A DNA stretch of 59,922 nt, filler included. It is 5 parts of 5 records of this genome, joined end to end, with 100 filler letters (N's around TTAATTAATTAA, not from the genome) between each part and the next. Parts side by side here need not be neighbours in the genome. Positions count along the whole stretch, not along the records: positions 40,611 to 46,761 come from DRR723986_11177; 4 more parts are not named here. One strand, written 5' to 3'. Below the pieces are notes generated by a model that had not been told where the DNA came from, did no database searches, and was given only the letters and a program-made list of their open reading frames with translations. The first letter of the stretch is position 1. Each line of letters starts with the position of its first letter. Positions 1 to 59,922 of this stretch are shown one piece after another. The position numbers and the translations under genes were made by a program.

Positions 1-1
1 G

Positions 2-748
2 GCCGCGGCGATGAACGGCATGGCGCTGCATGGCGGCATCCTGCCTTATTCCGGCACCTTCCTGGTGTTCGCGGACTATTCGCGCGGCGCGATCCGCCTC
101 GGCGCCCTGATGGGCACGCGCGTTGTGCATGTCATGACGCACGATTCCATCGGCCTCGGTGAAGACGGCCCTACGCACCAGCCGGTGGAGCATGTCGCTT
201 CCCTCCGCGCGATGCCGAACATGCTGGTCTTCCGTCCGGCCGACGGCGTGGAAACGGCCGAGTGCTGGGAACTGGCCATCGCCAATGAGACCGGCCCGTC
301 CACCATGGCGCTGACGCGTCAGGGCGTTGCCCCGTCCCGTACCACGCATACGGACGAAAACCTCTGCGCCAAAGGCGCTTATGTCCTGTCCGACTGCAAG
401 GGCAAGGCACAGGCAACGATCCTGGCGACGGGCTCTGAAGTCGAGATCGCGCTTGCGGCCCAGGCGCAGCTGGCCGAAGAAGGCATCGCGACGCGCGTCG
501 TGTCCTGTCCGTGCTTTGAACTCTTCGAGCAGCAGCACGGCAATTACAGGAAGTCCGTCCTCGGCACCGCGCCGCGCGTGGCCGTCGAAGCCGGCGTCCG
601 CTTCGGTTGGGATCGCTGGATCGGCGAGGATGGCGGCTTTGTCGGCATGGACAGCTTCGGCGCCTCAGCACCTTACACCGATCTCTACAAGAAGTTCGGC
701 ATCACACCGCAAGCGGTCGTCACCGAAGTGAAGAAGCGGATTGCCTGA
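2..748 (+). CDS. tkt: Transketolase, C-terminal part (5' end outside window)
   Basis: Motifs [16 protein letters not shown] and ATGSEV; frame is open from the window start. Confidence 0.97.
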
Positions 749-754
749 ACAGCC

Positions 755-1888
755 TTAGCGGCCGGTATAATTCGCCCTCGGACGGATGAGCCGGCCGCTT
801 GACTGCTGCTCGATCGCATGCGCGATCCAGCCGGCCATGCGCCCGCTGGCGAAGATCAGGAAGGGCGCATCTTCCGGCAGGTCCAGCTGCACCGACAGCG
901 CTGCCAATGCCATGTCGACATTTGCCGCATAGCCGCTCGCGGCTTCAGCGGCCTTGATGGCGCGCTTCAGGGCAGAGGCCGGTTTCATCCAGCGGATCAA
1001 TGCGGCGGCGCGCGGGTCGCCTGCGGGGTAAAGCGCATGCCCCACTGCCGGGATACGCTCCCCCCGTGCCGCAATGCCGGAAAGCGCCGCTTGCGGCCCG
1101 TCCTCCATCGCTAGCTTCAGATAGGCGAGTGCCCGGGCGGATGCTTCGCCATGCAGCGGCCCGGTCAGTGTGGCACAGCCTGCCAGCGCACACGCGGCCA
1201 GCGGCGCCCCGGTGGAGGCGGCCACCCGCGCAGCGAAGGTTGACGGGTTCAGCTCATGGTCTGCCACCAACACCAGTGCGCGGCGCAAGAGGTCCGTTCC
1301 CCCGGGCGAGAGGCCCCAGTACCGGCCAAGCCGCTGGTGATAGAAGCCGCGTCCGCCGGTGCCGGTCACGGCTGAGCAGACGCCCGCCAGCAATTGCGCG
1401 CCATCTTCTGACAGTGCCGTACTGCCGCGTCCGAAACTTGGCGGATCCTGCGCCGACCGGCCCGCGAGAAAGGCCAGCAGGCGCGCCTTGCCGATCTCGC
1501 CCGGCGCCATATTCCCGGTGGCCGAGCGGCTGGGGGAGGGGGCGCTTGCCTGCCATAAAAGGGCTGCCGCTTCTTCCAGCGTAGCGTCCGCGGCGAGCCT
1601 CACGGCATCTTTACCGCGATAGATCAGCTTGCCGTCCCGCACCGTGGTGATTGCGGTTTCCATCACCGGGTCGCCCCAGGAAATGGCGGCGCTGGCGATG
1701 GCCTGCCGGCCGCGCCCGCTGCGCCGGCGTTTCACCAGGCCCGCAATATCTGCGGCGGAATAGACGCTTGCGCGCGGGTCGTTTTCGTCCGGCCGAGAGG
1801 CAATCAGCCCCCGGCTCACATAGGCGTACAGCGTCTGGGGTTTCACCCTCAGGGCATCGAGTGCGTCTTCGCGTCCAATCCAGCTCAT
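755..1888 (-). CDS. Citrate synthase-family protein with N-terminal MerR/excisionase-like HTH; probable regulator
   Basis: N-terminus EDALDALRVKPQTLYAYVSRGLI is HTH-like; C-terminal citrate-synthase motifs DHELNPSTF, GPLHGEA, GHALY, NVD. Confidence 0.85.
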   Translation of the reverse strand: MSWIGREDALDALRVKPQTLYAYVSRGLIASRPDENDPRASVYSAADIAGLVKRRRSGRGRQAIASAAISWGDPVMETAITTVRDGKLIYRGKDAVRLAADATLEEAAALLWQASAPSPSRSATGNMAPGEIGKARLLAFLAGRSAQDPPSFGRGSTALSEDGAQLLAGVCSAVTGTGGRGFYHQRLGRYWGLSPGGTDLLRRALVLVADHELNPSTFAARVAASTGAPLAACALAGCATLTGPLHGEASARALAYLKLAMEDGPQAALSGIAARGERIPAVGHALYPAGDPRAAALIRWMKPASALKRAIKAAEAASGYAANVDMALAALSVQLDLPEDAPFLIFASGRMAGWIAHAIEQQSSGRLIRPRANYTGR

Positions 1889-1890
1889 AT

Positions 1891-1915
1891 ATTGATTATA
1901 TTGATCAAGATTGAC
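1891..1915. promoter_or_regulatory. AT-rich ATTGAY direct repeats, putative operator between divergent citrate-synthase genes
   Basis: ATTGAT at 1891 and 1900, ATTGAC at 1910; includes palindrome TTGATCAA; abuts the start codon at 1888. Confidence 0.55.
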
Positions 1916-1968
1916 GACCGCCAGCCCCGGCGCGACATAAACGTCAGATTTGTAGAAGGAGATCTCTG

Positions 1969-3036
1969 ATGGATTCCGGATTGGAAAATGTCGTCGCCGC
2001 TGAAACCATCCTGTCGGATGTGGACGGTCAGAATGGCCGCCTCGTCATTCGCGGCTGGCCGGTAGAGCTGCTTGCCGCCTCGATGGCGTATGAAGATGTC
2101 GCCCACCTCCTGTGGCAAGACTTCTTCGAGGACCTGCCGGATGTGCCGGAACTGGGCGCCCGGCTTGGGGCGGCCCGCGTGGAAGCCTTCGACCTTATTG
2201 CGAAGATCCCGGACGGGTTCGACATCATCCGTTTCCTGCGCACTGGCTGGTCGCTGCTGGAAGACGACGAAAGCCTGGATTCCGCCATCCGCCTCGCCGC
2301 TGCCGGGCCGGTCTTCACCGCCGCTGCCGTGCGCCGCGAGCGCGGGCAGGCCCCGATTGCGCCGGATGCGGACCTGTCCCAATCGGCTGACTTCCTGAAG
2401 ATGATCACCGGTAAATTACCGGATGAGTCCGAGGCCCGCGCGCTCGACGCTTATCTGGTCACCGTCTGCGATCATGGCCTGAACGCCTCCACTTTTGCGG
2501 CGCGCGTCGTGGCCTCCACGCGGGCCGGGCTCGTCTCGGCGGCGATAGGCGGCATCTCTGCCCTGAAAGGCCCGTTGCATGGCGGCGCGCCGGGCCCCGT
2601 GCTGGACATGCTGGACGAGATCGGCATTCCGGAGAATGCTGAAAGCTGGATCGATGCCGCGCTCGCCCGGGGTGACCGGCTCATGGGCTTCGGTCACCGG
2701 GTCTACCGCGTACGCGATCCACGTGCAGATGCCCTGAAAGCCGCCGTCGCGCGCCTGCCGGGCACATCGGGCCGGATCGCCTTTGCCGATCACATCGAAA
2801 AGACCGTCCTCGGACGGCTGGCGAAGAAATATCCGAAACGGACGCTGGAGACGAATGTGGAATTCTCCACCGCGCTCCTGCTCGAAGCGCTCCAGATTCC
2901 GCGCGAAGCTTTCACGGCGACATTCGCGTGCGGCCGTATCCTCGGCTGGACGGCGCATGCCCGCGAACAGATCGCCGAAGGCCGCCTTGTGCGCCCCCGG
3001 TCGGTCTATACCGGCCCCGTGCCCGAAATGGCCTGA
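1969..3036 (+). CDS. Citrate synthase / methylcitrate synthase family enzyme
   Basis: GLENVVAAET, DHGLNASTF, GPLHGGA, MGFGHRVY; NVEF in place of the usual NVDF; RBS AAGGAG. Confidence 0.92.
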   Translation: MDSGLENVVAAETILSDVDGQNGRLVIRGWPVELLAASMAYEDVAHLLWQDFFEDLPDVPELGARLGAARVEAFDLIAKIPDGFDIIRFLRTGWSLLEDDESLDSAIRLAAAGPVFTAAAVRRERGQAPIAPDADLSQSADFLKMITGKLPDESEARALDAYLVTVCDHGLNASTFAARVVASTRAGLVSAAIGGISALKGPLHGGAPGPVLDMLDEIGIPENAESWIDAALARGDRLMGFGHRVYRVRDPRADALKAAVARLPGTSGRIAFADHIEKTVLGRLAKKYPKRTLETNVEFSTALLLEALQIPREAFTATFACGRILGWTAHAREQIAEGRLVRPRSVYTGPVPEMA

Positions 3037-3043
3037 TTGTGTA

Positions 3044-3076
3044 AGGTGGGGGAGAGGCGGCGGCCATCCCCCACCT
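3044..3076. terminator. GC-rich hairpin after the citrate synthase gene
   Basis: AGGTGGGGGA (3044-3053) pairs perfectly with TCCCCCACCT (3067-3076); no strong U-tract. Confidence 0.45.
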
Positions 3077-3269
3077 GAAACGCTCAAACTTCGAGGCAGG
3101 TCCGCTATGATCCAGATAAGTCCGGTATGGTCATGCATCGTCATGACATAGTCCGGCCTGGTCCGCTTGAGTATGTCCGTGGTCCGCCCTGGCCGGGCCA
3201 GGGGGGGCGGGGCAAAGCCTTGCCGACAGACCCATACGGGCGCAGACTTCCGGAAAACGGGAGGACACA

Positions 3270-3719
3270 ATGACCTATGAAACGGTCTACATGCTCATCA
3301 ATCTCAGTGTCATGCCGGCCTGGCTGCTGCTGGCTCTGGCGCCCGGCGCAGCCGTCACGCGGCTCGTCGTGCATTCGGGCCTCTATCCGCTCGTCCTCGG
3401 CATTTTCTATATCGTGACCCTGTCGATGACCCTGTTCCTCGGCATGGGCGCTGAAGGCGGCACATTCGCCACAGCCGCGGGCGTGTCGCAGCTGTTTTCT
3501 CATCCGCTGGGTATCCTCGTCGGCTGGTCACACTATCTGGTGTTCGACTTGTTCGTCGGGTCCTGGGAGGCGCGCGATGCCAGGCGCCGGGGCGTGCCAC
3601 ACTGGATGGTCGTGGCCAGCCTGTTCTTCACGCTGATGTTCGGCCCGGTCGGCTTGCTGCTTTACCTCATCCTGCGGCGCGTCAGCGGCAAGGGCGTCTG
3701 GAGTCTCGCCGAAGTCTAG
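3270..3719 (+). CDS. ABA4-like (DUF4281) membrane protein
   Basis: Hydrophobic; motifs WSHYLVFDLFVG and TLMFGPVGLLLY; RBS GGAGG. Confidence 0.85.
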   Translation: MTYETVYMLINLSVMPAWLLLALAPGAAVTRLVVHSGLYPLVLGIFYIVTLSMTLFLGMGAEGGTFATAAGVSQLFSHPLGILVGWSHYLVFDLFVGSWEARDARRRGVPHWMVVASLFFTLMFGPVGLLLYLILRRVSGKGVWSLAEV

Positions 3720-4177
3720 GCTTCGCCGTCCTGCTTGGCCTGCCGGAACAGGTCCAGCTGACGCGGATCGACATAGCGGCGGCGAGACGGTTTGGTACGC
3801 CCGCGCCGGAAGTAGAGATCGTCGGTATGGTCTGCCGGTTCTGCCTGCTTGGCCTCTGCCGTCGGAGCGGGCCTGGCTGGCTTTTCCTTCGCCTTGCCGG
3901 GCGCGGCCAGTTTCCACCAGGTGACGGCGACGACCGGATTACCCTTCTCGTCCTCGTAGCGCTGCAGATGGCCATGGGCGAGCGCATCGGACGGAGCGAA
4001 CATAGCCTCCGCAGCTTCGGCCGAAACGGTCAGCCAGTCGGTCGCCAGCTCCGTTACCTTGAGGTCGCCATCCAGCTTCGCGGCCAGTGCTTCGGCTTCG
4101 GCCAGCGTGCGCGCAGCGGGGGCCACCTTGGACAAGGCGGCGTCGAGGGTTTTCCCGAGGGGATAGGCATGGCTCAT
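3716..4177 (-). CDS. Hypothetical protein
   Basis: 153-aa ORF with host-like codon usage; 4-bp overlap with upstream mmcB; ends DPRQLDLF. Confidence 0.65.
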   Translation of the reverse strand: MSHAYPLGKTLDAALSKVAPAARTLAEAEALAAKLDGDLKVTELATDWLTVSAEAAEAMFAPSDALAHGHLQRYEDEKGNPVVAVTWWKLAAPGKAKEKPARPAPTAEAKQAEPADHTDDLYFRRGRTKPSRRRYVDPRQLDLFRQAKQDGEA

Positions 4178-4692
4178 AGGCCGCTGGAAGTAAGCGCTGC
4201 TTCGCTCGCCGTCCAGCCTGCATCCGCCGCTGCAGAAAGCCGCATCGCTGCGAGGCGGGCGAGGCGAAGGGTTACGGCCTTGCGCCGGGCAGGGGAGAGC
4301 TTCTCGGCCGGGGCCTCCCGGATCACTGCCGCGCCAAAGGCATCGGCCACGATCACGCCGGCGTCTTCCGGGATCAGCTCCTGCGGAAAGTCATGGTCGA
4401 CGGCAAACCAGAACCGGTCGCAGAAGGGAATATATTCCGGCCATTTGCCATCCGACTGGAAATCCGGCACGCCGGACTTGATCTCCACGATCCAGATCTC
4501 GCCGCCGGAGCCGACGGCGGCAATGTCCGCACGGCGGTTGTTGGCAAGGGTCATTTCCTGAATGCCGCAAAGGCCGAGGTCCGCCAGCAGGCGCAGTGTG
4601 CCGCGGGCAATCGCGGCGGCGCGGGCGAGGTCTTCGGTTGTGTCTGCGCCATCGGGCATGCGAGTCATGTTCCGGTATTGTTCTGCCCACAC
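4174..4692 (-). CDS. mmcB: MmcB-family DNA repair protein (DUF2052, PD-(D/E)xK nuclease fold)
   Basis: Motifs RRADI, IWIVEIKS, DGKWPEY, CDRFWFAV; start codon uncertain. Confidence 0.85.
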   Translation of the reverse strand: MWAEQYRNMTRMPDGADTTEDLARAAAIARGTLRLLADLGLCGIQEMTLANNRRADIAAVGSGGEIWIVEIKSGVPDFQSDGKWPEYIPFCDRFWFAVDHDFPQELIPEDAGVIVADAFGAAVIREAPAEKLSPARRKAVTLRLARLAAMRLSAAADAGWTASEAALTSSGL

Positions 4693-4851
4693 TAGTCCCG
4701 CCCAGGCGGAGGGGTCAAGCCGGTCTGGCTATGCAGGATGTGGCGCCTGTTCCCTTGCATACCGGGAACGTCCTGCCATGCTGGGCGACTGCGGCCAGCC
4801 ATCAAACCGGGTTCAACCACCCGGCCAATTGCCTTATAGATCGATCACGAC

Positions 4852-4928
4852 GGTCCCGTAGCTCAGCAGGATAGAGCAACAGATTCCTAATCTGTAGGTC
4901 GTGAGTTCGAATCTCGCCGGGATCGCCA
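4852..4928 (+). tRNA. tRNA-Arg (anticodon CCT)
   Basis: 77-nt cloverleaf GGTCCCG...CGGGATCGCCA; anticodon arm ACAGA-TTCCTAA-TCTGT; T-loop GTTCGAATC; encoded CCA. Confidence 0.97.
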
Positions 4929-5143
4929 AATGTAGATATGTACAATTCATCGGAAGTAACATCACTGGTCCACCGTGAACACGCTCATGGGCTGGCGAAT
5001 TCGACAAGAGCGAGAACTGTGGGACTGAACTGGTATCAACCTGTTGTGGATCGCGCCTGTCAGATCGTCGGTACAACTCTGACGCTCCCGCCCTTATGGA
5101 CCGAACTAAACTTAGCTCAAAAGCCGAACGACTGAGCTGTGAT

Positions 5144-5165
5144 TGAACCGCCCCGGGTTTGCCCG
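5144..5165 (+). mobile_element. Orphan IS3-family (IS51 group) terminal inverted repeat
   Basis: TGAACCGCCCCGGGTTTGCCCG resembles IS629/IS6110-type ends (TGAACCGCCCCGG...); no transposase follows. Confidence 0.6.
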
Positions 5166-5177
5166 TGTGGGAGCTTC

Positions 5178-5408
5178 TTATTTCTTTCGCAATCTGACGC
5201 CGGGCGCTTCTCCATTTGTGAACTCCACACCGGCATCGGCAAATGCGATTGTTATTGCGTTCAGCGTGGAAACTCTTGTGGCGGCTAGGGTATCTGGCAT
5301 GCTTTCCAGGCGCTTGATGGTTTCAACGGACAGATCGGCCCTGAGGGCAAGCTCGGATTGGCTCCAGTCAAGCATTGCTCGGGCAGCTCGTAATTGCGCA
5401 GAAGTCAT
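5178..5408 (-). CDS. XRE-family HTH transcriptional regulator
   Basis: MTSAQLRAARAMLDWSQSELA...ETIKRLE...AGVEF...PGVRL; start trimmed to ATG at 5408. Confidence 0.88.
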   Translation of the reverse strand: MTSAQLRAARAMLDWSQSELALRADLSVETIKRLESMPDTLAATRVSTLNAITIAFADAGVEFTNGEAPGVRLRKK

Positions 5409-5569
5409 AATTGCACTTTTTATGTATTTAATTCCACTTTTAGGTTGACACTCTCCGGGTATTTTATTATCCAGAAAGTGCAATTTCATTGGTAACAGAT
5501 ACCGGACGGGCAGACTACCTTCTGCACGATCCGCGACCGATGACACCTGCGCTGATCGAGGAGTAAGCT

Positions 5570-5869
5570 ATGGGAAAGAAGCCCCGGGAAAACTCGATCG
5601 ATAAACCCGAGACCATCAAAACGCTTGGGGACGTGAGCTCGGACGCAGAACGTGCCCTCACAGACTTGGGTGGCGCGCTGACAGCGGTAAGAGCAATTGT
5701 CGACCTGACACTTGTCGATGGGGGCGCCAGGGAAGGGCCTGTTCTCCATAAAAGGCTTAATGCCCTCGATTTCTTGCTGCGGCAGGCGGGCTGCGCAGAG
5801 GGCATCCTCTGGGTGACCGTGGACCAAATGAGCACGGCACTCGATGAGCACGCACCAGCGCCTTTTTGA
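5570..5869 (+). CDS. Hypothetical protein
   Basis: 99-aa ORF with strong RBS GAGGAG; divergent from the XRE gene across an AT-rich spacer containing TTGACA. Confidence 0.55.
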   Translation: MGKKPRENSIDKPETIKTLGDVSSDAERALTDLGGALTAVRAIVDLTLVDGGAREGPVLHKRLNALDFLLRQAGCAEGILWVTVDQMSTALDEHAPAPF

Positions 5870-6213
5870 GGTTGAGCGCGGCAAATGCCCAAAGTGGTTA
5901 CTCCGTAGCTTAGTACTTGGAACGATGCATACTCATCTCTAACAAATGCGAGCATCGCTTCGGGCGATGGGGCAATGGTGTTCTCGAAGCATTTCCGCCA
6001 CGTTGCGGGCTCACGATTCAAGGTTGAACCTCTTCGCAAAGCGGATTTTGATGCGATCAATCCAGATCGTTGCGAAAGGCGACCAAGATCAGACAGAAAA
6101 GACTGCCCTCTCGTGCCGCCTCGCTGATCGAGTCGCTCAGGGATCTCGGATACGTGACGATGATCCCCGAAATGAATGAGGGACGCTAGGGGGCTAGGTC
6201 GTGGAAAGCAGTT

Positions 6214-7479
6214 TCATGACGATGAATATTCTTCGACGTCTTCGCTGCGGATGAGTGTTTCCGGTCCGGGGCGCCGGCGAAAAATTGATTTGGCAATGCC
6301 TTCAATCCGACTACGATTCCTGCGCGCGGCAGACAGCATGTCTGAGCTGCTCCAACTCCTGGCGGAAAAATGATCTTCCAGCGCTTCGGCACTGATCGAG
6401 CAAACCTGCACACCCTGTAAAGCGCGACCCTCGAAAGAGACGACATCGCGTCTGGGCTCGTGCCGAAGTTCAGGCGCGTTGAAAGTCAGCGCAAGGGCCT
6501 GATCAATTGCTGTGCGCCAGTTCGGGCCTTCAGAATCTGCCTCTTCCAAAGCGTCATACAAGGCTTGAGGTCGCACTTCTGCCTGGGCGTGAATAAGCGC
6601 GCGCGCCTGAGCCAGATCCTTGTTCGCCTTCGCTGCGCCCGGACGCCGCTTTTGCGAGACAATGAGTTTGTGAACGGCAAACCGTTCAGGAGATGGGATC
6701 TGGACGAGCAGGCCCTCCATGTAGAGAGCGACCGCCGGGACAGGATCTCGCAGCAGGAAGTTGAGATAGTGGAGGCGCTGAGCCCAGATACCCATCGAAT
6801 CCAAACGAGCGGGTGTCACATCATCGGAAAAGGCCGGCGTCAGAAAATCAACGGAATAAGATCCGTCCGGCAGCGTCCAGCTCGTCGGCTTTTTAGGATC
6901 GAGGGCGTTGCGGGGTGAGAAGCCGAGGGCCTTCAATGTTTCGGCAACGTCAGGGTCTGCAACATCTTCGATCGCGACTGACAGCTTTTCAAAGCTTGCG
7001 ATATCAAGGTCTTCTGTTTGAGCGAGCCAACCAGGGTCTGCGGATTGAGACATCAGATCCATTCCCAGTATGGCTGGGTAGCAGCGAAAGGCATGGGTGC
7101 CGACCAAGGTGCCCCCCAGTCGGAAGACGCCGGATGCGCTGAGCGCCCGAAGGATTGACCCTGTCTGACGATCTAGCGTAGGCAATCCCGCTGCCCGCAA
7201 TTGTGCAACCTGTCTTGACGCGTTGGCTTTGAAATCTGCCTGATCACTGGAACTCGCGCGCCAGTCTTCTATGCGCGCGCGCAAACTGTCTGAATCTGGG
7301 CCAAGATAGCGTTGCCGGGGAGGTGCTCCCGGCGCAACACGCTGATTGACATACCAATATGTCTTCCCGCTTCGTTCCCGGGTAAAGGGGGCACCCGAGA
7401 AGTCAAAGGCCGGCCGGTTCAGGTGTGACTGGACCAGGTTCGCATAGGTTGACTGAACTGTGGCCGGATAGAGGAGCAT
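6214..7479 (-). CDS. GSU2403-family nucleotidyltransferase-fold protein with C-terminal DUF1488-like domain
   Basis: GGTLVGTHAF, TEDLDIA (DxD), VDFLTP, PERFAVHKLIVS; extra tail VSFEG...CSISAEALEDHF...RSRIEGIA resembles DUF1488. Confidence 0.8.
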   Translation of the reverse strand: MLLYPATVQSTYANLVQSHLNRPAFDFSGAPFTRERSGKTYWYVNQRVAPGAPPRQRYLGPDSDSLRARIEDWRASSSDQADFKANASRQVAQLRAAGLPTLDRQTGSILRALSASGVFRLGGTLVGTHAFRCYPAILGMDLMSQSADPGWLAQTEDLDIASFEKLSVAIEDVADPDVAETLKALGFSPRNALDPKKPTSWTLPDGSYSVDFLTPAFSDDVTPARLDSMGIWAQRLHYLNFLLRDPVPAVALYMEGLLVQIPSPERFAVHKLIVSQKRRPGAAKANKDLAQARALIHAQAEVRPQALYDALEEADSEGPNWRTAIDQALALTFNAPELRHEPRRDVVSFEGRALQGVQVCSISAEALEDHFSARSWSSSDMLSAARRNRSRIEGIAKSIFRRRPGPETLIRSEDVEEYSSS

Positions 7480-7484
7480 TTCTG

Positions 7485-7513
7485 TGCACTACATGAATAA
7501 TTCGTGTAGTGCA
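7485..7513. promoter_or_regulatory. 29-bp near-perfect palindrome just upstream of the nucleotidyltransferase start; putative operator
   Basis: TGCACTACATGAAT-A-ATTCGTGTAGTGCA, 13 of 14 positions complementary. Confidence 0.55.
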
Positions 7514-7623
7514 ACACGCAACAACATGCTCTACGCGCGTCTAGGCTACCGCCTTGAATTAAGTCAAATCGTCGGCGTCGTCGCTGAGAGTTCGACTGCC
7601 GGCAAGTCTGTTGCGAGTCTTCC

Positions 7624-7830
7624 AGACAACCGGACTATCGCATCTTCGCCGGCGAGATCCGGACCGAGATTGGCGGCGGCTGGATCGTCAAGGCAAAGTC
7701 TAGCGGCAGACAATACGTCTCCCTGACACTTGCCGATCCGAACATCGGACCCCGCACGGTCTATGCGAACCTTGCGCCCGTGAAGGGCAAGACAGGCCGC
7801 CACATGATCCTCTGGAATCCGAAGGAATGA
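7624..7830 (+). pseudogene. DUF736-family fragment, 5'-truncated
   Basis: Manual translation RQPDYRIFAGEIRTEIGGGW...YVSLTLADP...YANL...ILWNPKE*; in-frame stop at 7585-7587 and no start codon. Confidence 0.75.
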
Positions 7831-7984
7831 TCGTAGCGGTGACAGCACCTGCAGGTACCGTCACCTTTCGTTTGATTGTTTTAAGCGGTCGCCCGCACGC
7901 ATCGCCGAAAGAGCCGCATTGAGCAGGGTGAGTCACCTTCACGAGGTTATGTTCTGCAAACGCTCGTGGCGGCGAGCGTCACGG

Positions 7985-8383
7985 TACTATGAGTTGCTGC
8001 AATCAGTTCGCGAGACCGGGAATTGGGAGGATTGGATTGAGTTCTTCCTGCAGGGCGTCATAGAGACATCCCGGCAAGCAACCGATGCAGCGCAAGCGAT
8101 CGTCAAACTCTTCAAGGACGACCGCGTCACGATCGAAAAAAGCGGCCGGTCGACGGCCTCAGCTTTGTCCATCCAAGCGCTTCTACAAAATCGGCCAATC
8201 GCGACATCGAAGCGCGTGACAGAAGCGACGGGCATGTCCCTTCCGACAGCCCTCAGGAACCTTGCGTTGCTGGAGGAACTGGGCATCGTTCGGGAAATCA
8301 CCGGCAAGGATCGCAACAAGATTTTCGTCTACGGGAAGTTTCTGGATATCCTGAGTCAGGGCACAGAGCCTCTGCGGCGTTAG
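7985..8383 (+). pseudogene. Fic-family protein C-terminal fragment
   Basis: YYELLQSVRETGNWEDWIEFFL...LGIVREITGKDRNKIFVY; the catalytic HPFxDGNGR region is absent. Confidence 0.75.
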
Positions 8384-8424
8384 AAGGAAAGAAGGGAGGG
8401 GGTGGGGATCGCAGACTTTCTTTG

Positions 8425-8847
8425 TCAGCGCGCGAACAGTTGTGAAAGATCCTGAAAAGCTTTCATCTCTATCGCGTTTCCGGAAGGATCACGGAAGAAC
8501 ATAGTGGCCTGTTCGCCAGCCTGTCCCTTGAAGCGGACATAGGGTTCGATGACGAAGTCGGTGCCAGCTGCGGTGAGCTTGTCGGCCAGTTCCTGCCAGT
8601 CGGACATTTCCAGCACGACGCCGAAATGCGGCACCGGTACATCATGGCCATCGACGCTGTTACCCGGATCGCCCGTCTTGGCGGAGTCCGGAACCAGATG
8701 GGTGACGATCTGGTGGCCGAAGAAATCGAAGTCGATCCATTCCGGCGCGCTGCGTCCTTCCGGGCATCCCAGCAGGTCGCCGTAGAACCCCCGCGCGGCG
8801 TCCAGATCGTGTACGGGAAACGCCAAATGAAATGGTCGAAGCGACAT
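8425..8847 (-). CDS. VOC/glyoxalase-family protein
   Basis: [37 protein letters not shown]. Confidence 0.9.
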
Positions 8848-8993
8848 GATACCTCCAAACGACTTGGTTCCCCGACTTATGTCTCACACCAGCGCGCATG
8901 CCTAGCGGTCAATCGCGCTGGCGCATGCCCGGAGATATGCCTGCTTGCAATCTGCGCAACCCACCGCCCGTGACGCGATCGAGGCGACGGTTG

Positions 8994-10478
8994 CTACTCT
9001 GCCGGTGCCTGCTGTGTTTGCGGCCTTCTTGACCGGGAGTTCCTGGCGCTCGCCGCCAGTAAGAGGGCGATAGCAACAGCGCACACCGAAACCGGCATCA
9101 GGCTCGCCTGACCGAACGCATCGGAATTTCGAATGGTGTGGACAAGGGTGCCGCTGACCAGCAGGATCGTGCCCGCCAGTTTCAGCACACGCCGGCAGCG
9201 GGGCGCGTCTCCGATGAAGAGGCACGCTGCCACGATCGCCGTGAGCTGGAACCAGAACAGGGCCACCAGGCCTGCCTCTTCGGTGATGCCGCTGACCGAG
9301 GCCAGCAGGGTGAGGGCGAGCGTGGCGGGTGTGCCCCAGGTAATTCCTGCCCAAGCCGCTTCAAGCCGCGGCGTCGCCCGACCCTGCGCCTCCCGGCGGA
9401 CAAAGTAGATGTTCAAGCCGCTGGCGATGATCGTGGAAAGCGCGAGCCCGAACACGAAGTAAGCTATCTTGACCGGCAGGCCGCCCCAATTGCCGAAATG
9501 GATATTGTAAACGGAGCCGGAAATTTGCTGGCCGACTGTGCCGTCCGAAAGACCTGTGTTTCCGAGATACTGTCCGTCAGCGTCGAAATTGTAGTAGTCG
9601 CCAAAGATCAGGCGGTCGGGGTGGCTTGCAATGACGGAGACGTGTTGTCCGGCCGTTCCCGGATCATGAAGGATGAAATAGGTTGGCGAGATGTCCGGAT
9701 AGGTCTGTGCCAAATAGGCGAGGGGGGCAGCGATTTCGGCCAGCTCTGCTGGCGCTTCATTCACGGCGGGGTCTTCTCCGAAGATGGGGGCGAAAACTTT
9801 TGATGTGTCTTTGTCGAAACTGACAGCCGCAATGGCGAAGGCCAGGACGCTCGACAGGCCGAGGATGGCACCGGTCAGGGCATTGGAAATGTGGAAAGGC
9901 GCTGTCCATACGCTCAGCCGATTGTGCAGGTCAGCCAGACCAACCCGGTCCGCGCTGCGGCGCAGGGTGAACGCATCCCGGAAGATGCGTGGATGGGCCA
10001 GAAAGCCGGAAAGGGACAGTGCGATCAGGAATGCCCCCAGTGCCCCAACCACCGTCAGGCCCAGAATGTGAGGCAGGTGCAGGTAATAGTGCAGGTCCAA
10101 TAGAAACTGCGTCCACGGAAAATGTTCTCGCCCGGCAACATCTCCATCAGCTGTGGCGAAAAAGGCCTGCGTATCTGTGGTAATGACCGTTCGTGGCAGG
10201 TCTGGCCGGGGGAAGTTGATATAGAGGTGCGTGGTCGCCGGGTCTTCGCTTTCGAATACTGTCCGGGCGGCCTTTGCCGCGGCTTCGGGAGAGATCGTCA
10301 TCATTTCGGGCGCGGCTGGCTGTTCCCAGCGCTGGAATTCCCGATTGAAGACAGACAGCGTGCCCGTCACCGCCAGGATGTAAATGAGGCCGCCAAGTGC
10401 CAGTCCCAGGATGGAGTGCGCGGCAAGAGATCGGGCTACCCGGACGGAGGAGGATTTGGGCCAGAGAGTCTTTGCCAT
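8994..10478 (-). CDS. PepSY-associated TM helix protein (iron uptake/reduction)
   Basis: HSILGL, DLHYYLH, DLHNRL, IHFGNWGG heme-ligand-type motifs; start trimmed to ATG at 10478 after RBS GAGGA. Confidence 0.88.
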   Translation of the reverse strand: MAKTLWPKSSSVRVARSLAAHSILGLALGGLIYILAVTGTLSVFNREFQRWEQPAAPEMMTISPEAAAKAARTVFESEDPATTHLYINFPRPDLPRTVITTDTQAFFATADGDVAGREHFPWTQFLLDLHYYLHLPHILGLTVVGALGAFLIALSLSGFLAHPRIFRDAFTLRRSADRVGLADLHNRLSVWTAPFHISNALTGAILGLSSVLAFAIAAVSFDKDTSKVFAPIFGEDPAVNEAPAELAEIAAPLAYLAQTYPDISPTYFILHDPGTAGQHVSVIASHPDRLIFGDYYNFDADGQYLGNTGLSDGTVGQQISGSVYNIHFGNWGGLPVKIAYFVFGLALSTIIASGLNIYFVRREAQGRATPRLEAAWAGITWGTPATLALTLLASVSGITEEAGLVALFWFQLTAIVAACLFIGDAPRCRRVLKLAGTILLVSGTLVHTIRNSDAFGQASLMPVSVCAVAIALLLAASARNSRSRRPQTQQAPAE

Positions 10479-10488
10479 GATTTCCTCT

Positions 10489-11064
10489 TTAAACGGAGAG
10501 ACTGAGGTAAGCGACGGGCGCAATTGCTGAGCCGATAACAATCGTGCTTTTGCGCCAGAGGCGGCTGTGCGCGCCGGCGACGACGGCGATCACGGCCCAG
10601 AGCAGGGGAAACGCGAACATCGCCGTGACGAGATTGGTCGTGTGCTCGACGCCGGACTTCCGGAGCACGACAAACCCCGCCGTCGAGAAGGCGAGCGCGG
10701 CCAGCCCGGCCAGCGGCCCCAGCAGGATGCCGGCAGCGATGCGCCGCAGGATTTCGAGCGGACCGGTGGGAGCCGGCTTGGTGACCCGTGCGGTAGCCTC
10801 GCGCGCCGTCTTCCTGTCAGCCTTCACGTAAATCCAGCTGAGCGCCGCCATTGCGGCAATCATGATGACGACGATGCCGAGCGCCGATCCCTTGTCCGGG
10901 TGACTTGTCGCAGCCCAGCAGATGACAGACAGCGTGATGGCGGACCAGCCACCGGCCAGCCGCCACCCATTCGCTGTCCTCAGGCGCCAGGCGGCCTGCA
11001 GCAACCAGAGGCCGCAGACCACCATGAGGCACGCAAGGCCCCGGATCAGGAGTGCCGTTTCCAT
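10489..11064 (-). CDS. Hypothetical membrane protein in the iron-uptake operon
   Basis: Multi-TM 191-aa ORF tightly packed between the TonB receptor and PepSY genes. Confidence 0.75.
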   Translation of the reverse strand: METALLIRGLACLMVVCGLWLLQAAWRLRTANGWRLAGGWSAITLSVICWAATSHPDKGSALGIVVIMIAAMAALSWIYVKADRKTAREATARVTKPAPTGPLEILRRIAAGILLGPLAGLAALAFSTAGFVVLRKSGVEHTTNLVTAMFAFPLLWAVIAVVAGAHSRLWRKSTIVIGSAIAPVAYLSLSV

Positions 11065-11067
11065 AGA

Positions 11068-13191
11068 TCAGAAACGGCGCGCGACGCGCGCAACCACAGT
11101 CCGCTGCTCACCGGGGAAGCAATCGCCCCGGGCAAGGCAGGTGCCGTAATATTCCTCATCCGTGATGTTGCGGGCGTTGAGGGTTAGGTCCCAGTTCTCC
11201 GTCTCGTAGCCGATCAACAGATCGCCGAGGACCACACCATCTGTCACAACGCGGACAGGGCCGACGAGGCCGATCCCGTTGCTCTCGTTTTCACCGAGAT
11301 AGCGGATGCCGAAACCGGCCTTGAAGTTCGCCAGCGGGCCTGCTTCCGGCTGGTACTGAACCCAGGCGGAGGCCTGGTCTTCCGCGATGGAATCGAACGG
11401 GATGCCATTCGGCGATTCGGTATCGAGCAGGCTGAGATTGCCTTCGAGATACCAGTCGCCGAGTGTTGTCAGAGCTTCGAATTCGAAGCCTTTGGATGTG
11501 CCGGTTCCTTCCTGCTGGCTGTCCGGCTGGCCGATGATGGATGCCGGGTTCGGGAGGTTCGTTTCCTCGATCTCGAAATAGGCAGCGGTGATGTAGGTCC
11601 GCGTGCCGGGCGGCTGGTACTTGATGCCGGCTTCCCACTGTTCGCCCTCACGCGGCTTCAGCGGCTGGCTGGTGAAGCCGTCGAGACCGATCACGGGCTC
11701 GAAGGATTCCGCAAAGCTGACATAGGGGGAGAAGCCGTTCTCGAAGGCATAGAGTGCGCCGACGCTGAACGAGGTGGCATCGTCCGACTGAGTGGTTGAG
11801 GCTGTCACGGTTTCGGTGTCATCGTAGCGAACGCCGATATTGAACTTCCACGCGTTCAGGGAGATCTGGTCGTTGATATAGAGGCCATAATCTTCCGTCT
11901 CCGTATCACCTGGATCGTAGAAATTGGATGGGTCGTCAAAGGCGGCCGGGTAGCCGGGATAGACCGGATCAAAAGCGTCAAATGAGCCGATGCCGGCCGC
12001 ATAGATGTAGCGGCTGCCGATGGTAACGTCCTGATAGGCGATTCCGGCAAAGACTTCGTGCTCCAGCTGACCGGTGGAGAAGGTGTAACGCGCGCGGATG
12101 TCGAGCGCCGATTGTTCGGAGTAAGCTTCGTTCCTGTAGAAGGTGCGCGTGCCATTGCCGTCCGCGTCAATGCGCGGCGTCCCTGCGCCAAGGAAATCCA
12201 AATAGGACTGCCAGTAGTCGGCTTCACCGTCCTTGTAACGGAAGATCCCGTCGACCGAGAAATTCGGTGTGAATTCATGGGAGCCAAGCAGGCTGACCAG
12301 AATGGAGTCGGTATTGTAGCGGTTGAAGCCGGGTTCCCCATGATAGGTCGAGGCGTCGATTTCCTGACCGTTTGCATTTGCGCAGACAATCTCAGACGTG
12401 ATGGTCACATCACCGCTGACACAGCCAGTGCCTGTAAGCGGAAGGAACTGGGAGGAGGTGTCGCTATCCCGGTCGGAATATTCCACCATGGCTGTCAGGC
12501 GGGTGATGCCATTGTCATAGCTGATGGAGGGCATCAGGATGGCGGCGTCGTCATTGACCCGGTCGACCTGCGTGCCGCTCTCCCGGTAGACGCCGACAAG
12601 GCGGAAGAAGACATTTTCGGCAAGCTGTGCATTGAAATCACCGGCGGCCTGGTAGCGGTCATTGGTGCCGACGTCGAAGACGACTTCGTTGGACTTGTCG
12701 GGCCCTGCAAGTTTCGACACGGCGTTGACGATGCCGCCCGGTGTGCCCTTGCCATAAAGGACCGAGGCCGGGCCCTTGAGGATCTCGACCTGTTCGAGGA
12801 CATAAATATCCGTACGCGTGTTATTGTAATAACCGAACAGGACCTGCTGGCCATCCCGGTATTCTGCGGCGTCAAATCCCCGGACGCTCGCAAAGTCCCC
12901 GCGTGTAGCCGGTCCATAAGTGCCGGCATCCACGCCAGCTGCATAATCGAAGGATGCGGCGAGGGTCAGCGCGCCCTTGTCGCGAAACTGTTCTTCGGTT
13001 TCGATCGAGATGGACCGGGCGGTTTCCAGAATGGGGGTTGTCGTCTTGGTCGCGCCGAAGTCAGACAGTTGCCCTGTGACCCGGATGGTCTCGAGCCGTT
13101 TTTCGTCGGGATTATCGTCACTCATATTCTGGGCATAGGCTGCCCCTGCTGTCAGCATCGCTGCTGCCAGCACACTACCAAATTTCCGCAT
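11068..13191 (-). CDS. TonB-dependent siderophore receptor
   Basis: Signal peptide; TonB box ETIRVTG; plug motif VEILKGPASVLYG...PGGIVN; C-terminal Phe. Confidence 0.95.
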   Translation of the reverse strand: MRKFGSVLAAAMLTAGAAYAQNMSDDNPDEKRLETIRVTGQLSDFGATKTTTPILETARSISIETEEQFRDKGALTLAASFDYAAGVDAGTYGPATRGDFASVRGFDAAEYRDGQQVLFGYYNNTRTDIYVLEQVEILKGPASVLYGKGTPGGIVNAVSKLAGPDKSNEVVFDVGTNDRYQAAGDFNAQLAENVFFRLVGVYRESGTQVDRVNDDAAILMPSISYDNGITRLTAMVEYSDRDSDTSSQFLPLTGTGCVSGDVTITSEIVCANANGQEIDASTYHGEPGFNRYNTDSILVSLLGSHEFTPNFSVDGIFRYKDGEADYWQSYLDFLGAGTPRIDADGNGTRTFYRNEAYSEQSALDIRARYTFSTGQLEHEVFAGIAYQDVTIGSRYIYAAGIGSFDAFDPVYPGYPAAFDDPSNFYDPGDTETEDYGLYINDQISLNAWKFNIGVRYDDTETVTASTTQSDDATSFSVGALYAFENGFSPYVSFAESFEPVIGLDGFTSQPLKPREGEQWEAGIKYQPPGTRTYITAAYFEIEETNLPNPASIIGQPDSQQEGTGTSKGFEFEALTTLGDWYLEGNLSLLDTESPNGIPFDSIAEDQASAWVQYQPEAGPLANFKAGFGIRYLGENESNGIGLVGPVRVVTDGVVLGDLLIGYETENWDLTLNARNITDEEYYGTCLARGDCFPGEQRTVVARVARRF

Positions 13192-13207
13192 TATTGACCC
13201 CTTTGCG

Positions 13208-13268
13208 ATTGCGAGTGAGTCGCATTTAAAGAATTTCGCATAACATGTAAATGCGACTCACTCGCAAT
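13208..13268. promoter_or_regulatory. Two inverted alphaproteobacterial Fur-type iron boxes
   Basis: ATTGCGAGTGAGTCGCATTTA (13208-13228) and its exact reverse complement (13248-13268), directly upstream of the receptor start. Confidence 0.75.
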
Positions 13269-13441
13269 ATGTGCATCATTTGCAGACACTATGAACTTCA
13301 GCCAATTTGTGCCGGCAAAGCGCCGGCCCTGAAGCCTAGATCCGGACTGCAATTCTACAATATGAAGATGCACGCCGCTGTCCGCAGAAGACCTGTAGCC
13401 TCTACCCGGAAAAGCTGGATGGAAAATCTGTGCTCAGATAA

Positions 13442-14320
13442 TTACCGGGTCGGGACCGGCGCGTCACCCGAATAGTCGTAGAAGCCTTTGCCAACCTTGC
13501 GGCCGACCCAGCCAGCCTCAACATATTTCACGAGCAGGGGGCAGGGACGGTATTTTGTATCGGCAAGCCCATCATGCAGAACCTGCATGATTGACAGGCA
13601 GGTATCGAGGCCGATGAAGTCCGCCAGGGTCAGCGGTCCCATCGGGTGGTTGGCGCCGAGACGCATCGCCGTATCAATGCTCTCCACCGTGCCGACGCCT
13701 TCATACAGCGTGTACACGGCTTCATTGATCATCGGCACCAGGATGCGGTTCACGATAAAGGCCGGGTAGTCCTCGGCATTCGTCGTCGTCTTGTCCAGGC
13801 GGTTGGCGAAACCGATGGCGGTCTCGTAGGTTTCCTGGCTGGTCGCCAGGCCTCGGATCACTTCCATCAGTTTCATCAGCGGCACCGGATTCATGAAGTG
13901 CATGCCGATGAACATTTCCGGCCGGTCGGTGGTCGAGGCCAGGCGCGTGATGGAAATGGAGGACGTGTTGGTTGCCAGATAGGTGCGAGGCGGCACGATT
14001 TCGCAGATGGAACGGAAAATCTGTTCCTTGACTTCGCGCTTCTCGGTGGCGGCCTCAATAACCAGATCGTCGTTTTCGTGCGACTTGATCGAGGTGGACG
14101 TCTTGATGCGGGCCAAGGCCGCCTTCATTTCATCCATGCTGAACTGCTCGCGGGCGACCTGGCGAACCATGTTCTTCTCGATGGACTCCATGCCGTGTTT
14201 CAGCGCGTCTTCCGAGATGTCTGTCATCACAACATCATAGCCGGCAAGAGCGCTGACATGTGCAATGCCGTTGCCCATCTGGCCTGCGCCAATCACGCCA
14301 ATGGTCTGAAGCTCAATCAT
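13442..14320 (-). CDS. hbd: 3-hydroxybutyryl-CoA dehydrogenase
   Basis: GVIGAGQMGNGIA, ATNTSS, GMHFMNPVP, HPMGPL. Confidence 0.93.
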   Translation of the reverse strand: MIELQTIGVIGAGQMGNGIAHVSALAGYDVVMTDISEDALKHGMESIEKNMVRQVAREQFSMDEMKAALARIKTSTSIKSHENDDLVIEAATEKREVKEQIFRSICEIVPPRTYLATNTSSISITRLASTTDRPEMFIGMHFMNPVPLMKLMEVIRGLATSQETYETAIGFANRLDKTTTNAEDYPAFIVNRILVPMINEAVYTLYEGVGTVESIDTAMRLGANHPMGPLTLADFIGLDTCLSIMQVLHDGLADTKYRPCPLLVKYVEAGWVGRKVGKGFYDYSGDAPVPTR

Positions 14321-14451
14321 CCGCTCTTGCCCTGAGTCTTTTCGTCAATTGTCTGACATATCCTGTTTGTGCAGTGCGTCAAAGATCAAGTCAGCACATC
14401 AGATGAGCGGGGGCGGCGATGGCGAACTGGATGGAGATGTTGTTTCCGGAC

Positions 14452-14481
14452 AAAAAAAAGCCCGGCACAGGCCGGGCTTTT
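14452..14481 (-). terminator. Intrinsic terminator after etfA
   Basis: AAAAGCCCGGC-ACAG-GCCGGGCTTTT with an 8-U tract on the minus strand. Confidence 0.85.
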
Positions 14482-14506
14482 CGCTTATCTGGTGATGGCG
14501 GTTCGC

Positions 14507-15436
14507 CTAGAGCGCGTTCGTCAGTTCCGGAACGGCGACGAACAGGTCTGCAACCAGGCCATAGTCGGAGACCTGGAAGATCGGCGCTTCTTCATCCTTG
14601 TTGATGGCAACGATGACTTTGGAGTCTTTCATGCCAGCGAGGTGTTGGATCGCACCGGAGATGCCGATGGCGATGTAGAGTTCAGGCGCGACGATTTTGC
14701 CGGTCTGGCCGACCTGATAATCGTTCGGGGCGTAGCCTGCATCCACAGCCGCGCGCGACGCGCCGACAGCGGCGCCGAGCTTGTCGGCCAGCGGGAACAT
14801 CAGCTCCTGGAACTTCTCTGCGGAGCCGAGAGCACGGCCGCCGGAGACGACGCGCTTGGCGCCAGCGAGTTCCGGACGGTCCGACTTGACCATTTCTTCC
14901 GAAACGAATTCCGATTTGAACGGGCCCGCCGGGGCGTCGACCGTTTCGACCGAAGCCGAGCCGTCATTGCCGGCTGCATCGAATGACGTGCCGCGCACGG
15001 TGATGACCTTCTTCGCGTCGGAAGATTTGACGGTCATGATCGCGTTGCCGGCATAGATCGGGCGCTCGAAGGTCTCTGCATCGATCACGGCGGTGATCTC
15101 GGAGATCTGCATGACGTCGAGTTTTGCAGCGATGCGCGGGGCGATGTTCTTGCCCGTGGTGGTCGCAGCAATGAAGACGGCGTCATAATTCGCCATCAGC
15201 GGCACAACGAGGGCTTCCATGGCTTCGGCCGTCTGCTTGCGCAGCGTCTCGCCTTCAGCCTGGAGCACCTTGCGGACACCGGAGACCTTGGCGGCTTCCG
15301 GAGCGACGGCAGCGGCGTTCTCACCGGCGACCAGCAGGTCGACGTCGCCTCCGAACTTGGCAGCGGCGGTCACGACCTTGTGGGTCGCGTCCGACAGGCC
15401 GCCATGATGATGTTCTGCAATAACGAGCACAGCCAT
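14507..15436 (-). CDS. etfA: Electron transfer flavoprotein alpha subunit
   Basis: [27 protein letters not shown]. Confidence 0.96.
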
Positions 15437-15437
15437 A

Positions 15438-16095
15438 TCAGACGACTCCTGCGGTTTTCAGTTTCGACACGAGGGTGGCGACATCCTCGACCTTTTCGCC
15501 CGCCTGGCGTACCGGCGGTTCGGTGACCTGCACGACCGTCAGGCGCGGCGCAATGTCGACGCCATAGTCGGCCGGGGCCTTCTCGTCGATCGGCTTCTTC
15601 TTCGCCTTCATGATGTTCGGCAGGGACGCGTAACGCGGTTCGTTAAGGCGCAGGTCAACCGTCACAACGGCCGGCAGGGCCAGTTTCACGGTCTGAAGGC
15701 CGCCGTCGACTTCGCGGGTCACGGTCAGCGCATCGCCGTCCTTCTCCAGCTTGTAGGCGAAGGTGCCTTGCGGCCAGTCGAGCAGCGCTGCCAGCATCTG
15801 GCCGGTCTGGTTGGAATCGTCGTCGATCGCCTGCTTGCCGACAATGACGAGGTCGGGCTTCTCTTCCTCGACCACTTTGGCCAGCAGCTTGGCAACGCCC
15901 AGCGGCTCAACCGTTTCGTCGGTCTTGATCAGGATGCCGCGGTCACCGCCCATGGCGAGGGCCGTCCGGATGGTTTCCTGTGCCTGTTGCGGACCGATGG
16001 AAACAATGACGACTTCCGTGGCGGTGCCGGCTTCTTTCAGGCGGACAGCCTCTTCGACAGAAATTTCGTCGAACGGGTTCATCGACATCTTCACA
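15438..16095 (-). CDS. etfB: Electron transfer flavoprotein beta subunit (5' end cut by gap)
   Basis: [33 protein letters not shown]. Confidence 0.95.
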
Positions 16096-16195
16096 NNNNN
16101 NNNNNNNNNNNNNNNNNNNNNNNNNNNNNNNNNNNNNNNTTAATTAATTAANNNNNNNNNNNNNNNNNNNNNNNNNNNNNNNNNNNNNNNNNNNN
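16096..16195. other. Artificial contig linker
   Basis: 100 bp of N-run, TTAATTAATTAA (stops in all six frames), N-run. Confidence 0.98.
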
Positions 16196-17725
16196 ATAGC
16201 TGTGATACATGTTGAACTGCATCATTGCGACGATGGGTTCGAATTCCGGAACAAATGCTGCCAGAACACCAAGCTCGTTCATGCGTCTCAGCGCGCGTTC
16301 GGGATTGCCGTGTTTCAGCATCAAATCCAGAAAGATGCGCCGCGCCTCTTTGTTGTTGCGCATGTCGTCGTCAATTAGCGCCAGATTGGCCGTGACCAGC
16401 CGCATCGCGTCAGGATGGATCAACATCCCAGTGCGCAGGCCCTCTTCGAACAGGCGCAGCATGTTGACCTTGTCCGCAAGAAACGATTCAGGATCGGCCA
16501 CATCCAATCGCCCGTGCACGACTTTGTATCCGGGTTTGATCCGGGGCCGACGACGGAAAATACGCTCCAACAAAGGCGCGCTTTTCATGTGCGACGCTTC
16601 GAGCTTGGTCAGCAGAATCCGCGTCAGCTCCCCCACACGGGTGGCTTCGCGAAAATACTTCTGCATGAACACTTCGACGCCACGCCGACCAGCACGATCC
16701 TGATAGCCCATGCGCGCGGCGACTTCGACCTGCATGTCAAAGGTCAGCTGTTCGGTTGCACGCTTGGTTGCCAGATGCAGATGCGACCGCACCGCCCACA
16801 AGAAGTTTTCGGCTTGGGCAAAGGTGTCAAATTCTTCGTTGGTGAACAGGCCAAGCGGGACCAGCTCGGCGACATCCTGAACGTGATGCACATATTTGGC
16901 GATCCAAAACAGGGACTGTAGGTCACGCAGGCCGCCTTTGCCCTCTTTCACATTCGGTTCGACCATGTAACGCTGGCCTTGCTTGCGATGGCGTTGATCG
17001 CGCTCTTGCAGCTTGGCCTCGATGAATTCGCGTTCGGTGCCCTGGAACAGATCGGTTTTCAGCTTTTGATCCAACTCTTCGGCCAAAGGCGAATGACCCG
17101 CGATAAAACGCTGTTCCAACATCGCGGTTCGGATGGTGAAATCTTCGGTCCCGAGACGAATGCAATCTTTGATCGTGCGCGAGGAATGCCCCACCTTGAG
17201 CCGCAGATCCCACAGGATATACAGCATAGATTCAATGACACTCTCGGCCCAGGCGGTGATTTTGTACGGCGTCAGAAACAGCAAATCCACATCCGAGAAC
17301 GGCGCCATTTCACCACGCCCATATCCGCCAACGGCCAAAACGGCGATACGTTCGCCCTGTGTGGGTGTCGACAACGGATGCAGGATCTCGCTCGCGACAT
17401 ACATTGCCGTTTTGACCAATCCGTCAGTCAAATAGGTATAAGATCGGGTCAGGGGACGCGCCGCAAAGGGGGCTTTTGCGAAACTGTCCGCAATGGCGGC
17501 CCGTCCGGCTTTTTGGGTGTCGCGTAAGATGCGCACGACCTCACTGCGCATAGCTGGGTTGGCTATGTCAGCAGTGGATAATGCATCAATTTGTTGACGC
17601 ACAGAAATCGGATCAAAGATCTCTGTTGGCTCACAAATAAGAGGACCGGCAAGAGCCGGAGACAGCGGAGAGGCGTTGGTCGGATTAGAATCCGACACCG
17701 CCAAAGCTTTGTGGGGCAGAGTCAA
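16196..17725 (-). CDS. glnD: [Protein-PII] uridylyltransferase (3' end cut by gap)
   Basis: AVGGYGRGEMAPFSDVDLL, EPNVKEGKGGLRD, MQFNMYHSY. Confidence 0.96.
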
Positions 17726-18860
17726 TTACGACCACCTGTTTGTTTTGAATTGTTGCAACCGCCAGCCCACGTTCGTTGGTTCCGTCTGGGCGCAAGCGAA
17801 AGATGCCGCCAACGCCTTGAAACCCAGCGCTTTGAGTCAATGCTGCACCGGTTAGAGCATCTGATTTCCCAGCCCCGACAAGGGCACCGATTGCGGCGAT
17901 CCCGTCATAGGCAAGACCACCGATTGGATGCGGTGCACCGCCATATGCGCCTTCATATCGGGCACGGAATTGTTGTGACTTGCTTGGATCGGGAAGCGCA
18001 AACCAGCCACCCTGAACACCCGGCAGCTCAAGCGTCTGCGCAGGAATATCCCACCGGGTCAGGCCAATGTATTGTACGTCGGTGGGGCTAACGCCTGCCT
18101 CGGGCAGAAGCTGCGTATAAAGCGGCAACGCACCAGCTGTGGTTGCCGTAAGAAAGATAGAGTTGGCCCCGGTTGCGTCAACCGTGGCTTTGACCTGCGG
18201 GATACTGCTGATAACACCTTGTTGTGAGCGTTCGAAGGCAACGCTCCCTGCTAGGCTGGCACTGGTCCCAGCAATAGCCTGTTCAATCGCGGATCGTCCC
18301 AACTGACCAGCGGCATCGTTGCTGTGAACCATGACCATGTTGCCTTTGCCCTGACGGGCGGCAAAATTGGCAAGACGATTTGCGGTGTTGTTAAAGGTGG
18401 GGCCCAACACAAAGACGTTGCCCCCCGCAATGCTGGTGTTGTTCGAGAACGAAAGAACATTCACCTTGTTGCCCAGAACAGCCAAGCCAGCAGCATTGGC
18501 CGCTTGGGCGTATACCGGACCAAGAATGATCTTGGCCCCGTCGCCAACAGCTTGTTTAGCCACGGCTGCCGCCGTGTTCGCATCGCCTGCGGTGTCATAA
18601 ACACGCAAATCAATTTGCACATTCTGCAAGTCACCAATCGCCAACCGGGCTGCGTTTTCAAGGCTCTGTGCCAACACGGCATCCCCGGATTGTGCAGACC
18701 CTTTGGGTACCAACAACGCAACGGGAACGGGTTTGCTTGTATTGATCGTTGGGCCGCCACCGCCAATCGAAACAGGGTCACAGGCGGTCAGGAAAGCCGC
18801 CGACGCCAAAGCGAGGGTGGAAAGGACAATCTTTCGAGTGGGCTTGAAAACGGCAAACAT
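17685..18860 (-). CDS. Penicillin-binding protein activator (LpoA/LppC-like lipoprotein)
   Basis: Lipobox LTAC; periplasmic-binding-protein fold; conserved position divergent from rsmI. Confidence 0.8.
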   Translation of the reverse strand: MFAVFKPTRKIVLSTLALASAAFLTACDPVSIGGGGPTINTSKPVPVALLVPKGSAQSGDAVLAQSLENAARLAIGDLQNVQIDLRVYDTAGDANTAAAVAKQAVGDGAKIILGPVYAQAANAAGLAVLGNKVNVLSFSNNTSIAGGNVFVLGPTFNNTANRLANFAARQGKGNMVMVHSNDAAGQLGRSAIEQAIAGTSASLAGSVAFERSQQGVISSIPQVKATVDATGANSIFLTATTAGALPLYTQLLPEAGVSPTDVQYIGLTRWDIPAQTLELPGVQGGWFALPDPSKSQQFRARYEGAYGGAPHPIGGLAYDGIAAIGALVGAGKSDALTGAALTQSAGFQGVGGIFRLRPDGTNERGLAVATIQNKQVVVIDSAPQSFGGVGF

Positions 18861-18946
18861 CTAAATCAAAACTCCCTGATCCGGCTTTTGATAAGCCGTG
18901 TTGTATCAAACACCGATCATAAACGTACCAGAGGACGGGTCCAGCG

Positions 18947-19804
18947 TTGAATTACCTAAAGGTCAGATTGTCGCCGGGATTGTATTTTCTGGCGACCCCG
19001 ATTGGCACCGCGCGCGATATTACGCTGCGGGCCTTAGATGTTTTGGCCTCTGCGGATATGATCGCAGCCGAGGACACGCGCAGCCTGCGCCGGTTGATGG
19101 AAATCCACGGTGTTCCACTCGAAGGGCGCCGTATTCTTGCCTATCATGATCATAGCGGGGCGGGGGCTCGGGGTAAAATCCTTGATGCTATCGCTGCCGG
19201 GCAATCTGTTGCTTATGCATCCGAAGCAGGGATGCCGCTCATTGCGGATCCCGGGTATGATCTGAGTGTGGCTGCGGCAGATGCTGGGCATATGGTAACT
19301 GCCGCCCCCGGACCGTCAGCCGTTCTGACGGCTCTGACGCTGGGAGGTTTGCCAACAGATTCGTTTTTCTTTGCGGGTTTTTTGCCAAATGCCAAATCGG
19401 CACGCCGGTCACGGCTGGAATCACTCCGGGATGTGCCAGGCACTTTGGTTTTTTACGAATCCCCCAAACGGATCGCTGCCAGCGTCGCTGATATGGCCGG
19501 TGTCCTCGGGGGTGAACGCCCCGCTGCGATGTGCCGCGAGCTGACAAAACGGTTCGAAGAAGTGCGCCGGGGTTCCTTGCAGGAACTGGCGGCGGGTCTG
19601 GAAGAACAAGGCGTCAAAGGCGAAATCGTGATGCTTGTTGATCGCCGCAGAACCGAAGCGGTGAGCGACGAAGATATCGAAACCGCTTTGACCAAGGCTT
19701 TGGAAACGCATTCGGTCAAAGACGCGGCCGATATCGTGTCAAAAATGTACGAAATTCCGCGTCGTCCTGTGTATCAATTGGCGCTCAAGTTGGGAAAAGG
19801 CTGA
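18947..19804 (+). CDS. rsmI: 16S rRNA C1402 2'-O-methyltransferase
   Basis: ATPIG, AEDTR, AGMPLIADPG, YESPKR, RELTK. Confidence 0.95.
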   Translation: MNYLKVRLSPGLYFLATPIGTARDITLRALDVLASADMIAAEDTRSLRRLMEIHGVPLEGRRILAYHDHSGAGARGKILDAIAAGQSVAYASEAGMPLIADPGYDLSVAAADAGHMVTAAPGPSAVLTALTLGGLPTDSFFFAGFLPNAKSARRSRLESLRDVPGTLVFYESPKRIAASVADMAGVLGGERPAAMCRELTKRFEEVRRGSLQELAAGLEEQGVKGEIVMLVDRRRTEAVSDEDIETALTKALETHSVKDAADIVSKMYEIPRRPVYQLALKLGKG

Positions 19805-19805
19805 G

Positions 19806-20177
19806 ATGACCGCCCGCTCCACACGCAGCGCAATGGCGTATCATGCGGGCGAGGCAGCCGAACGGCAGGTCTGTGATGATTATCTAAGGCGGGGCTATGA
19901 ACTGGCCGCGCGGCGTTGGCGCGGGCAGGGCGGCGAGATTGACCTGATCTTTCGCGACACCCACGGCGTTGTGTTTGTTGAGGTCAAGAAAAGTCGGGAT
20001 TTTGCCCGCGCTGCGGAACAACTTGGCCAACGACAGATGGGGCGTATCTATGCCACTGCGGCTGAATTCTTGGCCGGTGAACCCAAGGGTGAATTGACAG
20101 ACAGCCGCTTTGACGTGGCGCTTGTGAACGGCACCGGGCGCATTCAAATCATCGAGAATGCGTTCGGATTGGGGTGA
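19806..20177 (+). CDS. yraN: YraN-family (UPF0102) endonuclease-like protein
   Basis: GEIDLI, FVEVK, RFDV; follows rsmI. Confidence 0.9.
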   Translation: MTARSTRSAMAYHAGEAAERQVCDDYLRRGYELAARRWRGQGGEIDLIFRDTHGVVFVEVKKSRDFARAAEQLGQRQMGRIYATAAEFLAGEPKGELTDSRFDVALVNGTGRIQIIENAFGLG

Positions 20178-20238
20178 TCGTCATTGAACACGCGCGATCT
20201 GTGCGCCATGTATCGGGCAACAGATAAAGGACAGTGTC

Positions 20239-21171
20239 ATGAAAATCGCCTTTCAGATGGACCCGATCGGGGCCGTGGACATCAACGCTGACAGCTCATT
20301 CCGCCTTGCGGAAGAGGCGCAGGCCCGTGGGCATGACCTGTTTTTCTACGGGCCAGATCAGCTAGCCTATCAAGAGGGACGCATAACTGCCCGCGGACAC
20401 GACATGACGGTGCAGCGGGTTGCCGGTGATCCGGCGGTTCTTGGACCTTTGCGTGAGGTGGATTTGGCAGACTTCGATGTGGTGTGGCTGCGTCAGGATC
20501 CGCCCTTTGACATGCATTACATTACATCAACCCATCTGCTGGATCGGCTCAAAGGGCAGGCGCTGGTGGTGAATGATCCGTTCTGGGTGCGCAACTATCC
20601 CGAAAAGCTGCTGGTGCTGGATTTCCCGGATCTAACGCCGCCAACCACGATTGCGCGTGATTTGGACACGATCAAAGCCTTCAAGGCCAAACACGGCGAT
20701 ATCATTCTAAAGCCGCTCTATGGCAACGGCGGAGCCGGGGTGTTCCGGTTGGATGCCAATGATCGCAACCTGTCGTCCCTGCATGAGCTGTTCACCGGCT
20801 TTTCGCGTGAGCCGCTGATCGTACAAAAATTCCTCCCCGATGTACGAAATGGCGACAAACGGGTGATCTTGGTGGATGGCGAACCCGTCGGCGCTATCAA
20901 CCGCGTTCCCGCCGAAGGGGAAACTCGGTCCAACATGCATGTTGGTGGCCGCCCCGAGAAAATCGGTCTAAGCAAGCGGGATTTGGAAATCTGTGCTGCC
21001 ATTGGCCCGTTGCTGCGTGAAAAAGGTCAGATCTTTGTCGGGATCGACGTGATCGGGGATTACCTGACCGAAATCAACGTGACCTCGCCCACAGGCATCC
21101 AAGAGCTGGAGCGTTTTGATGGCGTCAACATCGCCTCCAAAATCTGGGACGCGATTGAGGCCAAGGTTTAA
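20239..21171 (+). CDS. gshB: Glutathione synthetase
   Basis: [29 protein letters not shown]. Confidence 0.96.
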
Positions 21172-22682
21172 GCCGTCACTTTGGTTGTGATCCGAAAACT
21201 CAGGGCTTCGGCAACGTGATGCCGGAGCACCGCATCGGACTGGTCTAGATCCGCAATCGTACGCGCCACGCGCAAAATGCGGTGATAGGCGCGCGCGGAC
21301 AGGCCAAAACGGTCCGCCGCTTTGAGCAACAGCGCCTTTCCCTCGGCGTCGGGGGTGGCGCAATGATCCAAAACGGCCCCCTCGGCATCCGCATTCTGAT
21401 GCACATCGACCAGATCACGAAACCGGTCTACCTGCACCTCGCGGGCGGCGTTCACCCGCGCAGCCACCGCTTTGGAACTGTCCCCTGAGGGGGGCAGGTC
21501 AAGATCGGTAAAGGCCACGGGCGGCACCTCGATCCTAAGGTCAAACCGGTCCATCAGTGGGCCGGAAATACGGCCTAAATAGTCTTCCCCACAGTTTGGG
21601 GCCCGCGAACAGGCACGCCCGGGATCGGTCAGATACCCGCACTTGCAGGGGTTTGCGGCCGCCACCAACATAAACCGGCAGGGGTATTTGATATGCGCGT
21701 TGGCCCGCGCCACCATGACCTCTCCGGTTTCGATGGGTTGGCGAAGGGTTTCCAAAACTGTGCGGGCAAATTCGGGGAACTCATCCATGAACAGAACCCC
21801 GTTGTGGGCAAGTGAGATTTCGCCGGGTTTCGCTCCTTTGCCGCCGCCAACAATGGCCGCCATTGACGCAGTGTGATGGGGTTCGCGAAACGGGCGCGTC
21901 ATTGAAATCCCGCCTTCGTCCAGCAGACCACAGAGCGATTGGATCATTGATGTGCTGAGGGCCTCATTTGGGGTGAGAGGCGGCAGAATACCCGGAATGC
22001 GCGCGGCCAGCATAGATTTCCCTGATCCCGGTGTTCCGATCATGATCATGTGGTGGCGTCCTGCCGCGGCGATTTCCAACGCCCGCTTTGCCCGCTCTTG
22101 TCCTTTGACGTCACGCAGGTCTTTGGCGAACGGGTCAGAGTGAATCTGGCCGGCCTGTGCGGGTTGAAGTGGGGACTGGCCCGTATAATGCCTCACCACA
22201 TCGCTGAGCGTTTCTGCACCCAATACCAACGCCTCGGCGACCCAAGCGGCTTCGGCGCTAGAGGGTTTTGGGCATAGCAGGGCGCGATCTTCGTCGGCAG
22301 CGGTCATTGCTGCAGGCAAGGCCCCGACCACAGGCACCAACGATCCGTCCAGCGAAAGCTCGCCCAAGGCGACGGTTTGCTCAGCCGTGTCGGCAGGGAT
22401 GATTTCCAAGGCTGCGAGCAAGGCCAGCGCAATGAGCAGATCAAAATGGCTGCCTTCTTTTGGCAGATCCGCAGGTGAAAGATTGATCGTGATCCGTTTT
22501 GACGGCAGCGCGATCGCCATAGAGTTCAAGGCGCTGCGGACACGATCGCGGGCCTCAGAAACGGTTTTGTCTGGCAACCCAACGATCGAGAACGCGGGTA
22601 AGCCGGGGGTGACGGCGCATTGAACTTCGACAAGGCGGGCGTCGACCCCCTGAAACGCAACGGTATAGGCACGAGCGACCAT
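21168..22682 (-). CDS. comM: YifB/ComM Mg-chelatase-like AAA+ ATPase
   Basis: [37 protein letters not shown]; start trimmed to MVARAY. Confidence 0.9.
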
Positions 22683-22698
22683 GGGCTTCCTGCTTTTG

Positions 22699-22744
22699 GT
22701 TAACAGAATATTGCTAACCAAGCAGGCGTTTAAGAATGGTTAAC
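22699..22744. promoter_or_regulatory. CtrA-box-like TTAA half-sites upstream of comM
   Basis: TTAA-N7-TTGC at 22700 and TTTA-N7-TTAAC at 22729; consensus is TTAA-N7-TTAAC. Confidence 0.5.
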
Positions 22745-22753
22745 GCGGGCTGT

Positions 22754-23437
22754 TCAAAACTGAGGCCACGGCGTTTGTTCCAAATCCAAAACGTAAGGGA
22801 AGGGATCATAGGTCACTTCCAAAGCTTGGCCCCGCCATGTTTTGACCGCTGCATCCGCCAGCAATTCCTCGCAATACGCGCGGTTTTCGGCACTCACAGG
22901 CAGGCCATAGCCGATGATCCGGGCAGCAACGGGCGTGTAAAATACATCCGCCAAAGAATAGTCCCCAAACAGCGGACCAGTTTCAGCCCCCGAAACCTGA
23001 CGGGCATGGGCCCACAAGGCTTCGATCCGCCCAAGATCTGCCAGAGTGCCGTCAGAGGGTTCAAACCCCACAAAACAATGGGACAACTGCATCGGGCATT
23101 GGCCGCGCAAAGCGGTGAAGCCAGCGACCATTTCCGCACAGAGCCACCGTGCGGTTGCACGAGACGCTGGGTCCGCAGGCCACAATCCCGCATCGGGGTG
23201 ACGTTCCGCGAGGGTTTCAGCCATGGCAAGGCTTTCGCCCACAACGATCCCATCCGGGGTGAGCAACGTCGGTACCAATCGGGCAGGGGCAAGCGACGCC
23301 ATGTCGGCAGCCATGGTCCCGGAATACAGGCCAATCAAATGGGTCTGGTGGGGGATGCCGAATTTCTCAAGCATCAGCCACCCGCGCAAGGACCAGCTGG
23401 AAAACAGGCGGTCCCCGATATAAAGATCATAACTCAT
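22754..23437 (-). CDS. Glutathione S-transferase
   Basis: SSWSLRGWL, LVPTL, ESLAMAE, SLADVFY. Confidence 0.9.
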   Translation of the reverse strand: MSYDLYIGDRLFSSWSLRGWLMLEKFGIPHQTHLIGLYSGTMAADMASLAPARLVPTLLTPDGIVVGESLAMAETLAERHPDAGLWPADPASRATARWLCAEMVAGFTALRGQCPMQLSHCFVGFEPSDGTLADLGRIEALWAHARQVSGAETGPLFGDYSLADVFYTPVAARIIGYGLPVSAENRAYCEELLADAAVKTWRGQALEVTYDPFPYVLDLEQTPWPQF

Positions 23438-23496
23438 GCCATCAGCGTAAAGTCAGAGTGTCCATCCCGTAAAACAGTGATTTGTGCGCTGCCTCA

Positions 23497-24075
23497 TCAC
23501 GGGAGATGATTGATCAGGCCGACGTCCCATTTGGTGGGGGAATGAGTGATCTGCGTGACCGATAGATTGTCGATCCGATGGCCAAACGCCTGTTCCGCGT
23601 CCAGTTGCAAGGCGCGTTGAACTTGCGTCAGGATGACCCCAAAGTGGGCGACGATGATCAAATCCGCACCCGTATGCTGGGCTATCAACGCGTCAACGGC
23701 CGTATCCACACGCGCGCAGACCTCATTCCAGCTTTCACCATTCGGGGGGCGCACATCACCGGGCGTTTCCCAATAGGCGCGAATACGATCCGGATCTTCG
23801 GCTTCGATCTCAGCAAAGCGCCGCAGCTCCCAATCTCCGAAATTGATTTCGCGTAAATCCAGATGATGAGGCAGGCGAGTGCGTGCCCCTTGAATGGCGC
23901 TGGCGGTGTCTGCCGCCCGTGACAAATCCGAAGAAACTACGATTGCAGGATGGGGCAGGTGATCGCTCAAACGCGCAATCGCGGCGGTGTCGCTCAGATC
24001 TGCGGGCAGATCCGACCACCCGACCATGGATTTCGCATGGGTTGGGCCGTGGCGGACCAAGTGGAGGCGTGTCAT
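23497..24075 (-). CDS. Histidine phosphatase family protein (CobC-like)
   Basis: RHG, SSDLSRA, LREINFGDWE, PPNGES; coupled to cobU. Confidence 0.85.
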   Translation of the reverse strand: MTRLHLVRHGPTHAKSMVGWSDLPADLSDTAAIARLSDHLPHPAIVVSSDLSRAADTASAIQGARTRLPHHLDLREINFGDWELRRFAEIEAEDPDRIRAYWETPGDVRPPNGESWNEVCARVDTAVDALIAQHTGADLIIVAHFGVILTQVQRALQLDAEQAFGHRIDNLSVTQITHSPTKWDVGLINHLP

Positions 24076-24593
24076 GGCAGGGTTCCTTTCAAAACAAGGG
24101 GCAGGCCCGCAGTGACCAGCACGGCCAGGTCAGCCTCGGCCGCCAAGGCGATATTCAATCGGCCTTGCGCCTCGCGGAATTGGCGCGACAGTGCATTGTC
24201 TGGCACGATGCCGTGGCCCACTTCGTTAGATACGATTACCACATGCGCCGGACAGGCCCGCAAGGCGGAAATAAGATCAGATTGGGCGGTTTCTAGATCA
24301 TTTTCAGCCAGCAGATGATTGGTAAGCCACATGGTGGCGCAATCCAGCAAACAGGTTTGATCCGCAGTCATTTTTACCAAAGCAGGAGCCAGATCCAAAG
24401 GCTCTTCTATCGTGGTCCAATCGGTTCCGCGTTGGTTCAAATGGCGGTCAACCTTGGTGCGCATCTCGCTATCAAAAACTTGTGAAGTGGCAAGGTAGAC
24501 GCGGTTTTTTCCTGATTTACCAACAAGTTGCTCAGCAAAGAGCGATTTGCCTGATGCCGCACCACCCAGAACGAAGGTGAATTTTGGAAACAC
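24072..24593 (-). CDS. cobU: Adenosylcobinamide kinase / phosphate guanylyltransferase
   Basis: GGAASGKS, LLDCATMWL, VSNEVG; GTG start at 24593. Confidence 0.92.
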   Translation of the reverse strand: MFPKFTFVLGGAASGKSLFAEQLVGKSGKNRVYLATSQVFDSEMRTKVDRHLNQRGTDWTTIEEPLDLAPALVKMTADQTCLLDCATMWLTNHLLAENDLETAQSDLISALRACPAHVVIVSNEVGHGIVPDNALSRQFREAQGRLNIALAAEADLAVLVTAGLPLVLKGTLP

Positions 24594-24609
24594 GTACTTA
24601 CCTTTCAAG

Positions 24610-24635
24610 TGATCCATCTGCCGTCTCCCTGCGTA
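24610..24635 (+). promoter_or_regulatory. RpoE/ChrR (ECF11)-type promoter of rpoH2
   Basis: TGATCC-N15-GCGTA, 60 bp upstream of the rpoH2 ATG. Confidence 0.65.
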
Positions 24636-24695
24636 ATGATAGCATCAGGGTATGACAAGCCACGGCAGGTGCGCCGAACATTTGGGGAGAGATGT

Positions 24696-25574
24696 ATGGC
24701 ACTGGATGTACAAAATGACAGGCTCATGTCGCGCAAAGCGATGAAGGCCGAATTGCTGGATGCAGAAACCGAATTGAAACTCGCCTATGCTTGGCGGGAC
24801 CAACGGGATGAAGCTGCTCTGCACCGACTTGTAACAGCCTACATGCGGTTGGCGATCTCGATGGCGGCAAAATATAAACGGTATGGCGCCTCGATGAATG
24901 ACCTCATCCAAGAGGCAGGCGTCGGCTTGATGAAAGCGGCTGACAAATTCGATCCGGATCGCGGTGTCCGCTTTTCCACGTATGCGGTTTGGTGGATCAA
25001 GGCGAGCATTCAGGACTATGTCATGCGCAACTGGTCCATGGTGCGGACCGGCTCGACCTCGTCGCAGAAGTCGCTGTTTTTCAATATGCGTAGGGTGCAG
25101 GCCCAACTGGAACGAGAGGCCTCCTCGGACGGCGTGGCGCTGGACCGGTTTCAGTTGCACCAAATGATTGCCTCAGAAATTGGTGTGCCGCTGCGCGATG
25201 TGGAAATGATGGACGGGCGTCTGTCAGGGTCTGATTTTTCCTTGAACGCGGTGCAATCCGCAGACGAAGACGGTCGCGAATGGATTGACGCGCTGGAAGA
25301 CGACAGTATTCAGGCAGCGGAGCAGGTCGAAAACAGCCATGATCAGGAACAATTGCGCACTTGGCTGTTGGTCGCGATGAAGGCCCTGAGCGACCGCGAA
25401 AGCTTCATCGTGCAAGAGCGCAAACTGCGCGAAGTACCGCGCACACTTGAAAGCCTTGGCAAGGAATTGGGCATCTCAAAAGAACGGGTTCGGCAATTAG
25501 AAGCCGCTGCATTCGCCAAGATGCGTAAAAGCCTTGAAGGGCAATCGCGCGAGGTGCAACACTTTCTTTTATGA
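24696..25574 (+). CDS. rpoH2: RNA polymerase sigma-32 factor RpoH2
   Basis: DLIQEA, RFSTYAVWWI, RpoH box QKSLFFNMR, ISKERVRQLE; start trimmed to ATG at 24696. Confidence 0.9.
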   Translation: MALDVQNDRLMSRKAMKAELLDAETELKLAYAWRDQRDEAALHRLVTAYMRLAISMAAKYKRYGASMNDLIQEAGVGLMKAADKFDPDRGVRFSTYAVWWIKASIQDYVMRNWSMVRTGSTSSQKSLFFNMRRVQAQLEREASSDGVALDRFQLHQMIASEIGVPLRDVEMMDGRLSGSDFSLNAVQSADEDGREWIDALEDDSIQAAEQVENSHDQEQLRTWLLVAMKALSDRESFIVQERKLREVPRTLESLGKELGISKERVRQLEAAAFAKMRKSLEGQSREVQHFLL

Positions 25575-26389
25575 GACATTTTTCGATTCTGTTGTGCGCC
25601 TGTGTGGCGTTAAGTGCCGCCCCTGCGATGGCGGGGGACATTCCTGCTGACATCCTGACTGACATGAAACAGGCGGATGTCGTGATTTTGGGCGAAGATC
25701 ACGAGAACGCGGCGCACCATCAACGACAGGCGCAGCTGGTGTCTGAGCTTTCTCCAAATGCGATGGTTTGGGAAATGCTGACTGAACAGAGCGCATCCCT
25801 CGTGACGTCTCAAGTAATCTCAGATCCTGAAAAGCTGGCGGAAACCATCCGATGGGTCGAAATGGGCTGGCCGCCTTTGGCGATGTATTTGCCCATCTTC
25901 GCCGCCGCGCCCGAGGCTCCGATTTATGGCGCGATGGTTCCGCGCAAGGCTTTGCGCGCCGCGTTGAAGAGCGGGGCTGCCGCTGCCTTGGGTGCAGACG
26001 CGACGCGATATGGATTGAATGTAGCGCTGCCGTTGGAAGAGCAGGCAGAGCGTGAATTGGATCAGCAAGCCTCCCATTGCGGGGCCCTGCCTGATGATCA
26101 GCTGGCAAATTTTGTTCAGATGCAGCGGTTGCGTGACGCGGTTTTGGCGCGTGCTGTTTTGCGTGCCATCGACGAAACCAAAGGCCCAGTTGTCGTGATC
26201 ACCGGTAATGGCCACGCCCGAGCTGATTGGGGTGTGCCGTCCATTCTTGCCCGCCTTGCGCCGGGTCTTAAGGTGGTGTCACTGGGGCAATCCCAAGACG
26301 GTCAGATCGAAGGGGAATTTGATTTCGTGATCGATAGCCCCGCGGTCGAGCGCGAGGACCCCTGCGCGGTATTTTCTCAACAGGATTGA
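25571..26389 (+). CDS. ChaN-family protein
   Basis: VVILGEDHEN, QRLRDA, ITGNGHAR. Confidence 0.85.
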   Translation: MRHFSILLCACVALSAAPAMAGDIPADILTDMKQADVVILGEDHENAAHHQRQAQLVSELSPNAMVWEMLTEQSASLVTSQVISDPEKLAETIRWVEMGWPPLAMYLPIFAAAPEAPIYGAMVPRKALRAALKSGAAAALGADATRYGLNVALPLEEQAERELDQQASHCGALPDDQLANFVQMQRLRDAVLARAVLRAIDETKGPVVVITGNGHARADWGVPSILARLAPGLKVVSLGQSQDGQIEGEFDFVIDSPAVEREDPCAVFSQQD

Positions 26390-26466
26390 CCCGATTGGAT
26401 TATACGCTGGAACAACTTGGCGGGCTTGCCTAGACTTGGACGGACCCTGAAAGAAAAGGCCAGGCC

Positions 26467-27660
26467 ATGCTCGCATCCAAGCGTATTCTGCTGATTATTG
26501 GGGGCGGTATTGCTGCCTACAAGTCACTTGATCTGATCCGCCGGTTGCGTGAACGGGGGGCTTTGGTCACACCGGTGCTGACCCGCGCTGCCCAGGAATT
26601 CGTGACGCCTTTGTCTGTGGCCGCATTGGCGGGCAGCAAAGTGCATCAGGATCTGTTTGACCTGACCAGCGAGGCTGAGATGGGCCATATCCAACTGTCG
26701 CGTTCGGCCGATCTGGTGGTGGTTGCGCCTGCAACTGCGGATTTGATGGGGAAAATGGCCGGTGGTCTGGCGAATGATCTTGCATCAACGTTGCTGATGG
26801 CGACGGATACGCCGGTTCTGATTGCCCCCGCGATGAATGTTCGTATGTGGGAACACCCTGCTACGCAACGCAATCAGGCACAGCTGCGATCCGATGGAAT
26901 TCGCTTTGTTGGCCCTAACCAAGGCGATATGGCCTGCGGGGAATATGGCCCGGGTCGCATGGCTGAGCCGTTGGAAATCGTGGCCGCAATCGAATCCGAG
27001 TTGGGGCAGGGGCCCTTGCTGGGCAAACGTATAGTGGTCACATCGGGTCCGACGCACGAACCCATTGATCCCGTTCGCTATATTGCCAACCGATCCTCTG
27101 GGGCGCAGGGCGCTGCGGTTGCGCGCGCACTGGCCAATCTTGGCGCCGAGGTGGTGTTTGTGACCGGGCCTGCCGATGTGCCACCCCCTGCGGGTGTCGA
27201 AGTCGTGCGCGTTCAGAGTGCTTTGGAAATGTCGAACGCAGTGGATGCGGCCCTGCCTGCGGATGCCGGGGTTTTTGCTGCGGCGGTTGCGGATTGGCGG
27301 GTGGCGTCGGCTTCGGACCGCAAGTTGAAGAAAAGCAAAGACGGGTTGCCGGTTCTGGAATTTGCTGAAAACCCCGATATCCTGAAACGTGTTTCGCGAA
27401 TGGAACAGGGTCGTCCGGGTTTGGTGGTTGGTTTTGCCGCAGAAACCAATGATGTGGTCGAAAACGCGACTGCCAAACGGCTGCGTAAGGGGTGTGATTG
27501 GATCGTTGCCAATGACGTCAGCCCGGCAACCGGGATCATGGGCGGCAGTGAAAATGCCGTGATCCTGATCTCTGACACTGGGGCCGAGGAATGGCCGCGT
27601 ATGGCGAAAGACCAAGTTGCCGCGCAACTGGCGCAGCGGATTGCCTCGGCGCTGAGCTGA
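26467..27660 (+). CDS. coaBC: Phosphopantothenoylcysteine decarboxylase/ligase
   Basis: GGIAAYK, PAMN, IDPVRYIANRSSG, GFAAET. Confidence 0.96.
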   Translation: MLASKRILLIIGGGIAAYKSLDLIRRLRERGALVTPVLTRAAQEFVTPLSVAALAGSKVHQDLFDLTSEAEMGHIQLSRSADLVVVAPATADLMGKMAGGLANDLASTLLMATDTPVLIAPAMNVRMWEHPATQRNQAQLRSDGIRFVGPNQGDMACGEYGPGRMAEPLEIVAAIESELGQGPLLGKRIVVTSGPTHEPIDPVRYIANRSSGAQGAAVARALANLGAEVVFVTGPADVPPPAGVEVVRVQSALEMSNAVDAALPADAGVFAAAVADWRVASASDRKLKKSKDGLPVLEFAENPDILKRVSRMEQGRPGLVVGFAAETNDVVENATAKRLRKGCDWIVANDVSPATGIMGGSENAVILISDTGAEEWPRMAKDQVAAQLAQRIASALS

Positions 27661-27751
27661 AGGCGCGATGTGCCCAACTGTGTGCATAGCCAAAGGGTGG
27701 CTTGGATTGGTTTGTCAAAAGCCGCATGACTGGCTTTGAATGCACCCAACC

Positions 27752-28110
27752 CTAACCTTGGGTGGTGGGCCAGGGATTGATGAAGGTGACCGCCAAAGTA
27801 TCGATGAAATGAAGAGCATTTCCGACACTGTCCTCTTTCGCGACACGCGCGCTCATCCAGTTGGCGGCCCCAGCTATTTGCCTGTTGTTGATCACGTGCG
27901 TTATCGCGCTGGACAGGCTTGGCATGTTACCTCTTCAGTACCCATCATGCCCAAGTACACCCCAAGCTCCTGCGCCTGAACCACCCCACCGTGAAACGGC
28001 TGATCCCCCTGCATCGCACACACGATTGTCGGGCAGCCAGCCCCCCCATTCATGCTGCCAAAACCGACATATACCGGCCTGTGCTCCAGAAACTCAGCCC
28101 GGCCTGGGCG
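27752..28110 (-). pseudogene. GT1-family (sterol/UDP-) glycosyltransferase remnant
   Basis: PVYVGFGSM, then GCPTIV...GDQPF, then after a frameshift LSSAITHVIN...ARVAKEDSVGNALHFI; internal deletions evident. Confidence 0.6.
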
Positions 28111-28129
28111 GGGGCGTATAGTTCTCATC

Positions 28130-28500
28130 ATTTGGCTTTATCAACCAGCCCCCCCACGGCCTTGATCCGGTCCGGTTACGCCAACATCGGTAACCCAGCG
28201 AAAAGTATGCGTCATCGACAGGGCCAAGCATCCCTGCCGGCAGTTCTAGGACTGCGGGGCCATCTTTTAGATCAAGGCATCCTGCAACGTAAACAGTTGT
28301 AGAGTTGGGGGTCGGCAATAGAGATCGCGCATCCAGCAAACCTTCGGTGATGGCGATGTTGGTAGGGTCACTGCCAATACTGTCCAAACCGTCACAAAAG
28401 GCTTGGATTGAGGCAAACTGTAGCCCTTGAAGAAAGGTCTCGACACCGCGCACGAAGTTCAGATTGTCAAACGCCTCGCGGACCGTTTCTCTGTATTTCC
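28130..28500 (-). pseudogene. DUF1254-domain protein remnant
   Basis: FDNLNFVRGVETFL...PNSTTVY...LDLKDGPAVLELPAGMLGPVDDAY, then a frameshift into RWVTDVGVTGPDQGRGG. Confidence 0.7.
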
Positions 28501-29000
28501 AATCCAAAATATTCTTTGGCAGAGACGTAACGGCTGCCCAGTTGTTTTTGGTGAACGGCGACTAACCGACTGGTGAGATAGGTGGTTTACCTGTCGTCGG
28601 TGAAAATTCGAAACTAGGTTTGGTTCGTTGCTAGAATTGGTGTCAGTATTGGCCAAATATCCTAGACGCCCTAGATCTAGTATTTTCGATCCGCAGGTCT
28701 CCGCTTATGTTGCCAAGGCAAACCTTTGGCTTCAACCAAGACGCCTTCAACTCAAGAAGGCTGGATGTTTGCGAAGGCGGCATGCGATTATGGTCGTCGC
28801 AGCCAAGGCTCAGAAGTTTGCGACAAACGGGAGATATTGGAAAATGCGTGGAAAGGTGGGACCGAGATTGCGGAACACGGCTGCTCCCTTGACAACAATC
28901 GCTCTCTAAATCAGACGAAAATGAAACCCTCCGCGCTCAGTTGGAGATTGGGTAACGTTCCCAGGGTAAGACATTGGCATAGGGTCGAGGTGGTAAAAGA

Positions 29001-29447
29001 ATGAATGAGATCAAGTTTAAGCGTGTCGAAGGCAACACACTTCCACTCCCGACATACGCGACGCCTGGATCAGCTGGGATGGATCTCAGGGCGTTTTTAC
29101 CCTCGGGACCTGTCACGTTTTCTCATGGAGACCTCAAGCTGATTTCAGTGGGGTTTCATGTAGAGTTGCCAGTCGGCACGGAAATGCAAATTCGCCCAAG
29201 ATCTGGGATGTCACTTAAAAACCGATTTCTAGTCCCCAATAGCCCCGGAACCGTGGACGCTGACTTCCGTGGAGAAGTTCTGTGTGGTCTCTACTACTTC
29301 GGAACAGAACCTTTTTCGATAAATCATGGGGATCGAATTGCGCAGGCCGTAATTGCAAAGGTTCCCCGCTACACATTGACAGAAGTCGATCAGCTTTCTG
29401 AGACGAGCCGAGGTAAAGGTGGCTTTGGTTCCACGGGGCTGAACTGA
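29001..29447 (+). CDS. dut: dUTP diphosphatase
   Basis: All five motifs present: AGMDL, RPRSG, GTVDADFRGE, GDRIAQ, RGKGGFGSTG. Confidence 0.93.
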   Translation: MNEIKFKRVEGNTLPLPTYATPGSAGMDLRAFLPSGPVTFSHGDLKLISVGFHVELPVGTEMQIRPRSGMSLKNRFLVPNSPGTVDADFRGEVLCGLYYFGTEPFSINHGDRIAQAVIAKVPRYTLTEVDQLSETSRGKGGFGSTGLN

Positions 29448-30493
29448 TGTTTCTTGTTTTCTTCATGGCGGCGGCTCTTTGGGTCCTTGGGATGATCATG
29501 GGCGTGTCCCGCAATGCCCGGCTCAGCACGGTTGGCATGGTTTTTGGTGTTGTCCTGATCTTGCAGCTGGCCTTGCCGGATGGTCATCCTATCCGCGAGG
29601 CGACAGGGCAGTCTCCGGCGCTGTGGCTGATGGTTGCAGGGGCCTTTGTGATGGTCTTGGTCTATGGTCAGGGTCTCAAGGCGCTGCGCAGGCGGGCGAA
29701 CAAAAAGGAGCCTGAAATGCCAGCTAAGACCGGGACATTCTCTGAAGCCGAACTCGACCGATATGCGCGCCACATCGTATTGCGTGAACTTGGCGGGGTC
29801 GGGCAGAAACGCCTGAAACAGGCCAAGGTTCTGGTCATCGGTGCGGGGGGGTTGGGCGCGCCTGCGTTGCAATATCTGGCCGCTGCGGGGGTTGGAACCA
29901 TCGGGGTTATTGATGATGATGAGGTCGAGAATGCGAACCTGCAGCGGCAGGTGATCCATCGTGATGCGGACATCGGAATGCCCAAGGTGTTTTCCGCAAA
30001 GCAGGCGATGGAGGCTCAGAACCCAAATGTGATCGTGCAGCCGTATCATCGCCGTTTGACCGACGACATCGCGATGGAATTGTTCGCGGATTACGATTTG
30101 ATCTTGGACGGAACCGACAATTTCGAAACTCGGTATTTGGTGAACAAAGTTGCTGTCGAGACAGGGAAACCGCTCATTTCTGGGGCCCTGTCCCAATGGG
30201 AAGGGCAGCTGAGTCTGTTTGAGCCGGCCAAGGGCGCCCCCTGTTATCAGTGCATTTTCCCCGAGGCACCTGCCGCCGGACTGGCCCCCTCCTGTTCCGA
30301 GGCCGGTGTTGTCGGGCCCTTGCCGGGGGTGGTTGGCGCGATGATGGCAGTCGAAGCGGTCAAAGTGATCACTGGGGCCGGCATGCCGTTGCGCGGTGAA
30401 ATGTTGATCTACGATGCGCTCTATGGTGAAAGCCGCAAGATAACGCTGTCCAAACGGGCCGATTGCCCTATTTGCGGGACGGTTGCAGGCTGA
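29447..30493 (+). CDS. HesA/MoeB/ThiF-family adenylyltransferase with N-terminal TM region
   Basis: RYARH, GAGGLG, NLQRQ, DGTDNF, two CxxC motifs. Confidence 0.9.
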   Translation: MFLVFFMAAALWVLGMIMGVSRNARLSTVGMVFGVVLILQLALPDGHPIREATGQSPALWLMVAGAFVMVLVYGQGLKALRRRANKKEPEMPAKTGTFSEAELDRYARHIVLRELGGVGQKRLKQAKVLVIGAGGLGAPALQYLAAAGVGTIGVIDDDEVENANLQRQVIHRDADIGMPKVFSAKQAMEAQNPNVIVQPYHRRLTDDIAMELFADYDLILDGTDNFETRYLVNKVAVETGKPLISGALSQWEGQLSLFEPAKGAPCYQCIFPEAPAAGLAPSCSEAGVVGPLPGVVGAMMAVEAVKVITGAGMPLRGEMLIYDALYGESRKITLSKRADCPICGTVAG

Positions 30494-30584
30494 TGGAACC
30501 GCCGCGCGCCGCTAGGCGGGCGGCCACGCCCAACCTCTCCAAGGGGTATCTTTGATGCCCCCGAGAGGGCGGGAGATCCCCGGC

Positions 30585-31802
30585 TTACGACAGGGCCAGA
30601 TCCAGATCTGCAATCACATCGGGGGCCTCTTCCAATCCCACCGACAGCCTGAATATCCCGTCCCCGGCAAAGGCGCGATATGCCTCCAGCTGATCCCCTT
30701 TCAGATGGAAAGACGTGTCCATCAAACTTTCTGTTTCCATCCAAAAGATCAGGCTGCGATGATGTCCCAATGACACTGCGTAGTGCACGATCTGCAACCG
30801 ATCAATCATCTGTTGCGCGATGCGTTGGCCGGTTGCTGCATCTCCGACCTGAAAGGAAATCATGCCCGATGTATTGCGCATCTGGGTTGCGGCCAGATCC
30901 GCTTGGGGGTGTGAGGCCAGACCGGGATAGATGACCTTGGTCACTTGGGGGTGTGTTTCCAACCACTCGGCAACGGCCTGTGCCCCCTGTTGGTGGGCTT
31001 TCATGCGCAGGGGCAGCGTTGCAGCACCGCGCGCAATCAGCCACGCGTTGAATGGGGACAGAATGCCGCCGTGATGGATCGAAGCTTCGGCGCGCATGCG
31101 GGCAATCAAATCCGCGCGCCCAGCCACAGCTCCACCAACCGCATCGCCATGCCCGCCAATGTATTTGGTGATCGAATGCATGGTCAGGTCCACGCCCAAT
31201 GCAACCGTGTCCATGCCAAGGGGCGAGGCAAAAGTTGCGTCACTACTGTGCAACGCACCTGCGGCCCGCGCCAACGCAGACACCGCAGCCAGATCGGTCA
31301 AGCGGCCAATGGGGTTCACCGGCGTTTCGGTATGGATCAGCCGCGTGTTTGGTCGGATTGCGGCCGCCACGGCGCTGAGATCGGACATATTGACCGCGCT
31401 GACCTCGACCCCAAATCGGGGCAAGGTTTCGCGGGCCAACTCTGCAACTCCGGCATAGGAGACATCCGAAACAATCACATGATCCCCGGCAGACAAGAAC
31501 GTCAAAAAGATCGCAGTTGCCGCCGCCATGCCCGAGGCCGTGCACAAACAGGCTTCGGTGCCTTGTAGGGCTGCGATCTTTTTCTCCAGCATTGCAACAG
31601 TCGGATTGTCCCACCGGGCATAGAGGAACCCGTTGTCGCCCCCTTCAAGGTCGTGTGCCGAGAACCCGGCCACCTGATCTGTCACAAACGTCGATGACAT
31701 ATGCAGCGGCGGGGCAGACGCCCCGGTTGCCGGATCTGGCGCTTCTCCAGCGTGAATTGCAGTTGTCATCGGGCCCATAGGCCGGTTTTTTTGCGTCGTC
31801 AT
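30585..31802 (-). CDS. PLP-dependent trans-sulfuration enzyme (cystathionine gamma-synthase / methionine gamma-lyase family)
   Basis: YARWDNPT, ASGMAA, ETPVNP, HSITKYIGGHGD, RLSVGLE. Confidence 0.9.
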   Translation of the reverse strand: MTTQKNRPMGPMTTAIHAGEAPDPATGASAPPLHMSSTFVTDQVAGFSAHDLEGGDNGFLYARWDNPTVAMLEKKIAALQGTEACLCTASGMAAATAIFLTFLSAGDHVIVSDVSYAGVAELARETLPRFGVEVSAVNMSDLSAVAAAIRPNTRLIHTETPVNPIGRLTDLAAVSALARAAGALHSSDATFASPLGMDTVALGVDLTMHSITKYIGGHGDAVGGAVAGRADLIARMRAEASIHHGGILSPFNAWLIARGAATLPLRMKAHQQGAQAVAEWLETHPQVTKVIYPGLASHPQADLAATQMRNTSGMISFQVGDAATGQRIAQQMIDRLQIVHYAVSLGHHRSLIFWMETESLMDTSFHLKGDQLEAYRAFAGDGIFRLSVGLEEAPDVIADLDLALS

Positions 31803-31941
31803 TGCGCCCTCCCGTTTGGAACACATTGCGGGGGGCGCTCTTGTCCTGCAAGGGGCTTCACGACAGGGGTGTTCAATTTACGACCTCCCCTCTGGACCAT
31901 TCCTGTCCGCGCTCCTAGCTTGGGCTCCAAAGGAGATCTTT

Positions 31942-33957
31942 ATGACAAATCCGATCCTCGCCGACTGGCAGACCCCGTTCGAAATCGCGCCGTTTGCCGA
32001 CATCAAAGATGATGATTTCGCGCCAGCGCTGGAACAGGCGCTGACCGCCCATAAGGCCGAGATTGAAGCGATCCGAGACAACGCAGATGCCCCGACTTTT
32101 GCCAACACGATTGAGGCCGAAGAAGCCGTTGGCGAGGCGCTGAACAAGGTGTTGTCAGTGTTCTTTACCGTGGCAGGTGCAGACAGCAATCCCAAGCGCG
32201 AGGAACTGCAACGTGCGTTTTCCCCGCTTGTTGCTGCGCATTTTGCTGAAATCTCATCCGACAAGATCTTGTTTAACCGTGTCAAAGCCGTGTGGGATCA
32301 ACGCGATGCGCTGGGCCTCACACCCGAGCAGGATCGCATTTTGATGCTGGCTTATCGAAACTTTGTGCGTGCAGGCGGGGCCCTCGAAGGGGGTGATGAG
32401 CTGCGGATGAAAGAGATCAAAGGGCGTTTGGCAACTCTGGGCACTTCTTTCACCCAGAATTTGCTGGCCGACGAACGGGACTGGTTCATGGAGCTGTCCG
32501 AAGAGGATCTCGAAGGTCTGCCGCAATTCGCGATCGATGCGGCGCGCGCGGCAGGTGCAGAAAAGGGGGTGGCGGGACCCGTTGTGACGTTGTCACGATC
32601 GATCATCGTGCCGTTCCTGCAGTTTTCACCACGTCGGGATCTGAGAGAGATTGCCTATCACGCTTGGGCGGCACGCGGGGCCAATGGCGCAGAGACAGAC
32701 AACCGCGCGATTGCCGCAGAGATCCTTACCCTGCGCGAAGAACGCGCCAAACTGCTCGGGTATGCCAATTTCGCGGACTATAAGCTGGAAACAGAGATGG
32801 CCAAAGAACCCGCAAAAGTGCGGGAGCTGCTGATGGCAGTCTGGGGGCCTGCCAAAGCACAGGCCGATGCGGATGCGGATGTGCTGACCAAAATGATGCA
32901 AAGTGATGGGGTGAACGGCCCGTTGGCGGCTTGGGACTGGCGCTATTATGCGGAAAAACGGCGCAAGGCCGAGCATGATTTGGACGAGGCCGAGCTGAAA
33001 CCGTACCTGCAATTAGACCGGATGATCGAAGCCTCATTTGATTGTGCGAACCGGTTGTTCGGGTTGGAGTTCAGCCCGCTCGATATTCCGCTCTATCATG
33101 AAGATTGCCGGGCGTGGGACGTGACCCGCAATGGCAAACATATCGCAGTGTTCATTGGCGACTACTTTGCGCGGGGGTCCAAACGGTCGGGGGCGTGGTG
33201 CAGTGCAATGCGCGCGCAGGCCAAATTTCCCAAAGTGCAGTCCCCGATTGTGATCAACGTGTGTAACTTTGCAAAAGGCGATCCCGCATTATTGTCCTAT
33301 GATGATGCGCGCACCCTGTTTCATGAATTCGGGCACGCGCTGCATCAGATACTTTCTGATGTGACGTATGAGAGCATTTCTGGAACTTCGGTCGCGCGGG
33401 ACTTTGTGGAATTGCCCAGTCAATTGTACGAACATTGGCTCGAAGTGCCCGAAGTTTTGGCCAAATTCGCGACCCATGCCGAAACAGGCGAAACCATGCC
33501 CAAGGCAATGTTGGACAAAGTGTTGAAAGCAGCGAATTTCGATATGGGCTTTCAAACGGTTGAATACGTGGCCTCTGCTTTGGTTGATTTGGCTTTTCAC
33601 GATGGGGATGCTCCAGCTGATCCAATGGCGAAACAAGCCGAGGTTCTGTCAGAGATTGGGATGCCCGATGCAATTGGCATGCGCCATGCAACGCCGCATT
33701 TTGCGCATGTTTTTGCAGGCGATGGATATAGCTCTGGGTATTACAGTTACATGTGGTCCGAAGTAATGGATGCAGATGCGTTTGCTGCATTTGAAGAAAC
33801 GGGTGACGCCTTTGATCCAGAACGCGCGCAAGCTTTGGAAGAACACATTCTCTCGACTGGCGGTTCACAGGACGCAGAAGCATTGTTTTTGGCGTTCCGA
33901 GGGCGTTTGCCCGGGGTCGAGGCCCTGCTCAAAGGGCGGGGGTTAACTCCGGCCTGA
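31942..33957 (+). CDS. dcp: M3-family metallopeptidase (peptidyl-dipeptidase Dcp-like)
   Basis: HEFGH zinc motif, DFVELPSQ, GYYSYMWS; start ATG at 31942 with RBS AGGAG. Confidence 0.9.
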   Translation: MTNPILADWQTPFEIAPFADIKDDDFAPALEQALTAHKAEIEAIRDNADAPTFANTIEAEEAVGEALNKVLSVFFTVAGADSNPKREELQRAFSPLVAAHFAEISSDKILFNRVKAVWDQRDALGLTPEQDRILMLAYRNFVRAGGALEGGDELRMKEIKGRLATLGTSFTQNLLADERDWFMELSEEDLEGLPQFAIDAARAAGAEKGVAGPVVTLSRSIIVPFLQFSPRRDLREIAYHAWAARGANGAETDNRAIAAEILTLREERAKLLGYANFADYKLETEMAKEPAKVRELLMAVWGPAKAQADADADVLTKMMQSDGVNGPLAAWDWRYYAEKRRKAEHDLDEAELKPYLQLDRMIEASFDCANRLFGLEFSPLDIPLYHEDCRAWDVTRNGKHIAVFIGDYFARGSKRSGAWCSAMRAQAKFPKVQSPIVINVCNFAKGDPALLSYDDARTLFHEFGHALHQILSDVTYESISGTSVARDFVELPSQLYEHWLEVPEVLAKFATHAETGETMPKAMLDKVLKAANFDMGFQTVEYVASALVDLAFHDGDAPADPMAKQAEVLSEIGMPDAIGMRHATPHFAHVFAGDGYSSGYYSYMWSEVMDADAFAAFEETGDAFDPERAQALEEHILSTGGSQDAEALFLAFRGRLPGVEALLKGRGLTPA

Positions 33958-33984
33958 ACGATGTTTGCCACGGCGTAATCCTGC

Positions 33985-34018
33985 AACACCCCATGACTGT
34001 ATGTCGTGGGGTGTTTTT
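33985..34018 (+). terminator. Intrinsic terminator after dcp
   Basis: AACACCCCATGAC-TGTAT-GTCGTGGGGTGTT followed by T-run. Confidence 0.8.
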
Positions 34019-34093
34019 GTTTTCTTGCACTGCTCGTGAACTGTGATTCAATGAATTAAAAAACAATTAAAATTGAGTAGAGGGCAGGCAAAA

Positions 34094-34891
34094 ATGAATA
34101 ATATGACGCTTATTGCAGAAGAAGACATTGCTCAGGGTGGGTATGATCCCGTTCTGGATATGTATGTTGAATTAATGGCGAATTGTTTAACTGACATGAT
34201 CTATGGCGGTGAGCGCCCCATTATTCGACGCGGTCAGAAAGTTAAATTTGACGCCGGAAAGCGCGCAGCCGGCCGGGATTGGCCTGTTGTTGGCCATTCG
34301 ATGGCTGGTCTGAAACGCTTGGCGAATTGCGCGTATCTGACGGATCGTGTCCTGATGGACAACATTCCTGGTGACATCATCGAAACCGGTGTCTGGAAGG
34401 GCGGGGCCTCGGCGATGATGCGCGGTGTTCTTAAGGCGCGTGGTATCACGGATCGCAAGGTGTATCTGGCGGACAGCTTTGAGGGTCTACCGCCCCCAAA
34501 CGAAGAAGATTTCCCAGCAGATTCCGGCAGCCGCTTTCATACCCGTGGTCGTTTGCGGGTTGGCACGGACATGGTGCGCAAGACGTTCGAAGCCTACAAC
34601 CTGATGGATGATCAGGTCGAATTCATCGTTGGCTGGTTCAAAGATACCCTGCACAAGCTAGAGGTTGAACAGTTTGCGCTCGTTCGTTTGGACGGGGATA
34701 TGTATGAATCCACAATTCAGGCCATCGAAGCACTGTATCCGAAATTGTCGACCGGCGGTTTCTTGATTGTCGACGATTACGGCGGAATCGAAGCCTGCCG
34801 GACGGCGATCCATGATTACCGCGACGCGCATGGGATCACGGATCAGATTCACAAGATCGACCACACAGGGGTTTGGTGGCGTAAAAGTTAA
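34094..34891 (+). CDS. TylF/MycF (macrocin) O-methyltransferase family
   Basis: GRDWP, IETGVWKGG, DSFEGLP, GWFKDTL, RLDGDMYEST, DDY. Confidence 0.9.
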   Translation: MNNMTLIAEEDIAQGGYDPVLDMYVELMANCLTDMIYGGERPIIRRGQKVKFDAGKRAAGRDWPVVGHSMAGLKRLANCAYLTDRVLMDNIPGDIIETGVWKGGASAMMRGVLKARGITDRKVYLADSFEGLPPPNEEDFPADSGSRFHTRGRLRVGTDMVRKTFEAYNLMDDQVEFIVGWFKDTLHKLEVEQFALVRLDGDMYESTIQAIEALYPKLSTGGFLIVDDYGGIEACRTAIHDYRDAHGITDQIHKIDHTGVWWRKS

Positions 34892-34915
34892 TCCACAATT
34901 CTGTGAGTGAAAAAC

Positions 34916-34943
34916 AAAGGGCATTTCGTTGAGGTGCCCTTTT
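34916..34943. terminator. Bidirectional terminator between convergent genes
   Basis: AAAGGGCATTTC...GAGGTGCCCTTT with A/T tails. Confidence 0.65.
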
Positions 34944-34949
34944 CCTGTT

Positions 34950-35882
34950 TCAGTACCCTAAGGCGCGATCCACAATGTGTAGCAGCGGCTGGCCGGCCTC
35001 GGCTCGCCGGATGTTGTCGGCAACAATTTGACTGGCGGTCGTTGGACGGGTTTCTGATGCGATGTGAGGGGTGACCGTCACATTTGGATGCGCCCAATAA
35101 GGGTCTTCGATGGGCAGGGGTTCGACGCGGAACACATCTAGGGTGGCATGGGCGATCTGCCCGGACTCGAGTGCGGTTAACAGATCATGATCATTGATCA
35201 AGGGCCCCCGTCCGGGATTGATGACACGGGCCCCCTTGGGCATCAATGCCAACGTTTCAGCCCGCAGAGTGTTTTCAGTCGCTTGGGTGTTGGGAAGCAG
35301 CAGGATGAGGATCTCTGCGGTTTCCAAAGCTGCTGTAAGACCTGCGGGACCATGTAAGCACTGGACGCCATCCACGGTTTTGGCTGAGCGGCTCCACCCG
35401 GTTACATCAAACCCCAATCCAACAAGAGCTTGCGAAACTGCTGCGCCCAAGGCACCAAGCCCCAGAACGGTGACCTTGCGATCTTCTGCGAGCGGGGGGA
35501 TATCCTTGCGCCAAACGCCGTCTTGGCCATTGATGTGCACGTCGATGCCAAGATGGTATCGCAGGGTATGTCCGGTCACCCACTCCACCATGCCTTGGGT
35601 CAAGCCGTGGTCCACCATGCGGGTGAGGGGGACAGTCAGGGTCGTATTCCCAACCACATCTTCGACGCCAGCCCACAGGTTAAGAACGGCCTTTAGGCGG
35701 GTGTAGGGTGTGAAATCCTGCACGTCACTGTTTGGGGCGTAAACGATGTAATCAACGTCAGCCGGGGCGAAATCTGTCCGCAGATCAAACGTGAGCCCGG
35801 CGGCGGTTAACGCCTCGGTCAACGGCGCTTGATAGGTGGTCCAGCGTTCTGCCTTGGCGGCAAACAGGATGTTGATCGTCAT
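34950..35882 (-). CDS. ghrA: Glyoxylate/hydroxypyruvate reductase A (2-hydroxyacid dehydrogenase)
   Basis: LGLGALG, INPGRG, LDVF, TPHIAS. Confidence 0.8.
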   Translation of the reverse strand: MTINILFAAKAERWTTYQAPLTEALTAAGLTFDLRTDFAPADVDYIVYAPNSDVQDFTPYTRLKAVLNLWAGVEDVVGNTTLTVPLTRMVDHGLTQGMVEWVTGHTLRYHLGIDVHINGQDGVWRKDIPPLAEDRKVTVLGLGALGAAVSQALVGLGFDVTGWSRSAKTVDGVQCLHGPAGLTAALETAEILILLLPNTQATENTLRAETLALMPKGARVINPGRGPLINDHDLLTALESGQIAHATLDVFRVEPLPIEDPYWAHPNVTVTPHIASETRPTTASQIVADNIRRAEAGQPLLHIVDRALGY

Positions 35883-37030
35883 CTGGGGGCTCCTCGAGGG
35901 CGATGAATGTGGGCGCTTTGAACCAAGCCAAACGCGAGCATCAAAACCAGCATGGCGGACCCGCCATAGCTGACCATTGGCAGCGGAACACCAACAACCG
36001 GGGCCAACCCCATGACCATCGACATGTTGACGGCAAAGAACAGAAAGAAATTGATCGAAACACCCAGCGTGACTAGCGAGGAAAACCGATCCTTAGTGGC
36101 GATGGCAGTCGCGATGCAAAACACGATGATCAGGGTATAGAGGCCAAGCAGAGAGAAACCGCCGACAAAACCGAACTCTTCGGCCAAGGTGGTAAAGATG
36201 AAATCGGTGTGCTTTTCGGGTAGAAAATTCAGCCTGGATTGGGTGCCTTGCATGAACCCCCGCCCTGTCCACCCACCAGAGCCCAAGGCGATTTTGGACT
36301 GTGTGATGTGATAGCCCGCGCCCAAGGGGTCGGACGAGGGGTCTAGAAAGGTATCAATCCGGCGGTATTGATAGTTTTTGAGCAGCTGCCATTCCGTACC
36401 ACGCCCTTGGAATACGGCGGTGATCAGACCAACCCCGGCAGCAATCACGGCGGCAAAATAGGCCCAGTGGACGCCAGCAAGGAACATCAATCCCCCCCCG
36501 GCCAGCAACAACAGGATCGAGGTGCCAAGGTCGGGTTGCCGCAGGACCATAAAAGTCGGAAGCAAGATGATGATCACAGGCACCAAGACCCACATCGGAC
36601 GCGAGGTTTTGGTGCCGGGGAGCCAGTCGTAATAGGCCGCCAGCACCATGATCAGGGTGATCTTCATCAACTCAGAGGGCTGCAGACGCATAAAGCCGAT
36701 GTCGATCCAGCGTTGCGCCCCCATGCCGACCGTTCCGAACAGTTCAACGGCAAGCAACAGCAGGACAGAAACCACATAGGCCAATACCGACATGTTCCGC
36801 CAGAACCAGATCGGGACCAATGCGACGACGGTCATCACGCACAAGCCCAATACAAACCGCTTCATTTGTGGTTCCGCCCAAGGGGTGAATGACCCACCTG
36901 CGACGGAGTAGAGCATCAGAAATCCAACGCTGGCCACGCTGATCAGCAGCAGCGTCAGGGGCCAGTTCATATACAGGATCTTGCGCAGGCCTGTTGGCGT
37001 GGATTTGACGGAATACTCAAGATAGCTCAT
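35879..37030 (-). CDS. rodA: Rod shape-determining protein RodA
   Basis: GAQRW, QPSE, QPDLGT, PEKHTDF, SYGGS. Confidence 0.96.
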   Translation of the reverse strand: MSYLEYSVKSTPTGLRKILYMNWPLTLLLISVASVGFLMLYSVAGGSFTPWAEPQMKRFVLGLCVMTVVALVPIWFWRNMSVLAYVVSVLLLLAVELFGTVGMGAQRWIDIGFMRLQPSELMKITLIMVLAAYYDWLPGTKTSRPMWVLVPVIIILLPTFMVLRQPDLGTSILLLLAGGGLMFLAGVHWAYFAAVIAAGVGLITAVFQGRGTEWQLLKNYQYRRIDTFLDPSSDPLGAGYHITQSKIALGSGGWTGRGFMQGTQSRLNFLPEKHTDFIFTTLAEEFGFVGGFSLLGLYTLIIVFCIATAIATKDRFSSLVTLGVSINFFLFFAVNMSMVMGLAPVVGVPLPMVSYGGSAMLVLMLAFGLVQSAHIHRPRGAPR

Positions 37031-38973
37031 GCGCGATCTTTACCATCTGGGCGCGCTTTGGGGCGACGTCCGCCCTGCAATCTCTCTTGCTGCGCCTTTA
37101 TGCGGCTGCGGTCTTTCTTGGGGTAGGCCTCGAGCGGTGGTTGCCCGTTATAAAGCGCCTGCAACATAACATCGCGCGCAATAGGGGCCGCCGCCTTTGA
37201 TCCGCCGCCGCCATGTTCAACCACCACGGATACGGCGTATTTCGGGTTGTCGTAGGGTGCAAAGCCGACAAACAACGCATGGTCACGGCGTTCCCATGGT
37301 AAGTCTTTGTTGCGGATAACACCGGCGGCCCGTTCCGCGGCGGTAATGTTGCGGACCTGGCTGGTTCCCGTTTTCCCTGCCATGCGAAAGGCATCGGCGA
37401 TGATGCGGGATCCATAGGCCGTGCCGCGCCGCTCATTGCTGACCGCATACATGCCGCGCCGCAGTCTGCGCAGGTTGTTTTCGTTGATGTCCATGACCTC
37501 ACCCGCACCGGTGGGTTGTTCAACACCGTTGGCGGATTTGACAAGGCGCGGCGACACGCTGCGACCCGTGGCTATGCGGGCGGTCATCACAGCAAGCTGC
37601 ATTGGCGAGGCCAGCATGAACCCCTGGCCGATTGAGGCATTTGCCGTGTCACCCACAAGCCAGTCTTGTCCGCGAACGCGTGATTTCCAATCCCGGTTGG
37701 GGGCAAGGCCGCTGGCCACGGCAGACATCGGGATGTCGTGTTTTACTCCAAGGCCGAATTTTTGCGCCATTGCGGAAATCTTATCGATACCGACCTTCAA
37801 CGCCATTTCGTAATAATAGACGTCGCAGCTCTGCTTGAGTGAGTTCAGTAAATCCACATGCCCGTGACCGCCGCGCCGCCAGCAATGGAACTTGCGGCTG
37901 CCAACTTCGAGATAGCCGGGGCAATACACGGTATCGTCAGGTCCGGTAACGCCTGCCTCAAGCGCCGCCAGCGCGGTTATCATCTTGAAGGTCGAACCGG
38001 GCGGATAGGTGCCCTGTACGGTTTTGTTGGCCAGTGGGCGATAGGTGTTTTCCGTCAGCCCGCGATAATCGGCCAACGAAATGCCCCGCACAAACAAATT
38101 GGGATCAAACGAAGGGGCAGAAGCGATCGCCCTTAGATCTCCGGTTTCGCAATCAACGATAACGGCTGCCGCGCTTTCGTTGCCAAGCCGCGCCTGCACG
38201 TATTCCTGCAGATCCGCATCAACGGTAAGCTGCAGATCGGCGCCTTGCTGACCTTCGCGTCGGTCCAGCTCGCGCATGACGCGGCCTGTTGCGTTGACCT
38301 CGACACGTTTGGCGCCGGCTTTGCCCCGCAACAGATCTTCGCGCTTGGCTTCCAGACCGACTTTGCCGATTTGAAAGCGAGGGATCCGTAACACGGGTTC
38401 AGGGTCGGTGATTTGGCTGAGATCATAGTCACTGACCGGGCCCACATATCCAATCACATGGGCGAAATCATCGCCTTGTGGGTAAACGCGGGTTAGACCC
38501 ACCTCGGGGGTGATGCCGGGCAATGCCGGGGCGTTCACCGCCACTTTGGAGATATCTTCCCAAGTAATCCGATCTGCTAGTGTGACGGGCAAAAACGGAG
38601 CTGATCGTCGCATTTCAGTGCGGGCGCGGGCCAGCTCCTCTTCTGTGAGGGGGATCAGACGGGTCAGGTTTTCAATGACTTTTTCGACGTCGCCCGCATC
38701 TTCGCGTACGATTATGACCCGATAGGACGGAATGTTTTGACCGATAATCTTGCCGTTGCGATCATAGATTTCACCTCGCGTGGGCGGGATCAGTCGGATG
38801 TTGATCCGGTTTTCCTCGGCAAGCAGACGGAATTGGTCGGCCTGATCGACCTGCATATAGCGCATGCGCATCGCCAGACCCCCGACAAAGGCGGCCTGAA
38901 TGCCCCCCACCAGCAAGGTGCGACGGCTTAGCTTTTTGTGTGTGGCTTCTAATTCACGAGGATTGCGTTTCAT
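37027..38973 (-). CDS. mrdA: Penicillin-binding protein 2
   Basis: PGSTFK, SCD and KTG catalytic motifs; operon context. Confidence 0.96.
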   Translation of the reverse strand: MKRNPRELEATHKKLSRRTLLVGGIQAAFVGGLAMRMRYMQVDQADQFRLLAEENRINIRLIPPTRGEIYDRNGKIIGQNIPSYRVIIVREDAGDVEKVIENLTRLIPLTEEELARARTEMRRSAPFLPVTLADRITWEDISKVAVNAPALPGITPEVGLTRVYPQGDDFAHVIGYVGPVSDYDLSQITDPEPVLRIPRFQIGKVGLEAKREDLLRGKAGAKRVEVNATGRVMRELDRREGQQGADLQLTVDADLQEYVQARLGNESAAAVIVDCETGDLRAIASAPSFDPNLFVRGISLADYRGLTENTYRPLANKTVQGTYPPGSTFKMITALAALEAGVTGPDDTVYCPGYLEVGSRKFHCWRRGGHGHVDLLNSLKQSCDVYYYEMALKVGIDKISAMAQKFGLGVKHDIPMSAVASGLAPNRDWKSRVRGQDWLVGDTANASIGQGFMLASPMQLAVMTARIATGRSVSPRLVKSANGVEQPTGAGEVMDINENNLRRLRRGMYAVSNERRGTAYGSRIIADAFRMAGKTGTSQVRNITAAERAAGVIRNKDLPWERRDHALFVGFAPYDNPKYAVSVVVEHGGGGSKAAAPIARDVMLQALYNGQPPLEAYPKKDRSRIKAQQERLQGGRRPKARPDGKDRA

Positions 38974-39509
38974 GCGCGCGCTCCTAAGACGTCGGCATCA
39001 GCCGGGGTAAGTTTGCGCACCCCCATCAAGGTTTGGCTGAAAAGGGCCACTAAAGGATAAGCAATAATCGTCAACAAAAGCTGCGAGAACACCAGCCAGA
39101 GCGAGGCCAAATCGACGGCTGTGATGCCAAGGATGAGGCGATTGAATACGGCCATCGCTATCAAGACCAACCCAACCGAGGCCCATTCGCCTAAAAAGCT
39201 GACTTCGCCTTGGCCCGATACGCGGTTTTTCAGAAAAGCGCTGCCGGCAACCACCAAAGCGGCCCATAATCCCGGTGGGCGCTGTAGCAACAGGTCGGTC
39301 ATAAGAAGGGCGGCAGCAATGCTCAGCAGGGGCACATAGTCCGGGCGGCGCAACATCCAAGCAAAGGTGATCGCGACCAAGAGGTCGGGCGGCGCCCACC
39401 CGCGCGGCAAGGTTTCAAGTGGCAGAAGTTGGAAAAAGAGCAGAGTCATTGCCAACCCGAGATAGACAAATCGCATCCACCACACACGAGACAGCCAAAG
39501 ATTATCCAT
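38970..39509 (-). CDS. mreD: Rod shape-determining protein MreD
   Basis: Hydrophobic; lies between mreC and mrdA. Confidence 0.88.
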   Translation of the reverse strand: MDNLWLSRVWWMRFVYLGLAMTLLFFQLLPLETLPRGWAPPDLLVAITFAWMLRRPDYVPLLSIAAALLMTDLLLQRPPGLWAALVVAGSAFLKNRVSGQGEVSFLGEWASVGLVLIAMAVFNRLILGITAVDLASLWLVFSQLLLTIIAYPLVALFSQTLMGVRKLTPADADVLGARA

Positions 39510-40410
39510 CTCCAGCCTCCGTCGGCGGGTCGAGCGTCAGATCAATTGGCCCATCTGGCGTCACGATTGTTCCGGGGTCGGATACGGATTCAATGCCATG
39601 ATGACGCAGCACGCGCAGAAATTCGAGCCGCTCATAGTCGGCCGATAAACGCACCCGCATGCGGCCAGACGGATCTGCGGCGACCTGACCAATCAGCAAC
39701 CCGGCAGGGAAAACTCCACCATCGCCCGAGCTGATCACTCGGTCACCGGGACGGACCAGATCAGGGTTCTCCAGAAAATCAATAATGGGCGCGATGGTGT
39801 TGTCGCCTGCGATCAGTGCGGTTTGTCCAGATGGTTGGATCGTCGCGGGGACAGAGCTGGCGGCATCCGTCAACAGGATGACGCGGGCGGTGTTGCGACC
39901 GGTTCCTGAAATACGCCCAACCAGACCGATGCCATCGACGGCGGCCCAGCCATCAACGATGCCATCGCGCGCGCCCACGTTCAGCAAAACGGATTGCCGA
40001 AACGGAGAGCCACTGTCGGCCATCACAACACCAGTGATGTAAGTCAGGCGCGGGTCCAAGCGCACGTTATTGAGATCCAGCAGGCGGGCATTTTCCTGCT
40101 CAAGCTGCAGAGCCGCCTCTTTCCAAGCCCGCATTTGGCGCAATTCACTGCGCAACTCGCGGTTTTGCTTGCTGAGACGCTGATAGCTTTGAAAATCACG
40201 GAGCAGGTTGATAGCTCCGGTTACGGGCACCATGGCCCAGTTCATCGACGGCACAACCTGATCGGTCACTTGCGACCGAAACCGTTCAACACGCGGGCTA
40301 TCAATGCGCCAGACAAGGAAGATGCCCAACAGACACAACAGGATAACGCCCAGCAACAGGCGGCGCAGGGGGGCGGCATAATCCTCACGTTGTGATCGGT
40401 CGTTGGCCAC
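39502..40410 (-). CDS. mreC: Rod shape-determining protein MreC
   Basis: TM plus coiled coil ENARL; SSGDGGVFPAG. Confidence 0.93.
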   Translation of the reverse strand: MANDRSQREDYAAPLRRLLLGVILLCLLGIFLVWRIDSPRVERFRSQVTDQVVPSMNWAMVPVTGAINLLRDFQSYQRLSKQNRELRSELRQMRAWKEAALQLEQENARLLDLNNVRLDPRLTYITGVVMADSGSPFRQSVLLNVGARDGIVDGWAAVDGIGLVGRISGTGRNTARVILLTDAASSVPATIQPSGQTALIAGDNTIAPIIDFLENPDLVRPGDRVISSGDGGVFPAGLLIGQVAADPSGRMRVRLSADYERLEFLRVLRHHGIESVSDPGTIVTPDGPIDLTLDPPTEAGDG

Positions 40411-40484
40411 GCGGGTCCTTTCGTCAAACGGGTCTAGGCACGCAGGTGCCTATGTTTTGACCAGGTGCTCTAAAATTGCGTGCC

Positions 40485-40510
40485 TTAGCTGTCGTAGTCA
40501 ATCGCGTGGC
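40485..40510 (-). CDS. mreB: MreB extreme C-terminus (rest cut by gap)
   Basis: Reads HAIDYDS*; immediately upstream of mreC. Confidence 0.7.
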
Positions 40511-40610
40511 NNNNNNNNNNNNNNNNNNNNNNNNNNNNNNNNNNNNNNNNNNNNTTAATTAATTAANNNNNNNNNNNNNNNNNNNNNNNNNNNNNNNNNN
40601 NNNNNNNNNN
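40511..40610. other. Artificial contig linker
   Basis: N-run, TTAATTAATTAA, N-run. Confidence 0.98.
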
Positions 40611-40733
40611 CTCAGTCATATCGGTCAGCGAGGCTTTGCCCGTCACCACCAGTTGCAGATCATGACGCGCGTCCTGATCAAGGCCAAGCTGACGACAGCC
40701 CACATGGATTTTGCGGATCAAAGCGCGGGTCAT
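40611..40733 (-). CDS. gemA: GemA (Mu gp16/DUF1018) N-terminus, cut by gap
   Basis: Manual translation MTRALIRKIHVGCRQLGLDQDARHDLQLVVTGKASLTDMTE. Confidence 0.8.
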
Positions 40734-40736
40734 CCT

Positions 40737-41414
40737 TCACGCCTTTGCCAGATCTATGGTGATGGCCTGCCATGGCGCGTCAGGGGCGGAGCGCTCATAG
40801 CAGCGGACATAGGATTTGGAGCCGACCGTGCGCATGGCGTCCTTGATGGCTTGCATGCCGCGCTGCCAACGAGGGTCCTCGATCTCCAGTTTAGTAAGGC
40901 GCACGATCTCATGGCGGTTGATCTGGCCTTCTTTGTCGGTGTTGAAGGCGCGGGTGACGATGGCGCGGATCTCGGGGCGCGATTGGGCGGACCATTCAAT
41001 CAGGCATTCATCAACAAGCTGTTTGGCGATCTGCAGTTCTGGGCCGAAGTCGATCTGCTCTGACACCTGAACCTGAACTTTGAACAACCCATCATAGGTC
41101 ATCAGGGTTTTGTTGCCCTTTGCTCCGCCCAGGGTGGTTTCATATTCCTGCGCCAGGATGGCTTCAAAATAGGCGATGTCTGCATAGGTGTGGGCCTTGA
41201 AGCGGCTGACCTGGGCGCTGATGGCCTTGCCATAGCCGATGATCTTGCGGACGGTTTCGTCCTGGAGCGCGTCTTGCGCGCGAACCAGTTCATCAGGGAC
41301 AAGCGAGCCCTTGGCGTTGGTTCGGTATTTCTGGCCGTTCATCTCGATAATCCCATCAGGGATTTTGACAGGTTTGAAGGCTGTGTCGGGGGGCGGAGTC
41401 CGGGATTCAGTCAT
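40737..41414 (-). CDS. DUF3164-family phage protein
   Basis: GGAKGNKTLMTYDG, FGPELQIAKQLVDECL, GSKSYVRCYER, IDLAKA. Confidence 0.88.
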   Translation of the reverse strand: MTESRTPPPDTAFKPVKIPDGIIEMNGQKYRTNAKGSLVPDELVRAQDALQDETVRKIIGYGKAISAQVSRFKAHTYADIAYFEAILAQEYETTLGGAKGNKTLMTYDGLFKVQVQVSEQIDFGPELQIAKQLVDECLIEWSAQSRPEIRAIVTRAFNTDKEGQINRHEIVRLTKLEIEDPRWQRGMQAIKDAMRTVGSKSYVRCYERSAPDAPWQAITIDLAKA

Positions 41415-41440
41415 GCGTGGTTTCTTTCAAAAAGGGGGGG

Positions 41441-41531
41441 GCTGGCTGCTCATCAGACCGGGGCGGCCAGGCCCCGATGACCGCGCCCGACCACGCCAGG
41501 CGGCACTCGGCGGGGCCGGGCGGGTTTCGTA
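41441..41531 (-). ncRNA. Type II hammerhead ribozyme with loop-I pseudoknot
   Basis: Minus strand reads C-GAAA, stem III, GUC, stem I (AUCGGGGC/GCCCCGGU), CUGAUGA-G; loop CUGGC pairs with 3' tail GCCAG. Confidence 0.85.
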
Positions 41532-41535
41532 TGGA

Positions 41536-41823
41536 TCAGGCGTTCAATTGATCTTTGAGCGCCCTGGCGGGTTTGAAGCCAAGCGATGAGGAGGCCTCGA
41601 TCTGAATGGACGCGCCGGTCGCAGGGTTGCGTCCGGCGCGCGCTGCGCGTTCTGCCCGCTTGAAGGTGCCAAACCCATGCAAACTGACGTCCTGGCTTGC
41701 CACTGCGGCTTTGGTGATCTGCTCAAGGAAGGCGTCGATTGTCGCGCCCACGGTCTCTTGGGTCTGGCCCACCTCCTGGGCAATGCTGCGGGTCAGGTCC
41801 TGTTTGGTGATCTTCTTTGACAT
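41536..41823 (-). CDS. Phage-encoded HU-family DNA-binding protein
   Basis: GFGTF, RAARAGRNPATG, FKPARALKD. Confidence 0.92.
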   Translation of the reverse strand: MSKKITKQDLTRSIAQEVGQTQETVGATIDAFLEQITKAAVASQDVSLHGFGTFKRAERAARAGRNPATGASIQIEASSSLGFKPARALKDQLNA

Positions 41824-41892
41824 GGGTCGTTTCCTTCGGGTTGTGCGCTCAATGGCGCGGGGTGTGAGGCTTGGTAATCCGGCCAGATGACC

Positions 41893-41931
41893 GAGCCAGA
41901 TTACGGAGCCAGATTACGGAGCAAGATTACG
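41893..41931. repeat. 13-bp tandem repeat, 3 copies
   Basis: GAGCCAGATTACG, GAGCCAGATTACG, GAGCAAGATTACG, preceded by degenerate GGCCAGATGACC. Confidence 0.9.
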
Positions 41932-42256
41932 CATCCGATTGGCTCCACTCCTTGAGGAGGGTGGTTTCCAGAATGCGCGCTGCCGCTTCTGAGGGCGTCA
42001 GTCCGCGCCGTTCGGCGTAGGACAACAACAGCCCATGCAGGCGCGAGGGGACGGAGAGGTGGGGATTGGGCGCAACCGGGACCTCGTTTGGTGACGCCCG
42101 ATGGGGGCCATAAAGCGGAATGTCCGCGCCCTCGGTGCGCGCGCGCCGGATGCGGGAATAGACCGTGTCCGGGGTGATCCCAAGCTGACGCGCAATTACG
42201 CGCGGCGGAATGCGCCGTTTGGCCAGCTCAACAATGCGATGTGTCAAAGCGGTCAT
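41927..42256 (-). CDS. Small phage HTH protein
   Basis: IARQLGITPDTVYSRIRRAR; ATGA-coupled start at 42256. Confidence 0.75.
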   Translation of the reverse strand: MTALTHRIVELAKRRIPPRVIARQLGITPDTVYSRIRRARTEGADIPLYGPHRASPNEVPVAPNPHLSVPSRLHGLLLSYAERRGLTPSEAAARILETTLLKEWSQSDA

Positions 42257-42627
42257 GGCGCGTCCTTTGCTTTGGTATGAAGCGGGCAGGCGCGGCAGGA
42301 TCGGAACATGGCGACGACGGCGGGGCTGGCGGAGGTCAGTTTGCCGGTGCGGTCGCGCCATTTGAGACAGGCCTCGCCGCTGATGGAGCCGAGGGCCGGG
42401 CAGCGGATGTCCTTGTCCAGCAGCACAGCGCGCACCCGCGCCTCCATCCGGGCCATATTGCCGGGGTAGGAATTGCGGATCAGCTGACTGACGGTGCTGG
42501 CGGAGACACTCAAACGCGCGGCAACCCTGTTCTGCGAGGTCTGTTCGCAGGCCGTAATCAGCGCCGCGACCCAAGGGGGCAGAGCATCGTTCCAGGCCTC
42601 GGTGGCGATTATCAATCGGTCGCTCAT
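42253..42627 (-). CDS. Mu-like phage HTH protein with Cys-rich C-terminus
   Basis: SQNRVAARLSVSASTVSQ; CPALG...C...CRACP. Confidence 0.8.
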   Translation of the reverse strand: MSDRLIIATEAWNDALPPWVAALITACEQTSQNRVAARLSVSASTVSQLIRNSYPGNMARMEARVRAVLLDKDIRCPALGSISGEACLKWRDRTGKLTSASPAVVAMFRSCRACPLHTKAKDAP

Positions 42628-43499
42628 GCCCGTGCCCCCTTATCGTATTCGATGGTGTCGGTGTTGGGGTCGATCAGAACAGACAGGCGCTTTTGAACGG
42701 GCGGCAGCGGACCGGAATTGCGGATCAGCTGATAGCGCGCCGGGCTCTTGCGGCTGGCTTTGTAGAGCACCCGCAGATAGCCGTAGTGCGCCAGATTGGA
42801 ACAGTATTTCTGGATGACCTCGGCGCTGATGCCGTGGTCGATGCCCGACAGCGTTGCCGCCAGATCCACCGGGGTGAATGTACGCGCGATGCGCATGGCG
42901 GACCAGATCCGGCCCTCGGGGCTGAGACGTTTGTCGCGGGTTTCCCGCTGGATCTGCTCGGGATCAATGGCGGAGAAATACCCCGCCCCATTCTTGCGGC
43001 CCAGATAGCGGATCTGGCCCGTGTTCTGCCAGCGTCGAAAGATCAGTTCCAGCCGGTGGCGGGGCAGGACGGCCTGCGCAAAGAACTGCGCTTTGGTGAA
43101 GGCGATCTGCGTTTTGGTGAAGTCCCAGATCGCGGCAACCTGGTCCGTCTCGGGTTGCCAGGGAACTGTTGGTGCGGCCGTTGGCGCGGGGTCGCTCTGG
43201 GCTGTGCTCAGGCGCTGATCCAGGGCGTCGGACCGGAGGGCGGCGTCAGCCTCCGGATCGGCGGTCAGAAACGCGGCGCGGGCCTGCTCGGGATCATGGG
43301 TGGTCATCAGGATCTGCCCCTCAAAGGTGCCGCAAGGCTTGATCACGCCGCGCCGTTTCAGAGCGCGCAGGGTGTTGGTGCGTTTCCAGTCACTGGCGCT
43401 GCAATGGGCGGCCAGTTGGGCGGTGGTGAAGGCCGACCGCGACTTTGCGAACTCAAGGATCTGGATTTCTACCGGGGGCGGCGGCTGAAGCTGGCTCAC
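42624..43499 (-). CDS. Mu-like phage hypothetical protein (winged-helix-like repeats)
   Basis: IWSAMRIARTFT, YQLIRNSGPLPP, DPN; GTG start overlaps the MuB stop. Confidence 0.75.
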   Translation of the reverse strand: MSQLQPPPPVEIQILEFAKSRSAFTTAQLAAHCSASDWKRTNTLRALKRRGVIKPCGTFEGQILMTTHDPEQARAAFLTADPEADAALRSDALDQRLSTAQSDPAPTAAPTVPWQPETDQVAAIWDFTKTQIAFTKAQFFAQAVLPRHRLELIFRRWQNTGQIRYLGRKNGAGYFSAIDPEQIQRETRDKRLSPEGRIWSAMRIARTFTPVDLAATLSGIDHGISAEVIQKYCSNLAHYGYLRVLYKASRKSPARYQLIRNSGPLPPVQKRLSVLIDPNTDTIEYDKGARA

Positions 43500-44239
43500 T
43501 TGAGGCCCCTCCGTGCGATGGGGGCATCCCCGCGCAGAAACGGCGTCTGTCCCCAATCCTTAAGCGAGATGGCATCCACGCCCAGCGTGTCGGCGTGTTC
43601 GTTCACATAGGCAATGTCGATGGAGGTGAGGCGCGCGTTGCCGGTGTTGCGCGCCAGAATGTGGGACAACAGATCGTCACCGATGGTGATGTTCGGGGCG
43701 TAATACATCGCCAGTAAGGTCGCGTCTTTGAGGGTGGCAGGCTCGGCGGCGGTCCAGTTCAGAACGCGGCTGTCCACCAGTTCCCATTTGCGCAGTTTCT
43801 GGGGCAGCTCCTCCATGCCGATCAGGATCACCGGCACCTGGGAGCCGTCGGAGAAATCCCGAATGATCTGGATCAGGCCTTTCTGGATGGCATAATCGGC
43901 CTCATCAATGATCAGGGTGCGCCCCGCCATTGCGAGGCTTTCGTTGGCCTGCATCATCATGTCGGCCAGCGATCCGCGCGCCGGTGCGCCCAGCTCGCGC
44001 AGGACCTGGGTCAACAGGGTCTTGCGGGTCCAGAGCTCCTGCACCGAGATGTGGATCGCATCCAGCGCGGCGGCGGCATAGATTGCGGCCTGGGTTTTGC
44101 CATAGCCGGGCGGGCCGTAGAACACGCCCATGCCGGGCAGGCCATGCTGGCGGTTTTCCAGCATCTTGATCTGCATGGCCAGCGCAGTGACATTGCGCAA
44201 CGGCTGCACACTGTTGCCGATGCTTATCGTCTGTGACAT
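43496..44239 (-). CDS. MuB-like AAA+ transposition ATPase
   Basis: Walker A GPPGYGKT, Walker B LIIDEAD; follows the transposase. Confidence 0.9.
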   Translation of the reverse strand: MSQTISIGNSVQPLRNVTALAMQIKMLENRQHGLPGMGVFYGPPGYGKTQAAIYAAAALDAIHISVQELWTRKTLLTQVLRELGAPARGSLADMMMQANESLAMAGRTLIIDEADYAIQKGLIQIIRDFSDGSQVPVILIGMEELPQKLRKWELVDSRVLNWTAAEPATLKDATLLAMYYAPNITIGDDLLSHILARNTGNARLTSIDIAYVNEHADTLGVDAISLKDWGQTPFLRGDAPIARRGLK

Positions 44240-44262
44240 GGTTCCTCCTTAGGGTCTGAGGC

Positions 44263-46419
44263 CTAGCTGGCCCCGCCGATATTGAAGCTCTCAAAGACCG
44301 CCAGAGCGCCTTTGTATTTGGCTGTTTTGGTGTAGCGCTGGACCCAATCCGCCTCTTCGCGCCCCACCGGTTTACCGGCCTCTGAGCGGGCCAGAATCTC
44401 CTGGGCCTGGTCAAAGCGCTCCTCATCCGTGGCCGCGGGGGTGAACCCGTTCGAACCGGGGTTCGGCTCAGGGGGCTGACGCTGTGGCAGGGCCAAGATC
44501 ATGGCCTCGTGCTGGGCATCCAGTTCGGGGTTTGTGGGCGTCTGATAGGTCGGGGCGTGAACCCTCTGGGCACGGTCCGGGGTGCGGAATTCTGCCGTCA
44601 CAACCTTGGCAGACACCTGTGTCGGGTCCGATGTCTCTGGTGTCATGGTCGCCATGGTCGGCGCGATCTGTGCGACGCTGACGGGGCGCAGCTCCTTGAG
44701 CAAGCTCCTATGCGCCCGTTTGATCCGGGCCTGACGGCGCTTCTCTTCCTTGGCCCCGATCAGATCGTTAAAGCCGACCTTCTGGCGGCATTCGGCAAAG
44801 CCGAGGAACGCATTGTCCAGAGAATAGATGAACACACCGGAATGCAGGTCTGCGGGATCAAACCGGGCGAGGACCTTGCGATCGGCATGTTCACTCATCC
44901 ACTCGGAATGATAATCGTTGCCATAGAGCTTGAGGGTGCCGTTTATCTTGTGCAGTTTCTTGGGTTCTTGTCCCATCAGCCACAAGCGGCGCTGTTCCTC
45001 GGTGGCTTTGCGGATCGGGGCCTTGGCGTAACTGTCTGCAAATGTCTGATCAAAGCTGCGCCCGCGCGCGGTCGGCGACAGACGGCCCTGCCGGGCGTTA
45101 TGCTCGCTGATGCCTTCCTCCAGAACCGCGATGAACTCTTCCAGGGGGATCGCGCGATTGCCGTAGTTCTCGGGCTTGGCATCGGGCTTGTTGCCCACAT
45201 AGGCCCCATGGAACCGGGGATCTTTGGCGATGTCACTTGCCCAGCCGCCAAAGGCGCGTTCAACCGGTTTAGACTGGCCATGACCGGGTTCTGCCCACTG
45301 CACCTTTATGCCCATCAAGGGCAGGATGCCCTTGGGGTCATCGTCGCGGATCTTGAAGCGGAAGCGGGTCTCGGTGCCACCGGTGAGCCACTTGTTGGCA
45401 AATTCGCGCCCGTTATCAAACAGGCACCGCTGGGGAATACCCCAGGTCTCGATCATCTCGCCGAAGGCGGCCATGACCATGACCGCATTGGGCGAGCGAT
45501 CAACTTGCCAGGACAGGAACTTGCCGGAATAGAGATCCTGGAACGCAACGATCTGGGGGCGGCCAATGCTGCCATCGGGCCAGCGGACAAAGACGTCGAT
45601 CTTGTGGCAATCGGCGTTGACACCTTCCATGGCGGTCATGGCTGTGCGGTCGCGGATCTGGGCCGGGAACCGGCGCAGGAGGCCGGTGTCCCCTTCGCGG
45701 GCATAGACCTGCACCAGCAGGGGCACCTCTTCATTCAGACGCCGCCGGGCGGTGGCCAGGGTGAGGGTGCTCCAGCGCTGTTTGCGGGCCTCGTTCACGG
45801 CCAGTCGGTAGCTGTGGGCAAACGTGGGCTGTTCCAGGCGCAGATAAAACGTCTTCAAACGGTCCATGAAGCCATGGGAGCAGGTGGCTTTGACGGATTT
45901 GCGGGTGGCCTGTTTGTGGCGCGGCACCAGATAGGCAAGACGGTCTTCAAGGGCGACACCTTCGACCATGTCCAGCCAGTTGTAGACCGAGCGCGGCGAT
46001 TGATTGGCCTGTTGCGCGGCGGCGGCAACCGCCTGCACGTGGGGCAGCCCCGCCATGTGCAGGCTGTCGACCAGACGCAGGGCTTCGAGCCGCTTCGCCG
46101 CTTTGTCTTTGGCGGCGGCATTCAGGCTGTCATAGAACGCCCAGGCTGCACCGCGCGGTGGTTTGCCTTTTGGCTCAGGGGCAGGCGTGGCCGCGTCTTT
46201 CAACAGCTTCTGGCGGGTGGCCAACGGCAAGACCGACCAATGATAGAGCCAGCCACCGCCGCGTCCTTGCTTTTTCTTGGTGCACCCCGGAGCGGCGCGC
46301 CAGCCAAGCTGATCCGCCATCACATTGATGCCGCGCTTGGTGCCCGGCAGATCGGGCAGGCCGGAGTTGGCCAGCTCATCCGCGCCCCACCAGATTTTAT
46401 CCGGCTCGGTGAGGCTCAT
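44263..46419 (-). CDS. MuA-like DDE transposase
   Basis: N-terminal Mu HTH region (GRGGGWLY); DDE residues in NADCH, FDNG and KPVER; Mu-transposase C-terminal domain. Confidence 0.93.
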   Translation of the reverse strand: MSLTEPDKIWWGADELANSGLPDLPGTKRGINVMADQLGWRAAPGCTKKKQGRGGGWLYHWSVLPLATRQKLLKDAATPAPEPKGKPPRGAAWAFYDSLNAAAKDKAAKRLEALRLVDSLHMAGLPHVQAVAAAAQQANQSPRSVYNWLDMVEGVALEDRLAYLVPRHKQATRKSVKATCSHGFMDRLKTFYLRLEQPTFAHSYRLAVNEARKQRWSTLTLATARRRLNEEVPLLVQVYAREGDTGLLRRFPAQIRDRTAMTAMEGVNADCHKIDVFVRWPDGSIGRPQIVAFQDLYSGKFLSWQVDRSPNAVMVMAAFGEMIETWGIPQRCLFDNGREFANKWLTGGTETRFRFKIRDDDPKGILPLMGIKVQWAEPGHGQSKPVERAFGGWASDIAKDPRFHGAYVGNKPDAKPENYGNRAIPLEEFIAVLEEGISEHNARQGRLSPTARGRSFDQTFADSYAKAPIRKATEEQRRLWLMGQEPKKLHKINGTLKLYGNDYHSEWMSEHADRKVLARFDPADLHSGVFIYSLDNAFLGFAECRQKVGFNDLIGAKEEKRRQARIKRAHRSLLKELRPVSVAQIAPTMATMTPETSDPTQVSAKVVTAEFRTPDRAQRVHAPTYQTPTNPELDAQHEAMILALPQRQPPEPNPGSNGFTPAATDEERFDQAQEILARSEAGKPVGREEADWVQRYTKTAKYKGALAVFESFNIGGAS

Positions 46420-46760
46420 CAGCTCATCTCCCGGCGGCTTTGGAAGTTGATCACACCGGCATGGTCTGCGGCCTCGTCGGCGTTTGTGGTGTTGTCGGCG
46501 GGGGCAGCGGTCTCTGTCTCGGGATCGCCGATCAGGGCGCGCAATTCGTCCAGATAAGCGGCGACAAAGCGGCGGCGGGCTTCTTTGGGTGCGCGGGTCC
46601 AGGCATCGGTGATCTTGCTCTGAGCCTGTTCAACCGGGCTTTGGGTGGCCACGCCGGGCTGTTTTCTGCGCGCCAGAACCTCTTTGGCGGATTTGGCAGT
46701 GCCATGGTGCAGCGCCTCGCAAATGTCGACGCGGTCAATCGGGTTGGAACATTTGGCGAT
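46419..46760 (-). CDS. C-terminus of probable ParB-like phage protein, cut by gap
   Basis: Frame open to the contig end (IAKCSNPIDRVDICEAL...WTRAPKEARRRFV); ParB assignment inferred from position. Confidence 0.6.
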   Translation of the reverse strand: MAKCSNPIDRVDICEALHHGTAKSAKEVLARRKQPGVATQSPVEQAQSKITDAWTRAPKEARRRFVAAYLDELRALIGDPETETAAPADNTTNADEAADHAGVINFQSRREMS

Positions 46761-46761
46761 C

Positions 46762-46861
46762 NNNNNNNNNNNNNNNNNNNNNNNNNNNNNNNNNNNNNNN
46801 NNNNNTTAATTAATTAANNNNNNNNNNNNNNNNNNNNNNNNNNNNNNNNNNNNNNNNNNNN
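46762..46861. other. Artificial contig linker
   Basis: N-run, TTAATTAATTAA, N-run. Confidence 0.98.
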
Positions 46862-46862
46862 G

Positions 46863-47162
46863 ATCGCCAAATGTTCCAACCCGATTGACCGGATTGATAT
46901 TTGCGAGGCGCTGCACCACGGCACCGCCAAGAGCGCCAAAGAGGTTCTAAAGTATAAGAAACAGCCCGGCGTGGCGGTTCAAAGCGCTGTTGAAAAGGCG
47001 CAAAGCAAGATCACCGATGCTTGGTCTCGTGCCCCTAAAGACGCCAGACGCCGGTTCGCAGAGGCGCATCGGGACGAGGTGCGCGCTCTGATCGGCTTGC
47101 CTGAGGGAACAGCACCAGAGGCTGATGTGATAGAATTCCAAAGCCGCCGGGAGGTGAGCTGA
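46863..47162 (+). CDS. C-terminus of probable ParB-like phage protein, cut by gap
   Basis: Homologous to 46419-46760; frame open from the contig start. Confidence 0.6.
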   Translation: MAKCSNPIDRIDICEALHHGTAKSAKEVLKYKKQPGVAVQSAVEKAQSKITDAWSRAPKDARRRFAEAHRDEVRALIGLPEGTAPEADVIEFQSRREVS

Positions 47163-49315
47163 TGAGCGTCACAGAACCGGATAAACTCTGGTGGAGCGCG
47201 GATGATCTGGCCTCTTCTGGTCTGCCTGACATGCCGGGCACCGTGCAGGGGATCAATCACCTTGCCAAACAGCTTGGATGGCGCGCGGCTCCGGGGTGTA
47301 CGCAACGCAAACAGGGACGCGGTGGTGGCTGGCTCTATCACTGGTCGGTTCTGCCCTTAGCGACCCGTCAAAAGCTGTTGAAAGACGCCGCTGCCCCTGT
47401 GGCCGAACCCAAGGGCAAGCTGCCCCGCGGTGAGGCCTGGGCGATTTATGACGGGTCAAGCACCCCTGCCAAAGACAAGGCCAAGAAGCGGTTGGCTGCC
47501 TTGCAATATGTGGACGCTCTACACCTTGCTGGGCTAACCCATGTCAGCGCGGTGATTGAGGCGGCAAAACAGGCGGATCAATCGCCCCGCTCGGTCTATA
47601 ACTGGCTGGGCATGGTTGAGGGTATCGCGCCCGATGATCAGCTTGCCTATCTGATACCGCGCCACAAACAGGCCGCGCGCAAATCCACCAAAGCCACCTG
47701 TTCGCGCGATTTCATGGACTATTTGAAGGGGCTTTTCTTACGCCTTGAACAGCCCACTTTCGCCAACAGTTATCGCCTCGCAATTGCTGAGGCCAAGCGA
47801 CGGGAATGGGACACGCTAACCAAGGTCACAGCCAAGCGTCATATTGATGACGAAGTCCCCCGTGTGGTGCAGGTGCGCGCCCGTGAAGGCGTCGCCGGCT
47901 TGATGCGCTGTTTCCCGTCTCAGATCCGCGACCGTACCACCTTGAACGCCCTCGAAGGCGTCAATGCCGACTGTCACAAGATAGACGTGTTTGTGCGCTG
48001 GCCAGACGGCAAAATCATTCGGCCCCAGATCGTCGGGTTTCAGGATCTATATTCCGGCAAAATCCTGAGCTGGCGCGTGGATAATGACCCCAATCAGGTC
48101 ATGGTCATGGCCGCATTTGGTGAGATGATCGAGACATGGGGCATTCCCAAGCATTGCCTGTTTGATAACGGCCATGAGTTTGCAAACAAATGGCTGACCG
48201 CAGGCACCAGAACCCGGTTCCGCTTCAAAATCCGCGAAGATGATCCGCTGGGCGTTCTGCCCCTCTTAGGCATTCAGGTGCATTGGGCCACGCCCGCGCA
48301 TGGTCAGGCCAAGCCGGTTGAACGCGCGTTTCGTGATTTCGCAAGCGACATTGCCAAGCACCCGAAATTCCATGGCGCCTATGTCGGCAATCGCCCCGAT
48401 GCCAAGCCCGAGAACTATGGAAACCGGGCTATCCCGCTCGAAGAATTCATTGAGGTATTGGCCGAAGGGATTGCTGAACACAACGCCCGGCAAGGGCGCT
48501 TGTCGCCTACCGCCAAAGGCCGCAGCTTTGATGAGACTTTTACGGATAGCTACGCCAAAGCCCCGGTTCGCAAAGCCACCGCAGAACAGCGCCGTTTGTG
48601 GTTGATGGGCCAGCAGAATTCCAAGCTGCACAAGAAACATGGCGGCCTCAAACTATACGGCAATGAATACCACTCGGAATGGATGAGCGAACGCGCGGAC
48701 GAAAAGATCGTGGCCCGCTTTGATCCTGAGGATCTGCATTCCGGCGTCTACATCTATGCCAAGGACGGCGCGTTTCTGGGCTTCGCTGAATGTCGCCAGA
48801 AAGTTGGGTTCTTTGATCTGATCGGAGCCAAAGAAGAGGCGCGCCGCAAGGCCCGGATCAAGAAAGCACACAAAAAGCTGCTGGAAGCCCATCGCCCAGT
48901 CACCATCGAGCACATTGCCCCTGCTATGCCCACAGAGGCACCTGAGAAACAGGATCTGTCCGCCAAAGTGGTCACGCCGGAATTTGGCCGCAAACCGCGC
49001 CAACCACTGGTGCAAAGACCCAAATATGAAACGGTTGAAGATGCAGAGCTGGATGCGGCGCGCGAAGCAATGATCCTGAGGTTTCACGAAAAGACGGACC
49101 CGACCCCTGCAAGCGAAGACACGCCAGACCACTTCCAGCCGTCTTTTGATCCAGATGTTCGGTTTACTCAAGCTCAGGCCATTTTGGCCCGCTCCGACGC
49201 GGGACAACGCATTGGCAAAGACGAGGCCGAATGGGTCGAGAATTACACCAAAACCGGTGAATACAAATCGAAAATAGCGATGCGTGCACACTTCAATCTG
49301 GGCGGCGCTGGGTAG
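47162..49315 (+). CDS. MuA-like DDE transposase
   Basis: NADCH, FDNG, KPVER; collinear with 44263-46419. Confidence 0.93.
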   Translation: MSVTEPDKLWWSADDLASSGLPDMPGTVQGINHLAKQLGWRAAPGCTQRKQGRGGGWLYHWSVLPLATRQKLLKDAAAPVAEPKGKLPRGEAWAIYDGSSTPAKDKAKKRLAALQYVDALHLAGLTHVSAVIEAAKQADQSPRSVYNWLGMVEGIAPDDQLAYLIPRHKQAARKSTKATCSRDFMDYLKGLFLRLEQPTFANSYRLAIAEAKRREWDTLTKVTAKRHIDDEVPRVVQVRAREGVAGLMRCFPSQIRDRTTLNALEGVNADCHKIDVFVRWPDGKIIRPQIVGFQDLYSGKILSWRVDNDPNQVMVMAAFGEMIETWGIPKHCLFDNGHEFANKWLTAGTRTRFRFKIREDDPLGVLPLLGIQVHWATPAHGQAKPVERAFRDFASDIAKHPKFHGAYVGNRPDAKPENYGNRAIPLEEFIEVLAEGIAEHNARQGRLSPTAKGRSFDETFTDSYAKAPVRKATAEQRRLWLMGQQNSKLHKKHGGLKLYGNEYHSEWMSERADEKIVARFDPEDLHSGVYIYAKDGAFLGFAECRQKVGFFDLIGAKEEARRKARIKKAHKKLLEAHRPVTIEHIAPAMPTEAPEKQDLSAKVVTPEFGRKPRQPLVQRPKYETVEDAELDAAREAMILRFHEKTDPTPASEDTPDHFQPSFDPDVRFTQAQAILARSDAGQRIGKDEAEWVENYTKTGEYKSKIAMRAHFNLGGAG

Positions 49316-49384
49316 GCGTTTGAAAGAAATTTGCCGCCGCCAGGATGGACCCCACAGCGACGGCAACAACGAACAGGAGAAACC

Positions 49385-50131
49385 ATGTCACAGAACATGA
49401 ATACGGGCAACTTGATACAGCCGCTCAAAAATGTAGCGGCCCTCTTCAAGCTGATCGAAGACATTAACCTTCGACAAGAAGGCTTGCCTGGCATGGGCGT
49501 GTTTTCAGGTTACCCCGGTTATGGCAAATCCTTCGCGGCGCAATCTTGTGCGACAGCGTTGGGGGCGATTCACATTTCCATCCTCAAGTCGTGGACCGCC
49601 AAATTCTTTCTCGAACAGCTATTGGTCGAACTGAAAGTGACGCCAAAAGGCTCGGTTGCCAAACTTGAGCAGATGGCCTGCGAAAAACTCTTGCGCACAC
49701 AGCAGACGGTTCTGATTGATGAGACCGACTTTGCCGTTGAAAAGGGCTACATCGAAATCATTCGCGACCTGCACGATGTCTCCGGTGTGCCGATCATTAT
49801 GATTGGCATGGAGGAACTACCGCAAAGCCTGACCCGCTGGGAACAAGTTGACAGCCGCGTTGCCTCTTATGTTCAGGCGCAACCAGCAGACCTAAAAGAT
49901 GGCAGAATGCTTGCTGACGTCTATGCCTCCGGCATTGAAATAGACGACGACCTGTTGGCTCACATCATCGCCCGCAACACCGGCAGCGCCCGGTTGATTG
50001 CCAAAGACCTGGACCACATCAAGCAAAAATGTGTGCTTACGACAGTCAAAAAAATGACCCTTCAGAAATGGGGAAATACGGCGTTTCACGGAACCAGCGC
50101 CCCGAAAGCTCGGTCAGGATTTGTGTTTTGA
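49385..50131 (+). CDS. MuB-like AAA+ ATPase
   Basis: GYPGYGKS, VLIDETD; RBS AGGAG; ATG at 49385. Confidence 0.9.
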   Translation: MSQNMNTGNLIQPLKNVAALFKLIEDINLRQEGLPGMGVFSGYPGYGKSFAAQSCATALGAIHISILKSWTAKFFLEQLLVELKVTPKGSVAKLEQMACEKLLRTQQTVLIDETDFAVEKGYIEIIRDLHDVSGVPIIMIGMEELPQSLTRWEQVDSRVASYVQAQPADLKDGRMLADVYASGIEIDDDLLAHIIARNTGSARLIAKDLDHIKQKCVLTTVKKMTLQKWGNTAFHGTSAPKARSGFVF

Positions 50132-50898
50132 TCACGCTACAATCTCTCTCCCCAAAGGAGCAGGAAATCTGGAATTTTCTGCACTCGCGCACCGTTTTTG
50201 CACTCACAGACGTCATATCGGCCTGTTCCAGCCCAAGATGGATAATCGACCAGTTTCTGAACGCCCAGATAGAGCTGGGAAATCTGGCCATTGTTGGCCG
50301 TCTCGGCAACACCCGCCTGATGACCGTGCACTCCCCCAAAGAGGCACAAATCATGTTAGAAGCCACTGCCCCAGAAGATCAGGCTCTCTTGTGGAAATTC
50401 GTTTGCGAGAGAGAGCGGTTTTTACGCCATGAACTTCTTGAGGTCGAAGGCGTGAGTAAAATTGCTGCGCGGCGGTTTTTCCACGCACTTAATGAAACGG
50501 GCTTGATCCGCGAAGTCGGAAAAGCTGAAACCACGCCGCAATACTCAGTCCTGAGTGACCATGATCTGGACCAGAGAGAAATGGCCCAACGCCTGAGTAA
50601 GGAAGGCCGGATCTGGTACGCGATTAGGATTGCCCGCCGCTTCACCCCGCTAGATATTCAGGTTTCGTTAGGCCAAGGCGCAGATCCAATCGCTTTGAAA
50701 GATATTCAAGGATATTGCTCGATGCTGGCCCGTGCGGGGTATCTGGCGGTCTTGAAAAAGGCGCGACCCGGCAAACACGCCGCCCATTACCAGCTCACCA
50801 ACAACACAGGACCTTTGCCCCCCGTTGAAAAACGCATGGCGGTTGTTGTGGACCCCAATGAGGAGCGCATTGTTTACGCGCCGAAAGGTTTACTATGA
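50128..50898 (+). CDS. Mu-like phage hypothetical protein
   Basis: IWYAIRIARRFT, NNTGPLPP, DPN; homolog of 42624-43499; TTG start inferred. Confidence 0.75.
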   Translation: MITLQSLSPKEQEIWNFLHSRTVFALTDVISACSSPRWIIDQFLNAQIELGNLAIVGRLGNTRLMTVHSPKEAQIMLEATAPEDQALLWKFVCERERFLRHELLEVEGVSKIAARRFFHALNETGLIREVGKAETTPQYSVLSDHDLDQREMAQRLSKEGRIWYAIRIARRFTPLDIQVSLGQGADPIALKDIQGYCSMLARAGYLAVLKKARPGKHAAHYQLTNNTGPLPPVEKRMAVVVDPNEERIVYAPKGLL

Positions 50899-51317
50899 GC
50901 CATCGAACCAACATAGCAAAAAGCGGTTGGGGCAACGTGCCCGATTGGATCACAGCGTTGATCTTGGCCTGCGATAAAACCTCTCAAAACAGAGTTTCGA
51001 AACGGCTGGGCATCACAGCCTCTACCGTCAGCCAGGCAATAAGCAACAGCTACAAAGGCCGGATGGATCGGCTCGAAGAGCGGGTGCGCGCCGTCTACAT
51101 CGACATGGATGTTGAATGCCCGGCCCAAGGCACAATCACCGCAGAAGTCTGCATGAGCTGGCGAGATCTATCTGTTGAGCTGCTCTCCACGAGCCCCGCC
51201 CGCGCCCGCATGTTTCGCGCCTGTAACAGATGCCCACGAAATTGGAATAACGACGAGGACGCACAGCGGTTGCTCGAAACCGACCGCCCTAAAAGCTGGA
51301 GCCAGTCTGATGCGTAA
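50895..51317 (+). CDS. Mu-like phage HTH/Cys-rich protein with fused tail
   Basis: Homolog of 42253-42627 with extra tail RLLETDRPKSWSQSDA. Confidence 0.8.
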   Translation: MSHRTNIAKSGWGNVPDWITALILACDKTSQNRVSKRLGITASTVSQAISNSYKGRMDRLEERVRAVYIDMDVECPAQGTITAEVCMSWRDLSVELLSTSPARARMFRACNRCPRNWNNDEDAQRLLETDRPKSWSQSDA

Positions 51318-51555
51318 AACATCCCTCATTTTCAAGGCCGCGCTGGCCGTTGGTTTCGCCGTGCATCTTATGGTGTCCAATCCCGGAGATTGGTTCCTTT
51401 TGGCCGCATACGTCTGGGGGCTCGGTCTTGGATTTCTCTTTTTCGGCCCCGCGTTTGAAGAGCTTCTGGCCCAGCTTGCGCGCATCATACCGTCTTCTCC
51501 GCGCAGGTCATGTTCCGCACCCGTCGCAAACACCAAACTACACCCAAAGGACTAA
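51310..51555 (+). CDS. Small two-TM hypothetical phage protein
   Basis: 81 aa, MRKTSLIFKAALAVGFAVHL...WFLLAAYVWGLGLGFLFFG; start overlaps the upstream stop. Confidence 0.55.
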   Translation: MRKTSLIFKAALAVGFAVHLMVSNPGDWFLLAAYVWGLGLGFLFFGPAFEELLAQLARIIPSSPRRSCSAPVANTKLHPKD

Positions 51556-51559
51556 ACTC

Positions 51560-52222
51560 ATGACCAAGACCCCCAGCCCGCACCAGCCACATGTCATCCC
51601 AAACGGCACCGTCGAGATGAACGGTAAGACCTACATGACCGATGCCAAGGGCAGTCTGGTGCCCAAGGATCTGGTCCGCGCTCAAGACCAGCTCCAGGAC
51701 GAAACCGTGCGCAAGATCGTCGGATATGGCAAAGCAATCAGCGGTCAGGTCGCCCGGTTTAAAGAACACACCTACGCAGACATCGCGGATTTCGAGGCCA
51801 TCCTGGCGCAAGAATACGAGACCACAATTGGCGGTGCCAAGGGCAACAAAACGCTGATGACCTACGATGGCTTATTCAAGGTGCAGGTGCAGGTATCAGA
51901 AGAGCTGAGCTTTGGTCCTGAACTTCAGATCGCGAAAAAACTGGTGGACGAATGCCTAATCGAATGGTCCGCAGAATCCCGCCCCGAGCTTGGCGCTATC
52001 GTTACCCGCGCGTTCAACACTGACAAAGAAGGCCAAATCAACCGCCATGAAATCGTCCGCCTGACCAAGCTGGAGATCAAAGACGAACGCTGGCAGCGTG
52101 GCATGAAAGCCATCAAGGACGCCATGCGCTCAGTCGGGTCGAAATCCTATGTCCGCTGTTATGAGCGCCCTACAAATGACGCCCAGTGGCGGGCCATCAC
52201 CATTGATTTGGCAAAGGCGTGA
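51560..52222 (+). CDS. DUF3164-family phage protein
   Basis: Closely similar to 40737-41414; ATG at 51560 after AAAGGA. Confidence 0.88.
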   Translation: MTKTPSPHQPHVIPNGTVEMNGKTYMTDAKGSLVPKDLVRAQDQLQDETVRKIVGYGKAISGQVARFKEHTYADIADFEAILAQEYETTIGGAKGNKTLMTYDGLFKVQVQVSEELSFGPELQIAKKLVDECLIEWSAESRPELGAIVTRAFNTDKEGQINRHEIVRLTKLEIKDERWQRGMKAIKDAMRSVGSKSYVRCYERPTNDAQWRAITIDLAKA

Positions 52223-52225
52223 ACG

Positions 52226-52348
52226 ATGACGACTGCTCTGATCCGCAAAATCCACGTGGGCTGTCGCCAGCTTGGTCTTGATCAGGACGCGCGGCGGCAC
52301 CTTCAGCTTGTGACCACCGGCAAAGCCTCGCTGACCGATATGACTGAG
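52226..52348 (+). CDS. gemA: GemA N-terminus, cut by gap
   Basis: MTTALIRKIHVGCRQLGLDQDARRHLQLVTTGKASLTDMTE. Confidence 0.8.
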
Positions 52349-52448
52349 NNNNNNNNNNNNNNNNNNNNNNNNNNNNNNNNNNNNNNNNNNNNTTAATTAA
52401 TTAANNNNNNNNNNNNNNNNNNNNNNNNNNNNNNNNNNNNNNNNNNNN
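52349..52448. other. Artificial contig linker
   Basis: N-run, TTAATTAATTAA, N-run. Confidence 0.98.
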
Positions 52449-52449
52449 C

Positions 52450-52878
52450 ATGGTGCTGAAGAACTGCGGCCCCAAGGGGTACCCGGGCATGTCGGAAGTC
52501 GGCAATATGGGCTTGCCGCCCAAGGTGCTGAAGAAAGGCATTACCGACATGGTCCGCATTTCGGATGCGCGCATGTCCGGCACGGCTTATGGCACCGTTG
52601 TCCTGCACACCTCTCCGGAGGCTGCTGCCGGAGGTCCTTTGGCTGTTGTGAAAGACGGCGATATGATCGAACTGGATGTTGCGAACCGGACAATCCATCT
52701 CGACATTTCCGAACAGGAATTGTCCGCGCGGCTTGCAGCATGGAAGCCGTCGCACCATGTTCCGGACAGCGGCTACGCCCGCCTGTTCCATGACCACGTT
52801 CAGGGTGCCGACACCGGCGCTGATTTCGACTTCCTGAAAGGCTGCCGCGGTTCCGCCGTGCCGAAGGATTCACATTGA
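52450..52878 (+). CDS. IlvD/Edd-family sugar-acid dehydratase (L-arabinonate dehydratase-like), C-terminal part
   Basis: GPKGYPGMSEVG, ISDARMSGT, GADFDFL, ends KDSH. Confidence 0.88.
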   Translation: MVLKNCGPKGYPGMSEVGNMGLPPKVLKKGITDMVRISDARMSGTAYGTVVLHTSPEAAAGGPLAVVKDGDMIELDVANRTIHLDISEQELSARLAAWKPSHHVPDSGYARLFHDHVQGADTGADFDFLKGCRGSAVPKDSH

Positions 52879-53801
52879 TGGCAGAAAAACTGGCGCTGGT
52901 GGGCATCGGCAAGATTGCCCGCGATCAGCACATTCCGGCAATTGCCGGTAATCCGGACTGGCAGCTGGAGGCGGCGGTCAGCCGTCACGCCGGCGTTGAC
53001 GGGATCGATCACTTCCAGACGATCGACGAGCTTCTGGAAAAGCGGCCGGACATCACCACGGTCTCGCTCGCCATTCCACCGCAGCCTCGGTTCGAGTATG
53101 CGGCCAAGGCCTTGAAGGCCGGCAAGCATGTGATGCTGGAAAAGCCGCCGGGTCAGAGCCTTGCCGAATGCTATGCGCTGGAGGCACTTGCAAGGGAACA
53201 CGGGGTGACGTTATTCGCCACCTGGCACTCCCGCTATGCAGATAGCGTACCGGCGCTGAAGGCATTCCTTGCCGAACGCACGTTGAAACGGCTCAAGATC
53301 ACCTGGAAGGAAGACGTTCGCCGTTGGCATCCCGGCCAGGAATGGATCTGGGAGCCGGGTGGCATGGGGGTCTTCGACCCAGGTATCAATGCGCTCTCGA
53401 TCCTGACCGAGGTTCTTTCTTATCCGGTTCACCTCACCGGTGCGACGCTGGAGTTTCCGGAAAACCGGGCAACGCCGATTGCCGCCGGACTGACCTTCGC
53501 AGATCCGGTTGGCGCGGAAATGTCCGCCGATTTCGACTGGCGTCAGGAAGGGCCCCAGACATGGGACATCGACGTTGAAACTGACCGGGGCGCCGCAAAG
53601 CTGTCACTTGGCGGTGAGAAGCTGGAAATCGACGGTGAGCCCGTTATACAGGGGGCGAACCATGAATATGCCAACCTCTACGTCCGTATGGCGGATCTGG
53701 TGAAATCGGGCACGAGCGACGTCGATCTCTCGCCGATGATCCATGTGTGCGACGCCTTTTCTCTTGGGCGGCGCGTCATCACTGATCCGTTCGAATTCTG
53801 A
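52878..53801 (+). CDS. Gfo/Idh/MocA oxidoreductase (galactose/arabinose 1-dehydrogenase-like)
   Basis: GIGKIARDQH, LEKPP, WHPGQEWIW, DPGINALS. Confidence 0.88.
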   Translation: MAEKLALVGIGKIARDQHIPAIAGNPDWQLEAAVSRHAGVDGIDHFQTIDELLEKRPDITTVSLAIPPQPRFEYAAKALKAGKHVMLEKPPGQSLAECYALEALAREHGVTLFATWHSRYADSVPALKAFLAERTLKRLKITWKEDVRRWHPGQEWIWEPGGMGVFDPGINALSILTEVLSYPVHLTGATLEFPENRATPIAAGLTFADPVGAEMSADFDWRQEGPQTWDIDVETDRGAAKLSLGGEKLEIDGEPVIQGANHEYANLYVRMADLVKSGTSDVDLSPMIHVCDAFSLGRRVITDPFEF

Positions 53802-53828
53802 TCCATCTTCAAAACCAGAAGGTTTGAC

Positions 53829-55337
53829 ATGACTTTTATGCCTCACGGAAAGCAGCTTGTTGCAGGGCAATGGGTTGCCGGCGATGCAACATTCACCTCC
53901 GAACCGGCGCATGGCGCGTCTCACGCTTTTTCCGTCGGTACTGCCGACCAGGTGGACGCGGCCTGCCGCGCAGCGGAAGAAGCCTTCTGGAGCTATGGCT
54001 ATTCCAGCAGTGAAGAGCGGGCGAAATTCCTCAATGCCATAGCAGACGAGATCGAGGCCCGTGCGGACGCCATCACCGAGATCGGCACTTCCGAAACCGG
54101 TTTGCCGGAAGCACGTCTCCAGGGCGAGCGTGGTCGCACCACCGGCCAGTTGCGCCTGTTTGCTTCGCATATTCTGAAAGGCGATTATCTCGACAAGCGT
54201 CACGACGAAGCCCTGCCGGACCGCCAGCCTCTGCCGCGCCCGGACCTGAAACTGGTCCAGCGCCCGATCGGGCCGGTCGCGGTCTTTGGTGCTTCCAACT
54301 TCCCGCTGGCATTCTCGACCGCCGGCGGTGATACGGCATCGGCTCTGGCTGCAGGCTGCCCCGTGGTCGTCCGTGGCCACCCGGCCCATCCGGGCACCGG
54401 TGAGATTGTCGCCGAGGCGATCGCGGCAGCCATCAAGTCTTGCGGGCTGCATCCTGGTGTCTTCTCCTTCATCCAGGGCAATGGTTTCGAGGTTGGTCAG
54501 GCACTTGTTCAGCACCCGCTGATCACCGCCGTCGGTTTCACTGGCTCCCTGCGTGGCGGCCGTGCCTTGTTCGACATGTGCGCACAGCGCCCGGTGCCGA
54601 TCCCGTTCTTTGGTGAACTTGGTTCGGTCAACCCGATGTTCCTGCTGCCGGCGGCGCTCTCCGCTCGCGGCGAGGCAATTGCAAAGGGCTGGGCCGGATC
54701 GCTGACAATGGGTGCTGGCCAGTTCTGCACCAACCCGGGCGTTATCCTGGTGCTCGAAGGTCCGGATGCGGACGCCTTCGTTGCGACAGCAACAGAAGCC
54801 CTCGGCGGCATTGGCAAGCAGACCATGCTGACAGACGGCATTGCGGCCGCCTACCGGTCCGGTTCCAAGCGGGTTGCCGCTTCCAGCGGTGTCCGCGAAT
54901 TGATCGGCACGTCCTGCGAGACCCGTGAAGCCGCGCCTTACGTCTTCGAGACCACCGGCGACAACTGGCTGGCCAACGAGGAACTGGGCGAAGAAGTCTT
55001 CGGCCCGCTCGGCATCGTGGTCCGCGTGAGGGATGAAGCACAGCTTCTGGAAATCGCCAAGTGCCTGGAAGGCCAGCTCACCTGCACGTTGCAGATGGAT
55101 GCAGGCGACAAGGACCTTGCCCGCAAGCTTATGCCGGTGTTGGAGCGCAAGGCAGGCCGCGTGCTTGCCAACGGCTTCCCGACCGGTGTGGAAGTTGCCG
55201 ACAGCATGGTTCACGGCGGGCCTTACCCGGCATCGACCAACTTCGGCGCCACCTCCGTCGGCACGATGGCTATCCGGCGCTTCCTGCGCCCGGTCTGCTA
55301 CCAGAACCTGCCGGACGACCTGCTGCCGGCCAGCTGA
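53829..55337 (+). CDS. NADP+ aldehyde dehydrogenase (alpha-ketoglutarate semialdehyde dehydrogenase-like)
   Basis: GASNFPLAFSTAGGD, GFTGS, ELGSVNP, GQFCTNPG, EEVFGP. Confidence 0.9.
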   Translation: MTFMPHGKQLVAGQWVAGDATFTSEPAHGASHAFSVGTADQVDAACRAAEEAFWSYGYSSSEERAKFLNAIADEIEARADAITEIGTSETGLPEARLQGERGRTTGQLRLFASHILKGDYLDKRHDEALPDRQPLPRPDLKLVQRPIGPVAVFGASNFPLAFSTAGGDTASALAAGCPVVVRGHPAHPGTGEIVAEAIAAAIKSCGLHPGVFSFIQGNGFEVGQALVQHPLITAVGFTGSLRGGRALFDMCAQRPVPIPFFGELGSVNPMFLLPAALSARGEAIAKGWAGSLTMGAGQFCTNPGVILVLEGPDADAFVATATEALGGIGKQTMLTDGIAAAYRSGSKRVAASSGVRELIGTSCETREAAPYVFETTGDNWLANEELGEEVFGPLGIVVRVRDEAQLLEIAKCLEGQLTCTLQMDAGDKDLARKLMPVLERKAGRVLANGFPTGVEVADSMVHGGPYPASTNFGATSVGTMAIRRFLRPVCYQNLPDDLLPAS

Positions 55338-55361
55338 GCCGGGTGGGCGATCAAATGACGA

Positions 55362-55468
55362 CCTCATCCTGAGGAGGACCTTCAGGTCCGTCTCGAAGGA
55401 TGGGCACCTTGCTCTGAACAAGTGGCCCATCCTTCGAGACGCGCACAAGTGCGCTCCTCAGGATGAGG
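55362..55468. repeat. REP/RIME-like palindromic element
   Basis: Outer arms CCTCATCCTGAGGAG / CTCCTCAGGATGAGG; inner arms CGTCTCGAAGGATGGGC / GCCCATCCTTCGAGACG; T-run follows. Confidence 0.85.
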
Positions 55469-55489
55469 CGTTTTTTCAAGTTTGAAGCC

Positions 55490-56209
55490 TCAGATATTCA
55501 GTTCGATCTTCCGGCCGGCCAGGATGACGGCGACCATGGCGTCATGAGCGGCTTTCGCGTCTCCGGCCTTGATGGCCGTGACGATGGCGCGGTGACGCTC
55601 GACGAACTCGTAGGTTTCCTGGTCGTTGCGCTCGTTGGCCTCGGCAATGAAGAGGGAATAGAGCGCGGCTTGAACGAGATCTCCAAGTGACTGCAGGAAG
55701 CGATTGCCGGAGAGCTTCAGGATCATCTTGTGAAACTCCAGATCGGCCACGGCCACGGCAGCCCTGTCCTTGCCGCTGGCAAGGTTGTCGCAGAGTTTGG
55801 ACAGGGTTACGCATTCCGCATCGGTTGCGCGCTTGGCGGCGCTTCCTGCCGCCGCCGGTTCGAAGATCAGGCGGATCTCGAACAGGTCTTCCAGAAACGG
55901 ACGCTGGTTGTTGAGCGCGGCGTGCCAGCGCAGGACGTCCGGATCGAACATGTTCCATTCGGATGCGGGCCGGACATGGGTTCCAACCTTGGCTTTTGAT
56001 TGGATCAGGCCTTTTGCGATCAGCGTCTTCTTCGCTTCCCGCACCACTGTGCGCGAGACGTCGAACATTTCCGAAATGTCCGGGTCCAGGGGGATCATCG
56101 TTTCCGGCGGATACTCACCTGCAACGATGGCTCTTCCCAGTTGCTCGACAACCTGATCGGTATGGTTTCCGATCTGGCTTCCCAACCCGCCGGTGGCGAC
56201 GAAGGTCAT
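55490..56209 (-). CDS. FadR/GntR-family transcriptional regulator
   Basis: VSRTVVREA, GTHVRP, FCD domain ADLEFH; ATGA-coupled to yjfF. Confidence 0.92.
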   Translation of the reverse strand: MTFVATGGLGSQIGNHTDQVVEQLGRAIVAGEYPPETMIPLDPDISEMFDVSRTVVREAKKTLIAKGLIQSKAKVGTHVRPASEWNMFDPDVLRWHAALNNQRPFLEDLFEIRLIFEPAAAGSAAKRATDAECVTLSKLCDNLASGKDRAAVAVADLEFHKMILKLSGNRFLQSLGDLVQAALYSLFIAEANERNDQETYEFVERHRAIVTAIKAGDAKAAHDAMVAVILAGRKIELNI

Positions 56210-57198
56210 GATTGCGCGGCGAACTCTGTCGCTGGTTTTCTGCGCAGTGTCGTTGCCCAAGTGAGTCCCTTCTGAAGCAAGATGAAGCCGAAGAGCAAAC
56301 CGCCGATCACGATCTTTGTCCACCAGCTCGAAAGCGTTCCGTCGAACACGATAAAGGTTTGTATCAACCCCATGATCAAAATGCCAAAGAATGTGCCTGC
56401 GACAAAACCAGTGCCGCCGGTAAGCAATGTGCCGCCGATCACCACCGCCGCGATGGCGTCGAGTTCGACCCCTACCGTCGCCAGTGAATAGCCGGCGGAC
56501 GTGTAGAGAGAGAAGATGATCCCGGCAAGTCCGGCAAGGCCGCCTGACGTTGCATAGATGCCGATGGTGGTCCTTGCCAGGGGCACGCCCATCAGCCGGG
56601 CCGTCGACAGCCCGCCGCCAAGTGCATAGACATTCTGGCCGAAGCGGGTGCGGTGGGCGACGATGATGCCGACGAGGAAGGTCAGCAGCATGATCATGCC
56701 GGTGAGCCGGAAACGTCCACCGCCCGGAGCCTTCCAGTAAAGCGACTGCAGTGTGTCGTAGAACTCGTGGGTGATCGGCACGCTGTCGGTCGACAGCACA
56801 TAGGCCGCGCCGCGGGCCAGGAACATGCCTGCAAGCGTGACGATGAAGGGCGGCATCTCCAGATAGTGGATCATCGCCCCCATCGCCGCGCCGAAGGAAA
56901 TGGTGATCGCCAGTACCAGGACAAAGGCGACCAGCGGATGGATCGAGGTATCCCTCAGGATCACAGCCAGAAAGACGCCGGTAAAGGCGATCACCGAGCC
57001 GACCGAAAGATCGATGCCCCCCGAAAGGATCACGAAGGTCATGCCGACGGCGGCTATTCCAAGAAAGGCGTTGTCTGTCAGAAGGTTCGCGACGACCCGT
57101 GTCGACAGCATCGCCGGGTATTGCGACGCGCACAGCGTATAGGCCAGCACGAAAGTCGCGATGGTGATCAGAAGCGGCAGATGAGTGGAGCGGATCAT
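56206..57198 (-). CDS. yjfF: Sugar ABC permease YjfF
   Basis: GGIDLSVG, ELDAIAAVVIGGT, LSSWWTKI. Confidence 0.85.
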   Translation of the reverse strand: MIRSTHLPLLITIATFVLAYTLCASQYPAMLSTRVVANLLTDNAFLGIAAVGMTFVILSGGIDLSVGSVIAFTGVFLAVILRDTSIHPLVAFVLVLAITISFGAAMGAMIHYLEMPPFIVTLAGMFLARGAAYVLSTDSVPITHEFYDTLQSLYWKAPGGGRFRLTGMIMLLTFLVGIIVAHRTRFGQNVYALGGGLSTARLMGVPLARTTIGIYATSGGLAGLAGIIFSLYTSAGYSLATVGVELDAIAAVVIGGTLLTGGTGFVAGTFFGILIMGLIQTFIVFDGTLSSWWTKIVIGGLLFGFILLQKGLTWATTLRRKPATEFAAQS

Positions 57199-58238
57199 TG
57201 CGGGCTTTCTTTCGCTTCCTTGATGGGGTCGGACGGCTGGGGCTCCGCGGAAGCCCGCAAGATGTAGAGCGCGTGTTTCACGGTCGGAGACTGGATGACC
57301 AGGATCGCGATGATGATCAGTGCCTTGATGACCAGATTGAATTCAGGCGGCATGCCAGACAGCAGGATCACCGAATTGACCGACTGGATGATCAGGGCTC
57401 CGAGCAGCGACGCCATGATCGAGAAACGCCCGCCAAGCAGCGAGTTGCCACCAATCACCACCGCAAGGATGGCATCAAGTTCGAGCCAGAGACCGGCATT
57501 GTTGGCATCTGCCCCCTTGATATCCGCCGCGACGATAACGCCGGCCAGTGCCGCGCAGACACCGGAAATCAGATAGACCGAGATGATCAGCACGCGGCTG
57601 TTGATGCCCGCAAGGCGCGAAGAGCTCTCGTTGATGCCGATTGCCTCGATCAGCATGCCAAGCGCTGTCTTGCGGACCACTGCCGCAACCGCGAGCCCGA
57701 GCCCGATCCAGATCAGGATCGGGGTCGGAATGCCCAGGATCGTGCCGGCGCCCAGGTGGATGAGGCCAGGATCCAGGAAGGTCAGGATTGTTCCCTCCGT
57801 CACCAGCTGGGCAATACCCCGGCCGGCGACCATCAGCACAAGCGTTGCGACGATCGGCTGAATGCGCAGGACAGCAACCAGCACGCCGTTCCACAGGCCG
57901 CAGATCGCACCGACGGCAAGCGCACCGGTAAGGGCGACGTGCCAGCCATGCCCATCCACGGCAAGGGAAGCGGCAACCGCACCGGCAATCGCCATGACGG
58001 CGCCAACCGACAGATCGATGCCTCTGGTCGCGATGACCAGTGTCATGCCGATACACAGAAGGGCGGTCGGCGCGCCACGATTGAGCACGTCAATCAGATT
58101 GCCGAAGAGGCGCCCGTTCTGGAATTCTATCCGGAAGAAATCCGGGAATACCATGAAGTTCAACATCAGAACGGCAGCCAGGATGATCAGCTGCGGGGTG
58201 ATCCGCCGGAGGGTGTTGTGAACATGTGCGGTCATCAA
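57195..58238 (-). CDS. ytfT: Sugar ABC permease YtfT
   Basis: GIDLSVG, ADANNAGLWLELDAILAVVIGG. Confidence 0.85.
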   Translation of the reverse strand: MMTAHVHNTLRRITPQLIILAAVLMLNFMVFPDFFRIEFQNGRLFGNLIDVLNRGAPTALLCIGMTLVIATRGIDLSVGAVMAIAGAVAASLAVDGHGWHVALTGALAVGAICGLWNGVLVAVLRIQPIVATLVLMVAGRGIAQLVTEGTILTFLDPGLIHLGAGTILGIPTPILIWIGLGLAVAAVVRKTALGMLIEAIGINESSSRLAGINSRVLIISVYLISGVCAALAGVIVAADIKGADANNAGLWLELDAILAVVIGGNSLLGGRFSIMASLLGALIIQSVNSVILLSGMPPEFNLVIKALIIIAILVIQSPTVKHALYILRASAEPQPSDPIKEAKESPQ

Positions 58239-59749
58239 ACGGCCTCCGCCATGGGTTCGTCGGCAATGGCCGCGACAATGTTGGAAGTCGTGATGTCGTC
58301 ACCGGCAAGTTCGCATACCTGACGCCGGTCACGCAGCACGATCACCCGGGTGGAATAGGCGACGAGCTCTTCCAGCTCGGACGAGGCCACAAGAAGCGCC
58401 ATGCCGTCTTCGCGCAGTTTCTCGATAAGGGCGATGATTTCCGCGTGGGCGCCGACATCAATGCCGCGTGTCGGTTCATCCAGGATGAGGAAGGCCGGAT
58501 TGGTTGCCAGCCATCTTGCCAGCAGTGCCTTCTGCTGATTGCCGCCAGAAAGCAGGCGGATCGGCATGTCCAGGCTGGCGAGGCGAATGTCGAGGGCCTT
58601 CACATAGGCTTCCGCCAGTTCGTTGACCTTTGCTTTCGGGAGTGGCCGGAACCAGCCCTGTCGGGCCTGCAGAGCCAGAATGATATTCTCCCGCACGGAA
58701 AGATCGCCGACGATACCGTCGCTCTTCCGGTCTTCCGGACAGAGCGCAAACCGGTGCGCGACGGCCTCACGCGGGTTCTTGATGGTGACTTTCTTGCCTT
58801 CCAGCAGCGCTTCGCCCTGGTCAGCCTGCACGGCGCCAAAGATGATTTCGGCAGTTTCCGTACGTCCGGACCCCAGAAGCCCGGCCAGGCCGACGACTTC
58901 GCCCTTGCGCACGGTCAGGTCAAACGGCGTGATCATGCCGCGTTTGCCGAAGTTCGTCAGCTCTATCAATGTGTCACCGGTTGCCGACGGGGCGCGGTCG
59001 TGGATGCGATCTTCCAGCTGCCGGCCGAGCATCAGCGTCACGATCTCGGTCTGGGTTGCATCTGCAAGCAGACGGGTGCCAACCACACGGCCGTTTCTCA
59101 GGACCGTTGCCCGGTCGGAGATCTCGAACACCTGGTCGAGGAAATGCGTGATGAAGACAATGGCAAGGCCACGCGCCTTCAGTTTTTCAATGACGGAAAA
59201 AACAAGGTCGACCTCATCCCGGTCGAGGCTGGCTGTCGGTTCGTCAAGGATCAGAACCTTGCCGGAAAGCTCGACGGCACGGGCAATCGCGACCACCTGT
59301 TGTACGGCGACGGAATAGGCCGACAGCGGCTCGGCCGGATTGACGGAGAGGCCGAATTCGGCAAGCAGATCCCGCGCCATCTTCATCATCTTGCGCTGGG
59401 AAATGAACCCGTGCCACATCGGCTGGCGGCCGAGAAAAAGGTTCTCCGCAACAGTCAGGTTCGGCAGCAGATTCACTTCCTGGTAGACGGTGCCGATACC
59501 CAGTTTCTGGCTGTCCTGAGTGCTGTTGGGCGAGATTTCCTGGCTGTTCAGGAGGATGGTGCCGGCATCGCGCCGATAGGCACCGGTCAGGCATTTGATC
59601 AGGGTGGATTTTCCGGCCCCGTTTTCGCCGAGCAGCGCATGCACTTCACCCGGATAAAGGGTCAGGTCCACTGCATCCAGCGCTATGGCCCCCGGAAAGA
59701 ATTTGGATATGCCCCGGCATTCGAGCACAGGGTCGGTTACGCTCGCCAT
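58235..59749 (-). CDS. ytfR: Sugar ABC ATP-binding protein YtfR
   Basis: GENGAGKSTL, LSGGNQQK, DEPTRGIDVGA; start at MASVTD. Confidence 0.88.
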   Translation of the reverse strand: MASVTDPVLECRGISKFFPGAIALDAVDLTLYPGEVHALLGENGAGKSTLIKCLTGAYRRDAGTILLNSQEISPNSTQDSQKLGIGTVYQEVNLLPNLTVAENLFLGRQPMWHGFISQRKMMKMARDLLAEFGLSVNPAEPLSAYSVAVQQVVAIARAVELSGKVLILDEPTASLDRDEVDLVFSVIEKLKARGLAIVFITHFLDQVFEISDRATVLRNGRVVGTRLLADATQTEIVTLMLGRQLEDRIHDRAPSATGDTLIELTNFGKRGMITPFDLTVRKGEVVGLAGLLGSGRTETAEIIFGAVQADQGEALLEGKKVTIKNPREAVAHRFALCPEDRKSDGIVGDLSVRENIILALQARQGWFRPLPKAKVNELAEAYVKALDIRLASLDMPIRLLSGGNQQKALLARWLATNPAFLILDEPTRGIDVGAHAEIIALIEKLREDGMALLVASSELEELVAYSTRVIVLRDRRQVCELAGDDITTSNIVAAIADEPMAEAV

Positions 59750-59788
59750 GTATCGGCTTCCCCCGAAGTCGGACTTCCTGAACCTTGA

Positions 59789-59816
59789 GATGCCGGGCGG
59801 CAGGCCGCCCGGCATC
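59789..59816. other. Perfect 12-bp hairpin after the solute-binding protein gene
   Basis: GATGCCGGGCGG-CAGG-CCGCCCGGCATC; no U-tract, so probably mRNA-stabilising. Confidence 0.65.
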
Positions 59817-59826
59817 GGGATCGTTC

Positions 59827-59922
59827 TTAGTATCCCAGGTCTTTCTTCATCTCGTAGATGGCCATGTTATCATCTTTGAGCGTGTAGAGTTTGGACTCGG
59901 TCTGGATCCACTTCGGCGGCAT
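59827..59922 (-). CDS. ytfQ: Sugar ABC substrate-binding protein (YtfQ-like), C-terminus
   Basis: PPKWIQTESKLY...KKDLGY*; position upstream of ytfR. Confidence 0.75.
   Translation of the reverse strand: MPPKWIQTESKLYTLKDDNMAIYEMKKDLGY

What the first reader, a model, noticed from the sequence alone, without database searches (positions are those of the whole stretch)
41441..41531. Complete type II hammerhead ribozyme inside the Mu-like early operon
Seen on the coding (minus) strand between the HU stop and the DUF3164 start: C-GAAA (41529-41525); stem III ACCCGCCCGGCC/GGUCGGGCG(C)GGU with one bulge and a further inner hairpin; cleavage triplet GUC (41481-41479); 8-bp stem I AUCGGGGC/GCCCCGGU; CUGAUGA (41456-41450) and G10.1. 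Stem II is a single G-C pair, and loop-I CUGGC (41470-41466) pairs with 3' GCCAG (41446-41442). Known: all invariant hammerhead core nucleotides are present, and short-stem-II pseudoknotted type II hammerheads occur in bacterial and phage DNA with largely unknown roles. Inference: self-cleavage between 41479 and 41478 splits the early transcript, separating MuA-MuB-HU from DUF3164-gemA and giving the latter a 5'-OH end 64 nt before its AUG.
Basis: partly seen in the sequence, partly recalled or inferred. Interest (0 to 1): 0.85.

Follow-up and report, generated by a model that had tools for sequence, protein, structure and literature searches.

The report
Hammerhead ribozyme after phage HU gene
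A real but ordinary type II hammerhead self-cleaving RNA sits just after the HU gene of a Mu-like prophage, a setting where such ribozymes are already known to be common, and this copy carries one unusual base that may weaken it.

Summary
On the minus strand, 41442-41530 has every hammerhead core nucleotide, stems I and III, a one-pair stem II and a 5-bp loop-I/3'-tail pseudoknot. Rfam Hammerhead_II (RF02276) scores it 33.8 bits. That is below the gathering score of 37, so it is missed at the curated threshold, but E is 1.7e-5 on 221 nt and 4.6e-4 on its 6.15-kb contig.

A covariance model built only from five orthologous loci finds it at 64.8 bits, E 1.8e-18. Across 92 related copies 97.5% of cells pair, with strong covariation.

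In the 160 DUF3164 loci the ribozyme always directly follows a phage HU gene. Enrichment of hammerheads near Mu-like phage genes is already in print (PMC10085705).

Two corrections:
- The one-pair stem II is a private A at position 11.2. The other 91 copies, and the contigs from all four runs laid on the site, have G.
- gemA is not visible, and the neighbouring mreC is an artefact of concatenated contigs.

Cleavage was not tested. Verdict: new member of a known kind, low to moderate interest.

The parts
41436..41536 (-). Whole hammerhead element as matched by the orthologue-derived model R1 (Rfam RF02276 match is 41440-41532)
41525..41530 (-). 5' shoulder: A41530 (position 11.2; G in 91 of 92 relatives), C41529 (11.1), G12 A13 A14 (41528-41526), A15.1 (41525)
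41480..41525 (-). Stem III hairpin: 12 pairs with C41483 bulged, plus a lineage-specific extension of about 23 nt in its loop. Close relatives show length changes here (-10, -20, +4, +5 nt at 41491-41493).
41479..41481 (-). Cleavage triplet GUC. The predicted scissile bond lies between C41479 and A41478.
   Evidence: cleavage itself inferred from the family
41457..41478 (-). Stem I hairpin (8 pairs) with loop 41470-41465. Loop bases 41470-41466 form the 5' strand of the pseudoknot.
41448..41456 (-). Core CUGAUGA (41456-41450), then G10.1 (41449) and C10.2 (41448)
41442..41446 (-). 3' strand of the pseudoknot (GCCAG): 5 pairs with loop I here, 4 pairs in most relatives
41536..41823 (-). Phage HU gene (95 aa, PF00216). 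Its stop codon ends 6 nt before C11.1.
41415..41441 (-). C-run, U-run and A-rich leader of DUF3164. The U-rich and A-rich part is conserved in L082 and L002, so it is not a terminator tail.
40737..41414 (-). DUF3164 gene (225 aa), first gene after the ribozyme
43496..46419 (-). Mu-type transposase A (44263-46419) and AAA+ MuB-like gene (43496-44239), upstream in the same orientation
40511..40610 (.). Contig-join linker (a run of N, TTAATTAATTAA, a run of N). The same linker is at 46762-46862 and 52349-52451, so the ribozyme's true contig is 40611-46761.

Best explanation
The element is, by descent, a member of the pseudoknotted type II hammerhead family (Rfam RF02276), placed as an intercistronic ribozyme in the early gene block of a Mu-like prophage of a probable marine Rhodobacterales host.

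Inferred mechanism. The early genes are transcribed on the minus strand. The RNA folds with stems I and III flanking the core, and the loop-I/3'-tail pseudoknot holds stems I and II parallel. The 2'-OH of C41479 then attacks its own phosphate.

Inferred products:
- The upstream RNA (transposase ... HU) ends about 58 nt after the HU stop codon, in the long stem III hairpin, with a 2',3'-cyclic phosphate.
- The downstream RNA starts with a 5'-OH and the stem I hairpin, 64 nt before the DUF3164 AUG.

Inferred purpose: to uncouple the stability and translation of HU and the upstream genes from whatever follows.

What is shown: the ribozyme travels with HU, not with the downstream gene. This particular copy has a private A at 11.2 that removes the second stem II pair. 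I put its chance of still cleaving usefully at about 0.6.
For: Sequence and models:
- All core nucleotides and helices are present.
- RF02276 gives E 1.7e-5 and 4.6e-4.
- 5 of the 20 closest DUF3164 loci carry RF02276 above gathering, at 56-67 bits.
- Model R1, built from those five without the window, hits the window at 64.8 bits, E 1.8e-18.

Covariation:
- In 15 distinct orthologous rows, 97.5% of cells pair, 11 of 24 pairs change on both sides, and 0 of 500 shuffles reach this.
- In 92 rows, 97.5% pair, with 394 both-side cells against 107 +/- 7.6 in shuffles, 0 of 500.

Close relatives in four metagenome runs:
- Changes at 41514, 41516 and 41522 all keep stem III paired.
- Indels fall only in loop III.
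- No change is listed in 41442-41490.

Context:
- In the DUF3164 loci, all 19 hammerheads start 16 nt or less after the end of the HU match.
- 19 of 28 HU-bearing loci have a hammerhead, against 0 of 132 loci without HU (duplicates between collections not removed).
- HU lies upstream of DUF3164 in one group and downstream of it in the other.
- Four of 4 upstream ORFs tested are PF00216. Eleven of 11 downstream ORFs match no Pfam family and are 80-321 aa long.

Published support:
- A natural type II hammerhead with a one-pair stem II and a pseudoknot cleaved at more than 1.2 per min in 0.5 mM Mg2+ (PMC3088659, passages read).
- Processing of polycistronic transcripts is the function proposed for bacterial hammerheads (PMC6765202, passages).
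Against: - No cleavage data exist for this or any orthologous copy. No RNA run was available.
- The window copy falls below Rfam's gathering score (33.8 against 37).
- Position 11.2 is G in 91 of 92 aligned copies, and in the contigs from all four runs laid on the site. Only the window has A, so a near-invariant pair is broken.
- In the published one-pair example, changing stem II length lowered activity, so stem II geometry matters (PMC3088659).
- The first and last bases of loop I are also unusual: C where 90 of 92 copies have G, and C where 61 have G and 26 have U. No difference from the laid relatives is listed at either base.
- Folding energy is not better than shuffles.
- The stability and uncoupling role is inference only.
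Confidence: 0.6

Rival explanations
1. Decaying or crippled relic. The element descends from an active hammerhead, but this copy no longer cleaves at a useful rate because the 11.2 G-to-A change leaves a one-pair stem II. It survives only as a pair of hairpins between HU and DUF3164. Alternatively the A is an assembly error and says nothing about the real phage.
For: - A at 11.2 occurs in 1 of 92 aligned copies.
- The contigs from all four runs laid on the site read G there.
- The Rfam score drops to 33.8 bits, against 56-67 bits for orthologues.
- Other probably impaired copies exist. L036 has U in place of C3, and L054 has an extra U after A9.
- The window is a draft assembly of short concatenated contigs.
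Against: - Every other core position is intact.
- The pseudoknot has 5 pairs rather than 4.
- A natural one-pair stem II hammerhead with a pseudoknot is fast (PMC3088659).
- Flanking genes are intact ORFs with strong Pfam matches.
Confidence: 0.3
2. The fold acts without cleavage. The conserved structure serves mainly as a stable 3' hairpin, transcription pause or translation barrier after HU, and catalysis is incidental.
For: HU-bearing loci without a hammerhead have other structures in the same slot. L012, L088 and L101/L102 have a plain GC-rich hairpin. Seven loci have a different conserved multi-helix RNA.
Against: - The unpaired catalytic nucleotides (CUGAUGA, GAAA, the base before the cleavage site) are almost invariant across 92 copies, while the helices vary freely. 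That pattern is expected for catalysis, not for a mere hairpin.
- Family members cleave in vitro and in vivo (PMC3088659).
Confidence: 0.07
3. Chance resemblance: GC-rich palindromes or an intrinsic terminator that happen to contain the hammerhead words.
For: - The region is 76% G+C, and its folding energy is not above shuffles.
- It lies below Rfam gathering.
- A U-run follows the element.
Against: - E is 1.8e-18 with a model that never saw the window.
- The element is orthologous in position and shows covariation.
- No terminator-like site was found on this strand.
- The U-run belongs to a DUF3164 leader conserved in L082 and L002.
Confidence: 0.03

Closest known systems
Hammerhead ribozyme type II, Rfam RF02276 (Perreault et al. 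2011, PMC3088659)
   Same: - Same permutation: stems I and III closed, stem II open.
- Same core, a very short stem II, and the loop-I/3'-tail pseudoknot with the consensus tail after stem II.
- Prophage context.
   Different: - This copy scores 33.8 bits, below the gathering score of 37.
- It has an extension of about 23 nt in loop III.
- It has A opposite C at 11.2/10.2, and a 5-pair pseudoknot with an unusual loop I.
[quoted passage not shown]
   Same: One-pair stem II combined with a pseudoknot that is essential for speed. It cleaved at more than 1.2 per min in 0.5 mM Mg2+ (passages read).
   Different: That RNA's one-pair stem is its natural design, and adding a pair lowered activity. Here the one-pair state is a private substitution in a lineage that otherwise keeps two pairs. 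I could not compare the sequences, because figures are not held.
Self-cleaving ribozymes (hammerhead, twister) enriched near Mu-like phage genes (Roth 2014 and Weinberg 2015, as summarised in PMC10085705)
   Same: Same genetic neighbourhood. In my sample of 68 ORFs directly upstream of type II hammerheads in viral contigs, the recognisable ones are mostly Mu-type early genes: HU 8, DUF3164 4, DUF2786/DUF7168 4, Gam 3, Mor 2.
   Different: The two primary papers are not held, and supplements are closed. I therefore cannot say whether HU or DUF3164 is named in their gene lists. The strict HU-then-hammerhead order seen here may or may not be in print. A search for 'self-cleaving ribozyme' with 'DUF3164' found 0 papers.
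Multiple hammerheads flanking single genes in prophages, such as the Agrobacterium tumefaciens triple arrangement around ardA (PMC3088659)
   Same: Intercistronic placement in a polycistronic phage transcript. Cleavage was shown there in vitro and in E. coli.
   Different: The 6.15-kb contig has only one hammerhead. Other viral contigs in my sample carry arrays, for example 12 matches in L203.

Membership tests
Hammerhead ribozyme (type II, RF02276) | Conserved core: C3 U4 G5 A6 N7 G8 A9, G12 A13 A14, the A15.1-U16.1 pair, and a non-G base at position 17 before the cleavage site | tested here: met
   All are present at 41456-41450, 41528-41525, 41480 and 41479.
Hammerhead ribozyme (type II, RF02276) | Type II permutation: stems I and III closed by loops, 5' and 3' ends in stem II | tested here: met
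   Stem III hairpin at 41525-41480 and stem I hairpin at 41478-41457. The order GAAA, III, cleavage site, I, CUGAUGA is correct.
Hammerhead ribozyme (type II, RF02276) | Stem II: the G10.1-C11.1 pair, plus at least one further pair in this subfamily (G11.2-C10.2) | tested here: inconclusive
   G41449-C41529 is present. The second pair is A41530 opposite C41448. It is G-C in 91 of 92 copies, and the four laid relatives read G at 11.2. A one-pair stem II is documented as active in one natural case (PMC3088659).
Hammerhead ribozyme (type II, RF02276) | Pseudoknot between loop I and the tail 3' of stem II | tested here: met
   41470-41466 pairs with 41446-41442, 5 pairs. The four family pairs are 97.3% paired in 92 copies, with one-sided and some two-sided changes.
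Hammerhead ribozyme (type II, RF02276) | Score at or above Rfam's curated gathering threshold (37 bits) | tested here: not met
   33.8 bits. Orthologues score 56-67 bits. The shortfall goes with the loop III insertion, the 11.2 mismatch and the unusual loop I, which are flagged in the alignment.
Hammerhead ribozyme (type II, RF02276) | Homology to accepted members (same site in related elements, covarying helices) | tested here: met
   R1, built without the window, gives 64.8 bits and E 1.8e-18. The element has the same place after HU. Covariation is shown.
Hammerhead ribozyme (type II, RF02276) | Site-specific self-cleavage giving 2',3'-cyclic phosphate and 5'-OH ends | not testable with these tools
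   No RNA run holds the stretch. A bench assay is needed.
Mu-like transposable prophage, early region | Mu-type DDE transposase with Mu DNA-binding domains, followed by an AAA+ MuB-like gene and early accessory genes on one strand | tested here: met
   PF02914, PF09039, PF09299 and PF02316 in 44263-46419. AAA_22 in 43496-44239. HU and DUF3164 lie downstream. Phage ends and late genes are not on this contig.

The most novel reading that the evidence does not exclude
The slot directly after the phage HU stop codon may be a dedicated, exchangeable RNA-device position in Mu-like phages. In some phages it holds a hammerhead whose 5' shoulder starts 1-9 nt after the stop codon. A ribosome terminating on HU could then occlude the core, so that HU translation gates cutting of the early transcript. 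In other phages the slot holds a plain hairpin. In at least seven loci it holds an undescribed RNA of about 120 nt with several helices. That RNA has covarying helices, pairs with the next gene's ribosome-binding region, and could be a new regulatory or self-cleaving class.
Probability: 0.08. Interest if true: 0.65.

Novelty: new member of a known kind. Interest (0 to 1): 0.3.

Why it matters
The element adds a sub-threshold member to a well-known ribozyme family in a context that is already published. It does not change what is known.

It has three modest uses:
1. It shows that Rfam's gathering score misses real hammerheads that carry loop insertions.
2. The window copy (A at 11.2) and its near-identical relatives (G at 11.2) form a natural pair for testing how much the second stem II pair matters when the pseudoknot has five pairs.
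3. The strict HU-then-hammerhead order gives a concrete handle on the still open question of what bacterial and phage hammerheads are for. So does the replacement of the ribozyme by a hairpin or by another structured RNA in sister phages. These point to a test of the fate of HU mRNA with and without cleavage.

Tried and rejected
- Whole-genome search for further copies: no genome is held for this window.
- Expression evidence: no RNA holder is listed among 19 runs. The four runs laid were DNA contigs only, so they show no RNA ends.
- Primary papers on gene association (PMC4509812, PMC3867598): not held. Supplements are closed, so their gene lists were not seen.
- MAFFT alignment A1 placed the window's loop insertion at the 5' end. 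I did not use it and relied on model-based alignments instead.
- Alternative terminator idea. In the minimum-energy fold, part of the stem I 5' strand plus loop I pairs with the tail and the C-run ahead of the U-run. I rejected this because no terminator-like site was found on that strand, and the U-rich leader is conserved in front of DUF3164 in L082 and L002.
- Folding energy as evidence: z = -1.31, not informative.
- Second ribozyme in the sister Mu-like contig (46863-52348): none. Rfam found no hit at E of 1 or less in 49900-52348. The only other R1 hit in the window was 13.4 bits, E 0.52, at 11200-11290.
- Other ribozyme classes on the hammerhead contig: none. The two other hits had E 0.47 and 0.59 and match implausible families.
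- Rfam identity for the alternative RNA after HU: no hit at E of 1 or less in 7 loci, 39,615 bases.
- A second Fisher test used a guessed count of distinct loci. I do not rely on it.
- Downstream start distances from the script are unreliable, because it often picked the AUG inside CUGAUGA. I read the tails directly instead.

Full report
**1. The observation**

I read the minus strand of 41300-41700.
- C11.1 and GAAA at 41529-41525.
- A 12-pair stem III (41525-41514 with 41492-41480, C41483 bulged), with a further inner hairpin in the minimum-energy fold.
- GUC at 41481-41479.
- An 8-pair stem I (41478-41471 with 41464-41457).
- CUGAUGA at 41456-41450, and G10.1 at 41449.
- A 5-pair match between loop I (41470-41466) and the 3' tail (41446-41442).
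- Only one stem II pair, because A41530 faces C41448.

The HU stop codon is at 41538-41536 and the DUF3164 AUG at 41414. A cut after C41479 would therefore leave a 64-nt leader, as stated.

**2. Is it more than chance?**

At Rfam's gathering thresholds the whole window gives only a tRNA. With E-value reporting, RF02276 (Hammerhead_II) matches 41440-41532 on the minus strand:
- The score is 33.8 bits against a gathering score of 37.
- E is 1.7e-5 on 221 nt and 4.6e-4 on the 6151-nt contig.

Folding energy alone is not special (z = -1.31).

The decisive evidence is comparative. Using the DUF3164 protein I fetched 80 loci from genomes and 80 from viral contigs.
- Of the 20 closest loci, 5 carry RF02276 above gathering: L003 at 67 bits, L081 at 65, L082 at 61.8, L001 at 60.6 and L002 at 56.
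- From these five alone I built model R1.
- R1 finds the window element at 64.8 bits, E 1.8e-18, in a search of 567,925 bases.
- It also finds 14 further loci at 45-53 bits. Five of these are the same contig seen in both collections, leaving nine distinct.

On the 20 matches (15 distinct rows) 97.5% of pair cells are standard pairs. Eleven of 24 pairs show changes on both sides, and no shuffle of 500 reaches the observed values.

**3. A wider sample**

Of these, 80 loci were listed. R1 found 90 matches at E of 0.01 or less in them, and I carried forward the 77 with E of 2.8e-7 or less, from 44 contigs.

Together with the window and the distinct orthologues this gave a 92-row alignment:
- 97.5% of cells pair.
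- 394 cells have changes on both sides, against 107 +/- 7.6 in shuffles.
- The covariation score is 0.543 against 0.154, with 0 of 500 shuffles as high.
- The unpaired core letters are nearly invariant.

The alignment was fitted to the model, and 77 rows were selected by a word that fixes the 3' core. The counts therefore lean towards the structure, but the 5' half and both stems were free to vary.

**4. What is peculiar about this copy**

(a) Position 11.2 is G in 91 of 92 rows. The single A is the window. I laid contigs from four metagenome runs, from four studies, on 41250-41900. All four read the complement of G at 41530. The one-pair stem II is therefore a private state of this assembly, not a design feature of the lineage. 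It may even be an assembly error.

(b) Loop III carries about 23 extra nucleotides. The four relatives differ here by indels of -10, -20, +4 and +5 nt at 41491-41493. That is expected for a loop that does not matter.

(c) Loop I begins with C where 90 of 92 copies have G, and ends with C where 61 have G and 26 have U. The first C pairs with G41442 and lengthens the pseudoknot to five pairs. No difference from the relatives is listed at these bases.

(d) In the relatives, the substitutions at 41514, 41516 and 41522 all keep stem III paired. No substitution is listed between 41442 and 41490, while the flanking DUF3164 start has about 19 listed changes in one contig. Fifteen further differences were not shown, so this is not a proof of invariance.

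**5. Surroundings**

Pfam gives, on the minus strand:
- a Mu-type transposase at 44263-46419;
- an AAA+ MuB-like gene at 43496-44239;
- an HTH protein at 41927-42574;
- HU at 41536-41823;
- the ribozyme;
- DUF3164 at 40737-41414.

The mreC, PBP2 and rodA genes that follow are not true neighbours. The window is a concatenation of contigs joined by linkers (a run of N, TTAATTAATTAA, a run of N) at 40511-40610, 46762-46862 and 52349-52451. The ribozyme's contig is 40611-46761 and stops 126 nt after DUF3164.

The next contig (46863-52348, plus strand) is a second, diverged Mu-like early block: transposase, MuB-like gene, and a DUF3164 gene about 83% identical in DNA. It has no HU gene and no hammerhead.

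**6. The ribozyme goes with HU**

tblastn with the window's HU finds HU in 28 of the 160 loci.
- 19 of those 28 have the hammerhead, starting from 2 nt inside to 16 nt beyond the end of the HU match.
- None of the 132 loci without detected HU has one. The Fisher p is 3e-18. Duplicates between collections were not removed, and HU detection is incomplete, since L086 and L113 were missed.

In the window, L001, L002, L003, L081 and L082, the HU-ribozyme unit lies upstream of DUF3164. In the Rhodobacter-type group it lies downstream of DUF3164.

The gene after the ribozyme varies. It is DUF3164 in the window, L082 and L002. Elsewhere it is an ORF of 80-321 aa with no Pfam family (11 of 11 tested). 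The upstream ORF is PF00216 in 4 of 4 tested.

Of the 68 such upstream ORFs:
- 8 are HU;
- 4 are DUF3164;
- 4 are DUF2786/DUF7168;
- 3 are Mu Gam;
- 2 are Mor;
- 3 belong to other families;
- 44 match no family.

In the second group the Shine-Dalgarno GGAG begins at the last base of the pseudoknot tail. In the window, a conserved U-rich and A-rich leader follows the tail.

**7. Mechanism**

Shown: the sequence, the family relationship, the structure by covariation, and the placement.

Known from the family: hammerheads cut after position 17 by internal transesterification, giving a 2',3'-cyclic phosphate and a 5'-OH. The type II pseudoknot is needed for fast cleavage at physiological Mg2+. A one-pair stem II can be active (PMC3088659, passages read).

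Inferred here: co-transcriptional cleavage between 41479 and 41478. The HU-side RNA would end in the stem III hairpin, and the DUF3164-side RNA would begin with a 5'-OH and the stem I hairpin. This would uncouple the fates of the two halves of the early transcript. The same role is proposed, without proof, for bacterial hammerheads in general (PMC6765202, passages).

The constant partner is HU. Sister phages have a plain hairpin in the same slot. I therefore favour 3'-end formation and protection of the HU-containing mRNA as the selected effect, with moderate confidence. Whether this copy, with A at 11.2, still cleaves well is open. I estimate 0.6.

**8. Comparison with what is known, and novelty**

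The element is a type II hammerhead of the kind described in 2011. The enrichment of hammerhead and twister ribozymes near Mu-like phage genes is stated in the introduction of PMC10085705, citing Roth 2014 and Weinberg 2015. I could not read those papers.

Searches for 'hammerhead' with 'Mu-like' found only that paper. A search for 'self-cleaving ribozyme' with 'DUF3164' found none. These searches cover open-access text only. I file the element as a new member of a known kind.

**9. Seen in passing**

Among the HU-bearing loci that lack the hammerhead, L018, L019, L075 and L094 carry a different conserved RNA of about 120 nt between the HU stop and the next start. L086 and L113, where tblastn did not detect HU, carry it too, as does L392 from the scan. 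That makes seven loci.
- RNAalifold predicts 36 pairs, 7 of them with compensatory changes.
- One predicted helix pairs the 5' end with the next gene's ribosome-binding region.
- Rfam has no match at E of 1 or less in the four of these loci that I scanned.
- Its linker is variable and few unpaired bases are conserved, which argues against a ribozyme. It remains unexplained.

Noticed in passing
window 40511-40610, 46762-46862, 52349-52451: Contig-join linkers (a run of N, TTAATTAATTAA, a run of N). The window is a concatenation of contigs, so gene neighbourhoods across these points are not real. An example is DUF3164 next to mreC, mreD, PBP2 and rodA.
   Followed up: yes
window 46863-52348 (+): A second, diverged Mu-like early block, placed head-to-head with the first by the concatenation. 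It has a transposase at 47162-49315, a MuB-like gene at 49331-50131, a weak HTH ORF at 50895-51317, and DUF3164 ending at 52222. There is no HU gene and no hammerhead or other Rfam hit. Ribozyme presence therefore varies between two related prophages of one assembly.
   Followed up: yes
L018:3550-3674, L019:2212-2337, L075:2211-2333, L086:4346-4467, L094:4147-4266, L113:4424-4548, L392:4702-4824: An undescribed conserved structured RNA of about 120 nt occupies the slot after HU where other phages have the hammerhead. It has a long hairpin, a covarying helix or pseudoknot, and an outer helix that pairs with the next gene's ribosome-binding region. Four of the seven loci were scanned against Rfam and gave no hit at E of 1 or less.
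   Followed up: partly
L012 about 4160-4215, L088 about 4155-4215, L101 about 4000-4075: In these HU-bearing loci the slot after HU holds only a plain GC-rich hairpin, followed by the next gene's ribosome-binding site.
   Followed up: no
L203 2813-6753 (-); also L172, L179, L212: Arrays of type II hammerheads in viral contigs. L203 has 12 model matches within about 4 kb, each between small ORFs.
   Followed up: no
L036:4042-4122 and L054:4167-4252: Orthologous hammerheads with core deviations. L036 (a Rhodobacter capsulatus record) has U in place of C3. L054 has an extra U between A9 and G10.1. Both may be impaired copies.
   Followed up: no
window 41415-41436; L082 and L002 just before the DUF3164 start: A conserved U-rich and A-rich leader lies directly before the DUF3164 start codon, with no obvious Shine-Dalgarno sequence. 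It may be a translation-enhancer-type leader.
   Followed up: partly
window 4852-4925 (+): A tRNA gene (66.8 bits), the only Rfam match above gathering in the window.
   Followed up: no
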